DNA of 64,000 nucleotides from a bacterium (GCA_965218795.1 OZ244653.1:4672001-4736000), one strand, 5' to 3'. Shown: positions 1-64,000, numbered from the stretch's first letter. A program made the numbers and translations. The notes: a model not told the origin generated them from the letters alone.

Positions 1-1
1 G

Positions 2-991
2 CAGTTTCGTAAACGTTTCCTTGATCTCGCGGTACGTTCGGGGTCCCAGAAAAGGATCATCACGAGTCCTGCCGGGCCGGAAAGCATCATTTACGGCGAC
101 AAAGTGATCAATATCGTCAATAGCAGTCGCCGTGGTGTCTACCCTGACAAAGACGACCGTTATGTTGCCAACGGCGATATCGGGGTGGTGACCGGGCACC
201 GGCGCACGAAGAAGAAAGACTGGAAGCCGGTGGAGGTTGAAGTTGAACTGGCCTCGCAACCGGGGTTTGTCTACAAGTACAAATCATGGGAATTCGACGC
301 CCAGGAGAGTTCCCCGCCCCTGGAGTTGGCCTATGCGCTGACCATCCACAAGACGCAAGGCAGCGAATTCGGCACGACGTTTTTGGTGATTCCCAATCCC
401 TGCCGGGTACTCAGCCGGGAAATGCTGTACACGGCATTAACGCGGCACATGGGAAGAGTCATCATTCTCCATCAGGGTGATTTCCGCGAGCTGCAACGCT
501 TCAGCCATGATGAGGCGTCGGAAGTCGCGCGACGCATGACGAACCTGTTCAGGCCGTCGCGACCTGTAGAAGTGCGAATCAGCAACCAGTCGGTGTTCCT
601 TGACAGCAACCTGATTTATTGGACTGAGCGCGGTGAACTGGTGCGCTCCAAGTCTGAATGGATCATCGCCGACAAGATGCATGCCGCCGGCATCGACTAT
701 CAATATGAACAAGCTTTGCTCCTGGCAGGCATTGAACGTTTCCCGGACTTCACCATCGTAGATGACGATAGTGGGAGCACCTGGTACTGGGAGCACAATG
801 GCATGCTCAGCAACAAGGATTACCTCAAGCGTTGGGATCGCAAGCTGGCTGCCTACCGAGAGCAAGATATTCTGCGGTTAGAAGAAGGTGGCGGGAAGAA
901 CGGCACCTTGCTGGTCACAGAAGAGCAAGCAGGCACCGGGCTCGACGCCGGGCACATACAAAGCAATATCGATGCGATTCTGGCGGGATAA
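2..991 (+). CDS. RecD-like SF1B helicase C-terminal part fused to a PD-(D/E)xK-type nuclease domain (5' end lies outside the window)
   Basis: Frame is open from position 2. Helicase motifs V/VI 'LAYALTIHKTQGSEF...MLYTALTR' are followed by 'RSKSEWIIAD...YE...PDFTI...YWEHNGM', typical of very-short-patch/DUF559-like nucleases. Confidence 0.8.
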   Translation, partial: QFRKRFLDLAVRSGSQKRIITSPAGPESIIYGDKVINIVNSSRRGVYPDKDDRYVANGDIGVVTGHRRTKKKDWKPVEVEVELASQPGFVYKYKSWEFDAQESSPPLELAYALTIHKTQGSEFGTTFLVIPNPCRVLSREMLYTALTRHMGRVIILHQGDFRELQRFSHDEASEVARRMTNLFRPSRPVEVRISNQSVFLDSNLIYWTERGELVRSKSEWIIADKMHAAGIDYQYEQALLLAGIERFPDFTIVDDDSGSTWYWEHNGMLSNKDYLKRWDRKLAAYREQDILRLEEGGGKNGTLLVTEEQAGTGLDAGHIQSNIDAILAG

Positions 992-1007
992 ATGTACACC
1001 GAACAGG

Positions 1008-1366
1008 TGAAGTTACCCCGTTTCGATGGACGATTTAGGGTTTTCGCCACCAGTCCTGAGGTGGGCGATAGCCGGTGGACGTAAAGTCTTACCCACGCCC
1101 GGTGGATAGGGTCCCACCCGGAGGGTATTTCTGGACCTCCGGCTCGCCGATCCGGGAAGCATCGGGGACGGATCGAGCCGGGCGATGAGCGTTGCGCGCC
1201 GCACGCGGCGTTGCCTTCGCGGCGGACCGCTCGAAGCCGTTGGGGCTGAGGTAACCCAGGGCAGAGTGGCGGCGGCGCGGATGATACCAGCTCTCGACGA
1301 AGCCGCCGCAGCTCCTCGAGCTCCGTGCTCCTCAGACCGTCCTCACCTTTCACACAGTCCGATGGC
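1008..1366 (-). mobile_element. IS3-family remnant, internally deleted, right end intact
   Basis: TGAAGTTACCCCGTTTCGATGGAC at 1008 matches the IR of the IS3 at 24072-25257. The minus strand carries the OrfB tail (WYHPRRRHSALGYLSPNGFER) and an OrfA fragment (GLRSTELEELRRLRRE). Confidence 0.85.
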
Positions 1367-1446
1367 TCAAACCTAGCCAAGCTATAAGGGTCGGATTTAT
1401 GCGTCCTTTGGATTGATCCTGGCTTCAGCGAGCGCAGACCTCGCTC

Positions 1447-4386
1447 TCAAAGGCCCAAGTCCATCTCGACCCGTTTCCCACGGTCCGGCGCAGCCGGCTC
1501 CCGGTTCCTCACGACCGGCTCGGTCTCTTTCCCGGCCGCCTCGCTCCCGCCTCGGTCCGTATCCCGGGTGGCTTCTGTCTCCCGCGCCGCCGTCCGTCCC
1601 GCTTTCGCATCGGCTTCCATGCCCTTTGTCCGCTCGTCCCGCGCCGCCTCTCCGATCCCCTCCAGCGCCGAGACCCGCTCGCCCGTCGCGGTTTCGAGTT
1701 GCTCGCGCAGTCGCGCCGCATCGTCCGTCACCAACTCGGCCCGGTCGCGGGCGCGGCTGATCTCCACATAGAAGCTCTTCTGCGTGGTGAGGTGGGGGTG
1801 ATTGGCCTCCATCGCCGCGATCACGTTGTCCACCGTCCGCCCCTGAAAGGCATGCACGGTCGAGGCCCAGGCGTGGTCGAGATGGCGCAATTGGGGATCG
1901 CCCGCCTTCATGTCGAGCATGCGCCCGTCCTCCAGACGGAAGGTCACACGGCCGTCCTTCACGCTCGCGACCTCGGCGGTGCGGCTGTTGACGAGGCCGA
2001 GGCCCTTGTCGTTGCGGGTCCAGCGGATGCGCTCCCCGGCGCGAAGCTCGATGCCCTCGGCGCGGTAAACCTCGACGCCGCCGGACCGCCCGGCGATCCG
2101 GCCCGGCTTCCAGGGAACGGTAGCGCCGTCCCCGCCTTCGAGTATCACCGTATGGCTCTTGTGATCCACGCCGGCAACCCGGCGCTCGTCGCCCTTGTCG
2201 ACCCCCAGGGTCTTGTAGGGGCGATGGAAGGCGACGATATCGCCCTCGGCGTAGTTGGCCGCGAGCGATTTCTCGGCGTTCGTGTAGCCGTGGGAGACCA
2301 GCCGCTCGCCCGTGAAGGCGGGGCCGTGGATCCTGCCGTCGCGCGCGAGGCGCTCCCGGATATGGCCGTTGATCTCCCGGCGAAGCTCATGGCTCGGCGC
2401 CATGACGCCGGTGTTCTCTCTCGCCTCGGGGGACAGCTTGAGCCAGCGCGCCGCCACCGCGCCCGCGATGTTGTCGGCCTGGACCTCGGCCACGTTGGGG
2501 CCGAGCTTCTCGAAGGCCCTGCCGATCTCGCCGGCGAGGCTCGCCTCCACGGCCGCCTTCAGCTCCGGGTCGCGCTGGCGCAGGATCTCGTCCATCACCG
2601 CCGTCTTCATCCCTGCCCGCTGCAACTGCGCAAAGGGTTTACCGGCGTCGACCGCGTCGAGCTGCTTCTCGTCGCCGACCAGGACCACGCGGGGAAGGCG
2701 CAATACGTTAGCGATCCTCAGGAGGTCGCGGGCCTGGACGGTGGAGGCGAGCGAGCCCTCGTCCACCACCAGCACGGTCTTCGCGAACGCCGCGCGCATC
2801 TCCTTCTCGCCCTTCTTCGTCAAACGCCCTTCGGCGACCCCGGCGTTCCGCGCGAGGAAGCGTTGCAGGGTCTCGCTCTCGATCCCGGCTTCGGTCGCCA
2901 GCGTCTTCACCGCCGAGGCCGAAGGGGCCAGTCCCATCATGCGGTAGCTGTTCTTCTCCGCGAGCGCGCGGGCGCGGTTCAGCATGGTGGTCTTGCCGGT
3001 GCCGGCATAGCCCTGCACGCCGACGACGCGGTCCTTCGAAGACAGGATCAGCTTGACCGCCTGCTTCTGGCCCTCGGTGAGCGGTCCCTTGTGCAGCCGC
3101 GCGCTCGCCATCCAGCTTCGCATCACCACCGGGCTTCTGTCCTGTCCGCCCTGCATCAGCCCGATCGTCTCGCGCTCGTCGGCGAGGGCCTTGTCGGTGG
3201 TCAGGCCGTCGCCTGCATGCAATGCCGGCGCGGCATGGAGCCGTCCCTGACCTTCGAGATCGCCCAACGCCTTCTCCGCGGCCTCGACGGACACGGCGCC
3301 CGGTTGCCAGGCGAGCGCGGCGGCGAGCAGATCGGCGCGCGAGAACACCGCCTCGCGTTCGGCGAGATGCGCCGTCGCCCATTCCGCGGCCTCGGCCGAA
3401 GCGGGATCGATATCCCGTGCGGGAGCGTTCTCCCGGCCGGAGTCCCTGCCGGCTTCCCTCACCGCGGCCTCGGCGGCGAGCGCCCGCGCGTCGAACCCCA
3501 GCCCGGCGGCCTGCTTCTCCCAGCTTGCCCTGAGCGCCACCTTCTCGACCTCGCGCTTGTGGGCCCGGGTCATCAGCGCCGCGCGCTCGGCCAGGCGCTG
3601 GTTCTCGGCGGTGCCGCTCATGCCCCGCTCGGCCATGGCCGCTTCGATCTCCGCCCGCCGGGTCGAGAACGCCTCGATCGCCTTGCGTGGGACCCCGGCG
3701 ATCTCGAAGCGTCCGTCGGCATGGCTCTTCTCGATGCCGTAACCGAGCTTGCCCAACTCCCGCGCGAGCTCGCTCCGGTAGATCATGCCGATCAGCTTCT
3801 GGCGGCGGTAGAGCGCCTCGTTGGCCATGGTCCGCCACTTGCCGTCCCCGCCCTGGACCATGTTGGCGAGGACCGCGTGGGTGTGGAGCTGGGGATCGAG
3901 ATTGCGCGAGGCGTCGTGCCGGAAGGTCGCGGCCACCGTCTTCTGGTCCCCGGCCCGGACCATGCGTCCGGTCTCCGGGTCCTTCAACCGGGTCTCGGCG
4001 GCGTTGCCCTCGATCCAGGCCAGCGAGCGCTTGACCGCCCGGTCATGGGCGTCGACCACGCGCCCGTCGCCGCCGATCAGCGCCGCCAGCGAGACGGATT
4101 TTGGGGCCGAGAAGGTGAGATCCCGCCCGGGCCGGTGCTGCAGGGCCCCATCGGGTCCCCCGCGTCCGAGTTGCCGTCCGGTCCCGTCGAGTACCTTGCC
4201 CTCCAGCACCGCCTTGAAGAGGTCCGGCTCGACCGGACCGGAGAGGCCGAGGTCCTCCGCGCCCTTGCCGGTCCAGGCGCTCGCGTCCCTGTGGGCCGGG
4301 TCGTCCCTGGCGTAGTAGCCGTCCCTCTCGTAATAGGAGATGCCCTGGGCCGAGGACGCGACGGCGCCGATCGAGACGACCATCAC
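1447..4386 (-). CDS. traI: MOBF (TrwC/TraI) conjugative relaxase-helicase
   Basis: N-terminal YY..YY ('SYYERDGYYARD'), 'DLTFSAPKSVS', 'HDASRNLDPQLHTHAVLAN', Walker A 'GYAGTGKTT', 'DEGS' and 'HAFQGRT'. 979 aa, apparently intact. Confidence 0.95.
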   Translation of the reverse strand: MMVVSIGAVASSAQGISYYERDGYYARDDPAHRDASAWTGKGAEDLGLSGPVEPDLFKAVLEGKVLDGTGRQLGRGGPDGALQHRPGRDLTFSAPKSVSLAALIGGDGRVVDAHDRAVKRSLAWIEGNAAETRLKDPETGRMVRAGDQKTVAATFRHDASRNLDPQLHTHAVLANMVQGGDGKWRTMANEALYRRQKLIGMIYRSELARELGKLGYGIEKSHADGRFEIAGVPRKAIEAFSTRRAEIEAAMAERGMSGTAENQRLAERAALMTRAHKREVEKVALRASWEKQAAGLGFDARALAAEAAVREAGRDSGRENAPARDIDPASAEAAEWATAHLAEREAVFSRADLLAAALAWQPGAVSVEAAEKALGDLEGQGRLHAAPALHAGDGLTTDKALADERETIGLMQGGQDRSPVVMRSWMASARLHKGPLTEGQKQAVKLILSSKDRVVGVQGYAGTGKTTMLNRARALAEKNSYRMMGLAPSASAVKTLATEAGIESETLQRFLARNAGVAEGRLTKKGEKEMRAAFAKTVLVVDEGSLASTVQARDLLRIANVLRLPRVVLVGDEKQLDAVDAGKPFAQLQRAGMKTAVMDEILRQRDPELKAAVEASLAGEIGRAFEKLGPNVAEVQADNIAGAVAARWLKLSPEARENTGVMAPSHELRREINGHIRERLARDGRIHGPAFTGERLVSHGYTNAEKSLAANYAEGDIVAFHRPYKTLGVDKGDERRVAGVDHKSHTVILEGGDGATVPWKPGRIAGRSGGVEVYRAEGIELRAGERIRWTRNDKGLGLVNSRTAEVASVKDGRVTFRLEDGRMLDMKAGDPQLRHLDHAWASTVHAFQGRTVDNVIAAMEANHPHLTTQKSFYVEISRARDRAELVTDDAARLREQLETATGERVSALEGIGEAARDERTKGMEADAKAGRTAARETEATRDTDRGGSEAAGKETEPVVRNREPAAPDRGKRVEMDLGL

Positions 4387-6323
4387 AGCCAGTCGGGCGG
4401 ACAGCGCCCGTCCGCGCCGCCGGCGCCGTTGTCCTCGGGTTTATCCTGATCGGCCGCGGGGTCTTCCCGTTGCCCGGAAAGGACGGAATCCCGGCCGCCG
4501 GAACCGGCAGCCGGGACCTCGGGCATTTCCGCGCCTTCCGCTTCCACCGCGCGGCATTCGGCCGGGGCCGGCTCGAGACCGAGCTCGGGTTGATCGCCGG
4601 TCCATCCGGCCGCCGAACCCGCCGCGCCCGTATCGCCATTCTCACTTTCGTTCCCGGCATCGCCCGGGGCCGGGGCATCGGTGTCGTGCCTGCTTCCGGA
4701 ATCGGCCGCGGTCACATCGGAGACCCAACCGCCTTGCTCCGAAGGACCTTCCTCCCTTGGCACGAACCGTTCGGCCGCCTTGGGCCTCTTGACGTAGTCG
4801 AGCTTGATCCGGGCCACGGGCCACGGCCCCGGGAACTTCAGATACCCCTGCAGGTTCTTAAGCCGCATGATCTCCGACGGCAGGGCCAAAGAACGCATCT
4901 CCCGGCGCTGGGTCAGCGACACCCCGTCCCGCAGGACGCTCGCCCCGTAGCTCAGGCCGTGGGAATACTCCTCCACCTCGCCCCGCCCCAGGCTCTCGGC
5001 CGACCACCGGGCCGTCTCCTGGTCGGGCGCGGCCAGGACCACCCGGGTGCCGCACAGCCCGGAGATGGTCTCCGCCCCGTTCTTTCCGTAGAGGTCGCGC
5101 AAGGCCGAGATCACCTGGATCCCGAGCACGAAGCACCCGCCGAACTGTCGGGATTCCGCGAGCCCCGGCTGGAGGCTCGGCACCTGATGGAGGGTGGGCA
5201 GCTCGTCCAGGACCACCCAGACCCTGCGCGCGTCGTCCTGATGGAGGGACAGAAGCGCGTTGACCGCGATCTCCAGCCAGGTGGAGATGAGCCCCCGCAG
5301 GCTCGCGTGCTGGTCGCCCCTCGAGGTCAGGAACAGGAACCCCGTCCCGTCCTCCCTCCCCACCCAGTCCCGGATCGAGAAGGGCTCTCCCGTATCGGGC
5401 AGGAACTCGAGGGCCCCGAGGTGCGCGGTCAGCATGGCCCGGACCGAGAGGGCGGTCTTGGGGTTTTCGGGATCCACGATGGACTGGGCCACCGTGCCCT
5501 CCATGGCCCGGGCCAGGGCCGTCAGGTCGGTCTTGAGCAGGTGGTCGACCAGCACCCGGTTTTCGGTCACGCCCTGCTTCCAGAGCACGCCCGCGCCGTT
5601 GGAGAACAGTTGCCTGGCGGCGGTGACCCAGAAGGGGTCCACCGTGTCCTTCTGCTGGGGGATGAGGGCGGCCGCCATCATGTCGAAGTCCCGGGGGGTC
5701 CTGGCCTCGAAGAAGGGGGACCAGCGCGGCGCCCGGGCATCCAGGGGGTTCATCAGCACGGTCTTGCCCGAGCCGGTGGTGCCGGAGACGATGGTGTGCT
5801 GGGTCTCGGCGCGTTCTGGCCATGGGATCCCGGCGATACGGCAGGAGGCCCGGCGCGCGGCGGGGAACAGGGCCTCGGCCAGGCGGAGCGAAAGAGGCTG
5901 CACGCGCCTTCTCAGCTCCCGGGACGTGGCCATTTCCGCGCCGCGGACCGCGCCTCCCGCGCCGATCCAGAGGCCGAGCCACGCCTTGGCGTAGACGGTG
6001 TGGAGCAGACGTTTGCGGATCCGTTCGATCCTGGGGTCTGAGGCGATGTCGACGATCCTGAGCGTCGTCTTCTCGCCCTCTCGCCACTCGTACGCCTGGA
6101 GGGAATGGCGCGGATACCCGAGTGCGAGCTTGACCTGGGCGAGGGTACCCGTTCCGACGAGGCGCCATTCATGGGCGGTGGTGGTGCGGAACAGGGCGAT
6201 GGCGGGGACCAGGACGACCGTCAGGGCGATGCCGAAAAGCCCCCAGCGGACCAGCTGGCCCCACATGTGGACGTCGTGGACCAGGGTCTGGCCGCCCCTG
6301 AGCGTTGCGTTGCCGAACATCAT
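4383..6323 (-). pseudogene. traD: Type IV coupling protein TraD with in-frame internal deletions
   Basis: 'GTTGSGKT', 'LDELPTL' and 'ESRQFGG' are present. Walker A runs straight into 'MNPLDAR', and 'GAGGAV' runs straight into 'RGAEM', so segments usual in TraD homologs are missing. Confidence 0.8.
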
Positions 6324-6489
6324 CGGGTCCTCCCGTTCGAGGTTATGTGGATAGCGGCGGTCTTGGCGCCGTTGTGTTGCGATGCGCCGGGCGGGAGGCC
6401 GAGGAAGGCGGGGTCAAGGGCGCGGGACGCCGGGGCCGGAGAGGCTGGCGCCCGCGATGTCTTGAACCGCAACCCCGGAGGAACCACCC

Positions 6490-6858
6490 ATGTCCAATCC
6501 ACCCGACCCATCCAACGGCTGGCGCGCCCGGGCCTTCGTCCTCGGCGGGATCGCACTCGCCCTTGCCGTCACCGTCGTTTCCGTGGCCGCCGGGACCGGT
6601 GTCCGCTTCCTGGGGGGCATCTGGTTCTGGGCGGCGATCTGGACCGTTCTGGCCGGACTCACGTGCACCCTGTGGCGGGGGTTCCGCCATGGGGACTGGT
6701 CCGCCTTCGGCCGCTGCGGGCTCCCGGAAGAGGGCGGTGACCGGTTCGACTGGTCGACCCGGACCGGCCGCTATGCCTGGCTCCGCGATCTCGAGGATCC
6801 ACATCTCCACGACCACGATCCCCTTCGCGGTCATGGCCCCAGCACCTGGTCCCCGTAG
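6490..6858 (+). CDS. Small membrane protein convergent with traG (candidate entry-exclusion factor)
   Basis: GGAGGA RBS upstream of ATG, two hydrophobic helices, and 3' overlap with the end of traG on the opposite strand. Confidence 0.6.
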   Translation: MSNPPDPSNGWRARAFVLGGIALALAVTVVSVAAGTGVRFLGGIWFWAAIWTVLAGLTCTLWRGFRHGDWSAFGRCGLPEEGGDRFDWSTRTGRYAWLRDLEDPHLHDHDPLRGHGPSTWSP

Positions 6859-8770
6859 AAGGGACCGTCGCGTCCGCGGTCGTCCTTCTCACCCTTCTTC
6901 CCCCGGTCCGGCGCCGCGTTCCTGGCCGTTCCGTAGAGTTTTCCCGCGAGCCACTCGCCGATGAACGGCGCCTCCTTCGCGGCGTGCTCCTGAAAAGGTT
7001 TGGCGAGCTCGGCCTTTACGCCTTCACGGCCCCGCGCCATGCCGGCCTTCACGTCCTTGGCCCGCTCCTCTCGTCCCGCTTGCCGGGCCCTCAGATCATG
7101 CTCGGTCTGGGCGCGCCCGCGCCTTGCCCGGGTCTCGACCTTGCCCGGCCCGGCCCCGCGTCCCCGGTCGCGCACCGCGTCCGACCAACCGCCCCAGGCC
7201 GCCTCGGTCTCTCTCGCGTGCGACTCCTTCAGCCCGTCGCGCGTCCGCTCGTAATCCGCCAGCCCCGGGACCGAGGCCGGGTCAGGTCCCTCGGGCGTTG
7301 GGAAACGCTCCGCGATAAAGGCGGCGGCATGCGCGCGCAGCTCTTCGGCATCCTCCGGGGTCTGGGGCGAGGCGAGCCGCATGGCGCCGGCCACGCCGAT
7401 CTCGCGGCCGCCGGCGCCAGGCCGGGCGGTCAGCCAGGCGAAGAAGGGCTGGCCGAGCTCCCGGTCGATGGCCCGGGACCGGCTTCGCACCTCGGCCGCC
7501 TGAGAGATCCAGCTCTCGGCTTCCCGGTGGCTCAGGGCCTCCTGCTCGCCGTAGCGGCGCATCCGGGGGTCAGGTTGGCGCCAAAACTTTCCTCCAGGCT
7601 CTTGAGCTCGCTCTCGCCCGAGGCGGTGGAGTAGCGCCTGGAGGCTTCGGCGACCCGGGACCAGAGATCGAGCACTTGGTTCTGCTCGGCATAGTCGGTC
7701 ATCCGGTTCCAGGCCTCCCGGCCGAAGGTCTGGCCCCGCCAGCTCGCCGAACCGTCGGCGCCGAACTTCACGATGAAGTCGAAGCCCCCTCCCACCTTGG
7801 CCTCGCCCGACCAGTGCCGGGCCTGCTCCCGGGCCGCGCCTGCCCGGCTCTCGTGGCTGACCGCAAGGGATTCGGAGAGCCGGACGCCCGCCGCGGGGAT
7901 CCGGCTGGTGGCGGCGCCGGCGTCCATGACCGCGGCGCCGTCGCCGGTCACGGTGAAGGCCGCGCCCTCCGGGGCGAAGCCGGTATAGCGGTCCGTATCG
8001 ACGTGCATGGAGGTGCGGAGCTGCCGGCCCTCAAGCGTCGCGAAGCGGTGGACGTCGGCCTGGGTGTTGGCGAGGGAGATGTTGCCCGTCGTGCCCTCGT
8101 GGGCGGCCGAGGAGGCCGCGTCCTGGCCGACCGGCATCAGCGCGCCCGCGCTCATGCGTTCGGGCGAGGCCCCGGCGGACGGCGATCCCGTGGCGGTGAC
8201 GAGCGACCAGATATCGGTGCTCTCGCGCAGGTCGTCGGCCGAGACGTGGCCCAGGAGCAGGGCGTGGAACACGCATTGTCTCGCATAGGCCCGGAGGTTC
8301 CGGGCGAACACCGTATCGGTCACCTCCATGCGGGTCGCGGCGGCCGCGAGCCTCGCGCCGAAGATCAGGCCGTGGCGGCGGTAGGTCAGGTCGTCCGGAA
8401 GGGAGAAGGCCTGTTCGGTCAGCCGTGTCAGGCCGTCACCCACCTGGCTCGTCAGGGAGGCGAAGAGGGCCAGGCCGAGCGGGACGTTGTCGATGACCGC
8501 GGGCGCCAGCGCCGGGTCGAGTCGATCCACCACCCGGACGGTCGCCTTGGGCACGATCATCGCGCCCCAGACGGCGACGAAGAGGAGGATCCACTTGGCG
8601 TTGTCCTTCCACGAGCCGCCGAAGGCGGTGCGGAACAGGGCCCAGGCGAGCCCGGCGATGCCCGCGATCCGGGCCAGGGTCACGAAGGCCCCGCCGCCGG
8701 TGATCGCAGCGACCGCGTTCAGGAGGTCGACCAGATAGGTCCCGCCGCCCAGGGTGAAGAGCTCGTACAT
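6831..8770 (-). pseudogene. traG: TraG mating-pair stabilisation protein, deleted and frameshifted
   Basis: N-terminus 'MYELFTLGGGTYLVDLLNAVAA...DNVPLGLA..ASLTS.VG' is typical of TraG_N. The gene is split into ORFs 7532-8770 and 6831-7562, and the membrane segment is missing. Confidence 0.8.
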
Positions 8771-8792
8771 GGTCGCGTTCTCCCGATATTGT

Positions 8793-9840
8793 TTATCGGG
8801 CCCCTGCGCCGCCCCGTGAGAAGGCCAGCGCCGCCCTGAGTTCGGCCGAGAGCGCGCCCGCGAGCTCGGTCTCGATCAGCCTGAGCTTCTCCACCACGGC
8901 GAGGGCGGTGTTGAACCGCTCCAGCCCCTCATGACGGTGTCTGGCGAGGGCGGTCCGGTTCCGGCGCAGCCCCTCGCGCCAGCGCTCCAGCTGGTCGTGG
9001 TCGGCGATGTCGAGGGTGCCGGCGCGTTCCTCGATTGTCCTGTGCAGGTCCGAGATCCAGACCTGGAGCACGTCCAGGGCCACGGCCTCGGCCAGGGCGT
9101 CCACCTCCTGGTCCACCACCGCGCCGCGATAGGCGGCGGCGGTGTTGATGACCCGGTAGACCGGCAGGGTGGTGAGATTGACGAGCCCCAATGCGTCCGC
9201 CGGGGGCGCCGTGTCGGCGCGCACCGCCTCGACCAGCCGGCGGAGCAGGCCGGCGACCCGGTCCCGGAATCCCCGGGCCGCCGGCACGGTGAGCCGTCCG
9301 AGGACGGGGTTGAGGCAGTCCACGGAGGTGTCGCAGCGGTAGACCGGGAGGTCGCCTCCCCCCTCCATCAGGATCTCGGTCACCCGGCGGTCAAGGGCCA
9401 GGGGCTCCAGGATGCGTATCCTGGGGCCGGAATCGTCGCTGTCCGAGACCGGGGCGGTGACGATCGCGGTGCCCGAGATCGACATGGCGAACTCGCCGAG
9501 GTCGCGGTCGGACGCCAGGAAGCCCGACGCCCTCACCGCGCGCCAGGCGTAGTTGACGTTGACCGGGGCCTGGTCCTTGAGCGGTCCCGAGGCGGCGGCC
9601 AGGGTCGAGTGGCGCTTGCCGTCCGCGCCGCAGCCGTGGCGCGCGGCCGCGTAGTCGGAGAAGATCCCCTGTCTCGTGCCGATGGCCGCGCAGATCGCAG
9701 CGCTCGCCCGGTCGTTTTTGGACCAGACCGCCCCGACCAGGGCCTGGGCGGTCTCGCAGGAGTTGAGGTTCTGGCTGTTCACCCACTGGGCCAGGGCCCG
9801 GAGCTTGGACAGGGTCTCGGCGATCACGGGCGAGATGGTC
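8793..9840 (-). pseudogene. traH: TraH pilus assembly protein, N-terminus deleted
   Basis: 'TISPVIAETLSKL...NLNSCETAQALVG' is the TraH core. There is no signal peptide or N-terminal region, and it abuts traF directly. Confidence 0.8.
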
Positions 9841-10439
9841 CTCGGCGACCACGCCGAAGGAGACCGGCAGCGTCCGTCGGGTTCGCGTGTCGTAGAGGAC
9901 CACGGCGGGGAAGACTGGGGCCTTGAGGCCGAGCCGCTCGGCCCGGCCCTGGTCGGGGACCGCCTCGGGCCATCCCTCGAGGGGCTCGCCCGTCATCGAG
10001 ACCGCGAGCACGTCGAGTCCGTGACGGAGCGCGAAGGCGCGCAGAAGCGGACCGAACACCCGGCATCCCGGGCATTGCGCATGGCCGAGATAGATGAGGC
10101 CGTAACGCTCCCCGAGCCGGGCCAGGACGGCGTCGCGCTCGGCCCGGCGCTGCTCCGACCAGACCTGCTTGGCGAGCGCGCCCACCGGACGCTTCAGGGT
10201 GTAATCGAGATCGGGGCTCGCCCAGACCGTGCGGCGGAAGGCGTCCGAGAAGGAGGCGGCCCTTTGCAGGGCCTCCTGCTGGAGGCGCAGGTAGGCCGTG
10301 ACGTTCCCCTCGCTCGGGTCCAGGATGGCCCGGGCCCGGGCTTCCTCCAAGTCCCGGCGTATCTTCAAGACGCGTGCCATCGCGGTCCCGGGCGGCGAGG
10401 ACCCGGCAGGAGGCAGGCGAGGGCGTACGGGATGGTCAT
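9835..10439 (-). pseudogene. traF: TraF thioredoxin-like pilus assembly protein, truncated and frameshifted
   Basis: 'ARAILDPSEGNVTAYLRLQ', CPGC motif, and 'LAVSMTG..GWP' are present. The start segment is out of frame and the C-terminus is fused into traH. Confidence 0.8.
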
Positions 10440-10450
10440 GGCCGCCTCCT

Positions 10451-11527
10451 TCACTTGCTCTTGGTGTAGAAGTCATGGATGCGCTCGCGCATCGCCGCGC
10501 CGGTTCGGCCGGCTTCCGGAAGCTCGATAGAGGGCTCATGCGACCCGTCGATCAGGTTCTCGGCGAACTCGGAGAGGTCCACGGCCTCGAAGTCGATGCG
10601 CTCCATCTCGTCGACCGTGAAGCCGCGGCAGCTGCCCCAGCCGATCCCGAGCTGGCCGCGCGTCGCTTCCTGCAGGATGCGCCCGAGCTTCGAGCCGAAC
10701 ACGCACCAGGAACGTTTCCAGCGGATGCACACGCCGAAGATCCGCTTCGCGCATCCACGGCCCAGGTAATGCGTGTTCCCGGCGTGGCGCTCCTCGGCCA
10801 GGAGGCGTTCCTCCCTGGTGCAGCCGGCCACGCCCACGAGCGCGCCCGAGTTCCTGCAGCAATCGGCGAGCCCGCCCCACTGGATCCGGCAGGACCGGCG
10901 ATCGCCTTGGAAGAACCGGAGGTTTTGGCGGTCGAATTCCTCGCCGCCCAGCTCGATGGCCATGTTGAGCCGGGCCGCCGAATCGACGAACCCGGTGTTT
11001 GCCCGGGACGGCGCGGTCCCGCAGTCGGCCCCCACGCACCAGGAGACCGAGCCGCAATGGCCGCCGGCCTCGGCGCGCTCGAGTCCCGCCTCGCAGTCCG
11101 TCACCGATCCGGAGGCGATCCCGTCCGCGCCCCAGAGAGGGGAATCGGCGTCGCCTTCGATCCCGTCCCCGCGCTGCGCGATCGGATCGTCCGCCTTGAC
11201 CGGCGCGTCCGGACGCGCGGCCGCGCCCTCGATCACGGAGCGTCCGGCTTGGCCTCCGGGATCGACTGGATCGGCCAGCACCTGGTTCGCGGCGTCCTCC
11301 AGATCGCCGGCGCCCAGGCCTCTCTCGGGCAGGTTCGTTCCAGCGTAGCCCGGCACATGAGCGGTTGAATCCGCATCCTTCGCGATGGCCCCTGCCGCGG
11401 CCTGTCCCGCTTGGCCGATCGCGCGGGCCGCCGCTGCCGGGTCTTCGGCCTTGGCGTTGCCGGTGGTCAGGTACGCCAGGACCGGTAGAGCCAAGACGAA
11501 GGCTTTCATTCCGTTTTTTCGGCTCAT
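10451..11527 (-). pseudogene. traN: TraN mating-pair stabilisation protein, shortened by probable internal deletion
   Basis: Signal peptide and Cys-rich C-terminus 'DCC...HYLGRGC...WCVFGSKLGRILQE...CRGFT...IDF..VDLSEF'. Only about 358 aa. Confidence 0.8.
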
Positions 11528-12237
11528 GGCCGGTCTCCTCTCAGGCTTGCGAGATGGCGGCGCGCCGCCGCTCGGCCCGGTCCGCCCTCGCCGGCGATGG
11601 CCTCGAGGGCCGCTTCCAGGCCGATGTTCCCCGCAATGCGGTCGTGGGGCGGCGCAGGATCCGTTGCGCAACCCCGGCTCTTGCAAGGCGGGGCCCCGCC
11701 AGGGACCACGGCCACGGCCGGGATCACCGTGATGCCGAAGAGCCGGAACAGACGCGGATCGATCGTGGCGTCGGACTTTCGGTCCAGGTACGGGCCGATG
11801 CGCTTCACCGTGGCTCGCAACCCGTCCGGGCCGATCCCGCGCAGCACCAGCGGCGCGCCGACCCGCGCGGCCTCGCGGCTCCACTGCCGCCAGCTCGCCG
11901 CGGGCGCCGAGAGGCTCATGAACACGATGACCTCGGGGCCATGGGGACGCGCGGATAGGCCGCGGGCAACGCGGCCGGCATGGCGCTCGGCCGGGAGCGG
12001 GCCGGAGGCCCCGGGGACGTTTTTCCCCGCGCGTTCCAGCGCGCGCTCGATCACCGAGCGCGACCAGGCGTCCAAGTCGTTCCCGCGGGCTTTCCTTGTC
12101 TTCTCCAGGACCCGTTCTGCCATATCGCGCGCCATGTCCCCGGCTGTTTCCTGGGCCCGGGCCGGGCCGCACCAGGCCGCCAGCGCGAGCGCGGAGGCGA
12201 GAGCCGGGATGGTCTTGCGAATCGGGTTATCGTTCAT
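11524..12237 (-). CDS. trbC: Type-F pilin assembly protein TrbC
   Basis: 'VFMSLSAP...VLRG...IDPRLFRLFGITVIPAV...IAGNIGL..ALE' motif, located between traU and traN. Confidence 0.85.
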   Translation of the reverse strand: MNDNPIRKTIPALASALALAAWCGPARAQETAGDMARDMAERVLEKTRKARGNDLDAWSRSVIERALERAGKNVPGASGPLPAERHAGRVARGLSARPHGPEVIVFMSLSAPAASWRQWSREAARVGAPLVLRGIGPDGLRATVKRIGPYLDRKSDATIDPRLFRLFGITVIPAVAVVPGGAPPCKSRGCATDPAPPHDRIAGNIGLEAALEAIAGEGGPGRAAARRHLASLRGDRP

Positions 12238-12247
12238 GTCAGCCTCC

Positions 12248-13249
12248 TCAGAGCAGACAGCAGTTGCGCTTGCGCCAGAGCAGGTAGCCGAAGCTCTCGC
12301 CCGCCACGGGCAGCTCGCGCAGCGCTTCCCAGATCACCGAGGATCGGCCCGTGGGGTTGCAGCCCGTGAGGGGCGAGGTGGCCGGGACCGGCTGGGTCAT
12401 CTGCCAGCGGTACTGGGACTTCTTCATGATCGGCATGGGGTAGCGCCCGCAGAGCGCCGCCGTCCCCGAGGTCCCCCAGGCGAGCAGTAGCCGGTGAAGA
12501 CGGAACACGAGCCGCCCGGCCGCGAGGAGCGAGGCCTGGACCCCGCCCACGTGGGCGGCCACGTTGCCGGTCAAGGGATACATTCCCCCCTGGCAGCCCG
12601 CGCACCAGAACAGCGGATCCAGCGGCAGGCCCGCCGAGGCGGCGGCGCAATCGGCCGCGCAGGCCGCCTGGGCCGGCAGGTCCGCGAACAGCGCGGCTTC
12701 CGGGTTCAACAGGAAGGACAGCTCGTCGTCGAGCCAGGCGGGGTCGAGCTCGGAGACCCAGGCGATGTCGAGCCCCCCGCTTTCGAGGCAGCCGATGTCG
12801 AGCAGGGCCCCGATCCAGGAGAGAAGGGGATAGGCGTAGTCATGGACGTGCCACACGGAGCCCGAGGCGCCGTCGCCACCCGAGGATCCGGTGCGTCCGC
12901 GCCCTGCTGGCAGGCCCGGGTCTATGGTCATGCCCCCGAGGTTGGGGAAGCACCAGGGCGCGCGGCTGACGTCGATCAGCCGCGCCGGCTCCCACAAGCC
13001 CAGGGAGAGCCCGATCCGGGGGATCGGCTTGCCGCAGAGGCAGATCGGCGATCCCGGATTGGGCGTGTCCGGCGCGCCCGCAGCGCCGCCCATGCGGATC
13101 GGCCCGATCGAGATCGGCAAAAGGCACTCCCAGCACACGTCCGTGACGGGGTTCACGAAACGCCCGGTGCAGGACTGGGCGGATGCGGTCCCCGTGGACA
13201 GGACTCCGGCGAGGACCAGCGCCGCGCAGACGGTCTCCAGGGATCTCAT
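12248..13249 (-). CDS. traU: TraU pilus assembly protein
   Basis: 'CTGRFVNPVTDVCWECLLPISIG', 'WEPAR', 'FWCAGCQG.MYP', and C-terminal 'WRKRNCC'. Confidence 0.95.
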   Translation of the reverse strand: MRSLETVCAALVLAGVLSTGTASAQSCTGRFVNPVTDVCWECLLPISIGPIRMGGAAGAPDTPNPGSPICLCGKPIPRIGLSLGLWEPARLIDVSRAPWCFPNLGGMTIDPGLPAGRGRTGSSGGDGASGSVWHVHDYAYPLLSWIGALLDIGCLESGGLDIAWVSELDPAWLDDELSFLLNPEAALFADLPAQAACAADCAAASAGLPLDPLFWCAGCQGGMYPLTGNVAAHVGGVQASLLAAGRLVFRLHRLLLAWGTSGTAALCGRYPMPIMKKSQYRWQMTQPVPATSPLTGCNPTGRSSVIWEALRELPVAGESFGYLLWRKRNCCLL

Positions 13250-13899
13250 GGATGGTCTCCGGCGGTCGCGGGATTGGCTTCGTCCCTGAGCGGCACTTCC
13301 GTGATCCGGAGCATGGATCCCACGACCTCGACCAGGGACGGGGTGGCGCGGAGCCCGAACCGTTTCGAGAGCCGGCCGTTCTGATCGAAGAAAAAGGGCC
13401 GTCCGTGGGCGCGCATCAGGTCCAGCGGCCGGCCCGCCAGGAGCACGATCCGCGCGGGCCGTTCGTGGCCGAGGGCCCAGGCCACCTCAACCGGCCGCGC
13501 GCCGTCGATGAACAGCAGGTCCCGGGTCAGCGGGTACACCTCGAGGGGGTTGATCCGAGCGCCCCGGGCCGCAATCAGGGTTCCGTCGTGCGCGAGGATG
13601 TCTTGCTCGACCGTGATGGAAGGATCGTGCAGCCGGGTGCGAGGGACGCGCGCGGGCCCGATGCCCTCGACGCGTCCGGGCGCCTCGATGCGCTCCCGGG
13701 CCCGGTCCAGGGCCTCGCGGCCCATGCGGGCCAGCTCGCCGGAGGCCTCCAGCGCTCCAAGCCGGGCCTCGATCCGGGCGAGCAGGTCGGGCTCGGCGAT
13801 CGGCCACACCGCGCCGCGCACGCCGAGGTCCTTTGCAGGAGCGGGCCGCGCCACAAGCATCAGCGCGCAGCCAAACGCGACCAGTAGGAAGCGGGTCAT
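13246..13899 (-). CDS. traW: TraW pilus assembly protein
   Basis: 'DLGVRGAVWPIAEPDLL', 'G..INPL', 'FFFDQNG.L..RFG...TPS'. Confidence 0.93.
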   Translation of the reverse strand: MTRFLLVAFGCALMLVARPAPAKDLGVRGAVWPIAEPDLLARIEARLGALEASGELARMGREALDRARERIEAPGRVEGIGPARVPRTRLHDPSITVEQDILAHDGTLIAARGARINPLEVYPLTRDLLFIDGARPVEVAWALGHERPARIVLLAGRPLDLMRAHGRPFFFDQNGRLSKRFGLRATPSLVEVVGSMLRITEVPLRDEANPATAGDHP

Positions 13900-14429
13900 G
13901 GCCGTGCCTCCTTAGGTCTTGCGAGCGGTCCCTTGAGCCCGAGCCAGGGAATGTCGGGCAGCGCCCAGGCCCGGCCCCGGATGCGTTCCCGCGGGACCAG
14001 CCCGATTTCCCGATAGCGGCTGTCGTGGCTGTCTATGTGATCGGCGTGGACGTAGTAGCGGCCCGGCGGGATCACGCCCGGTTGGGCCGCGTCCAGGACT
14101 CGGCCGTCCATTGCGTGGGTCTTGGCGATCCCGAGGACCGCGCCGTTCACCGAGACCCGGCACTCCCTGTCCACCTCCACCCGGTCTCCGGGCAAGCCGC
14201 GCACGGTCTTGAGGTAGGGGACCGTCGAGCCCACCGCCTCGGGCGGATCGAACAGGACCGCGTCGCCCCGTTCTGGCGCGCCGAGGAGGGGCAGCACGAG
14301 ATACCCCCAGGCCCCGTCGGACCAGCTGGCATTCACGTAGACGCGAGAGGCCGCAACGAGCCAAAGTGTGGCCAGCATGGCCGCCCAGAGCAGGAACTTG
14401 CGCCCCAATGCGTTCGCGTCCTTCCTCAT
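13896..14429 (-). CDS. S26-family conjugative pilin-processing peptidase (TrhF-like)
   Basis: 'YVNASWS', 'YLKTVRGLPGD', 'HIDSHDSRY..IGLV', located between trbI and traW. Confidence 0.85.
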   Translation of the reverse strand: MRKDANALGRKFLLWAAMLATLWLVAASRVYVNASWSDGAWGYLVLPLLGAPERGDAVLFDPPEAVGSTVPYLKTVRGLPGDRVEVDRECRVSVNGAVLGIAKTHAMDGRVLDAAQPGVIPPGRYYVHADHIDSHDSRYREIGLVPRERIRGRAWALPDIPWLGLKGPLARPKEARP

Positions 14430-14806
14430 GGTTCTTCCTCCGGATTCGTTGTCGGAAGGGTTCGCGGCGGGGCCGCCTGGATCGCCGCCTTTATCTCGGC
14501 GGTGAGGTCCGGCGCGCCGGCCGCGACCGCCCTTGCCGGCAGCAGCACCGCGCGGTGGCGCGCCGCCGTCCGGACGAGCGCGGCTTCCAGCCGATACGCC
14601 CAGCCGCGTACGGCTTTCACGGCCTCCTCTTGGTCGCCGTGCACCCGGGCGGCCTTTGCCATGTAGTCCGCCGTGAGCTCGGCCAGCCGCACGCTCGCGA
14701 TGCGCGGGACCCTCTCCAGGGCCATGCGCGCCGTGACGGCCGCGACCGCCGCGGCCACGCCCGCGGACAGCAGAAGCGCGGCGGTCAACGTTGTGGGCCC
14801 GCTCAT
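14426..14806 (-). CDS. trbI: Type-F conjugative protein TrbI
   Basis: N-terminal TM, 'RIASVRL', 'AVAAGAPDLT', and position in the tra operon. Confidence 0.8.
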   Translation of the reverse strand: MSGPTTLTAALLLSAGVAAAVAAVTARMALERVPRIASVRLAELTADYMAKAARVHGDQEEAVKAVRGWAYRLEAALVRTAARHRAVLLPARAVAAGAPDLTAEIKAAIQAAPPRTLPTTNPEEEP

Positions 14807-15555
14807 GACCCAGTCCGTTCCGGCGCCGTCTCTTCGTGCGTGACATGCGATTCCTCCGGTGGGGCTTGGTTGTTCTTTTTGGAGGACTCCTCCGGGATGG
14901 GTGCGATGGCGTCCCGTCCCGCACCCTTCGACCCCTTCAGGGCCCGCAAGCGTTCCAGCCAGAGCCTGGCCGCCCGGCCGGGCTCCACGGTTCGGATGCG
15001 GCGCTTGAGGGGCGGGAAGGCGACCGCGGAAGCCGCTCCGTCCCGCGCTCCCGGCAGGTCCCGGTCCTCCGCGGCCTCGGCCATGCGGGCCACGAAACGC
15101 AGCAGTTCCGCCTGCTCATGGGAGGGTTCCGCATCGAGCCCGGCCGACTCGCGCACGGCCCGGTCGACGATCCCGTTGAGCCGCTTCAGCCGCTCCGCCC
15201 CGCGCTGGGAGGAGGCGGCCTCGGGCCCCAGCCACGCAACGCTCGCGTCAACGAGAAGCGCATGGAGCGCCGCCTCCCGGCGGTCCCCGGATCCTTCAAA
15301 GGCCTCGATCTCCTCGCTCATCAGCACCCCGTGGGCCGCCAGCGAGTGGAACCGCCCGAGCCGGCCGCCCAGGCGGCAGGTGTTGGCCAGCACGTGAGCC
15401 AGGGCCTCGAAGTCCACGGCGTCTGGCGTCAGCCCCTCGGGATCCCCCGGCCAGGCAAGGGGCCGGTCCCCGGGTCCGGGCTCCTCCGCCCGGGCCGCGG
15501 TCCGTTTGGGGGATGTGGCGCTCAATGGGGCCCGCCTGTTCCTGTCCTTGCTCAT
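14803..15555 (-). CDS. YfbR-like HD-fold protein with degenerate HD motif
   Basis: 'LAHVLANTCRLGG...HSLAAH' resembles the AHALS..CRF.GH...YSVAQH signature, but 'ALLVDASVAWLG' replaces the usual ALLHDA.EAY.GD. Confidence 0.65.
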   Translation of the reverse strand: MSKDRNRRAPLSATSPKRTAARAEEPGPGDRPLAWPGDPEGLTPDAVDFEALAHVLANTCRLGGRLGRFHSLAAHGVLMSEEIEAFEGSGDRREAALHALLVDASVAWLGPEAASSQRGAERLKRLNGIVDRAVRESAGLDAEPSHEQAELLRFVARMAEAAEDRDLPGARDGAASAVAFPPLKRRIRTVEPGRAARLWLERLRALKGSKGAGRDAIAPIPEESSKKNNQAPPEESHVTHEETAPERTGS

Positions 15556-15592
15556 GTGTGTCTCCTTCTCGTTCTTGAGGTATGAAGAACCG

Positions 15593-17872
15593 TCACGGCG
15601 CATCGTTCCCGGGGCCCGCTGCCTCCCCGGGCAGGCCGCTCTCCGCGATGCGGTCGATAGCCTGCTCGGTGGTGAGGCCTTCGTCCTTCAGTTTTTCGAC
15701 CGCGGCGAAGGCGGGTCCGCGCGAGGAGTAGAGGGCTACCGACCATGGGTCCAGGGCGAGGCGCGCCACGCGCCAGCCGTCCGGGCCGTGCAGCACCAGC
15801 TCGGCATGGCGCCCGTCCACGGTGGCCAGGCTCTTGAGGGCCCGCTCCATGCCCGGATCGCAGTGGATGCGCTTTTCCTGCTTGAGGAGCTCGACCGACT
15901 CGTCCTTCTGGGCCAGGAAGATCGTCCAGTCCGCGTTGTCCCAGGCGGCCCGGGCCGCGGGGTTGGCGTAGTAGTCGTTGACGCTCTGGGTGCCGGTGAC
16001 CAGCGCGCCCCGGTACTTGCGCGCCCGCCTGGCCGCGCCCTCGAGGAAGGCCCGGCTGTCCTCGCCCGACAGAAGGTCCCAGGCCTCGTCGATGACGATG
16101 GCCTTCGGTCGCGTGCGGGGGCCGTGATACATGCGCTGGGTGGCGAGGAAGACCACCAGCATGAGCACCACGCCCTGGACGTCGCCCCGGCCCTTGAGCT
16201 CGGCGAGCTCGAACACGGTGAGCGCGGCGTCCAGGGCCGGGGTCTCCGATCCCTCGAAGAGCCGCCCGAGGGCGCCGCCCGCGGCCGCCACGGTCCGAGG
16301 GCGAGAGCCATGTCCGATGCCCGCCGGTCGCCCGCTTCCTCCAGCCGGCGCTGCACGGTCCCGAGATCGGCGCCGTTGCCGGCCTCCTCCCAGGCGCGGG
16401 CGATGGCCTCGTCGATCAGCGCCGCCTCGATGTCGTCGATGCGCCCGCGCCTTCGGCACATCCGCCCGATCACGGCGGCCAGCATGGAAAAGCATTCCTC
16501 GCGGTAGTCCCCGTCCCGGGCCGCCACGTCCGCGTCGATCATGGCGAAGGGGTTGAGTCTCGCCGGGTCCTTGCCGAAGGCGATGAAGGCGCCGCCGAGG
16601 GCTTCGGCCGTGTGCTGGAAGGAACGCCCGTCATCGATCACCACGGCCTCGCCGCCCGAGCCCGCGATCCCCGAGACCAGCTCCTGCATCAGGACCGACT
16701 TGCCCGACCCGGACTTGCCGGTCACGGCCACGTTGTAGTTGCCGGCCTCGTTGGCGAAGGGGGACCAGCACGCGGGCTGGCCCCGCCTTCCGATCAGGAG
16801 CAGCGCCGGCGGCGCGTCCGGCGACGCCCCCTGGCCGCGCCACTCACCGTGCACCGGTGCGAGATTGACGGCCGAGGAGGTGAGCAGGGTCTTCATCCGG
16901 CCCATGCGGGCGAGATCGGCGTCGAGCCCGCCGGCCGGGACCATGGGCAAACAGGCGAGCCAGGCCGGCAGGTGGGCGTAACGCTCGGCGCCCAGGCGCC
17001 AGCCCTGGCCGTGATAGATGGCGCGCACCGCCTGCTCGGCCTCGTCGATGGCGTCCAGGGGCGCGTAGACCGCGATCATGTAGCAGGCCTTGACCAGCCG
17101 CTCGCCGTCCTTGAGCCGCTCGGTGACGAAGCGCCAGTCCTGGGCCTTCTCGGGCAGGCCCGGCAGGTAGCGCGCGATCCCCGTGCCCGCCTGCTGCGTG
17201 GCCCGGGCCGAGAGCACGCGCACCGCCACGTCCGTCCCGTCCGGGTGGTGGAAGACCAGGCCCGTGGGCGCGACGGTCAGGGCCCGGCCCGGGGCCGCGC
17301 ACTGAAGATGAATGGGGTCCCTGGGCGACCAGCGCCTCCGCCCCGGCCGAGGCGAGGGTGCCTTCCAAGGCCCGTCGGAACCCCCCGAGGGCGGTCTCGG
17401 CCGCCGGTCCGGCCGGGCCCGCCATACAGGCCGCCAGGAACACCCGGCAGTCGTTCAGCGTAAACGGCGGTCCGCCCGCATGAAGCGGGCGCCATCCGGC
17501 ATGGGCGAACAGGGTCCCGCGCCGTTTTGCCATCCCCGCCTGCACGCCGCCCGTCAGGCGCCGGGATTCGGCCCAGCTCTCGATCGCCGCCCCGTAGCGT
17601 GGGCTCGTCCAATGGATGATCTGCACCACCGCGCGCTCGGGCGCGGCGTCGGCGAGGGTGCCGGCCAGTGCGCCCAGCGTCTCCTCGTCGATCCCCACGA
17701 AGGGCGGCAGCTCCAGCAGGAAGCCGCAGCTCGCGGCGTTGATAAAGAGCTCGCTCCCCTCGTCCCAGGCCCGCCAGGGCAGGAGGCCGGCGAGGGGCGC
17801 CGGCAGGGCCGGAAGGGTCCAGGGCTGAAGCGCGTCCGGTCCCCTGAGCAGGTCCTTGAGGCGCTGGATCAC
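15593..17872 (-). pseudogene. traC: TraC (VirB4) ATPase, frameshifted and deleted
   Basis: Walker A 'NYNVAVTGKSGSGKS', 'IDEAWDLL' and 'RRARKY..ALVTGTQS' are spread over several frames. Start VIQRLKD overlaps the traV end. Confidence 0.88.
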
Positions 17873-18530
17873 GGCAGCCTCCAGTGCGCCGGCTCCAGCA
17901 CCGTGCGAACCCAGTGGGCCTCGCGGTTGGGAACGCCGACCGCCAAGCGCCTCGCGCCGATGGCTCCAGCACCGTGCGAACCCAGTGGGCCTCGCGGTAG
18001 ACCCCGTCGGCGTCCACGAAGGGCGCGATCCAGATCCGCGCGATGCTCTCCTTCGTACGCAGGCGGTCATTGATCGCATCCTGGGTTCCTTCGCCCGGCG
18101 GAGCCGGCTTTGGTTCGGCGGGGGCCGCGGGGGTGGGATGTCCCGCGTCCGTGGACTCCTCTGTGGCGGTGTCGCGATCCCCTACGGTCCGGAACCACTT
18201 CGCGAGCCAGGCCAGGGGATCGCAGCCTCCGGCGCAGGGGGTGTCGTCACTCGGCTTTGTCGCCGGGGCGCCGGACCCTTGGGCATCGTCGGTCTTTGCC
18301 TGGTAGAGCGGCGTCCGGGTGGCGAGCCCTTGCGCCTTGCCGGGGGCCGCGACCGCCGGATCGGTCTCCGCGACGCTCGTGCAGGCCGCGCCCTGGGCCA
18401 GGGGGCACTGCCAGGAGTCGCCCACGTGGGTCGCCGCGCAGCCGCCCAGGACCAGGGCCGCCGCAAAGATCGCGGGGACCAACGTCCAGCCCTGTCCGGT
18501 TCGTGGATGAATCGTCGATTGCGTTCTCAT
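17869..18530 (-). pseudogene. traV: TraV lipoprotein with a 71-bp frameshifting insertion near its 3' end
   Basis: Lipobox 'LGGC', 'WQCP...CTSV', and 'RIWIAPFVDADG'. The native end 'EPAHWRLP*' is now out of frame. Confidence 0.85.
17891..17998. repeat. Two identical 37-bp direct repeats separated by 34 bp
   Basis: GGCTCCAGCACCGTGCGAACCCAGTGGGCCTCGCGGT occurs at 17891-17927 and 17962-17998. Confidence 0.95.
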
Positions 18531-19609
18531 TTGCCTCCTCTCTTCTTGTCCTTGCGCCCGTCGAGCCAGGCGCCCTCGATGAACACCACGGTCACCCGCG
18601 TGCCCGTCTGGAGCTGGATCACCGGCTGGTACTGCTCGGCCCGGCGGATCAGGTAGTCGGCGACCCTGCGGCCGGCCGAGCCCGCGCCGGCGCCGATCCC
18701 GGCTTGGCCGAGCGCGGCTAGGCTCGATGCGTTCACGGCTCCGTCCGAGCCGGTTGTCCTGGCCGGGGCCTGAAGCAGGTTGGCGGCCGTTTCGCCCACG
18801 CCCGAGATGAGGCCCGCGAGGAACGCCTTCTCGACCAGGGCCCCCTCGCGGCTCACCACCGGACCCCGGATGCCCACCTTGCCGCTCCCGGCCACGAAGC
18901 CCGCGACCTGCGTCTCGGTCACGGTGCCCCGGGAAGGCCCGGCGCCGGTCAGCGTGGATCCCGCCACGTCCGCCTCGAGCGCTTCGCCGCCCTCGGCCGC
19001 GCTCCGGGCGGGGCCGGTCAGCCGCAGCAGCACCGGGCGCGGCTCGCCCTGGGAGGCGACGCCCTTACCCGCCGGATCCGCATCGCCTTCGAACACCTGG
19101 ATCATCGGTACGGCCGGTGCGGCATCCGAGGTCGCGGGGGCTCTCTTGCCGGGAGCGGGGTGGCTTGAACCCGCACGGGTAAAATCATCCGTGCCCGCCG
19201 GACCCGGCGCGGCCGCCCGGGCTTCGAGCCGGCCGCGCAGTTCCTCGATGGCCGCCTCCTGTTGGTCGATCACCGCCCGGCCGTCCTCGGCGCCGCGCGC
19301 GAGGCGCTCTCTGAGCTTGACGTTCTCCTGTTCGGCCCGCCGGCCCCGCGTCTCCATGTCCCGGAGCCGCGTCTCCAGTTCGCCGATCCGCGCCTCCGAG
19401 CGGCGCACCCAGCTCACCTCCGCCGTATCCGGTCCGGCCAGCTTCGCCTCGATCCCGGTCGGCGGCGGCCAGCCTCCGCCTCCGCCCGCCGAGATCCACA
19501 CCGCGAACACGATCAGCACTGCCGCGGCCACGCCCGAGAACAGCAGCACCTGCCGCTGGCGGGTGCGCCGGGCCTCCGGATCCATGGGGGTCTTGTCCGC
19601 GCCGCTCAT
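18527..19609 (-). pseudogene. traB: TraB (VirB10-like) protein with internal deletions
   Basis: TM plus coiled coil, 'PVLLRLTG', 'GIRGPVVSREG', 'YLIRRAEQYQPVIQLQTG..VTVVF..G'. The usual PAGS and GDLSSER segments are absent. Confidence 0.8.
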
Positions 19610-20400
19610 GGCGCCTCCTCCTCCTCCCCCGCCGGAACGGTCCGGAAGGCGTCATGCACGGCCACGGCGAGCCGTCCGCCCGAGGGGCCGGTCCCCGGCG
19701 CCGCCAGCCAGATCGCGGCCGCGCCCGGCGCGAGACGGCCCGCCAGGGCCTCGGCGCCGGTTCCCGGGCCGGGGCCCGCTTCCAGCACGCGCGCAATGAA
19801 CCGCGGCCCCCGCCAGACCTCGATGACTGAAAGACCTTCCTTGTAGAATGTTCCTGAAGGCGTCTCGATCGTGTAGCCCGGAAGGGTCTCACGCCGCGCC
19901 ACTGCGCGGACGAGCGCCACCAGCGTGCCCACGCGCCGATGGCCCGGCCTTTGGACGTCCGGTTCGGACATCGCGGCCGCATTGCGGATCAGGATCTGGG
20001 CCGAGCCGCGTTCGGCCACGGTCAACGCCAGCCGGTAGGTGAAGCCCGCGGCCGTCCCGATGAAGAGCGTCACCGGCTCCCGGGGAACGCCGTTGAGGCC
20101 CGCGGGCCGCAGGTAGATGTCGCCACGCGCCGCGTCGTGCTCGACCTGGAAACCGTCCGGCCCCCGGATCACCCGGGCGATCCGATCGCCCGCCAGCGCG
20201 ATGCGGCTCACCGCCCGGTCCGAGACCTCCGCTTCCAGCTCCGCGTGGTCCACGGCCTCCAGGATCTGCATGGCCGAGGCCGGCGTGCAGTAAAAGAACG
20301 CTCCCAAAAGCAACACCGGAATGAAAAAATACGTGAAGCCCGCCCCGGCACGCGCCGGGGCCCGGCCTTTTGCACCCCTGGTTCTCTTCCCTTGCTTCAT
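19606..20400 (-). CDS. traK: TraK secretin-like protein
   Basis: 'VSDRAVSRIALAGDRI', 'GDIYLRP', 'TLFIGT..GFTYRL'. Lies between traE and traB. Confidence 0.85.
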   Translation of the reverse strand: MKQGKRTRGAKGRAPARAGAGFTYFFIPVLLLGAFFYCTPASAMQILEAVDHAELEAEVSDRAVSRIALAGDRIARVIRGPDGFQVEHDAARGDIYLRPAGLNGVPREPVTLFIGTAAGFTYRLALTVAERGSAQILIRNAAAMSEPDVQRPGHRRVGTLVALVRAVARRETLPGYTIETPSGTFYKEGLSVIEVWRGPRFIARVLEAGPGPGTGAEALAGRLAPGAAAIWLAAPGTGPSGGRLAVAVHDAFRTVPAGEEEEAP

Positions 20401-20402
20401 GC

Positions 20403-20972
20403 TCAGTCCTCCAGCTCTTCGAAACGCACCAGGCCGATCCGCCCCGCGTCCACGCGGAAGGCCAGCCGGTAGCGCTTGCGCTCGCGCGAGACCGGCTCGC
20501 GCCCGAGCCAGGTCGCGAGCTCTCCGGTCACCAGGACCGTCAACGCCTCCGGCTTTGCCTCGATGCGCTCGGGATAGAAAGCGGTCGCCAGGTCCCGCCG
20601 CGCCATGCGCCCGGCCTCGGCCGCGACCCAGGCCCCGATCGCGCCCCAGGCCCCGATCGCGCCCCGGGCCGAGGCGTGGCTCAGCCGCGTTGCCGCCTCC
20701 CGCACGTGCTCCGCGTTCTCCGGCGTCAGCGTCAGCAGCGTCACCGCCACGGTCCGTCCCATGTCTTCCAGATAGCGAAGCCCGGCCCGGCTGCTCCCGA
20801 CCTCCCAGGCAGGCCCCGTGACCGCCGGGATCAGCACCGCCATGCGATCCACCGAGGCCAGGCCGACGCTCAGGCCCAGATTGGCCAGGAGCGAGAGGCC
20901 CAGGAGCCCGGCCAGGGCCGCACGCCCGTCGCGCACCCGCCGCCGCTCCGCTTCCATGATGTCCCGTCTCAT
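20403..20972 (-). CDS. traE: TraE (VirB8-like) protein
   Basis: N-terminal TM, 'YLEDMGR....LLTLTPEN', 'VTGEL..WLG...YRL'. Contains an 18-bp tandem duplication (GAIGAW x2). Confidence 0.87.
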   Translation of the reverse strand: MRRDIMEAERRRVRDGRAALAGLLGLSLLANLGLSVGLASVDRMAVLIPAVTGPAWEVGSSRAGLRYLEDMGRTVAVTLLTLTPENAEHVREAATRLSHASARGAIGAWGAIGAWVAAEAGRMARRDLATAFYPERIEAKPEALTVLVTGELATWLGREPVSRERKRYRLAFRVDAGRIGLVRFEELED

Positions 20973-20982
20973 CCAACTCTCC

Positions 20983-21381
20983 TCATCCGATGAACCGGCG
21001 CACGTGGCTCGGAGGCGCGCCCTTGAGGCCCAGGGTGAAGCCGGGCAGGAACCAGTAGAGCGCGCATATCGCCACATCCGCGCCGCCGCCCCGCTTGGCC
21101 CGGCGCAGCAAGGCCCAGGCCCCGAGCCCGGCCACCAGCCCGGTCACGAAGGCGTTGGCGGCCAGCCCCAGGACCGCGGGCCCCAGGAGCGCCGCCGCCT
21201 CGTCCAGGGTCCAGAACAGCCAGCGCGGCCGCGAGCTGCCCGCCCGTGCCCGAGACGATGTCGGTCACCGTGCCGAGCGGACTCGAGAAGGTCGTGTCCG
21301 TCGAGGCCCAGGCCGCCTCCAGGCTACCCAGCGTCAACACGAGCGCCGGAAGCATCCGTTTCGTCGGAAAAAGCGTTCTCA
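20983..21381 (-). pseudogene. traA (pilin) 5' half fused out of frame to traL 3' part
   Basis: Pilin-like 'AWASTDTTFSSPL..V..IVSGTGGQLAAALA' joins at ~21220 to TraL-like 'RWLFWTLDEAAA...LYWFLP...PPSHVRRFIG*'. Confidence 0.75.
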
Positions 21382-22107
21382 TCGCGCCTCCCTCCTCCGT
21401 CCGTCCCCTCCGTCGTCCGAGGTCGAGACCCGCCGCCGCGCCGAGGCCCAGGTCTCCAGGTCGGCGAGCAGGTAGCGCACCCGGGCCCCGAACCGGTGGA
21501 ACACCGGTCCCTCGCCGCTCACCCGGTAGCGGTCCAGGGTCCTCGGCGAGAGGCCCAGCCATGCGGCCGCCTCCCGCGTGCTCATGTAATGCCTGCCGTT
21601 GTTGTCGCTCATGCACTTGTCTCCTTCTCGCTTGTGGGTGGATGAACCGGGCCGGAACGCCCCGGCAAGAGGGTTCTTGTCCGTCACCCCGGCGCGGATG
21701 GCCCGGGCCTCTTCCGCGCTCGCATGGGCCGCCATCCAGGCGCGCACCCGATCGACCGTGGTCAGCCGCGGCGACACTCCCCGGCGCAGCCTTCCCACGA
21801 AGGACGGATTGCCGGCGGCCTCCAGGCCCAATACCGAGAGCTTGGTCCCGGTCACGGCCAGGAATGCCTCGACCTCGCGCCGGAACACAGGACCCAGGGG
21901 CGGATCCCCCATGAAGACCAGCACCCGGTCCGCCGTGGCCAGCCGCAGCGAACGCCCCCGCATCTGGGAGGCCACGAAACCCGGGTCCCCGAGGGCTTCC
22001 ATGCCGAAGCGCCGGGCGCTCATGCCGTGGCGTGCGCGCCAGGCCGCAACGGTCCGGCGGAGGCGCTCGTCGAAAGGCATATCGGAGGGGGTGCCAGGCG
22101 TTGTCAT
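21379..22107 (-). CDS. Regulator with two Cro-like repeats and a C-terminal AlpA/excisionase-type HTH
   Basis: Repeats 'FGMEALGDPGFV' and 'LGLEAAGNPSFV'; C-terminal 'YMSTREAAAWLGLSPRTLDRYRVSGEGP.F.RFG.RVRY...DL..W'. The start codon is uncertain. Confidence 0.75.
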   Translation of the reverse strand: MTTPGTPSDMPFDERLRRTVAAWRARHGMSARRFGMEALGDPGFVASQMRGRSLRLATADRVLVFMGDPPLGPVFRREVEAFLAVTGTKLSVLGLEAAGNPSFVGRLRRGVSPRLTTVDRVRAWMAAHASAEEARAIRAGVTDKNPLAGAFRPGSSTHKREGDKCMSDNNGRHYMSTREAAAWLGLSPRTLDRYRVSGEGPVFHRFGARVRYLLADLETWASARRRVSTSDDGGDGRRREAR

Positions 22108-22114
22108 GTGCATG

Positions 22115-22200
22115 AAAATAAAGGGGAGATTCGCGCTTGATAATAGGTATAAATAGTGTATAACCTGCAGTTGGATTACATTCGTATGCACGTCCGCGGT
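22115..22200. promoter_or_regulatory. AT-rich divergent promoter/operator region
   Basis: Sharp AT-rich island in very GC-rich DNA between divergent regulators, with imperfect palindrome TGTATAACCTGCAGTTGGATTACA at 22157-22180. Confidence 0.5.
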
Positions 22201-22255
22201 GGAATGCGCGGGGGTGCGGCAAAAAACCGGGGAGACGGCAGGTGGAAGGGAAAGG

Positions 22256-22999
22256 ATGAACCTAGAGGGAAAGACGGACGAAAGGGAGGCGATCAGGCGC
22301 GACCCGGTCCGGCTCAGGCTGAGGGACCAGCTCCGGCGCAACGACCTCACTCTCGCCGCCGCGTCGCTGGCCATCGGTCGTAACAAGACCTATCTGCAGC
22401 AGTACGTGGACCGCGGGGTGCCCGCGGTCCTCGGCTATCGCGACAGCGAGGCCCTGGCCGACCTGCTCGGCTGCGGTCCCGGGCAGCTGCGACACGAGAC
22501 CGTGCCCAAACGCAGGCCCATGAAGCGCAGACGGCCCCGGCCGCCGGCCGGGCTTCCCGGCGCCCCGGTGGCGGCCATCCCGGAGATCGCGGTGGAGGCC
22601 GGGGCCGGGGCGGGAGCGCTTGCCGAGGAGTTCGTCTCCGAGACGGCGCGCTGGCACTGGCCGGAGAACATGCTCCGCTACGAGGGCGGCACGGCGCCCG
22701 AGAACGTGCGCATCCTCAGGGTGCGGGGCAACTCGATGCAGCCGGAGATGCGCGAGGGCGACCGGATCGTGGTGGACGTCTCGCGCCGTTTGCCGTCAAC
22801 GGGGGAGACGTTCGTGCTGTGGGACGGCAACGGGCTGGTGGTCAAGCAGGTCGAGGCGGTGCAAAGCCATGGGGCGGGCGAGGACAAACCGCCCCGGCTC
22901 AGGCTGATCTCCGCCAACCCGGACTACGCCCCCTACTCATGCCTCGCCCAGGACGTCCACGTCCTCGGCAAGGTGTTGTGGGTGGTAAGAAGGGTGTGA
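22256..22999 (+). CDS. CI/LexA-like repressor with S24 autopeptidase domain
   Basis: N-terminal HTH ('ASLAIGRNKTYLQQY'), Ala-Gly site 'AGAG', and Ser/Lys dyad 'VRGNSMQP...VVKQV'. Confidence 0.88.
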   Translation: MNLEGKTDEREAIRRDPVRLRLRDQLRRNDLTLAAASLAIGRNKTYLQQYVDRGVPAVLGYRDSEALADLLGCGPGQLRHETVPKRRPMKRRRPRPPAGLPGAPVAAIPEIAVEAGAGAGALAEEFVSETARWHWPENMLRYEGGTAPENVRILRVRGNSMQPEMREGDRIVVDVSRRLPSTGETFVLWDGNGLVVKQVEAVQSHGAGEDKPPRLRLISANPDYAPYSCLAQDVHVLGKVLWVVRRV

Positions 23000-23188
23000 G
23001 CGCATGGGTCCGGGAATCAAGGGAGGCGTGGACCGGGACGGTCGAACCCTTGCACATGCTTCCGGGTGGTCATACGGATCGAACCCGTCACCGCCTTGAC
23101 CCGCATACAGGGAACCGGTCCATGATGGAAGCGCACTGGCGTTCCGATCCACGATCGCCTATATTTCTTCCAGAATGGAGGAAGCATA

Positions 23189-23812
23189 ATGGCGACGAGC
23201 ATTGTGTCCCAGACCCTGTCGGCGAACGAGGCGGCCTGTGTGACCGGCGTTCCCCTGAAACAGGTCCACCGCATCATCGACGCTGGCCTGTTGGGCAGCG
23301 CCGCCACAAACCACAAGGGCTCCCGTGTCGTCCTTCGCGACGGCTTGGTGGGCCTGAAGCTCGCCCACGAGACGACGGACACCCTCACCCTCGATGGACG
23401 CCGCCGGCTCGTGCGCTATCTCCTCGACAATCCGGAGGCCCGGGCGGCCCGTGAGAGCCACGTTTCCGTGGACGTACGGCTCATGAAGGGCGAAGTCCGG
23501 CGAGGGCTTTCCACGCTGGCAAGGGCGCGGAAGATGATCGCGGCCGACAAGGCCGTACTCTCCGGCGCCGCGTGCATTAAGGGAACCCGCATACCCGCTC
23601 ACGATATCGCCGAAATGCTCGCCAACGGCGACGGCGTTCACGCAATCCGCGACGCCTACCCGGCGCTCACTGGTGCACAGATCGAAGCCGCGGTCCTCTA
23701 TGCCCGGGCCTACCCGCGCCGTGGCCGTCCCCGTGGCGAGCCCTTCTGGCGCAACCGAAAGCCGGTCATCTCGAGCGAGGTCGCCTTCCACGAGCTGCCT
23801 CCGACCCGGTGA
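23189..23812 (+). CDS. DUF433-domain antitoxin with N-terminal HTH
   Basis: 'VLSGAACIKGTRIP..DIAEML..G.....I...YP.LT..QI.AA..YA'. Confidence 0.85.
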   Translation: MATSIVSQTLSANEAACVTGVPLKQVHRIIDAGLLGSAATNHKGSRVVLRDGLVGLKLAHETTDTLTLDGRRRLVRYLLDNPEARAARESHVSVDVRLMKGEVRRGLSTLARARKMIAADKAVLSGAACIKGTRIPAHDIAEMLANGDGVHAIRDAYPALTGAQIEAAVLYARAYPRRGRPRGEPFWRNRKPVISSEVAFHELPPTR

Positions 23813-24071
23813 AGTTTCTGATCGACGAATGTCTGAGCCCCACGCTCGCGACCATCGCCCGAAAACAAGGGTTCCCGCAATCGACGCACGTGAGCTGGCT
23901 CGGGTTGAGGTCCAGGAAGGACTGGCTCCTCGTCCGGCGCGCGATCCGGGACGGGTATGTGCTCGTGACGAACGACACGGCGGATTTTACGTCGCTGATG
24001 GAGCGGGAGCACCGCCATCCCGGTCTGGTCTGCATGAACGTGGCGCATGGCCTCATGAGCCTCGACGTGCA
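23809..24071 (+). pseudogene. DUF5615 PIN-like toxin, 3' end cut by IS3
   Basis: 'MKFLIDECLSP', 'HV..LGL....D', 'LVTNDTADF', 'HPGLV'. Overlaps the antitoxin stop, and the IS IR begins at 24072. Confidence 0.82.
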
Positions 24072-25257
24072 TGGAGTTGCCCCGTTTTTGTGGACACCTT
24101 CAGACTGTGCGGAGGAGGTGTTCAGATGGCGAGAACTCATTCACCCTACGCGCCGGAATACCGGCGCCAGATGGTTGAGTTGGTTCGCTCGGGAGACCGG
24201 CTCGGTCCGGGCGAAGTCTTCGAACTCGTGAAGGCGAATCAGGCCTGCCATCGGGTGGCCACGATGTGCCGTCGGCTGGGTGTCTCCCCAGCGGATACTA
24301 CGCGTGGCGAAGCCGTGGGCGTTCGAATCGTGCGAAGCGCGACGAGGAGCTGCGCGGCACGATCCGGGCCATCCACGAGGGCTCTGGTGGCACCTATGGG
24401 GCGCCTCGGGTCCATGCCGAACTCGTGGCCAACGGGCGCCGGGTGAGCCGCAAACGGGTGGCTCGGCTGATGCGCGAGTCGGGCTTGGCCGGGGTGAGCC
24501 GGCGCCGAGGCACGGGTACTACGCGCGTGGACCCGAGCCATCGTGCGGTCCCGGACCGGGTCGAACGCCAGTTCCAGGCCGATGGGCCGGACCGAATCTG
24601 GGTGGCCGACATCACCTACGTGCCGACCTGGACGGGGTTCGTGTACCTGGCCATCGTGCTCGACGTGTTCAGCCGCCGGGTGGTGGGATGGTCCATGACC
24701 CACCATCTTCGCACCGAACTGGTGCTCGGGGTCCTGAACATGGCGTTGGGACAGCGCCGCCCCCAAGGGGTCGTACATCACTCCGACCAGGGCTCGCAGT
24801 ACACCTCGCTTGCCTTTGGGAAGCGGTGCCGGGAGATGGGGGTGGTTCCGTCGACCGGGTCGGCCGGGGATTGCTTCGACAACGCCATGGCCGAGAGCTT
24901 CTTCGCCACGCTGGAGTGCGAGCTCATCGACCGGCGCTCGTTCCGTACCCAGGCCGAAGCGCGCATGGCGATCTTCCAATTCATCGAAGGCTGGTACAAC
25001 CCACGCCGTCGTCATTCGGCCCTGGGTTACCTCAGCCCCAACGACTTCGAACGCGCCGTGGCGAAGGAAACGCCACGTGCAGTGCGCAACGCTCATCGTC
25101 CGGCTCGAACCGTCCCCGGTGCTTCCCGGAGCAGCGAGCCGGGGGTACCCTATCTACATCTACCGGATAGGGAGAAGACTTTACGTCCACCGGCTTTCGC
25201 CCACCGCAGGACTGGTGGCGACAGCCCAAACCCGTCCACTGAAACGGGGTAAATCCA
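24072..25257 (+). mobile_element. IS3-family insertion sequence, defective (orfA deleted, orfB frameshifted)
   Basis: IRs TGGAGTTGCCCCGTTTTTGTGGAC and GTCCACTGAAACGGGGTAAATCCA. DDE motifs 'WVADITY', 'HHSDQGSQY', 'DNAMAESFF', 'YNPRRRHSALGY.SP'. Confidence 0.95.
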
Positions 25258-25879
25258 GGGGCAAGTGTTTCCAGTAACGAACGCCGATCTCCGCCAGCGC
25301 ACAGCGGTTGCGGCGCCCGCGTTGGATCCGGTAGCTTCCGTCGCAATGCTGTTCGCAATAGACCGGATCGTCAGGACGCAGTCGCGGGCGCGAGCAGGTG
25401 CCAAAGTCCTGCTCGGTGAACTTGCATTCGACGGCGACCCGCTTTTCCGGTCCACGGAGCAACACGTCGATACTGGTCGGTCTCGGCTCTTCCAGGCAGT
25501 GCACCTCGTACTCGAAGTCCAACGCCGAGCCGCGGTGGTCTTCAAAGAAGGCCGGTCGCCCGCACTCGGCGGACACATCCCGAAGCAGATCAAGCCGGTC
25601 GAAGGCGCGGACCGCCCCGAACACGCTTTGGGTCAGTGCCTGGGAGCTCTTCAGGCTACCAAACCATTTATGCCGCTGGTTTTGAGGAATGGCGGCACGG
25701 ATGTCATTCGCTTTCGACCCATCCGGCGGAACCAAGACCCCCTTCAAGGCGAACTTGTCTGCGAGAACAGGTGGACGCCCCTGCCGCTTGCCGCCGTCGA
25801 GTTCGCCCCTGTGGTGTCGGTTGGCCCAGGTCCACAAAGCCCGGAGCACTGCCTTTTCATAATCGGCATAGCTCATCAT
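25258..25879 (-). pseudogene. PGN_0703-like putative restriction endonuclease, 3' end cut by IS3
   Basis: 'HKWFGSLKSSQAL', 'DFEY', 'PTSIDV', 'VECKFTE..FG.CS' (PD-(D/E)xK fold). The frame runs into the IS right IR. Confidence 0.7.
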
Positions 25880-26008
25880 CGCCAATTCTCCACGACGCTC
25901 ACTTCGTTGACCCAATGAAGAAAAGAACGAACAATCTATTCAGTGAGCGCATTCCTGCACACCTCTGCGCATGTGTGTCGCAATCGAGCGGCAAGACTGA
26001 CAATCCGT

Positions 26009-26051
26009 CTCATACCCGAAGGCCGCGGGTTCGAATCCTGCCCCGCAACCA
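26009..26051 (+). other. att-like site: degenerate 3' half of initiator tRNA-Met
   Basis: CTCATACCCGAAGGCCGCGGGTTCGAATCCTGCCCCGCAACCA gives the CAT anticodon loop, T-arm and CCA end, with no 5' half upstream. Confidence 0.8.
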
Positions 26052-26161
26052 GATGAAACATCGCTAACTTGTCCACTTAACCATCTTGGCTAACGAATAG
26101 ATTGATGGTTTCGATGGGCCTTCGGCCCTGGTTTCGATACCCCGGATGGGGTCGTTCGGTG

Positions 26162-26297
26162 TGGATTCCCGTTGCAGCCTGCACTCGAATGTTCCCCGCT
26201 TACTGCCTGCGGGGACAAGCTCAGTCGGGGGCGGGAATGACAAGACGGGGGGCTGCATGGTCTCTGTTCTGTCATTCCTGCGCAAGCAGGAATCCAG
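26162..26297. repeat. REP-like palindromic element pair
   Basis: TGGATTCCCG...GCGGGAATGAC is followed by the inverted unit GTCATTCCTGCGCAAGCAGGAATCCAG. Confidence 0.65.
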
Positions 26298-26862
26298 AGG
26301 AGGGGGTCAGCTGGCAGGTTGCCATAGGAATCCGGGGGCAGGCCCCGATACGTTGTCCAGTTCGCGCCAACTCCAGAACGCTCAGTCGGTGCTCGGCCGG
26401 CTCGCCGCCGCGCGCTTCCCATCCCATCTCACCTTTGACAGCCTCCTTATTCAGTATGAAATAGCACGGAAAGTCGGTGCGCTCAAGGGCGCGGTGACGC
26501 TCTCCCCGGGTATGGACTGACCTCTCCTGCTGGAGGGGAATGGAACGCCGCGCGATAGCCGGCAATGCCTGTCTTTCTTCTCGATACCTGCGCCGTGATT
26601 TGGGTCGCGAACGGCGACCGCCTGCGAGAACCTGCCGCTCGTGGCAGATTGCTTGGCCACCGAACCACCGCCGGCTACCGGCGAGGCGCCCAGGCCGTAT
26701 TTGCGCCCGGCGACACTTCCCCGCCGAACCGTGGTGGCTGACCTCGTGCGCTGAGCTGGCCGGGCCGGCTCTCGGCGGAGCCAATCGGAGGGGAATCCGG
26801 TTGTTTTTCGCCAATACAGATGGGACCTCGGGCGACAACCGGGCTTCTTGTGGAGATTGACA

Positions 26863-27861
26863 ATGAAAAGGCAGTTTTGCAAAGCTGCGATCATCGCGGT
26901 CTCGGCGCTGTTCGGCGCGGCCGGCGGTGCGCACGCGGTCGATGTTACGGTCGGCTATCAGCTCGTTTACGGGCCGTGGAAGGCGAAGATGAAGGAACTC
27001 GCGGCGAACGGTCTCGGAGGCAAGAGCATCGAGTTTGTGAAGTTCACCTCCGGCACCGAGGTGAACAACGCCATGGCCTCGGGCTCGGTGGACATCTCTC
27101 TCAACGGCTCCTCGTCGACCGCGGCGGGCTACAGCCGGGGCGTCGATCTGCAGGTCATCTACATCTATGACGACATCAACGATGCGGAAGCGCTGGTCGT
27201 CGACGATTCGATCACTGCTCCGCAGGACCTCGTCGGCAAGACGATCGCAGTGCCCTTCGGCTCCACCACGCACTTTCACATGATGTTCGCGCTTGAGCAA
27301 TTCAACATCTCGCCGAAGGATCTCGACGTGCTCGACATGTCGCCGCCGGACATGGTTGCGGCCTGGGAGCGCGGTGACATCAACGGCGGGTTCGTCTGGG
27401 ACCCCGCGCTCGGCCGCATGAAGGAGAAGGGCCGCGTGCTGTTGACTTCCGGCACTCTCAACAACTGGGGCAAGGCCACCTTCGATGCGATGGTCGCCCG
27501 CAAGGGGTTCACCGACAGGCATCCGGATTTTGCGGGCCAGTGGGTCAAGATGGTGTCGTCGGCCGATGCCGATTATCGCGCCAACCTGAACGCCTACGGT
27601 CCGGGAAGCGACAACGCCATGGCGATTGCCAGGAGTGTGTCCGGCAACGCGGACCAAGTGGGTGGGGTGCTCGCTCTGTACGGCTATCCGACCCTCGAGG
27701 AGCAGGTATCTGGCACTTGGCTCGGGGGCGGCGTGCAAAATGCTCTGAGGGCGGCATCGGAGTTCCTCATGTCACAGGGCAAGCTGGACCAAGTGCTGGA
27801 CAGCTACGCCGCCGCCGCGACGCCCAAATTCGCGCAGATGGTCCTGGACGGCGAGTGCTGA
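26863..27861 (+). CDS. tauA: Taurine ABC transporter substrate-binding protein
   Basis: Signal peptide, 'VTVGYQ', 'F.SG', 'AVPFGSTTHF', 'AAWERGDI.G.FVWDPAL', 'GKATFD'. Confidence 0.85.
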   Translation: MKRQFCKAAIIAVSALFGAAGGAHAVDVTVGYQLVYGPWKAKMKELAANGLGGKSIEFVKFTSGTEVNNAMASGSVDISLNGSSSTAAGYSRGVDLQVIYIYDDINDAEALVVDDSITAPQDLVGKTIAVPFGSTTHFHMMFALEQFNISPKDLDVLDMSPPDMVAAWERGDINGGFVWDPALGRMKEKGRVLLTSGTLNNWGKATFDAMVARKGFTDRHPDFAGQWVKMVSSADADYRANLNAYGPGSDNAMAIARSVSGNADQVGGVLALYGYPTLEEQVSGTWLGGGVQNALRAASEFLMSQGKLDQVLDSYAAAATPKFAQMVLDGEC

Positions 27862-28065
27862 CCGCGCCGGCCAACCTTCCCGCCGCGCCGACCGCGTTCA
27901 GGAGATTGGCGAACGGCCCATAGCGAGACCGCTCTCCGGTCGCGCCGCCCGAGCCTGTGAAATGGAACGGAGGCACGATGCGGACGCCTTTCGGCGGTTG
28001 GTTGTCACACCCGACGCATCGTTGATGCCCTCATTCCAGAGCCACTCTCCTTGGATGGGCGAAGG

Positions 28066-29094
28066 TCAGCCGCTGTCTGATGTCGAACCCCCGTCCATCG
28101 CCGCCCGGATGGCCTGCTGAATCGGGCTCAGAACGCGTGGAATCGCCTCCTCCAACGGTCCGGGAACACGAATGCCGGCGGCAAAGGGATGACCGCCGCC
28201 GCCCAGCGCCATGGCGACCTCATTGACCCTGACCAGACCTTTGGACCGTACGCTGGTGCGGATGATGCCGGAGTCCAGCTCGATGAATAAAACGCTGGCC
28301 TGGACCCCATTCAGCATTCGCGGAAAATCCACGAAGTCTTCCGTGTCCTGAGGCCTGGCCCCCGCCTCCCGAAGCATTTCCCGGGTGACGGCTATCCAGC
28401 CAACCCGGCCGTCCGGAGTGACATTCAACTTGCTCAGGGCAAGCCCAAGCAGGCGCAAGCGCGCAGGATGCGTTGATTCATAGATATTCGAATACACGAC
28501 CTCGGCCCGGACGCCCAAGTCCAAGAGCTCCGCCGCGATCTGGTGTGTTCTGACGTTTGTATTGTTGAACCGGAAGGAGCCCGTATCGGTCATGATGGCG
28601 GAGTACAGGGCCTCGGCCACAGGCAGGGAGAGCGGACGACCGTAAGACTTGATGAGATCGAAGATGATCTCACCGGTTGCGCAGGCGCGCTCGTTGATGA
28701 CCTGCGGGTTGCCGAAAGGGCCCTCGCTCGGGTGATGATCGACGCACAGAACCGGGAGCCCCGACTGATGCGCCGTCTCGGTCATCGGCCCCATTCGCTC
28801 CCACTTGCCGAAGTCCAGGGCGACGAGCAGGTCCACTTCCTGGGGAAGAGGGCGGTCGGGGCGAAACTCCTGAATAATCCCCTCGGGGTCCAGAAATTCG
28901 CAAAAAGAAGGCGTGGGAGACCCGTTGATCACGCTCGCCCTTCGTCCCTGATCATCGAGGAATCGGTACAGGGCCATTTCGGACCCGATACCGTCGCAAT
29001 CGGGATTGACATGGGTTGTGATCAGGGGATGTTCGTAACGGTCCAGCGCTTCACGGACAAGAACGAGACGCTCTTCGGGCGTTCCCGGGTTCAT
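28066..29094 (-). CDS. nrnA: DHH/DHHA1 phosphoesterase (NrnA-like nanoRNase/pAp phosphatase)
   Basis: 'THVNPDCDGIGS', 'VDHH', 'TDTGSFRF', 'S.RS...GGGGH..AAG'. Confidence 0.9.
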   Translation of the reverse strand: MNPGTPEERLVLVREALDRYEHPLITTHVNPDCDGIGSEMALYRFLDDQGRRASVINGSPTPSFCEFLDPEGIIQEFRPDRPLPQEVDLLVALDFGKWERMGPMTETAHQSGLPVLCVDHHPSEGPFGNPQVINERACATGEIIFDLIKSYGRPLSLPVAEALYSAIMTDTGSFRFNNTNVRTHQIAAELLDLGVRAEVVYSNIYESTHPARLRLLGLALSKLNVTPDGRVGWIAVTREMLREAGARPQDTEDFVDFPRMLNGVQASVLFIELDSGIIRTSVRSKGLVRVNEVAMALGGGGHPFAAGIRVPGPLEEAIPRVLSPIQQAIRAAMDGGSTSDSG

Positions 29095-29095
29095 C

Positions 29096-30289
29096 TTACC
29101 GGCCGGGTTCTATTTCGGGTACATGACTCAATTGGTCCAAGACTCGTTCACGGATTTCCGCAGCCGAATATAAGGGACGGACGACTCGACCGTTCTCAAT
29201 CAGACGGGTCAAGAGGTCCTCCCCACCGCCCCCCTCGCTCTCAGAGGCCCTCTTCAGTGGAATGATTTCGTCCTCCAGTGTTTCTGGATTTCGAAGAACC
29301 GTCTTGGCTCCTGATGACTTGCCCCGCTTGGCGAACGGCACGCCCTCGACCTCGACAATATCCATCGAGAAATCCACAACGGCCGCGCTGCTGATGCTGG
29401 TCCCCACGCCGTACCCATCGACATGGGTGCGAAGATCGAATATCGCCGCTTCGTCCAGTCCGCCGCTCACGAAAATCTGGACATCCTGGAAGCCGCGGAG
29501 GTCGAGCTCCCACCGGACTTCCTGAAGAATCTGGATGAAGTCGCCCCGACGGGAGGAAGGGGTATCCAAGCGGACGGCCGCCAAACGGTCCCCCAAAGCC
29601 TCAGCGACCCGGACAGCCTCGAATTTTTCATCGGCAAAGGTGTCAATCAGCGCAACGCGCCGAGCCTGCGGCTCAATGACCTCGTCGAACGCTTTCATGG
29701 CGGTGACCGTATCCCCCATCAGGAGCATCAGGGTGTGTGGTGTCGTCCCGGAGGCCTGTATCCCGAGAAGCTCGCCGCTCTTGACCGCCGCCACCCCGTC
29801 GCATCCTCCGATGTATGCGTTCCGCTCGACCATCGGCGCGATGGTCGGGTGAATTCGACGGGCGCCAAACATGATCAAGGGGACTTCCTTCGCGAGCATC
29901 CGGCACCGTGCCGCCTTTGTGGCAATGCCGGTCGCCTGGCAGAGGTATCCCAGAATGGCGGTTTCGTAGATTCCGAAGTCTGCATAATCTCCTTCGATTT
30001 CCATCACCGGCTGAAACGGCCGGAAGACCGTTCCCTCTTCCATGCAACGGACGTTGACCGGAAGATCCCGAAACAGGTCCACGGCTTCTTCCACCCCGGC
30101 CAATAGTCCCCAGGGCCACTGGTTGGGAAGGGACTTGGCGACGAATTCAGCGCGGACCCGTTTTTGAATGCCCTTGGCCCGCAGGATCTTCAAGGTCCGC
30201 TGGAAGTAGATGTCCGAAACCCGCCCTTCTTTGATCTCCGCATGGGTGGCCGTCTGGCGGACGAGCTTGTCTGGATCGATGGGCGGCAT
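29096..30289 (-). CDS. pncB: Nicotinate phosphoribosyltransferase
   Basis: 'SDIYF', 'FGARR.HP', 'GTTPH', 'VRLDTPSSRRG', 'SGGLDE', 'YGVGT'. Confidence 0.9.
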   Translation of the reverse strand: MPPIDPDKLVRQTATHAEIKEGRVSDIYFQRTLKILRAKGIQKRVRAEFVAKSLPNQWPWGLLAGVEEAVDLFRDLPVNVRCMEEGTVFRPFQPVMEIEGDYADFGIYETAILGYLCQATGIATKAARCRMLAKEVPLIMFGARRIHPTIAPMVERNAYIGGCDGVAAVKSGELLGIQASGTTPHTLMLLMGDTVTAMKAFDEVIEPQARRVALIDTFADEKFEAVRVAEALGDRLAAVRLDTPSSRRGDFIQILQEVRWELDLRGFQDVQIFVSGGLDEAAIFDLRTHVDGYGVGTSISSAAVVDFSMDIVEVEGVPFAKRGKSSGAKTVLRNPETLEDEIIPLKRASESEGGGGEDLLTRLIENGRVVRPLYSAAEIRERVLDQLSHVPEIEPGR

Positions 30290-30330
30290 AGGTTGGGGAC
30301 TCGAAAGGAGTCAGAGGGGTGGCAAGAGGA

Positions 30331-30789
30331 TCAGTTCTTGTACTCTACGGGTTGCCACTCCAAGACACCGAGGAGCTGCTCCATGTTCAGCGTCTGCTCC
30401 CGTCGGTTGTCGGTCGCCATCTCATAATGAGGGGAGTGGATGATGGACTTCGGGTCCGTGGGACAGGCCTCGACGCAAAGTCCGCACCACATGCAACGGG
30501 TAAAATCGATGAGAAACTCCTTGGCGCGCCGTTCCTTACCCTGACCGATCGGCTGAATGGTGATGCAGTCCGTCGGGCAGGCGATCTCGCAGAGCAGGCA
30601 CCCGATACAATAGGCCTCCCCATTTTCATCCTTCGTGAGAGCGAGCACTCCTCGGGATCGTTCTGGAAGCACTGGGCGTTCCATGGGGTACTGGAGGGTG
30701 ATGGGTTTTTTGAACAGATGTTTGAACGTCGTAGCCAGCCCTTTCCGGATATCACCCAGAAACAGCGTGTTCATCACTTTACTCAGCAT
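30331..30789 (-). CDS. nuoI: NuoI-like 2x[4Fe-4S] subunit, stand-alone
   Basis: 'TLQYP.E......RG', 'CIGCLLCEIACP', 'CMWCGLCVEACP'. Confidence 0.85.
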   Translation of the reverse strand: MLSKVMNTLFLGDIRKGLATTFKHLFKKPITLQYPMERPVLPERSRGVLALTKDENGEAYCIGCLLCEIACPTDCITIQPIGQGKERRAKEFLIDFTRCMWCGLCVEACPTDPKSIIHSPHYEMATDNRREQTLNMEQLLGVLEWQPVEYKN

Positions 30790-30869
30790 GAAGTCTCCTC
30801 TCCCTCACCCGTTTGGCCAGAACCCCGATTTTGGAGCGGTCTCACGGAAAGGTCCCGATCGATCCGCTT

Positions 30870-31820
30870 CTACGCCGAGCCTGACGGGGCGGCTTGCTTG
30901 TCGTGGAGCGATTCGATGTATTTCTCAGCCGCCACGGCCGCCGTGGTCGCGTCTCCCACGGCGGTGGTCAACTGACGGGCCACCTGCGTCCGAACGTCTC
31001 CAATGGCGTATATGCCCGGAATGTTTGTCACCATCGTCTCATCGGTCAGGTAATAGCCGTTTTCGTCCTTTTCCAGGTGGTCCCGCACCAGCCCGCTGTT
31101 GGGCGTGAATCCGATGAAAATGAAGACGCCGCCCACTTCCAATTCGCTGGATTCTCCGGTCTTGGCCTTCTTGAGTCGGATTGACTTCACTTCTTTTCCG
31201 TCGCCGACGATCTCCTCCACAACGGTATCCCAGATAAAATCAATCTTTTCTTCTTTGAAAGCCCGCTCCTGGATGATCTTCTGAGCGCGGAGCCGGTCCC
31301 GACGGTGGATAATCGGCACTTTGCTTCCGTACTTGGTGAGGAAAAGACCTTCTTCGACGGCCGCATCGCCGCCGCCGACGACGGCAATCACCTCATCCTG
31401 AAAGAAAGCGCCGTCACAGATCGCGCAGTAGGAGACGCCCTTTCCCCAATACTTTTTTTCTCCGGGGATCTCCAGATAGTTGGGACTTCCGCCGGCCGAG
31501 AGAATGACAACCTTCGACCGATATTCATTCTCATCTGTGCGCGTTATCCGGTCCTCACCGTCGCAATAAACTTCCAACACCTCTTCCATACGAATTTCGG
31601 CACCGAATTTCTTGCAATGCTCTTCCATCTTCTGGGCCAGCTCCGGCCCCATGATGTGTTCAAATCCAGGGTAATCCTCGACATCGCTGGTGTTGACGAT
31701 TTGCCCTCCCGGGATTCCTTTCTCGAGTACAACGGTCTTCAGCTTTGCCCGGCCGGAATACAGGCCCGCACAAAGTCCCGCCGGTCCCCCGCCTACAATG
31801 ACAACATCGAAAATTTCCAT
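30870..31820 (-). CDS. trxB: Thioredoxin-disulfide reductase
   Basis: 'GGGPAG', 'GVSYCAICDG', 'GGGDAA.EE', 'GD'. Confidence 0.95.
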   Translation of the reverse strand: MEIFDVVIVGGGPAGLCAGLYSGRAKLKTVVLEKGIPGGQIVNTSDVEDYPGFEHIMGPELAQKMEEHCKKFGAEIRMEEVLEVYCDGEDRITRTDENEYRSKVVILSAGGSPNYLEIPGEKKYWGKGVSYCAICDGAFFQDEVIAVVGGGDAAVEEGLFLTKYGSKVPIIHRRDRLRAQKIIQERAFKEEKIDFIWDTVVEEIVGDGKEVKSIRLKKAKTGESSELEVGGVFIFIGFTPNSGLVRDHLEKDENGYYLTDETMVTNIPGIYAIGDVRTQVARQLTTAVGDATTAAVAAEKYIESLHDKQAAPSGSA

Positions 31821-32062
31821 CTGGGCCCCTTATGAACTATCAACAGGTCTTGAAGAACATAAATCAAGCGGGTCACGAGAAGGGGTCGCGGATTCTCCCC
31901 CCGAACGGCGAACCCGAGATTCGGAGTGACCGAGCGGGCTTTGCCTCCCTATCCGTTGGCTGAATCCGAGAAATACCCGGAAATTCCGAATTTCGTTAAA
32001 TATATGGGGGTTCAGAAGGTCTGTCAACGGGCCGCCCGAAAGGCTCCAGGGGACTGATGAGG

Positions 32063-32896
32063 TCACAGTTTTCGATAGGTCTTTTGCAGGATCAGGGCGT
32101 CCTCTTCAAGAATAGGGCTTTCGCAAATCAGCAACCCGCCGGCTTTGAAGTCTTTCAAGGCCTTTAAGACCCCTTTGTAGTCAAAAGTCGTTTCCTTGAG
32201 AATGACATGATTTCGCTCTCCTTTTGGGCCGTATTCAATGCCCGAAAGGTGGATGTGCATGTCCTTCAGGGCCGTATTGCCAAGTTTAGTACGCACCAAT
32301 TCCAAGATTTCGCAAAATTCCTTGTAAGAATTGAATTGACCGGTATTTCGAGCATAGATATGGGAAAAGTCGATGCACGGCCTCACCCCTTTGACGTCTT
32401 TCGCCAGCCGCAGGGTTTCCCCCAACGAGCCGAATTGCGAGCCCTTCCCCGTGGTTTCCGGGTCAAGGCAGACGCCGACCTTTTCTTTTCTCAGTTGGGC
32501 GGTCAATTCTTTCAAGTGGTTCCGAACTTTTGGGTAAATCTCCTTGGATGTCGCTCCCATATAGAACGCCGGGTGAAATGCGACTCCCGTCGCCTGAAAA
32601 CAATGTCCTATCCGGGCGGAGTTCAGGATTCGCTCCCGGCTGGCCTCGATTTTCTCCGGCTCCGGGGAATTCAGATTGATCCAATAAGGGCCGTGGACCG
32701 AAAGCGCGACGTCGTTTTCCTTTGCTGCCTTTCCGACTTCGAAGGCCATCGCCTCCTTCATTCGGACGCCCTGAACGAACTCAACCTCCATGCAGTCAAG
32801 GCCCAGTTCCCGAATTCGGCGAACCCCGTCGATCGACCCCTTTTTACCCCCGACGCTCGATGGGATGCCGGCCGTACCGAATCGAAGCTCGCTCAT
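32063..32896 (-). CDS. nfo: Endonuclease IV-like AP endonuclease (TIM barrel)
   Basis: 'HGPYWINL', 'FHP', 'ETTGKGSQFG', 'DFSH', 'HIHLSGI', 'ESP'. Confidence 0.85.
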   Translation of the reverse strand: MSELRFGTAGIPSSVGGKKGSIDGVRRIRELGLDCMEVEFVQGVRMKEAMAFEVGKAAKENDVALSVHGPYWINLNSPEPEKIEASRERILNSARIGHCFQATGVAFHPAFYMGATSKEIYPKVRNHLKELTAQLRKEKVGVCLDPETTGKGSQFGSLGETLRLAKDVKGVRPCIDFSHIYARNTGQFNSYKEFCEILELVRTKLGNTALKDMHIHLSGIEYGPKGERNHVILKETTFDYKGVLKALKDFKAGGLLICESPILEEDALILQKTYRKL

Positions 32897-33528
32897 CGTT
32901 CCCCTTCGTCCTTTGCATCCATGGTTATCGGGCCGCCGGCTCGCAGCCATGGATGAAGCCTGCGCCACAGGATGTTTCTGCCTGACCCGTTGTCTGAGGA
33001 AAATGGAATCGGATCCCCCGCCCCCAGCGATAATTCTTTTTTCACCTGCGCCGCCGCGGCCGCCTGCTTCGATCTCGAGAGCTTGTCGGCCTTGGTCAAG
33101 ACGACCAAGGCGTCGATCTGTTTCGAGGTGAGCCAATGGAGGAGGTCCAGGTCCATCTCCATCACGCCTCGCCGAATGTCCAGAATAAGGACGACCCCCC
33201 GCAGCTCCTGCCGCCGCTCCAGGTAGGTTTCAATCATCTCTTTCCACGATCCCCGGACGCGGCGGGGCACCTTGGCGTACCCGTAACCCGGCAGATCCAC
33301 GAACCGGAACTCTGACTTTCCCGCCCGAATACGAAAGAAGTTGAGGGTCCGCGTTTTCCCCGGCGTCCCGCTGGTCTTGACCAGGCCCTTGCGCCCCAGA
33401 AGGGTATTCATCATCGAGGATTTCCCGACGTTGGAACGGCCGGCGAATGCGACCTCCGGGAAGGAGCCTCCGGGGTAATCCTTGAACCGAACCGCCGATT
33501 TCTCAAACTCCGCTTTCGTCACCTTCAA
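32893..33528 (-). CDS. yihA: Ribosome biogenesis GTPase YihA/YsxC (EngB)
   Basis: 'GRSNVGKSS', 'TPGKT', 'DLPGYGY', 'TKADK'. Confidence 0.95.
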   Translation of the reverse strand: MKVTKAEFEKSAVRFKDYPGGSFPEVAFAGRSNVGKSSMMNTLLGRKGLVKTSGTPGKTRTLNFFRIRAGKSEFRFVDLPGYGYAKVPRRVRGSWKEMIETYLERRQELRGVVLILDIRRGVMEMDLDLLHWLTSKQIDALVVLTKADKLSRSKQAAAAAQVKKELSLGAGDPIPFSSDNGSGRNILWRRLHPWLRAGGPITMDAKDEGER

Positions 33529-34319
33529 GGGGGGTTCCTCCCCGGCGGCTGGCTCTTGGAAAGAACCGCTTCGGCCAGTCGCGGCAGGATCTCTCCTGCC
33601 TGCCCCTTCAGGACGATATCGGCCTGATCATCCAGTGGGGTATCTTCCCGGTTGATGATGATGAGCCGGCACCCGCGGGATTTCGCCCTCGCCGGCAGAT
33701 TGGCCGCGGGTTGGACGACGAGGGAAGTTCCTACCACGAGGAAAGCATCGGCCTCTCCGGTCCACTTCATGGCTGATGCCATTCGGTCCGGCGGAATTCC
33801 TTCTCCAAAGAAGACCGCATCCGTCTTTTGAATTCCACCGCAGTCCGGGCAATGTGGGGGCAGCTCGCCCCCCGCCACCCGCTCGTTCACCGAATCCCGA
33901 CTTTCGCGGTTCCCGCAGTCAAGACACTTCACCCAGTGCGAGGTTCCGTGGATCTCGATGAGGTCAATATCCGGGTAGCCCGCTTTTTGGTGCATGCCGT
34001 CAGTGTTCTGCGTAATGACTCGACGAAGGATCCCGCCCCTGTGCAACTCCGCGAAGGCCCGATGCCCGGCGTGAGGGACCGCCTCTTTGTTTTGTCTGTA
34101 AGCCGGAGGGGTCATCTGCCAGTAGCGAATTCGCGATTCGATATCGTTCACATAATAGCGGTATGTGAAATCCCTTTGGTCCATTCGGGTCCAGATTCCT
34201 CCAGGGGAGCGAAAATCGGGGATTCCGGATTCCGTGCTCAGGCCTGCTCCGGTCATGGCGACAGCAGAGCGGCTCTCCGTCAAAATCCCTACAGCCTTTT
34301 GAAGCGGTTTTGTATCCAT
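33525..34319 (-). CDS. cobB: NAD-dependent deacylase (sirtuin)
   Basis: 'GAGLSTESGIPDFRS', 'TQNTDG.H', 'HG', CxxC..CxxC, 'GTSL.V.PA'. Confidence 0.93.
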   Translation of the reverse strand: MDTKPLQKAVGILTESRSAVAMTGAGLSTESGIPDFRSPGGIWTRMDQRDFTYRYYVNDIESRIRYWQMTPPAYRQNKEAVPHAGHRAFAELHRGGILRRVITQNTDGMHQKAGYPDIDLIEIHGTSHWVKCLDCGNRESRDSVNERVAGGELPPHCPDCGGIQKTDAVFFGEGIPPDRMASAMKWTGEADAFLVVGTSLVVQPAANLPARAKSRGCRLIIINREDTPLDDQADIVLKGQAGEILPRLAEAVLSKSQPPGRNPP

Positions 34320-34379
34320 ACCCCGTTCTATTGTTGAGAAATCACCCTACCCGGATGGGTCGGGGTTCCATCCCTTGCA

Positions 34380-35348
34380 TTACAAAAAGATCATCCCCAT
34401 GAGAACCAGATAGAGCACATACGCCGCAAGGATCGTACCGCCCTCAACCCGGCTGATACGACCTCCTCGCATTCCGAACGTCAGGAGCAATGCGATCAGG
34501 AGAACGGAGAAAGGGACGTCAAGCCCCCGTGTCTGTGGTACGACGGGCAAGGGGTGGGCGAGGGCGCTCGCACCAACGACCCAGAAAATATTCAAGACGT
34601 TGGCTCCCAGAATGTTTCCCAGACTGAGGTCGACATGTCCCCGGATTGAGGTTGCGACGGCGAACGTAATCTCCGGGAGAGATGTGCCGATGGCAACAAT
34701 GGTCAACCCGATGATGAGATCCGAGACCCCTGCGTGCCGTGCGATTTGAGCCCCATTTTGAACAAGGAAAATGCATCCCACGCCGACGCAAACGGCTCCG
34801 ACGATGAACCACGAGATCGGGTGGACCCAATTCTTCGCGATGATCTCAAGGGCGGATTCATCCAATTCGTTTTCCGATGACGACTGCCGCCAGCTGAGAT
34901 AAAGAAACGCGAAGAAAGCGAGTGTAAAGAGCACGCCATGGGCGCGCCCAATCGTCTGACCGAAGGTCGCACCTGTCATCGCGAGCGCCGCGGCCAAGGC
35001 ATAGAGCCCTTGAAACCGAAAAATCTTTTTTGGAACGGGGTAGGCCCTGAGCAGTGCGGTCATTCCGACAATCAACCCGATGTTGCAAAGGTAGGAGCCC
35101 ACCGCGTTTCCGACCGCCATCAGAGGTTTGGCCAAAAGCGCCGCGCTGAATGAAGTTACGAATTCAGGAAAGGTGGTGGCAAGGCTTACAATTGTGGCCC
35201 CCACCACCACCTTGGGGATATTGGCTGCCTCGGCGATGAAAACGGCTCCGGATTCGAACTTCCCGGCCCCCCATACCACCAATGCGGCACCCAGAGTAAA
35301 AAAGATGCTGTTCGCAGGCAGGCTCAGGCTCGCAAAGTAGGATTCCAA
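34380..35348 (-). CDS. Calcium/sodium antiporter (YrbG family)
   Basis: Two alpha repeats, 'ATTFPE...GNAVGS' and 'GTSLPE...GNILGAN'. Confidence 0.9.
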   Translation of the reverse strand: MESYFASLSLPANSIFFTLGAALVVWGAGKFESGAVFIAEAANIPKVVVGATIVSLATTFPEFVTSFSAALLAKPLMAVGNAVGSYLCNIGLIVGMTALLRAYPVPKKIFRFQGLYALAAALAMTGATFGQTIGRAHGVLFTLAFFAFLYLSWRQSSSENELDESALEIIAKNWVHPISWFIVGAVCVGVGCIFLVQNGAQIARHAGVSDLIIGLTIVAIGTSLPEITFAVATSIRGHVDLSLGNILGANVLNIFWVVGASALAHPLPVVPQTRGLDVPFSVLLIALLLTFGMRGGRISRVEGGTILAAYVLYLVLMGMIFL

Positions 35349-35438
35349 CGGACAGTCCTCGGACTCGATCCTCTCCGCATTCGTCGCGGATCCCCTCTCA
35401 TGCGGTGGAGGCTCGGCCCTTTCAGGGTGTGATTCAAT

Positions 35439-36140
35439 TCATCGGGGCGCAATCAGGACGACAAACTCTCCCTTGGGTTTCTTCGCAGCGAGTGCTTCAG
35501 CAATTTCTCCAGGCGTTCCGCGAATCTTCTCTTCGTGAATTTTCGTCAGCTCGCGAATGACAACGACCTGTCGCTCACCCATGATTTCTTGGAGTTCGCG
35601 GAGAAGCTTGACAATCCGATGGGGAGATTCGTACAAGATAACCGTGCGCGATTCTTCCCCAAGGACTTCGAGCCGCCGGAGCCGGCGGCCCGCCTTGACG
35701 GGCAGAAAACCCTCGAAGGTAAACCGATCCGTCGGAAGCCCGCTGCACGACAGAGCGGCCGTCACGGCCGAAGGGCCGGGGATTGGTACGACGGGAAGAT
35801 CTCCCTCAATCGCGCGTTTCACCAGATAATACCCCGGGTCGGAAATACCGGGAGTTCCGGAATCCGTCACCAGTGCCACGCTCTCTCCCTCCCGCAACCG
35901 CTGAAGCAGAGAAGGTGTCCGTGCTTCTTTATTGTGGTCGTGAAAGCTTTCGAGTCGTTTCCCGGTAATTCCATGCCGAGAGAGCAGCTTCCTGGTGTGT
36001 CGCGTGTCCTCCGCCGCAATGAGGTCTGCGGATTCCAGAGTTCTCAATGCCCGCAGGGTAATGTCTTCCAGATTTCCGATAGGGGTCGCGACGACAAACA
36101 GCTCCCCGGTGCAATTTCCTTTTCCCTGTAGAGCGATCAT
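35439..36140 (-). CDS. rsmI: 16S rRNA C1402 2'-O-methyltransferase
   Basis: 'VATPIGNLEDIT.RA', 'AEDTR', 'DSGTPGISDPG', 'YESPHR', 'RELTK.HE'. Confidence 0.95.
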   Translation of the reverse strand: MIALQGKGNCTGELFVVATPIGNLEDITLRALRTLESADLIAAEDTRHTRKLLSRHGITGKRLESFHDHNKEARTPSLLQRLREGESVALVTDSGTPGISDPGYYLVKRAIEGDLPVVPIPGPSAVTAALSCSGLPTDRFTFEGFLPVKAGRRLRRLEVLGEESRTVILYESPHRIVKLLRELQEIMGERQVVVIRELTKIHEEKIRGTPGEIAEALAAKKPKGEFVVLIAPR

Positions 36141-36308
36141 CCGGACATTCTAAGCGACGAACCGGCCTGTCGACGAGAGCTTCCGCAATGCAGGGAGAAT
36201 TCCGCGGTTGTTTCTCATCTCAAGAGAATACTATGATGTTGAGGTATCATTTGCTATTACAAGGCCTGGGGTGGAAAAGAGGAATCCCTTCGCTGGGAAC
36301 TTCAGATC

Positions 36309-37373
36309 ATGAAAGTTTATGAGCGGCTGATTCGGCCCGCGTTGTTTACGCTCCCCGCGGAAAGGGCTCATGAATTTGCGAAACGCGCCCTCGGAATCGA
36401 AGCCCCTTGGCGACGGCTGGCGGGACGGTTTGAATCCCGCGATCTTCGTCTGGAGACCGAAGTGGCCGGCCTCCGCCAGTCCAGTCCCATTGGCCTGACC
36501 GCGGGATTGGATAAAGACGCCGAGGCATTGCCGGGCCTCTTCCATCTGGGTTTTGGCAGTCTCACCATCGGAACGATGATGCCTCGGGTCAGGAAAGGGA
36601 ACCCCAGACCCCGCATTGTGCGTCTTCCGGATCGGATGGCCGTCATCGATCATATGGGCCTGCCGTCCAAGGGAATCGCGTACGGAGTGGGCCGGTTGAA
36701 ATCATTCCGTGCCCGTCACCCAATCGGTCAGGGACCCCCGGTCATCGTCAGCGTGGGCGGACTCACCATCGATGAAGTCCTGGCGTCCCATCAGGCCGTC
36801 GAGCCGTTGTCAGACGCTGTCGAGTTTGATCTCACCTGCCCAAACGTCACTGAACGGGGAGATTTCGAGACCCTCGAGGGAATGAAGCGATTTGTGGAGC
36901 GACTTGTCGAGGTGCGGAGCAAGCCGTGTTTTTTCCGATTGCCCCTTCGACTCTCGGACGATCACTGGCGCAAGGGCCTTGCCATCACCGAGATCGCTGT
37001 GGAATATGGGGTCGAGGGGGTCACGCCGGCCGGTGGGATTGCCATTGATGATAGCCGGTTGGCGCTGAAAAAGGGCGCATTGGCGGGAAAGCCTCTACTG
37101 GAGAACTCTCTTCAAATCCTGCGGGATTTAAGAAGCGCGTTTGGTCAGGACATTGTGATTCGCATCGCGGGAGGGGCGACGGATGGCAACGCTGTCTTTC
37201 GGATGCTGGAAGCGGGAGCGGACGCCGTGAATGTCTTGACGGCTTTCATCTACCGAGGTCCCGGCGCCGCGGGGGCCATGAATCGGGAGTTGAGTGAAAT
37301 CATGGACGCGGAGGGGGTGGGATCCGTCGGAGAGATTCGCTCCCGGGCGGCCGCCGTCGCGTCCGGCGCTTAG
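36309..37373 (+). CDS. Dihydroorotate dehydrogenase-like FMN enzyme, paralog 1 (divergent active site)
   Basis: Class-2-type N-terminus 'RP.LF.L.AE.AH', 'AGLDKD', 'GNPRPRI.RL', and 'DLTCPNV'. Confidence 0.8.
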   Translation: MKVYERLIRPALFTLPAERAHEFAKRALGIEAPWRRLAGRFESRDLRLETEVAGLRQSSPIGLTAGLDKDAEALPGLFHLGFGSLTIGTMMPRVRKGNPRPRIVRLPDRMAVIDHMGLPSKGIAYGVGRLKSFRARHPIGQGPPVIVSVGGLTIDEVLASHQAVEPLSDAVEFDLTCPNVTERGDFETLEGMKRFVERLVEVRSKPCFFRLPLRLSDDHWRKGLAITEIAVEYGVEGVTPAGGIAIDDSRLALKKGALAGKPLLENSLQILRDLRSAFGQDIVIRIAGGATDGNAVFRMLEAGADAVNVLTAFIYRGPGAAGAMNRELSEIMDAEGVGSVGEIRSRAAAVASGA

Positions 37374-37422
37374 AGTTCGTATCCGCCCGTCTTATTCGTT
37401 CGAAAATGAGAGACCGCTGCTC

Positions 37423-38490
37423 GTGAGTCTTTACACTCGGGCGATCCGTCCTGTCCTTTTTACCCTGCCCGCTGAAAGCGCCCATCATCTGGCCAAGCGC
37501 GCGCTTTCCATCGAGTTCCCTTGGCGCATATTCGGTCAACAGTATCAGGTCCTCGATCCACGGCTGGAATGCGAGGTTGCGGGACTCCATCAACGCAGTC
37601 CGTTCGGTCTCACGGCAGGATTCGACAAGGATGCATTGGCTCTTCCCGGACTTTCTCATCTCGGGTTCGGGAGCATCACCGTGGGAGCCATTATGCCGAG
37701 ATTCAGGGAGGGGAATCCGAAACCGCGTTTGGCCCGACGTCCCGCGGATGGCGCGTTGGTCAATTGCATGGGGCTTCCCTCCAAGGGTCTCGACTATGCC
37801 GTTCGCAACCTCCGGCGCTACCGCGCGGTTCATTCCGTTGGCGGCCCGCCGATCATTGCCAACGTCGGCGGGTTCTCCAAAGAGGAAATTCTGTCCACCT
37901 TCAGAGCGAGCGAGCCTTACGTGGACGCTGTCGAGCTGGACCTGACCTGCCCAAATGTGAAGGTGGAAGGGGAAATGGCGAAGATGGACGGCATTCGATC
38001 CGCTATGGACCAGGTCATGGCCGAGCGGACCAAGCCGATTTTCACCAAACTTCCTCTACGTTCCACCGATGAGGACTGGCGGAGGGCGATTGAGATGACC
38101 CATGCCGCGGCTGAAGCGGGACTGGACGGCATTACAGCGGCGGGGAACCTCCGCGTCGAGGACCGGCGGCTTTCGAAGCCTCAGGTATCGTTGACCGGTC
38201 GGCCGTGCTTTGAAAACACGTTGGACATCGTCCGGGAGTTGCGGGCGGCCGCTGGCGAGCGGCTGGCGATTCGGATGGCCGGCGGGGTATCTACGGGCGA
38301 GGATGTCTTTCGCCTGCTTCAGGCCGGCGCGGATGCGGCGAACGTGTTCACGTCTTTTGTGTATCAGGGACCATCGATTGCCGCGCGCGTCAACCATCAA
38401 TTACTCGCGAAGATGGATCAGGAAGGTGTTGGGTCTGTCCACGAGTTGAAAGGACGCCGGTCTCAATCCACAGCGGCTGTATCCGGGTGA
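37423..38490 (+). CDS. Dihydroorotate dehydrogenase-like FMN enzyme, paralog 2
   Basis: Same architecture as paralog 1: 'AGFDKD', 'GNPKPRL', 'NCMGLPS', 'DLTCPNV'. GTG start aligns with paralog 1. Confidence 0.8.
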   Translation: MSLYTRAIRPVLFTLPAESAHHLAKRALSIEFPWRIFGQQYQVLDPRLECEVAGLHQRSPFGLTAGFDKDALALPGLSHLGFGSITVGAIMPRFREGNPKPRLARRPADGALVNCMGLPSKGLDYAVRNLRRYRAVHSVGGPPIIANVGGFSKEEILSTFRASEPYVDAVELDLTCPNVKVEGEMAKMDGIRSAMDQVMAERTKPIFTKLPLRSTDEDWRRAIEMTHAAAEAGLDGITAAGNLRVEDRRLSKPQVSLTGRPCFENTLDIVRELRAAAGERLAIRMAGGVSTGEDVFRLLQAGADAANVFTSFVYQGPSIAARVNHQLLAKMDQEGVGSVHELKGRRSQSTAAVSG

Positions 38491-38590
38491 CGTCCGATCC
38501 CCGCATTTTGATTCCGAAATCATTGAATCTCGAATTTCCTGATTCTTCTGCCTGGGAAAATCCCCTATCAATCTTCGATGAACGCGTTCG

Positions 38591-39325
38591 ATGAATAGAG
38601 ATTTCCTCCAAATCCTGCTTCGATTCTTTCAAGATGTTTCCCCGTTATCTCTCGCCAGATGCTATCCGAAAGGATTGAAAAGAGAGGATGCGGAATTCCT
38701 GCAAAGGCTGGACTTCAAGGGACGTACCGTCTATGACGTCGGAGCCTACAAGGGCTATTACAGTTTATTTTTCGCCCGGGCGGTGGGGTCTCGGGGGCGA
38801 GTGATATCGTTCGAGCCCCATCCCGAAAACTTTCGAAAATTGACGAAGAGGACCAAGTGGAATCTGCTTGACAATGTCGAACTGCGGCAGGTTGCCATAG
38901 GAAAGGAAAGCGGGAGGGGAAATTTGGCTTTTCGGGCCTCCGGTACGGGGACCTCGAGCCTTCAGGAAGGGTTGAGCGCGGATATTTCCCAGGAAGTCGA
39001 CAGCCAGACGGTTCTTGTCGATATGGACTCCCTGGACCACTTGGTATCCGCCTACAGATTGCCGCAACCGGATTTCATCAAGATTGATGTCGAGGGTCTC
39101 GAGATGGAGGCTCTTTCAGGCATGGAAGATACATTGGAGAAGTTCAGGCCGGAACTGCTCATCGAGATTCACGGCGCGGACCTGAAAAGCAGGCTGAGGA
39201 ATGCGGAAGAAGTCGTCGGATTTTTGATCCGTAAGAAATATTCTCTTCATCACGTCGAATCCAATTCGGAAATCACCATCGACAATTTTGAAATTGCAAA
39301 GGAGGGGCATTTGTATTGCTCTTAG
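38591..39325 (+). CDS. FkbM-family methyltransferase
   Basis: 'YDVGAYKG', 'FEP.P.N', 'KIDVEG.E', 'IEIH'. Confidence 0.88.
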   Translation: MNRDFLQILLRFFQDVSPLSLARCYPKGLKREDAEFLQRLDFKGRTVYDVGAYKGYYSLFFARAVGSRGRVISFEPHPENFRKLTKRTKWNLLDNVELRQVAIGKESGRGNLAFRASGTGTSSLQEGLSADISQEVDSQTVLVDMDSLDHLVSAYRLPQPDFIKIDVEGLEMEALSGMEDTLEKFRPELLIEIHGADLKSRLRNAEEVVGFLIRKKYSLHHVESNSEITIDNFEIAKEGHLYCS

Positions 39326-39391
39326 GTTTCAGGGTTCGGATTCCTTCGTCGGCCGGGGGGAACGTTTGGCGATTGAGTTGAAGGTGCATGC

Positions 39392-39424
39392 AAAAAGGGA
39401 GACCCATCTCCGGGCCTCCCTCTT
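39392..39424 (-). terminator. Intrinsic terminator
   Basis: Minus strand reads AGGGAGGCCC-GGAGAT-GGGTCTCCCT followed by a T run, 20 bp after the solute-binding protein stop and between convergent genes. Confidence 0.65.
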
Positions 39425-39444
39425 CTGGAATCATTTTTCAGGTT

Positions 39445-40327
39445 TCAGACCGAAACGCGGACGGTGATTTTCTCGTAGTCCTTTTCCTTCATCTCATCCC
39501 GAAGGCCCCAGGACTCAAGCCAGGCATGGGTCTCTTCATAGAACCCCTTGTCGTACGGCTCGAAGACCAGGAGTTCGCCGAGAGAAAACTTCGAGTAATC
39601 GTAACCTCCCCTCAAATGGGGGGGAATGTTTTTCTCCCACAGCGGCAAGCAGGACGAAGGATTGGCGCGCAGTTCTGCGTCGGCCCTCTGTAGCACCTGA
39701 AAATAGGCGTTCATAACGTTTACGTCCAGGGCGTCACTGACCCAAAACAGCGTTCGGAATTGCCCCTGGGCCAGACGGCGCATTCCCTTCTGTTCGGCCA
39801 TGCTGACTTCGGGGTCCAGGAGGTTGACCGCGTTGATCTCCCCGGATTCCAATGCCTCGAGCCGCTTTCCCGGTCCGCCCAGGTTGAGGATGATGATTTT
39901 GTCCCGAGGGTGAATCATCTCCATCGCTTTCAGAGCCGTGAAGTGGCTCCCCGCCCGGATGCCGACCCCGATGGGAACGCCCCCGAGATCGAGAAGCGAG
40001 CGATAAGGAGAATCCGGACGGACGAAAACGGAGTAGTTGGCCACCCCGTAGAGATCCGGCACGAACTTTCCCATTCCGGCCCCCGCATTGCTCGTCGATC
40101 CCCAGTGGCAGGCGGAATTGACGACTGAGATCCCTTCCATGAACGGACGGTCCTGCGGGCGGTCGTAATAGGCTTTCCCGTCGTGCGTGCTGACGTCATG
40201 CAGCACGCCTTCCAGGTGCTCCGGTTCCAATCCCTCCTCCTGCGTAGGTACCGTTCCGAAGCGCAACCCATTCATGAAGCCGCATGAAATGAGGGACGAC
40301 TTTGATAACCGTCAATTCTGATGCCAT
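39445..40327 (-). pseudogene. NMT1/SsuA-like solute-binding protein with a +1 frameshift at ~40243 (real or sequencing error)
   Basis: N-terminal 'PHFMRLHEWVA...Y' after a GGGAG RBS continues as 'QEEGLE...ACHW...VG..AGSHF' in another frame. Confidence 0.7.
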
Positions 40328-40426
40328 GGTGGTCTCTCCCACCTTGCAAGAAACTCTTTCTTCTAATGGGTTCAATTCGACCGCGGACAAAAAATTCCCC
40401 TTGCTGCCGGACCGCGCGGGTCCGGT

Positions 40427-40921
40427 TCAGCCCGGAGGCGTGGAGGGCGCCGCGAGGTCCCAATCCTGCCAGGCCTTGAACACCTCTTCGGCCCTTTCTT
40501 CCAAAATGCCCCGAATAACCTGAATGTCCAAACCGCTCAGCTCTACCACTCGCTCAATGGTGTAATCTCTCAGGTCATATCGCCCGTTGGAGTGCCTCCG
40601 GAGAGCTTCGGGACCGGCGCCAATGACTACTGTACCGATGCCGGAATAAAGGGCGGCTCCGGCGCACATCGGACAGGGATCGCAGTTGGCGTACATGACG
40701 CAGCCCCGCATGTCGCCCTTGCCCAGATGCTGCGCTGCTTCACGGATGGCGTTCATCTCGGCATGGGCGGTCGGATCCTTCATGGCAATCCCTGTGCTCC
40801 TTCCCTTGCCGATGACCTGCCCGTCCTTCACAATGATGCCCCCGTAGGGCAGGAATCCCGCCCGGACGCCGTCCTCCGCCTCCTGAATGGCCATGGCCAT
40901 GAATTTTTCGTGGTCCGCCAA
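40427..40921 (-). CDS. Zinc-dependent nucleoside/nucleobase deaminase (CDA/TadA/GuaD fold), copy D
   Basis: 'PYG', 'DPTAHAE', 'DPCPMC'. Confidence 0.9.
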   Translation of the reverse strand: MADHEKFMAMAIQEAEDGVRAGFLPYGGIIVKDGQVIGKGRSTGIAMKDPTAHAEMNAIREAAQHLGKGDMRGCVMYANCDPCPMCAGAALYSGIGTVVIGAGPEALRRHSNGRYDLRDYTIERVVELSGLDIQVIRGILEERAEEVFKAWQDWDLAAPSTPPG

Positions 40922-40970
40922 GAGCTTTCGTTCTCCAGGTCTTATGCTCTCATCTGATGAGCGTGGAGGG

Positions 40971-41474
40971 TTACTCGCCGGATCTCAGGACATTCGGAGA
41001 CGCGGTCGACCAGTCCCCATATTCGCGAAAGGCGCGTTCCACCTCTTCTTCAAGAACTTCAGTGACGACCTCCATTTGGAATCCGGTCAACTCCAGCAGG
41101 CGCTCGATGCTGTAGTCCTTCAGGTCATAGGACCCCCCCGATTCACTCCTCAGCGTATCAATGCTGGCCCCGATGACGATGCCTTGAGCCCCGGAAGCCA
41201 CGGTCGCCCATGCGCACATCGGGCAAGGATGGCACGAGGTATATAAAGTGCAGTCGCTGAGTATGGGACCCTTGAGATTAGCCGCCGTGTTCCGAACTGC
41301 CATGGTCTCCGCATGCGCGGTCGGGTCTCCTGTCGAATTGACGATGTTCCGTCCTCTGCCCACGATTTCGCCTTCTCGAACGACGACGGAACCAAACGGC
41401 CGCTCTCCCGATTGGATTGCGCCGCGCATTTCCTCGATGGCCATGGCCATGAATTTTTCGTGTTCACTGCTCAT
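40971..41474 (-). CDS. Zinc-dependent deaminase, copy C
   Basis: 'PFG', 'DPTAHAE', 'HPCPMC'. Start MSSEHEKF follows a GGGAG RBS. Confidence 0.9.
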   Translation of the reverse strand: MSSEHEKFMAMAIEEMRGAIQSGERPFGSVVVREGEIVGRGRNIVNSTGDPTAHAETMAVRNTAANLKGPILSDCTLYTSCHPCPMCAWATVASGAQGIVIGASIDTLRSESGGSYDLKDYSIERLLELTGFQMEVVTEVLEEEVERAFREYGDWSTASPNVLRSGE

Positions 41475-41526
41475 TCTGGCTTTCTCCCGGCTTGGGTCTG
41501 ATATGGAAAGACCTTTCCGACCCGGC

Positions 41527-41600
41527 TGGAGCTTGGACCGGTCATATTCCTCCAAAACCTTTTCTGCTTCATCCTGCAAGACACCCCGGACGACTCCCAA
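41527..41600 (-). pseudogene. 3' remnant of a fifth deaminase copy
   Basis: 'VVRGVLQDEAEKVLEEYDRSKL' matches the C-termini of copies A and B. CAG stands where the paralogs have TAG. Confidence 0.75.
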
Positions 41601-41632
41601 TTCGCCCTCGGCATGTTCGGCGACTGATCCGG

Positions 41633-42100
41633 CTAGAGCGTGGACCAGTCGTATTCCGCGAGGGCCTTTTCGGCATCGTCCTGAAGCACTCCCCGGATCA
41701 CTTCCAGAGGCATATGCATCTGATCGGCGAGGCTTTCAGCCTTGTATGTCCTCGGGGTCTCGGCTCGGATTTCCGCCAATTTCACCGATCGGGCGCCCAC
41801 GACCAATCGATGAATCCCGGAGAACAAGATCGCGCCGGCGCACATGGGACAGGGGTCACAGGACGTGTATAGCGTACACCCGTCCAAACTCGATGAATTC
41901 AGGTTGGCCGCCGCGTCGCGAACCGCGCTGGTCTCCGCATGTGCCGTCGGATCCTCAGAGGAGTTCACCGTGTTGAAGGCCCGCCCAACGATTTCTCCGT
42001 CGCGCACAATCACTGAGCCGAAAGGCTGTTCACCATTCTGGAGTCCCTTACGGGCTTCTTCGATAGCCATAGCCATGAACGTTTCATGTTCGCTGCTCAT
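41633..42100 (-). CDS. Zinc-dependent deaminase, copy B
   Basis: 'PFG', 'DPTAHAE', 'DPCPMC'. Confidence 0.9.
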   Translation of the reverse strand: MSSEHETFMAMAIEEARKGLQNGEQPFGSVIVRDGEIVGRAFNTVNSSEDPTAHAETSAVRDAAANLNSSSLDGCTLYTSCDPCPMCAGAILFSGIHRLVVGARSVKLAEIRAETPRTYKAESLADQMHMPLEVIRGVLQDDAEKALAEYDWSTL

Positions 42101-42145
42101 TCCGTGTTCTCCCCTCGCTCCGAACCCTCCGGCAGAGCGAATCGA

Positions 42146-42616
42146 CTAGATTTTCGACCACCCATATTCCGCAAGCACCTGTTCGGCTTCGTCCTGCAGG
42201 ACGCCCCATATGACTTGCAGGTCCATATTCATCATCTCAGCAAGCCGGTCGGGTCGGTAGGTTCGTTCGCCTGCTTGACCTCTCAGCTTCACCAGGGTTT
42301 GACCGCGTCCGGCGATGACCAGCGTACCGATCCCTGCGTTGAGAATGGAGCCGCAACACATCGGGCACGGTTCACAGGACGTGTAGAGGGTACTGCCCGA
42401 CAGGTTTGGGGTCTTCAACCGTATCGAGGTTTCCCGAACCGCCCTGGTTTCCGCGTGGGCCGTGGGATCGTTCGAGGAGTTGACCGTGTTGTACGCGCTG
42501 CCAATCACCTCGCCGTCCCGAACGATGACGCTTCCGAAAGGAGCTTCCCCTTGACTCAAACCCTTACGGGATTCCTCGATGGCCATGGCCATGAACTTTT
42601 CGTGGTCGTTGCTCAT
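42146..42616 (-). CDS. Zinc-dependent deaminase, copy A
   Basis: 'PFG', 'DPTAHAE', 'EPCPMC'. ATG overlaps the LLM stop codon (ATGA). Confidence 0.9.
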   Translation of the reverse strand: MSNDHEKFMAMAIEESRKGLSQGEAPFGSVIVRDGEVIGSAYNTVNSSNDPTAHAETRAVRETSIRLKTPNLSGSTLYTSCEPCPMCCGSILNAGIGTLVIAGRGQTLVKLRGQAGERTYRPDRLAEMMNMDLQVIWGVLQDEAEQVLAEYGWSKI

Positions 42617-43626
42617 CTTGAAGCTCCTTGGGTGCGATTCCATTGTGCCGCCAGAAGACTCAGGGCGTGTTTTCGGCTCTCCGGAGATCCTCGAAGGGCC
42701 AGTATGGGAATTTCGAGTCCTGTCTTGACGTATTCGGAGATGCGATCGGTGGCCATCTCCGGTGTGCCCGTTACAGTAAAGGCATGAACGATCTCCTCCG
42801 GCAAGAGGCGCCGCATGGCCGTCCAGTCTTCCTTGACGAGTGCTTCGTTGACCGCGTCGATGTCAAGATGCACGCCGGTCAATTCAAGATTCGTCCGTAA
42901 GCCGGGATTTCGGAGCAGATACCCGAGCCCCTTCTGGGCTTCCAGGAGAGCGTCTTCGTAACTCTCGGAAATGGTTGTCATGATCAGACTAGCGTATGTG
43001 AAATGACCTTCCGTGTTGCCGCCGTCCTTTCGGCCGCTCTCGGTTTGTTGCATGGCCCACTCGATGTACTGAGGCGATACGGCCGCGGAGAAGACGACCC
43101 CGTCGGAAACTTCTCCAGCGAGCCGGCACATTCTTTCACCGATGGCCGCCAGATAGATGGGAATGGGCGGCCCCGGAATCTCGAAATCGATGTGGGCCCC
43201 TTTGAGGCTCAAAGTCTCGCCGGTGAATTCCACTCGATCCCTTTTTGCCTCCCAAAGCCGCCGTATCGAACGAATCATGTCACGCATATGGGCCAGAGGT
43301 CTTTTCAAGGAGATTCCCATCTCCCCCATTACCTGCTCATTGGCTGTCCCGGCGCAGAGGGCCGTGCGGCCGGGGGCGTACTCGGCCAGCGTGGCGATTC
43401 CCATCGCCCAAAAGAGTGGATGAGCTACGTAGGGACTCAAGGCGGTGGGAACGATATGCGCGTTTCTCGTTGCCGCCAGGAAGGCAATCGACGAAGAAAC
43501 AGCATCCCGGTACCCCAAGTGCTGATCGGCCCAGATCGAATGAAATCCCGCATCGTCAGCCATCCGGCACATGTCGATCATGTCGGCCAGCGAGATGCGT
43601 CCGTCCAGATCGATTCCCAGTTTCAT
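42613..43626 (-). CDS. LLM-class flavin (possibly F420)-dependent oxidoreductase
   Basis: 'GFHSIWADQH', 'SPY..HP...A..IATL', 'PIYLAA.G..M..LAGE..DGV', 'GTPE'. Confidence 0.88.
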   Translation of the reverse strand: MKLGIDLDGRISLADMIDMCRMADDAGFHSIWADQHLGYRDAVSSSIAFLAATRNAHIVPTALSPYVAHPLFWAMGIATLAEYAPGRTALCAGTANEQVMGEMGISLKRPLAHMRDMIRSIRRLWEAKRDRVEFTGETLSLKGAHIDFEIPGPPIPIYLAAIGERMCRLAGEVSDGVVFSAAVSPQYIEWAMQQTESGRKDGGNTEGHFTYASLIMTTISESYEDALLEAQKGLGYLLRNPGLRTNLELTGVHLDIDAVNEALVKEDWTAMRRLLPEEIVHAFTVTGTPEMATDRISEYVKTGLEIPILALRGSPESRKHALSLLAAQWNRTQGASR

Positions 43627-44056
43627 CGAAAGCCCTTGGCCGGGGGTGGGGTGAGATCTGGCGACTAGTGTAGCCGTTCTTGTGCCGACATCCAAAAAGA
43701 ATTTTGTCGAAGCGGCGTTCCTGAGTATGCAGACCGAATCAGATCATCTCTCGACTCGAATTCGGAGCGTTGAAATGTGCAAATCGTCTGCCGGAATCAG
43801 AAGGGTGAATTCTTTCGGGCAGAGCGGAAAGGAGCTTGCGATTGACGCGGAGACGTTGAATCGGGGAGCCAAAAACCGGAAGCCTGGATATCACACCTCT
43901 CCATACGGCATCATTGAGGATGTTTCCCTCTGCTTTCTCAGGGGCTGATCCGGTTGCTCCTCCCTCGAGTGGACGGGAAAACACCGTTCACGGGGTCTGG
44001 CTTCCGGGTTTGGTCAGGGAAGGGACGTGACTCGCCGGGCAGAACCGGATTTTTCT

Positions 44057-44941
44057 TTACGTTTCTATCTTCCACAGCCGCGCCGTGTTCCGCCACATGA
44101 TCCTTTCCATGTCCTCATCCGAGATGGGCTCGAGGCCCAGCCGCTCGGCTTCATCCTTCAAGCCGAGCATCAGCTCGACGGCCATATGGGTGTGAGAATT
44201 CTCGGAGCCGAAGAGGAGTTTGTCATACCCGCAGAGCCGGCCGAACCGCTGAATCGCGCGGAGGTTCTCCTCCGGAGTAAACCAGCCCCAGTACGCCATG
44301 TCGGCGTGGATATTGTCGTACTTCGCGATAAGAGCCATGCACTCGTCCACCCACGGCCATCCCAAATGGGCCACGACGATCTTGAGTTCCGGATAGCGGT
44401 ATGCAACGTCATCGAGAAGATAGGGTTGCTGATACTTCAACGGGGCGTTGAGGCAGGGCGTCCACCCCATGTGGCACTGCATCGGGATGTCCAGCTCGAT
44501 GATCTTCTCGTAGACGGGGAAAAGGCGCTCGTCACGCGGGTCGAAGTGATCATAGGAGGGGTAGAGCTTGACCGCGTCCATCCCCAAATCCTTGATGCAG
44601 CGCTCGATTTCATGGATCGATTCGAAAATGTCCCGAAACGGATCGACGCTGCACGTCATGGCGAACCGCTCCGGGGAGACGGCCTTGACTTCCAGGAGGA
44701 AGTCATTCGGGCAGAAGGGGCCTTTCCGATCCGGATACACCCTGCGGTGGTCGGACGTCATGACGCACATCTTGTCGATTCCGTGCTCGTCCATGGTCTG
44801 AACCATGCGCTCGCCCACAGAGAGATCCGGCTCTCCCCCCCATCGGCGCACGCCCCCCCAGGCCCGGTAGAGCTCCTTCACCCACCATTCCGGATAATGC
44901 TCGTGAAGCTTCCCCACGTGAACGTGACAGTCGATAATCAT
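44057..44941 (-). CDS. Amidohydrolase-2 family protein
   Basis: 'IIDCHVH', 'KLYP', 'HMG', 'AHLG.PW', 'LFGSE'. Confidence 0.88.
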   Translation of the reverse strand: MIIDCHVHVGKLHEHYPEWWVKELYRAWGGVRRWGGEPDLSVGERMVQTMDEHGIDKMCVMTSDHRRVYPDRKGPFCPNDFLLEVKAVSPERFAMTCSVDPFRDIFESIHEIERCIKDLGMDAVKLYPSYDHFDPRDERLFPVYEKIIELDIPMQCHMGWTPCLNAPLKYQQPYLLDDVAYRYPELKIVVAHLGWPWVDECMALIAKYDNIHADMAYWGWFTPEENLRAIQRFGRLCGYDKLLFGSENSHTHMAVELMLGLKDEAERLGLEPISDEDMERIMWRNTARLWKIET

Positions 44942-45075
44942 GGGTGTCCTCCTGTGAAGGGGAGCTTTCCTCATTCAAGCCCGATCCTTCCGACGAAGGG
45001 TCTGAGCGGATCCCGGGACGCGCATTCCCGCGATATCGTCAATGAGAGGGCGCAGGGAATTGAGGACTCCCCAGC

Positions 45076-47385
45076 CTACCCGTTGGATTCGGCTTCCTTC
45101 GCCCGAATGGCCTGGAGCAGTTCCTGGGGGCGGATGGGTACCTTGTGGCAGCGGACGCCCACGGCGTTGTGAATGGCGTTCGCGATCGCCGCGGCAACCG
45201 GGTTCACAGGCCCTTCGGAACAGCCCTTTGCCCCGAGTGGACCGAGTGGGTCGTCCGACTCGATGAACTCGTGGCGGATGGGCGGCATGGCTTCGGCCTT
45301 GGGGACGGCGTAATCGGCCAAGTTGCCGTTCAGCGGCTGGCCGTTCTCGAACACCATGTCTTCGAAATAAGCCCACCCCAGTCCCTGGGAAACGGCCCCT
45401 TCCGTCTGGCCTTCCGCTCCGAGAGCGGAGATGACTCGTCCCACGTCGTCTACGGTGACGAATTCCAGAATATCCACCTGCCCGGTTTCCGTATCCACTT
45501 CGACCTCGGCGATCTGAGCTACGAATTCGTAGCCGGGGGCCACGTTGCCGTCCAGAAGCGGCGGCCGGACGATTTCGTTCTCGGCCTCGTAATGACCGAC
45601 GGCCATGACCGGTCCTCCGTCACCCGCAAGACGCTCTTTGTGAGCGGCTTCGCCAATGCTCATGCCCCGATCGGGGGAGCCCTTGACGAAAATCCGGCCT
45701 CCTTCAAAGACGAGGTCATCGGGGTCCGCCTCGAGCTCGTTGGACACGACCGCGGCGAGCTTTTTCTTCAGGTCCACCGCCGCCTTGTGAACGGCGTTCC
45801 CGCCAACCATCGTGATCCGGCTCGCAAAGGAACCGAGGGTGTAGGGGGCGACGTCGGTGTCCGGCGCGCACATGTCGATGTCGGTGATATCCACGCCGAG
45901 CTCCTCCGCGGCGAACATGCTGAGGACCGTCGGCGCCCCCTGTCCGTTGTCCCCTTCGCCGATGAGCAGGCCGATCCGGCCGTCGTCATGCGCATGAAGA
46001 ATGGCAGTCGACCCCTCCCAACCGGCGATCAGGCGGTTGCCGCTCACGTGGTTGGCGCAGGCCAGTCCGATTCCCCGCCGCCGGGTTCCGGACTCGCCCT
46101 GACGGGTTTCCTCCCGCTTGCGTTTCCAGTCGGTCATCTCGACCGCCCGCTCGATACATTCGGGCAGCGCGTTCGTTATGGCGTTCCACTTGTGAATCGA
46201 GAGTTCGCCCGGCTCGAGAGCGTTGTGGAGCCGCAGGTCCGGCGGATCCATTCCCAATGTCTCGGCGAGCATATCCATCATGATCTCACCGGGAACCGTC
46301 GTTTGAGGTGTTCCGAATCCGCGAAACGCTCCTTTGGGGGGATTGTTGGTGTACACCAATCGGGCCTTCACCCCGCAGGCCTTCCACCGGTACAGCGACG
46401 GCCAACGGGTCACCATCGTATTGACGATGCCCGGCGAGGGTCCGGCGTATCCGCCGCATTCCGCGACCAGATCGAGGGCGTGCGCCGTGAGTGTCCCGTC
46501 TTTCATGGCACCGATCTTCAGCCGTACCCTGGCGGGGACCCGCATTCGCGTCGCGCCCCGAAAAGATTCGGTTCGAAGGTTTTCCAGCTTGACCGGCCGA
46601 CCGGCCTTCAGGGCGAGCAGACCGCTGATGAAGGCATTCGGATCGTCGATTGATTTTCCGCCGAACGCCCCTCCCACGTAAGGCTGTATCAGCCGAACCC
46701 TAGAAGTATCCAGCCCCAGGCCCATGGCGATTCTGTCCCGGCCAAGGAAGACTTTCTGGCAAGGGACGTACATGACCAGCTTGCTTCCATCGGTCGGGTC
46801 GGCGACTGTGCAATTGGGCTCGGTGAAAGCGTGATATTGGGTCCTGACTTCGAATTCTTCTTCCAGAATGACATCGGAGGACGTAAAGGCCGCCTCCAGA
46901 TCCCCGCCTTTCTGGAAGTCCAATTCGTGGCAGAGATTGTTCGGGGCGTCGTCATGAATCAGAACGGCGCCATCGGACATCGCGTCTTCGGGAGAGAAGT
47001 AGGCGGGAAGGACTTCATATTCCACATGGATGCGATCAACGGCCTCCTCGGCGGCCTCCCGGGACGCGGCGGCCACTGCCGCGACCTCGTGACCGATAAA
47101 GCGCGCCCTGTCGATGGCGAGAGCTGTCTGATCTTTCCGCATCGTGCCGTAGCCTGCTCCCGGAGGAATGTCTTGACCCGTCACGATTGTTTTGACGCCG
47201 GGCATCTTCAGGGCTTGGGAGGTGTCGACCCGCAGGATTCGCGCATGAGGATGTACGCTGCGTAAGACCTTCCCGTGGAGCAAACCGGGGAACTTCATAT
47301 CCGTAGCGAACCTGGCCTGCCCCGAGACCTTCACCGGGGACCCGATCATCGGTGCGCGTGATCCGATTACCTTGAACGAGCTCAT
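45076..47385 (-). CDS. Xanthine dehydrogenase-family molybdopterin-binding subunit
   Basis: 'RS.HPHARI', 'GGAFGGK', 'AFRGFG', 'GQG', 'DTD', 'GAKG.SE'. Confidence 0.92.
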   Translation of the reverse strand: MSSFKVIGSRAPMIGSPVKVSGQARFATDMKFPGLLHGKVLRSVHPHARILRVDTSQALKMPGVKTIVTGQDIPPGAGYGTMRKDQTALAIDRARFIGHEVAAVAAASREAAEEAVDRIHVEYEVLPAYFSPEDAMSDGAVLIHDDAPNNLCHELDFQKGGDLEAAFTSSDVILEEEFEVRTQYHAFTEPNCTVADPTDGSKLVMYVPCQKVFLGRDRIAMGLGLDTSRVRLIQPYVGGAFGGKSIDDPNAFISGLLALKAGRPVKLENLRTESFRGATRMRVPARVRLKIGAMKDGTLTAHALDLVAECGGYAGPSPGIVNTMVTRWPSLYRWKACGVKARLVYTNNPPKGAFRGFGTPQTTVPGEIMMDMLAETLGMDPPDLRLHNALEPGELSIHKWNAITNALPECIERAVEMTDWKRKREETRQGESGTRRRGIGLACANHVSGNRLIAGWEGSTAILHAHDDGRIGLLIGEGDNGQGAPTVLSMFAAEELGVDITDIDMCAPDTDVAPYTLGSFASRITMVGGNAVHKAAVDLKKKLAAVVSNELEADPDDLVFEGGRIFVKGSPDRGMSIGEAAHKERLAGDGGPVMAVGHYEAENEIVRPPLLDGNVAPGYEFVAQIAEVEVDTETGQVDILEFVTVDDVGRVISALGAEGQTEGAVSQGLGWAYFEDMVFENGQPLNGNLADYAVPKAEAMPPIRHEFIESDDPLGPLGAKGCSEGPVNPVAAAIANAIHNAVGVRCHKVPIRPQELLQAIRAKEAESNG

Positions 47386-47539
47386 CCATTCACTCCTGCG
47401 AAGCACAGGTGATGTAACGGTTTCCGTGAAAATACGGGAACCGTCATGCCTTGAGCACCTGTTACGTAACCGTTCGGAAAGCTTCCCCGTATCGCCAATG
47501 GCTTCTTCATGAAAACATATCACCGAATCGAGCGGCCAC

Positions 47540-48419
47540 TCAACTCTTTATCAAAGTAATCAGGGCGATGCCGGCAACGACGGAAACAGTGCCGATGTAC
47601 GTTCTTGCCGTGATCTTCTCCAGCGTCTCTCAAAAAGAGCGCCGCCATGGAGATCGATAACAGAGGTGTCGCACCGAGAATCGCCATCACCCGCGAGACC
47701 TGCCCGAGAGAAATGGCGGAGAAGAGAAAAAACAATGTGACGGCGAGGCTGATCCCTGCAAGGAGAAAGAACCGGAAGGCCCTGGCAGAGCGCACCAGCC
47801 GCCTGCCTTTCGGAAAAATTCCGTACGTCAGGGCGAGAACAACCAATGCCGAGAATGTGGAAATCAAAATGGCGACGTGAGGGAGGGGGATCATCGACAA
47901 TCCGATCTTCCGGATAATGCCCGCCAGACCCCAGAAAAATCCCGCGCCCAGCGGCAGGATCGCATCTCTCCACCGCAGCGGAGCCTGCCCCTTTGGGCGC
48001 ATGATCACCCAGATGCCCCCGACGATGAGAACGGTGCCGATGTACATCGTCCAATGCGGCCGCTCGCCCAAGAGCGCGACACCGAGCAGAACCGAGAAGA
48101 GCGGATTCGAGCCCATCCCCATGGGGGCCGCCCGCCCGACCCCCAAGCGGCTCAAGGCGATGTAGTACAGCGTCATGGAAAGGGCCGGGGAGCTGAGCCC
48201 TCCCAACAGAAACCACAGGACGCCGGTCCGCGGCAAATCCATCCACCGAACGCCGAGGGCCGCGCAAACCCCCGCATAGGCCATCAGGACGGTCAGGTTG
48301 ATAATCACCGCCGCCATGTAGGGTGAGCCGGTCTGCAGCCCTTGCCGGTTCAGGATGCTCATCGTCGACATAGTGAAAACGGCGAGAAGGGCGAGAAGGT
48401 CAACGGGTATGGCTTGCAA
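47540..48419 (-). pseudogene. DMT/EamA transporter with a +1 frameshift at ~47624 near the C-terminus (real or sequencing error)
   Basis: Two EamA repeats. Removing one base gives 'DLEKITARTYIGTVSVVAGIALITLIKS*', matching the adjacent paralog. Confidence 0.8.
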
Positions 48420-48561
48420 ATTCGGGCTTTTCCGATTGAGGAGGAAGGCTTTTACCCGGGAAACCTTGAATCGCAACGTGTACAGGGGCTCAGTTCAATC
48501 CCCGCCTTGCGGCAAAGTCAGCAAACACTCCGGGGCGCGTCTGTTTTGAGGGGGAAGGCGG

Positions 48562-49449
48562 CTAACCCTTGAGCAATGTAATGGTGGCAACCCCTATCAC
48601 GATGGTGACCGTCCCGCCGTAGGTTCTGCCGGTCACTTTCTCCAGGTCGCCGAGGAATAGGGCCGCCAAGGTGATGGTGCAGAGAGGGATGATCCCCATG
48701 ATGGCCATCACCCTGGAGACCTGACCAAGGGCGAGGCCGGAGAAAAGGAAGTAAAGGGTGATGGCAAAGGCGAGGCCCGCGTACAAGGAGAATTTTACGG
48801 CCCGCCAGGATCGCACGATTCGTCTCTTTTTCGGAAAAAACCCGTATGTCAGAGCCAGGAATGCCAGCGCCGTTGTCGAGGAGATCACTAGGCCAACCTG
48901 AGGTACCGGTATGTATGACAATCCGATCTTCCGAAAAACGGAAGCCAGTCCCCAGAAAAATCCGGCGGTCAAAGGAATCAGTGATTCCCTCCATTTCAAG
49001 GGCGGTTGGTCTTTCGGTCTTGTAATCACCCAAATCCCGCCGATGATCAGGACCGTACCGACGTATAAAGACCAAGAAGGCCGCTCACCCAGGAGGATGA
49101 CGGCCAGCGCGACGGAGGAGAGCGGATTTGCGCCCATCGCGATAGGAGCGGCTTGTGCCACGCCAAACCTGCTCAGCGCATAGTAGTAGATCGTCATCGA
49201 TAGAGCGGGTGAACTGATACCGGCCACCAGGAACCACATGACTCCGGTCGGCGGAAGTTCCGTCCAAGGGGTTCCCACTACGGTACAAGCGATGAAGTAG
49301 AAGAAGAAAACCGTTGCATTGATAATGACCGCCGCCATGTAGGGCGAACCCGTCCGCAGCCCCTGACGGTTCAGGATGCTCATGCTGGACATTGTGAGTG
49401 CGGCGAGAAGCGCGATGATATCGACGGGGATGGCTTGGATGAAGGGCAA
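48562..49449 (-). CDS. DMT/EamA transporter
   Basis: About 10 TM helices, 'LLGERP', and close similarity to the neighbouring gene. Confidence 0.88.
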   Translation of the reverse strand: MPFIQAIPVDIIALLAALTMSSMSILNRQGLRTGSPYMAAVIINATVFFFYFIACTVVGTPWTELPPTGVMWFLVAGISSPALSMTIYYYALSRFGVAQAAPIAMGANPLSSVALAVILLGERPSWSLYVGTVLIIGGIWVITRPKDQPPLKWRESLIPLTAGFFWGLASVFRKIGLSYIPVPQVGLVISSTTALAFLALTYGFFPKKRRIVRSWRAVKFSLYAGLAFAITLYFLFSGLALGQVSRVMAIMGIIPLCTITLAALFLGDLEKVTGRTYGGTVTIVIGVATITLLKG

Positions 49450-49635
49450 GGGGGAGTTTTCCCTTCAGGCGGGCGTCGGATGCCGGCCGTTCGGCGGAAT
49501 GGCGATTGCGATCGAACCGGCAGTTAAGCCTTCGGAGGAGAGAAAGTCAATTGCGGCGCGATGGGATCTTGTTCCAGCGTGCGGATCCATTTTCCACGGA
49601 TCCGCCATCAAGAGAGTCATCCAGGTGTCGTCACG

Positions 49636-50112
49636 TCAGGGATTCTGGAGCGCGGCCGTCTCCGGAGTCATCATCCAGGCGATTCGCCAACCTTGATGGG
49701 GATCACCTTCCAGGCAAACCGCCGTCACCTCCCTGAATGAAATGATGTCCCACGCCTCACTGCCCATCACCAACAGAGAGACCAGCTTGGACAGGAAAGG
49801 CAGATGGCCGATAATCATTCGGTCCTCGCTCGATTGGGCCACCTCGTCGGCAATGGGAACGACAGGGTCCATAGGCGCCAGCCCCTTTCGTTCCATGACT
49901 CCGGTTGCAGAATGGACGGAGGAACCCAGGAGATTCGCTGTCTGGACCGCTCTAAGCTTGTCGCTGTGCCAGACGGCGCCGACGGAGATCCCCTTTGCCT
50001 TCAGGAACCGGGCCATCACTTCAGCTTGCTCCCGGCCTTTTGTCGAGAGAGGACGCCGGGGGTCTTGTTCTTCCGGCAAGGCCTCGCCATGTCGAACCAG
50101 GTAAATGCGCAT
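49636..50112 (-). CDS. sixA: Phosphohistidine phosphatase SixA
   Basis: 'MRIYLVRHGEA', 'RPLS..G', 'RAVQTA', 'GHLP'. Confidence 0.9.
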   Translation of the reverse strand: MRIYLVRHGEALPEEQDPRRPLSTKGREQAEVMARFLKAKGISVGAVWHSDKLRAVQTANLLGSSVHSATGVMERKGLAPMDPVVPIADEVAQSSEDRMIIGHLPFLSKLVSLLVMGSEAWDIISFREVTAVCLEGDPHQGWRIAWMMTPETAALQNP

Positions 50113-50275
50113 CAATGGATTCCTTAGAGCGCTGGGTGATTCTGGCCAATTTTGAAACTTCGATGTATTGTAATGGGAATTCCAATCAAAATCCGAATGT
50201 AACTCGAACGATCGGAAGACCGGGATGTTTTCGAACACCTTGGCGGACCTTTGAATATGAAAGGAGGGTGAGGCA

Positions 50276-51349
50276 TTGAGCGAAGGGAGCGATGTGATTG
50301 CCGAAGTGATGGAAAGCAGCAAGGGACGGATGATCGGGGACGGGTTGGAAGCCGCCGACATCGACGAGATCCTGGAGCGGTGTTCGGGCTGGGGGGACTG
50401 GTATGAAGTGGTCACCGGCATCGGGGACCGATACGAACAGATGGCTGAAGAGAGGCTCTCCAATGGATACAGCATTTCGGCGGGCGTATACCTCTGGCGG
50501 GCCTGCATGTATTACCACTATGCACAGTTTTACATGTTTGAGCGTCCCGACTTGAGGGAGGCCGGTCAGAAGAAGAAGGTCGATCTTTACCAGCGCGCCG
50601 CGCCCCTTTTTTTCCCGCCGGCGGAACGCGTCGACATTCCGTTCGAAGGATTCACCATTCCCGGCTATTTTCGAAAACCCCGCGGCGTTGAAAACCCTCC
50701 CTGCGCCGTCTTGATCGGAGGCCTCGAGAGCACCAAGGAGGAAAGCTACCTGTTCGAGCATATGTGCCACGACCGGGGGATGGCGACCTTCGCCTTTGAC
50801 GGACCCGGACAGGGCGAGATGTTCTTCCAGACGAGGATCCGTCCCGATTTTGAGCGGTTCACCTCTGCGGTGCTGGATTACCTGGAGACCCGGAGCGACA
50901 TCGACACATCCAAGTTCGGCGTTCTGGGTAGAAGCTTTGGGGGTTATTACGGGCCCAGAAGCGCCGCCCACGACAAACGAATCGTCGTCTGTGTCTGCTG
51001 GGGAGTCCTGTACGAGCTCCAAACGTATTGGTGGGACATGCACGATCTCACGCGCAATGGGTTTACCTATTGCGCAGGGGAAACGGATCCCGAGAAGGGG
51101 AAAGAGACGCTGAAGTTCATCGACCTCTCCGATTGCTCGGACAAGATTAGCTGCGCACTGTATCTTCAGCACGGAATGAAAGACGACTTGATTCCCTTCA
51201 ACCAGGCCGCCCGGCTGGAAAAAGAAGCCGTGAACGCGAAGGAGATTGTGACCCAGTATGAACCCGAGGGGATTCACTGCTGCCACAACCTCTATCACGT
51301 GACGCGGCTGCCCATGGCTGACTACTTGGCCAAACACCTGGTCGGCTGA
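50276..51349 (+). CDS. Alpha/beta hydrolase, 2,6-dihydroxypseudooxynicotine hydrolase-like
   Basis: 'GGLESTKEE', 'DGPGQGE', nucleophile 'GRSFGGYY', and 'G.HCCHN'. Confidence 0.82.
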   Translation: MSEGSDVIAEVMESSKGRMIGDGLEAADIDEILERCSGWGDWYEVVTGIGDRYEQMAEERLSNGYSISAGVYLWRACMYYHYAQFYMFERPDLREAGQKKKVDLYQRAAPLFFPPAERVDIPFEGFTIPGYFRKPRGVENPPCAVLIGGLESTKEESYLFEHMCHDRGMATFAFDGPGQGEMFFQTRIRPDFERFTSAVLDYLETRSDIDTSKFGVLGRSFGGYYGPRSAAHDKRIVVCVCWGVLYELQTYWWDMHDLTRNGFTYCAGETDPEKGKETLKFIDLSDCSDKISCALYLQHGMKDDLIPFNQAARLEKEAVNAKEIVTQYEPEGIHCCHNLYHVTRLPMADYLAKHLVG

Positions 51350-51529
51350 CGAAGGAGGGACCGGGCGGTCATCGCCGAATCACAAACCGAATGGATTCTG
51401 ATGGTGTGACGGCACTTGAAACTCTGCGACTGCAGAGAGGGCTCCCGGTGACAGGCCTCCTGAAGATTGCGCGATGGGGGCCGGGCCATAGAATAGTTAC
51501 AGGTTTGTCAGGTTTTGGGGAGACTGGTT

Positions 51530-52885
51530 TTGAGTGACGTTCGGTCAGTTTGCAAGAAGGCGGGCGAAGCGTTTCTGACTCTTTCCCCTTTGGGGCCGGA
51601 CGTGCGCGATGCGGCGTTGGAGGCGATGGCGCGAGCCCTGGATCGAGGGGCCGAGGAGATCATGGCCGCCAATCAGGAGGATTGCAGCGACGCCGAAGCG
51701 GCCGTGAACTCAGGCGGCATGTCCCAAGCCGTCTTCAAGCGTCTTGCTCTCGATACGAGCAAGATACAGTCCATGGTGGAAAATATCCGCGCCGTACGAA
51801 ACCAGGACGATCCTCTTGGTGATTGCGATTACGCATGTCGCCTGGACGAGGGATTGGTGCTCCGCCGCGTGACCTGTCCCCTGGGGGTCATCGCCGCAAT
51901 TTTTGAAGCCCGCCCTGATGCGGTTCCCCAAATCGCCTCTCTCTGCTTGAAGTCCGGAAACGCCGTCATCCTCAAAGGTGGAAAGGAGGCGCTGCGGACC
52001 AATCGCGTGACCGCCCGTCTCCTGGATGAAGCCGCCGTGTCGGCCGGTATCCCGCCCGGAGCTCTTCAACTCCTGGAAGCCCGCGAAGAGGTCAGAGAGT
52101 TGCTGAGCATGGATGGGCTGGTGGATTTGGTCATTCCTCGGGGAAGCAATGCGTTTGTGCGATACATCCGCGACCATACACGGACACCTGTTCTCGGACA
52201 CGCGGACGGAATCTGTCACCTTTATGTGGATCGGGCCGTTGAACGATCCGATTCCTTTCAGGCCGCGATTGCGATCGTCCTGGATGCCAAGACGAATTAT
52301 CCGGCGGCATGCAACTCTATCGAGACGATGCTGGTTCATGAAGAAGTGGTGACTGAATTCCTACCCCCCGTGATTTCGGCTCTGGGAGAGGCGGACGTCG
52401 AGGTCAGGGGGTGTCCGAAGAGCCGTCAGATTGTCCCCGATGTGATCCCCGGCACTGATGAAGATTGGGATACGGAGTATTTGGATCTGGTCCTGTCGGT
52501 CCGGGTGGTGACGAATTTGGCGGAAGCCATTGGACACATCAATCGGCACGGCTCGAAGCATACAGATGGAATCGTGACGGAGGATCCGGAGGCGGCCGAG
52601 AAATTCTTGAGCGGGGTAGACGCTGCGAGCGTTCTATGGAATGCTTCCACCCGGTTTGCGGACGGGTACCGTTATGGACTGGGGGCGGAAGTCGGAATCA
52701 GCACTGAAAAACTTCATGCTCGCGGTCCAGTCGGACTTGAAGGGCTGGTGACTTACAAATACCAAGTCGTGGGTTCGGGTCACCGCGTCAGTGATTACAT
52801 GGGAGAGAACGCGCGGCCCTTCCAGCATACTTCACTGTCAGAAGATACCGATATCTTCTCGCAAGAGCTCCGGGCTTCCCGCTAG
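51530..52885 (+). CDS. proA: Gamma-glutamyl phosphate reductase
   Basis: 'PLGVI..IFEARP', 'KSGNAVILKGGKEA', 'ACNSIET', 'NASTRFADG', 'KLHARGP.GL'. Confidence 0.96.
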   Translation: MSDVRSVCKKAGEAFLTLSPLGPDVRDAALEAMARALDRGAEEIMAANQEDCSDAEAAVNSGGMSQAVFKRLALDTSKIQSMVENIRAVRNQDDPLGDCDYACRLDEGLVLRRVTCPLGVIAAIFEARPDAVPQIASLCLKSGNAVILKGGKEALRTNRVTARLLDEAAVSAGIPPGALQLLEAREEVRELLSMDGLVDLVIPRGSNAFVRYIRDHTRTPVLGHADGICHLYVDRAVERSDSFQAAIAIVLDAKTNYPAACNSIETMLVHEEVVTEFLPPVISALGEADVEVRGCPKSRQIVPDVIPGTDEDWDTEYLDLVLSVRVVTNLAEAIGHINRHGSKHTDGIVTEDPEAAEKFLSGVDAASVLWNASTRFADGYRYGLGAEVGISTEKLHARGPVGLEGLVTYKYQVVGSGHRVSDYMGENARPFQHTSLSEDTDIFSQELRASR

Positions 52886-52894
52886 CATCCCCCA

Positions 52895-53377
52895 TCAGTC
52901 CGAGGCGAGTCGTTGAGGGTCAGGCCCCGGCAACCGGGAATCAACCTCTCTTTTGGGGAAGCAGATACGGTGGTCGAACCGAACGACCGCCCGGTACGTC
53001 AGGAAATAGGTCCGATTGAAACCTCGAGCATTCGTCATTTGATCCAACAGCAAATGGGAAAAGTGCCCCATGGCCACCCCCAATATCCATGGAGCATTTT
53101 GGAACGAGGCTGCCAAAATCAAGAGCACAGCCGAAATCTCAAAACCGTGAAGGAAAAGAAAGGCCGTCCCCGGAGTGTTGACGGGCCCCACTCCCAGGCG
53201 CGCCATCCGGCGGAAGGCTTCCCTCGGTCCCCAATGAAGCGCGAAATCCACAAAATGGTCCAGATCGATGGCCCACCCCGCTAGAAAAAAGGCTCCTCCA
53301 ATTTCCACCGATCCGGAGACCACGCCTACACCGATGCCGGCCGCTGCGGAAACCGTCATATGTCGTGCTGCATTCAT
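52895..53377 (-). CDS. Putative membrane-bound metal-dependent hydrolase (YdjM-like)
   Basis: 'H', 'IDLDH', 'LHGFE' and 'HLLLD' motifs among TM segments. Confidence 0.6.
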   Translation of the reverse strand: MNAARHMTVSAAAGIGVGVVSGSVEIGGAFFLAGWAIDLDHFVDFALHWGPREAFRRMARLGVGPVNTPGTAFLFLHGFEISAVLLILAASFQNAPWILGVAMGHFSHLLLDQMTNARGFNRTYFLTYRAVVRFDHRICFPKREVDSRLPGPDPQRLASD

Positions 53378-53486
53378 GCACTCATTGTTCTCCTGGAATG
53401 CATGCAGTTCGATTGTGCATGATACGGCCGAAGCCGCCTATTGAATATCGAGGTAGGCACTTTCGACATTGAAGGAAAATAACAGT

Positions 53487-53729
53487 TCAACCCTCTCCAC
53501 GCAGTCTCTCCTTCTTCCATTTCTTCTTCAGATAATTCGTGATGAGGATTTCCATCATTTCCTCTGCATCTTCCTGATCATCGCCGATGCCATAAAAATC
53601 CCGTTCGATGGCGTTTTCCCCATCGTTCGGTTTCATCCCCTCATCGTACAGATTCGCCCACACCTCCCATCTTTCTTCGCTCTCGGAGAACCGCAATTCG
53701 ACGGCGCGACCCAAGATATCTTTTTCCAT
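53487..53729 (-). CDS. Small acidic hypothetical protein
   Basis: GGAG RBS before the ATG, 80-aa ORF directly downstream of the cold-shock gene. Confidence 0.55.
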   Translation of the reverse strand: MEKDILGRAVELRFSESEERWEVWANLYDEGMKPNDGENAIERDFYGIGDDQEDAEEMMEILITNYLKKKWKKERLRGEG

Positions 53730-53789
53730 GGCTCTCCCTTCCCAAGGGCAGCGGGAATCTCAATCCTGATGAGACGCACCCTGGGTTCG

Positions 53790-54317
53790 CTACAGGTGAT
53801 CCGTCACAACCGCCCGGCAGGAGTCCGCGTTGGCCTTTGTCACACGGTCCACAACGGCTGACAAGGTGGCCCTGTCGATGCCCAATTGCCGCGCAGCATC
53901 CAATTGATCGCGGACGCCCGATTCGGCTCCTCGGGTGATGCTGACGGCCAGTCGGATGAGCAGTTCTTCGCGCTGCGTCAACGGGCCGATTTCCTCCGAT
54001 TCGGGAAGGATTTCCTCCGGTTCGGGAAGGATTTCATCCGGTTCCTCGTCCCATCCTGATGGAACGTCGGATTCCACCTCCCAGTTGCTCTCGTCTTGGT
54101 TCTCTTCGATATCGGAGCCGGCCGAGCGTACGTTGACCGCCTGTAACCCTTGGGGAAATTGTGCAACGTCAAACTCGACGATTTGATTCTCGTGCAGGTC
54201 GGCAAATTCGGTTTTGCGGAGTTTCGAGCAATGGAAGAAAAGATCCTCCCTGTTCGACGTCTCAATAAATCCAAATCCTCTATCGGTAATCAGCCGCTTG
54301 ATTCTTCCTTTTGACAT
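53790..54317 (-). CDS. Cold-shock domain protein with acidic linker and CMD/AhpD-like helical C-terminus
   Basis: RNP1 'RGFGFI', RNP2 'LFFH', 'G.QA.NV', then 'LTQREELLIRLAVS...QLDAARQLG'. Confidence 0.8.
   Translation of the reverse strand: MSKGRIKRLITDRGFGFIETSNREDLFFHCSKLRKTEFADLHENQIVEFDVAQFPQGLQAVNVRSAGSDIEENQDESNWEVESDVPSGWDEEPDEILPEPEEILPESEEIGPLTQREELLIRLAVSITRGAESGVRDQLDAARQLGIDRATLSAVVDRVTKANADSCRAVVTDHL
53989..54041. repeat. 21-bp coding tandem repeat (about 2.5 units)
   Basis: TTCGGGAAGGATTTC(C/A)TCCGG x2, encoding EP(D/E)EILP. Confidence 0.8.
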
Positions 54318-54532
54318 TGAATATGCATCCTTCTATCTGGCCCTGAAAATGAAATGGATCAGCCGATCCGCCCGCCAGTTGGACAGCCGTCCTCAAATCG
54401 GATAACTCATTGTTTGATGGGTTGCTGAGATCCATTTCAAAAATCGACCAAAGCTCAATGGGTGAAAACACAATTCTTACGGATAGCCCAGTAAAAGCTA
54501 AGCTGCCGAGTGTTTCCTCTGCCCGTCGAACG

Positions 54533-54718
54533 TTACATCTCAATCAGAGCCTTCTTGACGTTAAACAGCTTTCCATCCTCGTTCTTGATCAATACGAGAT
54601 CTCCCTCCCAGTCTTGAATAACGGTCACCTCCTCTCCCTCGCTGAATTCAACGGGTTCCGGGTCACCATCCTTGCCCATCCGAATGTAAGCTGTGAAGTC
54701 CTCTTTGACTGTGGCCAT
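54533..54718 (-). CDS. Small SH3-like beta-barrel protein
   Basis: AGGAG RBS, 61 aa, 'F..GE.VTVIQ.W.....LIKN..G..FNV'. Confidence 0.55.
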   Translation of the reverse strand: MATVKEDFTAYIRMGKDGDPEPVEFSEGEEVTVIQDWEGDLVLIKNEDGKLFNVKKALIEM

Positions 54719-54963
54719 TCTGGCGAATCTCCTCGTCCAGCCGTCCGTCTCGACGAACGTCCGACGCTCTTCAAAAAATGTCAAACGACCTGAACAATCG
54801 ATTGGCCGAATCTGGATTCGGCCGATAACCCTTAATTTTTCTGAAATTATATCCGACTCCGACCGATCGTCAATACTGCAATGAGCGGTCGCCTTCCTTG
54901 GCTTCTATGGTGTTCGGCTTATTTCTCGGGCTTCTTCTTTCGTCCGACGTTTCCGGCGCCGTC

Positions 54964-55800
54964 TCAGGTCGCCCTGGGGTATTTGCGTTTCTCTGCAGGC
55001 CGATGCTTGCGTAGCGTTTCGATGAATTCGACTCCGTTATCAATGATTGCCTGCCACAGTTTCTCGCCCTTTTCCACTGTGGCGACGGTCGGGTCGCCAA
55101 TGTGAGATGGAGGGGTATAGAAGCTCTGATCGTCTGCCGTAATCGTGATGGGGATCCTGTCACCGGTGGCGAAGTGGTCATGGGAGAAGAATCGCGTTTC
55201 AAAGTGGAGATTGCCCCGGTGCTCAAAGGCCTTGTCCATTTGCACCAGTTCGGGGCGCCTGAAAAGCATGTGGGACGTCTCGAACTCTCCGCCATGCTGT
55301 CCTGCGCCGGGATTTTCGCAAACCTCTCTGTGGGTTGAAGATGCGATGATCAGAGGGTCGTATAAAGCAAACAAGACCTCCGGATGCTCTTGTTTGACGG
55401 TCTTGCTCGCAATCCCGATCACAGCGACGTTGGCCAGCCGGTGACCGTTGAACGTGATGATATTTTTGAATCCATGTTTGATGAGACTGCGGTAGATATC
55501 CTTGAGGAGATGAACCACCGTTTCCGGCTGAAGTGAGATTCCCGGTTTGTGCATGTGATGCTGAGCGTCTCCAAACCAATTCGGGGGCGTGCACAGGACA
55601 CCCGCCGCCTCCGCAATCCCTTCCGAGTAATCAATGGCCTCGAATCCGTCGACCCCGATGGGAAGATGCGGACCGTGCGGCTCGGTACTTCCGATGGGGA
55701 CGACAACGATGTCTTCCTGCTCCAGGTATTCGGCAATCTCCTCCCACGTCAGATCCTGCATCCAAATGGATTTGAGTTTCTTCTTGCGCGCGGCAGCCAT
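54964..55800 (-). CDS. Creatininase-family amidohydrolase
   Basis: 'PIGSTEPHGPHLP.G.D', 'NGH..N', 'HGGEFETS', 'GDP..AT.EKGE'. Confidence 0.9.
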   Translation of the reverse strand: MAAARKKKLKSIWMQDLTWEEIAEYLEQEDIVVVPIGSTEPHGPHLPIGVDGFEAIDYSEGIAEAAGVLCTPPNWFGDAQHHMHKPGISLQPETVVHLLKDIYRSLIKHGFKNIITFNGHRLANVAVIGIASKTVKQEHPEVLFALYDPLIIASSTHREVCENPGAGQHGGEFETSHMLFRRPELVQMDKAFEHRGNLHFETRFFSHDHFATGDRIPITITADDQSFYTPPSHIGDPTVATVEKGEKLWQAIIDNGVEFIETLRKHRPAEKRKYPRAT

Positions 55801-55879
55801 TCGTTCTTTCCCCCTTTGCGGCAAAAGGCGTCCCAGTCGTTGAGTGGGTAGAAGGCAGGCGGGCCCAAGGACTCGGACT

Positions 55880-57682
55880 TCATGTCTTGGCCTCGATGTG
55901 CGGTCGTTCCTCACCGACTTTCAGCGGATCGATGGTCGTTACGGCGACGGGTTCAGTTCGGAGCGCGATAGCCCCATCCTCCGAGCGGCGAAGGTACGTA
56001 TTGCGCAGCCAGTTTTGCTGGTCCATCTCGATGAAATCGTCCCGGTGATGATTCCCCCGGCTTTCGGTCCGCTCCAATGCCGCGCGGGCCACCAACATGC
56101 AAGTGTCGAGCTGGTGCGGAAGGAGGAGAGCCGTCGCCCATTCCAGATTGAATCCCTTGGGCTTACTGTTGACCTTGGCCCGGGGAAGAAGCTCATGCTT
56201 CGTCTCGTCGAACCAATCCAGCGCGGCGCTGAGGTCCTTTTTGTTTCGAATGATGCCGACCTTTTCCCACATGGTTTCCTGCATCTTCTGTCGAATCCGA
56301 ATAGGGCTTGGACCCGAGGTTTCGCCGTCCTCCGTCCAGCGGAGAATCCGCCGGCGTTCCGCCTCCACCGCAGAAGCCGAGACGTCTTGACCTGGGTGAC
56401 GAGCGGCGTAGGCCGCCGCCTCCCGGCCGGCGATTCGTCCGAAGGCAAGAACATGCGTCAGGGCGTTCCCGCCCAGACGGTTTGCCCCGTGCACGCCGCC
56501 TTGAACTTCGCCGGCCGCGTACAGTCCCTGAACGTCCGACATCATATCCATCCCGGTCCGAACGCCTCCCCCCGTGAAATGCGCCTTGGCGCCCACCTCC
56601 ATGGGTTCTTTGGACAGATCGAACCCGATTCGCTCGCAGCGGACCTTATAACTTCTGGGTACGGACCTCCCGCCCTGGAATTTGTTGAACTCGTAGTCCA
56701 GGACGTCCGGGGGAACCGTCGTCAGATCCATGTAACATCCGCCGTGTGGAGAGCCCCGCCCATTCCGCACTTCGTTGTAAATGGCGAAAGAGCGCACGTC
56801 ACGTGTGGTGTTCCATTTTCGTATGTGGTCGTATGTGGAGAGAAAGTCTTCGTCCAAGGCGTTTTTGAACTTCCCGTGCTTTCGGATCTCGGGCCGCCAG
56901 CCGGGAAAATTCGTCAGGGTGGGATTGATGTGGGTGATGCGGGGGTCGACTTGGGACGGAACGAACTGGATGAATTCCATATCGACCATTTCCGCTCCTG
57001 CCTGAAATGCCATGCCGTGCACGTCGCCCCCGGTCTCGACCGCATTGGTCGTGAACCGGTATGGCCATAGGGTGGAGTAGCCGCCGGCGGCCAGTATGAC
57101 AGCCTTCGCCTTGAAAACCTTATATTCCCCGCTCTTCCAGTCCATCCCGGTTACGCCCGTAACCCTGCCGTCTTCCGTAACGAGACTGGAGACAAGAATG
57201 TTTTCCATCCAGGGGATATTGAGCCGGTCGATTTCTCTCCGGAGCGCCCACATAATGCGGGGACCGGTCATGAATCCGTAGTGAACGGAGCGCTTCCGGG
57301 AATGACCGCCGGGAGGCCAGATCAAGTCGAATCTCCCTTCCCGGTTCTTCCGGAAGGTCTGTCCGCCACCCCACTCATCCAACTCGTACAAGGTTTCAGG
57401 TGACTCTTGGGCATACAACTTGACGAGGCGCTGGTCGGACATGCAGTAGCCGCCGACCACGGTATCGTAAAAGTGTAGATCCGGGGTGTCGTCCTCGCCG
57501 ACCGCACCCGTACATGTATGACCCGCGGTGATGGTTCCACCGCTCCGGCCGAAGGTGCCCCGGTCGAGCACGAGGACTCGGGCGTTGCTTTTGGCGGCGT
57601 GAACGGCGGCTTCGCCCCCGGCTCCGCCAGAGCCGACGACAATGACGTCGGTCTCGATCGCATTCTGGGTCTTGGGGGTCAC
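55880..57682 (-). CDS. SdhA/FrdA/NadB-family flavoprotein, paralog 2
   Basis: 'GSGGAG', 'GGHS..R', 'DMEFIQF', 'GANRLGGNAL', 'R.ESRG.H.R.D'. Probable GTG start after GGAG. Confidence 0.88.
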   Translation of the reverse strand: MTPKTQNAIETDVIVVGSGGAGGEAAVHAAKSNARVLVLDRGTFGRSGGTITAGHTCTGAVGEDDTPDLHFYDTVVGGYCMSDQRLVKLYAQESPETLYELDEWGGGQTFRKNREGRFDLIWPPGGHSRKRSVHYGFMTGPRIMWALRREIDRLNIPWMENILVSSLVTEDGRVTGVTGMDWKSGEYKVFKAKAVILAAGGYSTLWPYRFTTNAVETGGDVHGMAFQAGAEMVDMEFIQFVPSQVDPRITHINPTLTNFPGWRPEIRKHGKFKNALDEDFLSTYDHIRKWNTTRDVRSFAIYNEVRNGRGSPHGGCYMDLTTVPPDVLDYEFNKFQGGRSVPRSYKVRCERIGFDLSKEPMEVGAKAHFTGGGVRTGMDMMSDVQGLYAAGEVQGGVHGANRLGGNALTHVLAFGRIAGREAAAYAARHPGQDVSASAVEAERRRILRWTEDGETSGPSPIRIRQKMQETMWEKVGIIRNKKDLSAALDWFDETKHELLPRAKVNSKPKGFNLEWATALLLPHQLDTCMLVARAALERTESRGNHHRDDFIEMDQQNWLRNTYLRRSEDGAIALRTEPVAVTTIDPLKVGEERPHIEAKT

Positions 57683-57797
57683 CGGAGAGTTCTCCACACG
57701 CGCGCTCAATGGAGATGATCGCGGAACGAGACAGCGAGAAACGGTAAAACCGCTCATCTTCTGCAAAAGAAGAGCGGGGTTGGGGGGACTGACCCAA

Positions 57798-58160
57798 TCA
57801 GTCCGTGAATTCGTTCTGAGCGTATTCCGATCTTTCCATTTTTTCGCCGAATTCCACCACCAGGTCTCGGATCAGGCGATAGCGCGGTACGGGCTCGATC
57901 ACCATCCCTTCTTCCAGCGGGATCTGGCAGGAAAGGACGGATTTTCCATTGACCCGCATTTGACAGGTACGGCAGTCTTCAATTCGGCACGACCACCGGA
58001 CGGCGAGCGAATGGTCGATCTCCTCCTGAATGTAACGCAATCCGTCGAGGACCTTGATGCCCTCCCACCATGGAATCGTGAATTCCTGCAATCGGCCCTC
58101 GGTCTCTCCCGCGCCTGGATCCTGACGGTAGACCTTAAACTGTAATTTGCGGTCGCTCAT
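57798..58160 (-). CDS. Stand-alone 2Fe-2S protein (SdhB/FrdB N-terminal domain only)
   Basis: 'VLDGL.YI....D.SL..RWSCR..DC..C.M.VNG...L.C...IEP......IRDLVV', then a stop before any 4Fe-4S motif. Confidence 0.88.
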   Translation of the reverse strand: MSDRKLQFKVYRQDPGAGETEGRLQEFTIPWWEGIKVLDGLRYIQEEIDHSLAVRWSCRIEDCRTCQMRVNGKSVLSCQIPLEEGMVIEPVPRYRLIRDLVVEFGEKMERSEYAQNEFTD

Positions 58161-59928
58161 GGATGACCTCCTTCGGGTCAATTGTCGTGACATGCAGAGG
58201 TTCCGTCCGGAGTTCCACGGCTCCACTGTCGCCCCGGCGCAGATAGACGTTTCTCAGCCAATTTTCATTATCTATGGCCAGATGGTCGTCTCGATGGTGA
58301 TTTCCACGGCTTTCCGTCCGCTCCAGCGCCGCACGGGCGACCAACATGCAGGTGTCGAGCTGATGGGGAAGGGTGACGGCCGTTGCCCATTCCCAGTTGA
58401 AGGGCAGGGGTTTGGATTCGATCCTGGCTCGCGGCAGCAAATCATTTTTCGCCTCGGCGAACCAATCCATCGCGGACTTCAAGTCGGTTTCGTTCCGGAT
58501 CACCCCTACCTTTTCCCACATGATTTCCTGCATTCTCTGACGGAGGCGAATCGGGCTTTCACCCTTTCCGCTTCCGTCCATCCAGCCGAAAACCCGCTGA
58601 TGTTCCTCGTCCACTTTGGCGTCGATGACCTTTGGCGAAGGCGCCTTGGCGGTGTAAGCCGCTGCTTCCCGTCCGGCCACGCGCCCAAAGGCGGCCACAT
58701 GAGTGAGGGCGTTGCCGCCCAAGCGGTTTGCGCCGTGTAAGCCGCCCTGGGTCTCGCCCGCCGCGTATAAGCCTTCGACGGTCGACATCATGTCCACGCC
58801 CGTCTGCACCCCCCCGCCGGTGAAGTGAGACTTGGTTCCTACCTCCATCGGCTCCTTGGAAAGGTCGAATCCCACCCTCTCGCAACGGACGCGGTAACTC
58901 TTGGGAATCGATTTTCCACCTTGGAACTTGTCGAATTCGTAAATGAGGATGTCTCGCGGTACAGGCGTCAGGTCCATGTAACAGCCGCCGTGGGGCGAGC
59001 CAAGACCGGCCCGGACCTCGCTGTAAATGCCGAAGGAGCGAATGTCCCGCGTGGTGTTCCAGGATCGGACATCATCGTACTTCGCGAGAAAGTCCTCCCC
59101 CTTTGAGTTCAGAAATCTTCCGTGTTCCCGAATTTTCGGTCGCCACCCCGGGAAATTCGTGAGCGTGACATTGATGTGCGTAATCCTTGGATCCACCTGG
59201 GAGGGGAGAAACTGGACGAACTCCATGTCGACCATGTCCGCGCCCACTTCATAAGCCATTCCGTGAACGTCGCCTCCGCACTCGACGGCCGTGGTCGTGA
59301 ACCGGAGGGGCCAGAGGGTGGCGTATCCGCCGGCCGCCAGGATGACCGCTTTGGCTTTAAAGACCAGAAACTCTCCGGTCTTCCAGTCCAGTCCGGTCAC
59401 GCCCCCGACCTTCCCATCCTCGACGAGGATGCTGGTGACCAGGATGTTCTCCATCCATGGCACGGCCATTCGGTCGATCTCTCTGCGAAGGGCCCACATG
59501 ATCCGCGGGCCGGTCATGAACCCATAGTGAACCGATCGCTTGCGGGAATGTCCCCCGGGAGGCCAGATCAGATCGAATTTTCCATCCTTGTCCTTCCGGA
59601 AGGTCTTGCCCCCGCCCCACTCATCCAATTCGTAAAGCGTCTCAGGGGATTCCTTCGCGTAGAGATCGACAAGTCGCTGATCGGGAATGCAATAACCTCC
59701 GATGACGGTGTCGCGGAAATGCAATTCGGTCGTGTCATCATCTCCGACCGCCGCCGTGCAGGTATGGCCGGCCGTGATGGTCGCTCCGCTTCGGCCGAAA
59801 GTGCCCCGGTCCAGGATCAGCACCTTCGCTCCGTTTTTTTGGGCATGGATGGCCGCTTCACCACCCGCGCCGCCGGATCCGACGACAATGACGTCCGTAT
59901 CGATGGTACGTTGGGATTTCAGGTTCAC
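58135..59928 (-). CDS. SdhA/FrdA/NadB-family flavoprotein, paralog 1
   Basis: Same motifs as paralog 2, with long identical stretches. Confidence 0.88.
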   Translation of the reverse strand: MNLKSQRTIDTDVIVVGSGGAGGEAAIHAQKNGAKVLILDRGTFGRSGATITAGHTCTAAVGDDDTTELHFRDTVIGGYCIPDQRLVDLYAKESPETLYELDEWGGGKTFRKDKDGKFDLIWPPGGHSRKRSVHYGFMTGPRIMWALRREIDRMAVPWMENILVTSILVEDGKVGGVTGLDWKTGEFLVFKAKAVILAAGGYATLWPLRFTTTAVECGGDVHGMAYEVGADMVDMEFVQFLPSQVDPRITHINVTLTNFPGWRPKIREHGRFLNSKGEDFLAKYDDVRSWNTTRDIRSFGIYSEVRAGLGSPHGGCYMDLTPVPRDILIYEFDKFQGGKSIPKSYRVRCERVGFDLSKEPMEVGTKSHFTGGGVQTGVDMMSTVEGLYAAGETQGGLHGANRLGGNALTHVAAFGRVAGREAAAYTAKAPSPKVIDAKVDEEHQRVFGWMDGSGKGESPIRLRQRMQEIMWEKVGVIRNETDLKSAMDWFAEAKNDLLPRARIESKPLPFNWEWATAVTLPHQLDTCMLVARAALERTESRGNHHRDDHLAIDNENWLRNVYLRRGDSGAVELRTEPLHVTTIDPKEVIHERPQITV

Positions 59929-60368
59929 GGGGGATGACTCCTGCTAATGGAAGTAGCCGTGTAGCGATGCGATCGTGGAGAAAGGCATTCAAAAATTTCC
60001 AGGCGATGAGCGCGTCATGATGAATCGAATCGGAAAATGTCTCCATGCGATTGATAAACAAAAGGCGGCCAGGGGGAAAACCCACTCCCTATTCTCCCAC
60101 AAGGGCCGAACATTGACAATTCGGCGGAAGCTTCAATAGATTGGCCGGACACCCGAGGCGCCGCATGGAGGAGGGACGGACTTTTTGTTATCAAGCCGCT
60201 TTCCCGGGACCCATGGCGGCAGCGACGACAGGGTAACAATCCGTCAATGGGTGAGATCTTGGCCAAAACTCCGGGAAGAGCGCGGACTGTCTGAAGAGGG
60301 GGGATGCCGGCATTCTGTCGGCGAATCTTGACTTGTATCTCGACAGCGCTTCTTAGAGAAGGGCGCGT

Positions 60369-62069
60369 GTGATGGTCGCCGGAAAATCTCCGGATTTTAT
60401 TCTTCTGAACGGCCGAGTGCTGACGTTGGACGAACGTTTCTCGGTTGCCCGAGGACTCGCCGTGCAGGGAAGTCGAATCCAGGCTGTCGGAGGAACCGCC
60501 GCCCTGAGAAGACTGGCCGGCCCTCGTACAGAGGTCCTGGACCTTCGGGGGAAGACCGTCATGCCGGGCTTTGTGGATGCCCACGCTCATATGGACCGTG
60601 AGGGGCTCAAGTCTCTTTACCCCACCGTTGCGGGCGCGCGGTCCATTGAGGATATTCAGTCCATTGTCCGGCAGCAGGTGAAGCGGAAGAAGCCGGGGGA
60701 GTGGATTGTGACCATGCCTTTGGGCGAGCCTCCCTTCTACTTTGATCCCGTGGACACTCTAAGAGAAGGACGCCCGCCCCGACGCGAAGACCTCGATGTC
60801 GCGGCGCCGAGAAATCCGGTTTACATCCGGGGAATCTGGGGGTATTGGGGCCGCCCTCCGATCATCTCCGTGGCGAACAGCCTGGCCCTCCAACTGGCGG
60901 ATATTCATCGGGGGACGCGCCCCCCCCATCGCGCCGTCAAAATTGAAAAAGACCCTCAGACCGGAGAGCCCACCGGTGTCTTCCGGGAGTACAATTTCAT
61001 TCCCACGCTGGAATTCACGCTCTTTCGAATCGTCCCGAGATTCACCGCCTCCGACCGCCTGAAAGCACTCCGTCACTCAATGCGGCTGTACAATGAATCC
61101 GGAATTACCAGTGTTTATGAAGGCCACGGCGTGGCGCCCGAGGTGATATCCGCGTACCAAGAACTCTGGACACGTCGCGAGCAGACGGTCAGGGCCTATC
61201 TGGTTCTCAGTCCGACGTGGCGATCAACCTCTGACGCGGTGCGGGTCATGGCCGACTGGTCTGCTTTTGCAGGTCCGGGATTCGGGGACGATTGGCTCAG
61301 GATCGGAGGCGTTTTCCTGGAATACGGCGGCGACCGACGGTTGAACCGGATCAGGGACCGTGAGTTTCCTTATACGGGGTGGGCGGGTTTCTTCTGCAAG
61401 GCCCATACACCGGAGGAGTACCGCATGCTTGCGGAATTGGCTGTGCGCCACCGCCTCCGAATTCACACCTACGTAGCGGAAGACGTCGAAGCGCCGCTCC
61501 GGATCTTGGAGGATCTTGCGCAGCACGCCCCTTTGAGAGACCTCCGCACCGTCTTTGTCCATCTCCTATTCGCCTCGCGCGATCAAATACGGCGCATGCG
61601 CCGGCTCAACATTCACCCGACCTGCATCCCGTTCAATCACCTCTTCAAGCGAGGGGTGTACCTGTTGGACAATCCTCGCCGGGCCGCCAAAGCAGTCCCC
61701 CTCCGCAGCCTCCTGAAGGCAGGGATTCCAGGCGCATTATCGACGGATAATGTTCCGCACAACCCCATGCGAATCCTTTGGGCCGCCGAGGCAAGGAAGG
61801 AGCGCACCACTGGGCAGGTGCTCGGCACGCAGGAACGCATCCCCCGAGAGGATCTCCTGAGAGGATTCACAAGCCATGGGGCGCACCTCTCCTTCGAGGA
61901 AGAGCAAAAAGGCTCGCTGACGGCAGGCAGGCTGGCCGACCTCATCATCCTCTCCGAGAATCCCCTGAAGGTCTCTACGGAGGAGTTGAAGAACATCGAG
62001 GTGCTGTTGACCATGGTTGGCGGGAGGATTGTCCATCAAAAAGCCGGGGCGTTTCCCGTGGAAATTTGA
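60369..62069 (+). CDS. Amidohydrolase-3 (YtcJ-like) family protein
   Basis: 'DL.GKTVMPGFVDAHAH', 'PTG...E', 'KGSL.AGRLADL..L', 'TMVGG'. Confidence 0.9.
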   Translation: MMVAGKSPDFILLNGRVLTLDERFSVARGLAVQGSRIQAVGGTAALRRLAGPRTEVLDLRGKTVMPGFVDAHAHMDREGLKSLYPTVAGARSIEDIQSIVRQQVKRKKPGEWIVTMPLGEPPFYFDPVDTLREGRPPRREDLDVAAPRNPVYIRGIWGYWGRPPIISVANSLALQLADIHRGTRPPHRAVKIEKDPQTGEPTGVFREYNFIPTLEFTLFRIVPRFTASDRLKALRHSMRLYNESGITSVYEGHGVAPEVISAYQELWTRREQTVRAYLVLSPTWRSTSDAVRVMADWSAFAGPGFGDDWLRIGGVFLEYGGDRRLNRIRDREFPYTGWAGFFCKAHTPEEYRMLAELAVRHRLRIHTYVAEDVEAPLRILEDLAQHAPLRDLRTVFVHLLFASRDQIRRMRRLNIHPTCIPFNHLFKRGVYLLDNPRRAAKAVPLRSLLKAGIPGALSTDNVPHNPMRILWAAEARKERTTGQVLGTQERIPREDLLRGFTSHGAHLSFEEEQKGSLTAGRLADLIILSENPLKVSTEELKNIEVLLTMVGGRIVHQKAGAFPVEI

Positions 62070-62354
62070 GGGCTGTCGAATGAAGGTCCAAAGTCACAGT
62101 TCGTCCTCTTGAGGATTTGTAGAACGACATTCTTGAACGGTCGTTGAATATCGAGGCGTTCGACGAAGAGAACAATCGCCGGGATGGCCTGGTGATGGGT
62201 TGCAGGCCCCGAGAGCAGGCTTGCCGAAATGCCTGATGGGGCGTGAAGAACGGCATCATGCAAGGAGCTTCCGGGCTGAAGGGAACTGGCGGGCTCCCTT
62301 CGAAATCATCCTCGTTTCGATGTTGGGACAACGCGCGGTTCGGAGAGGATTCTG

Positions 62355-63920
62355 ATGGTTTCCCAGCGACCACTGATCATGGGGCGGCGGGGAGTGATCA
62401 CCTCCGGCCATCACTTGGCTACGCTGGCCGGTGCGGAAATATTCAAAGCGGGCGGAAACGCGATGGATGCCGCCCTTGCCGCCGCTGCCGTATTGGCGGT
62501 GGTTCGCCCCCATGCATGTGGGATTGGCGGGGACGTATTCATCCTTGCAGCGACTTCGGACGGGGAGGTTCAGGCGATCAACGGATCGGGCCCCGCCCCC
62601 CAGGCCGTCCGTCGCGACCTTTTCCCACAGGGCGTTCCGATGCGAGGTCCCCTGGCCAGCACGACCCCCGGCTGTGTTGACGGTTGGTGTCGGGCGCTCG
62701 AGAAGTTCGGGACCCTGTCTTGGACCCGGATTCTGGCGTCCGCAATCGCTTTGGCCGACGAAGGGTTCTGTGTCTATCCCAAGCTGCGGACGCACATTGA
62801 GGAATCCGCGTCATTCTTGCGCGAATCCCCGAAAGCGGCCGAAATCTTTTTGCCCGGCGGGCGAGTCCCGAGAGAAGGGGAAGTCCTGCGCCAGCCGGAC
62901 CTCGCGCGAAGCCTCGGAGCCATCGCCGAGGGGGGCCGGGACGCCTTCTATCGGGGCGAGGTCGGGAGAAGTATGGTCAATGGTCTGAAAGCGCTCGGGG
63001 GGTTCATGAGCGCTCAGGATCTATCGAGCTGCCGTTCTTTCGAGGTTGAACCCCTTTCCGTTGCGTACCGGGGCTACGATGTCTATCAGATGCCTCCGAG
63101 TTCCTGGGGACTGCTCCACCTCCTGCAGCTCCAAGTGCTGGAAGGATTCGATCTGGCATCGCTGGGAGTCGGTTCCCCCGGATTGCTTCATTTACAAATG
63201 GAGGCCCAACGGGTTGCCTTCGCCGAAGCAAGGCCCTTCATTGCCGATCCGGACCATTCCGACCTTCCAGTGAATCGACTGTTTTCACAAGAGTTCGCAG
63301 AGGGCCTGCGAAACCGGATCCGCATCGATCGGGCAGACGGAGCACCGGCGGGAGGCCCCCGGGCGGATACAAGTTATCTCGCAACTGCGGATGAGAAGGG
63401 AACCATGGTTTCCCTGATCCAGAGCGTATTTCAGGTGTTTGGCAGCGGCGTGGTTGCAGGCGATACCGGAATCGTCATGAACGATCGCCTCATGGGTTTC
63501 ACATTGGAAGAAGGGCACGCGAACGTGCTGGCTCCCGGGAAGCGTCCGGCGCATACTTTGAGCCCGGCCCTCATCTGCAAGGATGGCCTTCCGCGATTTG
63601 CCTTGGGCAGTCCGGGAGGGGCGGCGCAAACAGTGACCGCCACTCAGATTACTTGCAATCTGCTGGATTTTTTGCTCTCGCCGCAGGAGGCTGTGGAGCT
63701 TCCTCGATGGTCGGTTGACGAAAAAGGCCGGCTGGGGGTCGAGGAAACCTTCCCCCCGGAGACTTGTAGAATATTGGCGGAAACAGGCCACGAGATTTCC
63801 CTCCTGCCCACGGGCGCCCTCTTGCCGGGATCGGCCAAGGTGGCTGCAATCGACCCGCACACGGGAGCACTGACGGCAGCCGCCGATGGGAGACGCGACG
63901 TCTACGCGTTGGGCCTGTAG
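62355..63920 (+). CDS. ggt: Gamma-glutamyltransferase-family Ntn hydrolase
   Basis: 'GGNAMDAA', 'GIGGD.F', autoprocessing Thr in 'ADTSY', 'PGKRP.HT', 'GSPGG', 'D.RR'. Confidence 0.88.
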   Translation: MVSQRPLIMGRRGVITSGHHLATLAGAEIFKAGGNAMDAALAAAAVLAVVRPHACGIGGDVFILAATSDGEVQAINGSGPAPQAVRRDLFPQGVPMRGPLASTTPGCVDGWCRALEKFGTLSWTRILASAIALADEGFCVYPKLRTHIEESASFLRESPKAAEIFLPGGRVPREGEVLRQPDLARSLGAIAEGGRDAFYRGEVGRSMVNGLKALGGFMSAQDLSSCRSFEVEPLSVAYRGYDVYQMPPSSWGLLHLLQLQVLEGFDLASLGVGSPGLLHLQMEAQRVAFAEARPFIADPDHSDLPVNRLFSQEFAEGLRNRIRIDRADGAPAGGPRADTSYLATADEKGTMVSLIQSVFQVFGSGVVAGDTGIVMNDRLMGFTLEEGHANVLAPGKRPAHTLSPALICKDGLPRFALGSPGGAAQTVTATQITCNLLDFLLSPQEAVELPRWSVDEKGRLGVEETFPPETCRILAETGHEISLLPTGALLPGSAKVAAIDPHTGALTAAADGRRDVYALGL

Positions 63921-64000
63921 ACCTTCCGCAAGAGCGCGCGAGTACGCTCAACCTCCCGTCTCATCGTGATCGACGTATGGTCTACCCGTCATGCTCTCTG

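Follow-up and report, generated by a model that had tools for sequence, protein, structure and literature searches.

The question raised by this locus is why a bacterium should keep four different deaminase genes in one run behind the gene for an LLM oxidoreductase. The window, i.e. the whole stretch of 64,000 nucleotides that was analysed (GCA_965218795.1 OZ244653.1:4672001-4736000), carries on its minus strand the gene of an F420-type LLM oxidoreductase followed by four co-oriented genes of CDA-fold deaminases, here designated D1 to D4. Gene calls and Pfam matches located all of these genes where the first-pass annotation had put them, and the LLM stop codon overlaps the start of D1 in an ATGA at 42616-42613, which bears out the translational coupling it had described. 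While its observations were confirmed, its interpretation was only partly supported. The features of the region are:

42613..43626, minus strand: LLM oxidoreductase of the Mer-like F420 type, 337 aa (Pfam, NCBIfam and PDB matches)
42146..42616, minus strand: deaminase D1, C-E-P-C class (Pfam dCMP_cyt_deam_1, motifs)
41633..42100, minus strand: deaminase D2, C-D-P-C class (Pfam, motifs, AlphaFold model)
41529..41594, minus strand: relic of 22 codons, left from the C-terminal end of a fifth deaminase copy now lost (local alignment)
40971..41474, minus strand: deaminase D3, C-H-P-C class (Pfam, motifs)
40427..40921, minus strand: deaminase D4, C-D-P-C class, with P-Y-G-G and Ser for the pocket Asn (Pfam, motifs)
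39445..40327, minus strand: SsuA/NMT1-fold protein, frameshifted near 40243 (Foldseek, family alignment)
39398..39411, minus strand: weak hairpin resembling a terminator, downstream of the last gene (5-pair stem, T-rich tail)
44057..44974, minus strand: Amidohydro_2 protein, upstream context (Pfam, E 3e-37)
45076..47523, minus strand: molybdenum hydroxylase large subunit of the xanthine dehydrogenase family (Pfam MoCoBD_1, MoCoBD_2, Ald_Xan_dh_C)
47520..49449, minus strand: two EamA (DMT) permeases, context module (Pfam EamA)

Contigs from RNA-labelled libraries, matching the window exactly or almost so, span the LLM gene, D1 and D2 with the spacer between them, and D4; such contigs may derive from contaminating DNA. 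A scan of 38500-50500 gave no match to a riboswitch or any other Rfam family, and neither a regulator nor informative fusions were recognised for the genes of the cluster.

D1-D4 are members of the CDA / dCMP_cyt_deam_1 superfamily of zinc deaminases. All four match the Pfam model with E 1e-24 to 1e-29 (PF00383, 84-100 bits against a cut-off of 25), and their pairwise identity is 42-61%. H-A-E and P-C-x-x-C are invariant, and the residue preceding PC is E, D, H and D in D1, D2, D3 and D4, respectively, exactly as had been read from the sequence. The one structure model among them, that of D2 (AlphaFold, pLDDT 96.6), shows the alpha/beta fold of the superfamily (Foldseek E 2e-15 to TadA) and matches the folds of TadA, guanosine deaminase (GSDA) and NE0047 with TMq values of 0.82-0.84.

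When the orthologs are considered, H54, E56, C84 and C87 (D2 numbering) are 100% conserved in every class. Variation fixed by class was found at positions 27 (F/Y), 43 (N/A/S), 82 (E/D/H), 93 (N/F/Y) and 136 (W/R/T) and in the C-terminal Y-x-D-W tail; in the D3 class His precedes PC in 90% of the members. We take the differing positions to be those lining the pocket of guanine and cytosine deaminases, the assignment being made by homology to the structures of GuaD and yeast cytosine deaminase and not on coordinates. With the pocket role so understood, the differences around the substrate pocket and the C-terminus that had been noticed in the four copies proved to be properties of whole orthologous classes. 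D2 and D3 retain P-F-G together with the pocket Asn, which is absent from D4 and from D2b, a further class described below.

Phylogenetic analysis placed D1-D4 and their orthologs in a 95-row clade (SH-aLRT 97) nested in a clade of 107 rows (92), which was sister to a GuaD-like clade of 17 rows (98), all of them apart from the TadA rows. The label 'GuaD' follows motifs and the names given by JGI to three matches in the 17-row clade (P0150, P0157 and P0176, guanine deaminase). The tree comprised 140 rows, with yeast cytosine deaminase, Msd and NE0047 not among them, and thus covers part of the comparison proposed in the first-pass annotation: D1-D4 form a clade of their own, beside the GuaD-like proteins and away from TadA.

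The D1 and D4 clades each had an SH-aLRT of 100. One-to-one orthologs exist for D2, D3 and D4 across two genera and for D1 within the genus. In three related genomes, here called G001, G004 and G006, the D2 orthologs are 72-77% and the D3 orthologs about 71% identical (dN/dS 0.05-0.18 for D3); D4 orthologs are 76-80% identical, and the D1 ortholog in G001 is 86-87% identical (dN/dS 0.04). Every copy is under purifying selection (ortholog dN/dS 0.04-0.25), and dS between paralogs is saturated. Because of the one-to-one orthologs and the low dN/dS, the copies are judged old and functional, neither recent nor dead duplicates, which agrees with the diversified set that had been suggested.

The make-up of the array varies. 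This genome has D1-D2-D3-D4, G004 has D2-D2b-D3-D4 and G006 has D2-D3-D4. Between D2 and D3 of this genome lie the 22 residues that remain of a fifth copy; in local alignments they match the C-terminal 22 residues of D1, D2 and D2b-class proteins with BLOSUM62 scores of 66-79, and a conserved Trp is replaced. An intact extra deaminase copy occupies the same position in G004.

Of 6 other genomes of the family, 4 have an ortholog of the LLM gene, and in all four the deaminase genes follow directly behind it. The LLM gene and three to five deaminase genes are therefore a conserved unit in a small group of uncultured bacteria, and the synteny that the earlier annotation had considered worth searching for does exist. 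Across genera no neighbour other than the LLM gene was conserved among the related loci compared. The module of molybdenum hydroxylase and permeases was seen in this genus only: in G001 the hydroxylase gene adjoins the LLM gene (86% identity) and both EamA permeases also lie upstream (73-77%). The hydroxylase subunit stays below every NCBIfam equivalog cut-off, and none of the 28 genomic Fer2_2 genes falls in the window, which thus lacks an Fe-S subunit gene. The Amidohydro_2 protein has no match in the G001 locus (L011); among solved structures it comes nearest to 4-oxalomesaconate hydratase and to decarboxylases (E 4e-11 at best). A convergent FkbM methyltransferase gene adjoins the cluster here and in G001, without a match in the G004 and G006 loci. 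At a second locus of the genome a deaminase of the same subfamily and an F420-type LLM are encoded on one strand, near an NMT1 protein, amidohydrolases and a molybdenum hydroxylase FAD subunit; other paralogs are likewise surrounded by amidohydrolases and transporters. A second tandem pair of the deaminase subfamily was seen in another family of the class.

The LLM protein matches Bac_luciferase (PF00296, E 9e-50) and is classed with the F420 rather than the FMN families: F420-type models fill the first 14 places among its NCBIfam matches, the first FMN class following at E 2e-10, so that it probably uses F420. Its orthologs all begin with MKLGIDLD. Mer aligns over the full length and supplies both the closest solved relatives (1z69, E 1e-39) and the best NCBIfam matches; other PDB matches are Adf, Fgd and fHMAD. 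The protein was nevertheless not assigned to Mer itself (methylene-H4MPT reductase), since it misses both equivalog cut-offs by far (NF002619, 162 bits against 276; TIGR03555, 138 against 349), and its partners are deaminases and not C1-pathway genes. No NCBIfam subfamily cut-off is reached at all. A check of the genome for F420 genes, as advised earlier, found cofD (330 bits), cofH (435 bits) and cofE (282 bits) in one cluster at 3.263-3.268 Mb, all above their curated cut-offs, with a second, weaker match to the cofH model next to cofH. By these genes the organism was judged able to make F420; the npdG model of F420:NADPH oxidoreductase had no match. Since the genome contains 43 LLM genes, an LLM gene beside any given gene is not rare.

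The run had been thought to be closed by an NMT1/SsuA-like binding protein and a terminator, but neither defines the unit. The resemblance to SsuA/NMT1 held for the fold: the model (pLDDT 91.5) matches SsuA, TauA and ThiY (E 2e-9 to 3e-7, TMq about 0.6), SsuA 3ksj being the best (E 2e-9, TMq 0.62), and DszB and Thi5 are further structural matches. The ORF at 39445-40275 has no Pfam match of its own, while 24 of 38 aligned family members match NMT1 (PF09084). The assembly carries a frameshift near 40243, where a 90-97% identical relative has one base fewer; the N-terminus typical of the family is found upstream in another frame, and the gene in fact begins with the ATG at 40327. By eye, no signal-peptide-like hydrophobic leader was apparent in this copy or in six full-length relatives, and no ABC permease or ATPase genes occur in 34000-57800. 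An exported binding protein was rejected on these grounds; the product is taken to be a cytoplasmic protein, SsuA/NMT1-like by fold only. Its gene has no match in the fetched loci of G001, G004 and G006 and is not part of the conserved unit. The 5-pair hairpin at 39411-39398 carries little weight, because such sites turned up 9 times in the region and 6.2 +/- 2.9 times in shuffled sequences.

The explanation for the array may lie in a division of labour. With a probability of about one half, D1-D4 are small-molecule deaminases with position or substrate specificity that are coupled to an F420 reductase and serve the catabolism of N-heterocycles or guanidines. It might instead be thought that all four are guanine or guanosine deaminases doing redundant work, retained for dosage or as isozymes for different conditions in ordinary purine salvage. 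GuaD of Bacillus subtilis and plant GSDA share the fold, the zinc/Glu chemistry and the P-F-G and D-P-T-A-H-A-E segments with the D proteins and are among their best solved sequence matches (E about 1e-26); D2 and D3 keep P-F-G and the pocket Asn, and a subunit of the xanthine dehydrogenase family is encoded nearby. The C-terminal third, however, does not align, alignments to guanine deaminase ending near residue 93-120. The F-D-D segment and the terminal Tyr, presumably motifs of GuaD, give way to a Y119 loop and the Y-x-D-W tail, the residues aligned to the D-D of GuaD being E-R, P-R, L-N and L-R. With these differences and a clade that is sister to the GuaD-like rows, D1-D4 were not assigned to the GuaD type. 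Pocket positions 43, 82 and 93 vary by D class, D4 and D2b being without the Asn, and class-specific residues have been conserved while paralog dS became saturated. Moreover, GuaD-type enzymes are encoded by a single gene, whereas four to five D paralogs share one operon with an LLM gene. We regard mere redundancy as quite unlikely. An action on nucleic acids or nucleotides, be it editing, nucleotide depletion or anti-phage defence, is very improbable, and the first two had already been ranked low. TadA structures head the Foldseek matches (2b3j, TMq 0.83 with D2), the C-terminal strand-helix topology is alike, and relatives of the D proteins carry TadA as an automatic source name. Fold alone leaves room for an RNA substrate, because Foldseek ranks TadA level with small-molecule deaminases. 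Yet D1-D4 score 73-91 bits against the NF008113 equivalog cut-off of 150 and lie in a separate clade, and the true TadA is encoded at 3.49 Mb (174 bits). Editing of tRNA is unlikely, given that this separate gene clears the curated cut-off which D1-D4 miss; DNA is an unlikely substrate too. The weak matches to anti-phage dCTP deaminase models span only about 45 residues at the zinc motif in PADLOC and NCBIfam (PADLOC, 630-position dCTPase model, E 1e-7 to 4e-4), so an anti-phage system was rejected; the neighbours are metabolic, with no toxin, immunity or sensor partners among them.

The paralogs might also be subunits of one hetero-oligomeric deaminase, all of them active, in which case the array would encode a single enzyme. 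Solved relatives are dimers with active sites bordering the interface, the order of the deaminase genes is conserved, and the other family of the class has its own tandem pair. Such an assembly would resemble the eukaryotic ADAT2/ADAT3 pair, except that here all subunits would be active: the full catalytic set is present in every copy, a point which itself speaks against the idea. Copy number and class make-up vary among genomes, with a dead fifth copy here, and therefore fit poorly with a complex of fixed stoichiometry. We consider this arrangement unlikely. It is distinctly unlikely that the unit is biosynthetic or cofactor-related, tailoring a pterin, a deazaflavin or a nucleoside-like product with the LLM protein as F420 reductase. 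The nearest solved LLM relatives bind a pterin substrate, an FkbM methyltransferase gene is adjacent here and in G001, and F420-dependent LLM enzymes serve antibiotic biosynthesis according to a review (PMC8498797). But within 10 kb there was no sign of core biosynthetic genes, and the methyltransferase gene is convergent and unmatched in two of the loci. Within the genus the cluster has permeases and a molybdenum hydroxylase beside it, and other paralogs lie beside amidohydrolases and transporters.

The range of small molecules handled by the CDA fold is wide. Yeast cytosine deaminase acts on cytosine, Msd on azacytosine and triazines and NE0047 on guanine and ammeline, and in all three a C-terminal tail, aromatic or acidic, closes the pocket. 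Yeast cytosine deaminase aligns with D4 over nearly its full length and NE0047 matches the D2 model (TMq 0.83), but in sequence these enzymes are far weaker matches (yeast cytosine deaminase and Msd, E 5e-13; NE0047, E 4e-11) than GuaD and GSDA. BguH of a metformin-degrading Pseudomonas, annotated as 'nucleoside deaminase', deaminates biguanide, a guanidine compound that is not a nucleobase, and frees ammonia as a nitrogen source (PMC11647477); it is encoded by one plasmid gene and is not paired with an LLM enzyme.

The conserved unit joins one LLM oxidoreductase, by translational coupling, to a series of three to five paralogous hydrolytic deaminases. If these are indeed small-molecule deaminases working with an F420 reductase, each of them would exchange an exocyclic or amidine-type NH2 for O and free ammonia, as is expected because the zinc ligands and the proton-shuttle Glu are kept in every copy. 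Since differences in the pocket and C-terminal lid are fixed by class, D1, D2, D2b, D3 and D4 would most likely differ in the amino position that they attack, or in which member of one group of small molecules they accept. Candidate substrates are purine-, pyrimidine-, pterin- and triazine-like rings and cyclic or acyclic guanidines. To judge from synteny, the LLM enzyme would most likely reduce a C=N or C=C bond with F420H2, its substrate being either these compounds themselves or what the deaminases make of them. Within this genus, import of the ring would fall to the EamA permeases and its hydroxylation to the molybdenum hydroxylase subunit. The likely benefit to these bacteria would be nitrogen scavenging or detoxification.

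The genes of the run all lie on the minus strand, and are listed here in the order in which they would be transcribed.

Genes of the deaminase run in the window
48562-49449 and 47520-48476, minus strand: two EamA permeases, the most upstream genes of the run
45076-47523, minus strand: molybdenum hydroxylase large subunit
44057-44974, minus strand: Amidohydro_2 protein, followed by a gap of about 430 bases before LLM
42613-43626, minus strand: LLM-family oxidoreductase (LLM), whose stop overlaps the D1 start as ATGA
42146-42616, minus strand: deaminase D1
41633-42100, minus strand: deaminase D2
41529-41594, minus strand: relic of a deaminase C-terminus (22 codons, conserved Trp replaced), in the 158-base gap between D2 and D3
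40971-41474, minus strand: deaminase D3
40427-40921, minus strand: deaminase D4
39445-40275, minus strand: last ORF, which ends the run; the N-terminus of its family lies in another frame from 40327

The coupling of LLM to D1 claimed in the first-pass annotation is seen in the sequence, and its readings of the residues before P-C (E, D, H, D) and of the C-terminal tails are correct. The remaining gaps in the array measure 45, 158 and 49 bases. Because the related genome G004 carries an intact extra copy (D2b) where the window has the relic, the array has evidently gained and lost copies. Extended in frame at its N-terminus, the D3 ORF also takes in the relic. No Rfam family was found in 38500-50500 (scan at E <= 1), a promoter scan gave one site, a count no higher than in shuffles, and the aligned regions 5' of LLM from five genomes shared only a Shine-Dalgarno-like G-rich stretch. 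Convergent with the operon are two tandem class-2 dihydroorotate-dehydrogenase-like paralogs (36309-37373 and 37426-38490, plus strand; both under equivalog cut-offs) followed by an FkbM methyltransferase; this group is kept beside the operon in G001, of the same genus, only. A creatininase-family gene, under the creatininase cut-off, lies at 54964-55914 on the minus strand.

All four deaminases matched PF00383 well over its cut-off. With the TadA equivalog model they scored 73-91 bits against a cut-off of 150, while a separate gene at 3.49 Mb in the same genome reached 174 bits. Their best solved sequence relatives were Arabidopsis guanosine deaminase, Bacillus subtilis guanine deaminase and TadA (E about 1e-26), in alignments that mostly stop near residue 106-120; with yeast cytosine deaminase, D4 aligned over nearly its full length. 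D2 was modelled with AlphaFold from an 86-row alignment (pLDDT 96.6), and the model leaves its predicted deaminase fold in no doubt. As TMq was 0.82-0.84 to TadA, guanosine deaminase and NE0047 alike, the fold does not discriminate among them. By isoelectric point, D1-D4 could not be told from TadA or GuaD-like proteins, and a search for fusions among longer proteins gave two tandem-deaminase fusions, both unrelated.

A quick IQ-TREE phylogeny was built from 140 rows, namely 15 array proteins of four genomes, six other paralogs of the window's genome and 119 of the 120 listed matches (P0160, 101 aa, was left out for its length). A 95-row clade (SH-aLRT 97) united the array proteins with about 80 environmental sequences; in it D1 and D4 were each one supported sub-clade (100 and 100), the D2 and D2b rows fell inside a 77-row clade (99) and the D3-class rows were spread over several supported groups. 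D3 and D4 are under-sampled in this tree because rows were picked by likeness to D2. Just beyond the 95-row clade branched four further paralogs of the genome, in a 107-row clade (92) whose sister was a 17-row clade (98) including three matches named guanine deaminase by JGI; both were separate from the TadA rows. The comparison with TadA and GuaD proposed in the first-pass annotation was made with stand-ins, unnamed or source-named homologs, and it placed the array beside GuaD-like rows and apart from TadA.

Class-specific residues were read from an alignment of 67 labelled sequences (D2 numbering). The zinc ligands and the Glu were 100% conserved in every class, and several positions were fixed inside a class yet different among classes. 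Position 27 is Y in D4 and F in most classes; position 43 is N in D2 and D3, A in D2b, S in D4 and mixed in D1; position 82 is E, D, H and D by class; position 93 is N, F, Y and Y, as against W in GuaD-like rows; and position 136 is W, R, T and R. The C-terminal tail, Y-x-(D)-W, also differs by class, and the F-D-D segment of GuaD-like rows is not conserved in the D classes. By homology with the GuaD and yeast cytosine deaminase structures, positions 27, 43 and 93, the neighbourhood of 82 and the tail are predicted to line the substrate pocket.

An LLM ortholog (58-86% identity) was present in four of six other genomes of the family and in none of 44 searched genomes from other families of the phylum; in two of the latter, LLM homologs were 37-38% identical, and the surrounding 1.5 kb contained no deaminase. 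The synteny that the first-pass annotation suggested looking for was found in all four genomes with the ortholog, each having deaminases directly behind LLM.

Order of the unit in related genomes
G001 (same genus): LLM-D1-D2-D3-D4
G004: LLM-D2-D2b-D3-D4, in two copies of the unit
G006: LLM-D2-D3-D4
G003: LLM, then a D3-like gene at the contig end

A second LLM paralog of G003 (58% identity) had no deaminase in its 4-kb locus. The doubled unit of G004 is either a segmental duplication or the product of two co-assembled strains; its copies, on contigs C5 and C7 (loci L012 and L014), gave nearly identical matches, and the C5 copy has DDE transposase genes at a distance of about 5 kb. Among the related genomes, only G001 has the unit together with the permease and Mo-hydroxylase module, and the remaining flanks vary by genome. 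No match to the Amidohydro_2 gene turned up in the locus of G001, and no match to the last ORF in those of G001, G004 and G006. Scanning genome contigs with the LLM alignment, using very narrow patterns, returned only the four loci already found. In another family of the same class, the 3.4-kb locus L006 (G014:C1:563099-566515) contains a tandem deaminase pair 43-50% identical to D3, and no LLM. The deaminase-alignment scan gave at least 80 metagenome relatives (36-59% identity); among the matches listed none was with LLM, and at one locus (L095) two deaminase matches adjoined each other. These are generic relatives, so the scan says nothing on the environmental D2-like clade.

By the Nei-Gojobori method, dN/dS was 0.04-0.15 for orthologs of the window's genome and G001 (dS near saturation; D4 excluded as not computable) and 0.10-0.25 for those of the unsaturated pair G004 and G006. 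Between paralogs, dS was saturated. On these values the copies are not the inactive recent duplicates that the first-pass annotation had considered.

The 14 best NCBIfam matches of LLM were all F420-type classes, headed by Mer models far under their cut-offs, and its best solved relatives were Mer structures. A check for F420 genes, also proposed at first reading, found cofD, cofH and cofE over their cut-offs in a single cluster of the genome, with a weaker second cofH-model match adjoining cofH; no F420:NADPH oxidoreductase was found in the genome with the npdG model.

LLM matches number 43 in the genome and CDA-family matches 11, about nine of the latter from one subfamily; Mo hydroxylases are represented by 28 Fer2_2 small-subunit genes (none in the window). 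These counts amount to large family expansions. At L111 (G000:C1:3240300-3254700) one strand carries a deaminase from the D1-D4 subfamily along with an amidinotransferase/ADI-fold protein and an F420-type LLM, next to an NMT1 protein, two Amidohydro_1 genes and a Mo-hydroxylase FAD subunit. The paralog at 1.93 Mb (L113) adjoins a creatininase-family gene (6077-6901 of that locus, minus strand; under the creatininase cut-off). Around the degenerate copies at L114 (G000:C1:4483500-4497800) and L115 (3102000-3116400) are amidohydrolases, a PnrA-type ABC system and a Mo-hydroxylase subunit, in one case with an NMT1 protein nearby. This recurring company supports a metabolic, small-molecule role. 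In one degenerate copy another residue stands in place of the zinc His, and the PCxxC motif is longer by one residue; the second has H-G-E and S-P-C-Q-M-C, soon after which its frame no longer resembles the family. The F420 biosynthesis cluster is about 15 kb away from L111.

The last gene, described at first reading as an NMT1/SsuA-like protein closing the run, kept that assignment in fold but had no Pfam match of its own. Its family counts 444 representatives at E <= 0.001, and NMT1 was matched by 24 of 38 aligned members; the model (pLDDT 91.5) matched SsuA, TauA and ThiY and, among cytosolic enzymes, DszB and Thi5. Judged by its relatives, the gene is frameshifted near 40243 in this assembly, by error or decay, because the family N-terminal segment is encoded in another frame (start 40327) and a single base at 40243 is absent from a 90-97% identical relative found in a DNA run, a difference that would bring both frames together. 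By eye, a signal-peptide-like hydrophobic leader is missing from all six full-length relatives inspected, and a Cys and a Trp hardly vary across the family (A-C-x-W-G), so the protein may be an enzyme like DszB or Thi5, not a transport protein.

In a DNA run labelled sponge metagenome, the 90-97% identical relative covered 29 of 30 bins, the last gene and the Amidohydro_2 gene included. A metatranscriptome with the same label gave four small contigs, three of which were at least 99% identical. Of the four, one covers 42019-42231 across the D1-D2 spacer and another falls inside LLM. In a second run, also guessed to be RNA, contigs covered D4, LLM and the Mo hydroxylase. Coverage here means contigs, and DNA carry-over is possible in both; parts of the window without an RNA contig are not thereby silent. 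A further run guessed to be RNA (X24) had no contigs on the window.

What, then, might the array do? Redundant guanine deaminases are unlikely because the pocket changes are fixed by class. That the paralogs are subunits of a hetero-oligomer is less likely, as copy number and class make-up differ between genomes. A role in nucleic-acid modification or defence lacks support, there being no partner genes and no full-length model match. We favour, at about even odds (roughly 0.5), specialised small-molecule deaminases coupled to F420-dependent reduction. A more elaborate version, an assembly line, is speculative and rather improbable: each class would strip its own amino or imino group from one shared poly-amino heterocycle or guanidine, and the Mer-like LLM would then reduce the deaminated ring with F420H2 as reductant. 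That compound would possibly be host-derived, since the locus occurs in runs labelled sponge metagenome. The unit may also be biosynthetic. The nearest functional precedent found is a 'nucleoside deaminase' homolog, BguH, which acts as a biguanide deaminase (PMC11647477). As had been supposed, no described pathway with this layout came to light: keywords found no LLM-plus-deaminase-array operon in the open-access literature.

CDA-fold enzymes annotated as 'nucleoside deaminase' or 'TadA' form a large pool of small-molecule deaminases without an assigned role. With four to five specialised members beside one F420-type reductase, all clearly under purifying selection, the array is a compact, tractable set for finding new deaminase specificities; in practice it is of use for enzyme discovery and not as a new principle. 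Outside Actinobacteria and methanogens, it could also provide F420 with a physiological role, a question that according to a 2021 review no experimental study has addressed (PMC8498797). An assembly line, if real, would mean that N-heterocycles are broken down by an F420-dependent route not described before, and F420 would have its first physiological role in this group of bacteria. Should the substrates come from a host, the cluster would bear on nitrogen recycling in animal-associated bacteria.
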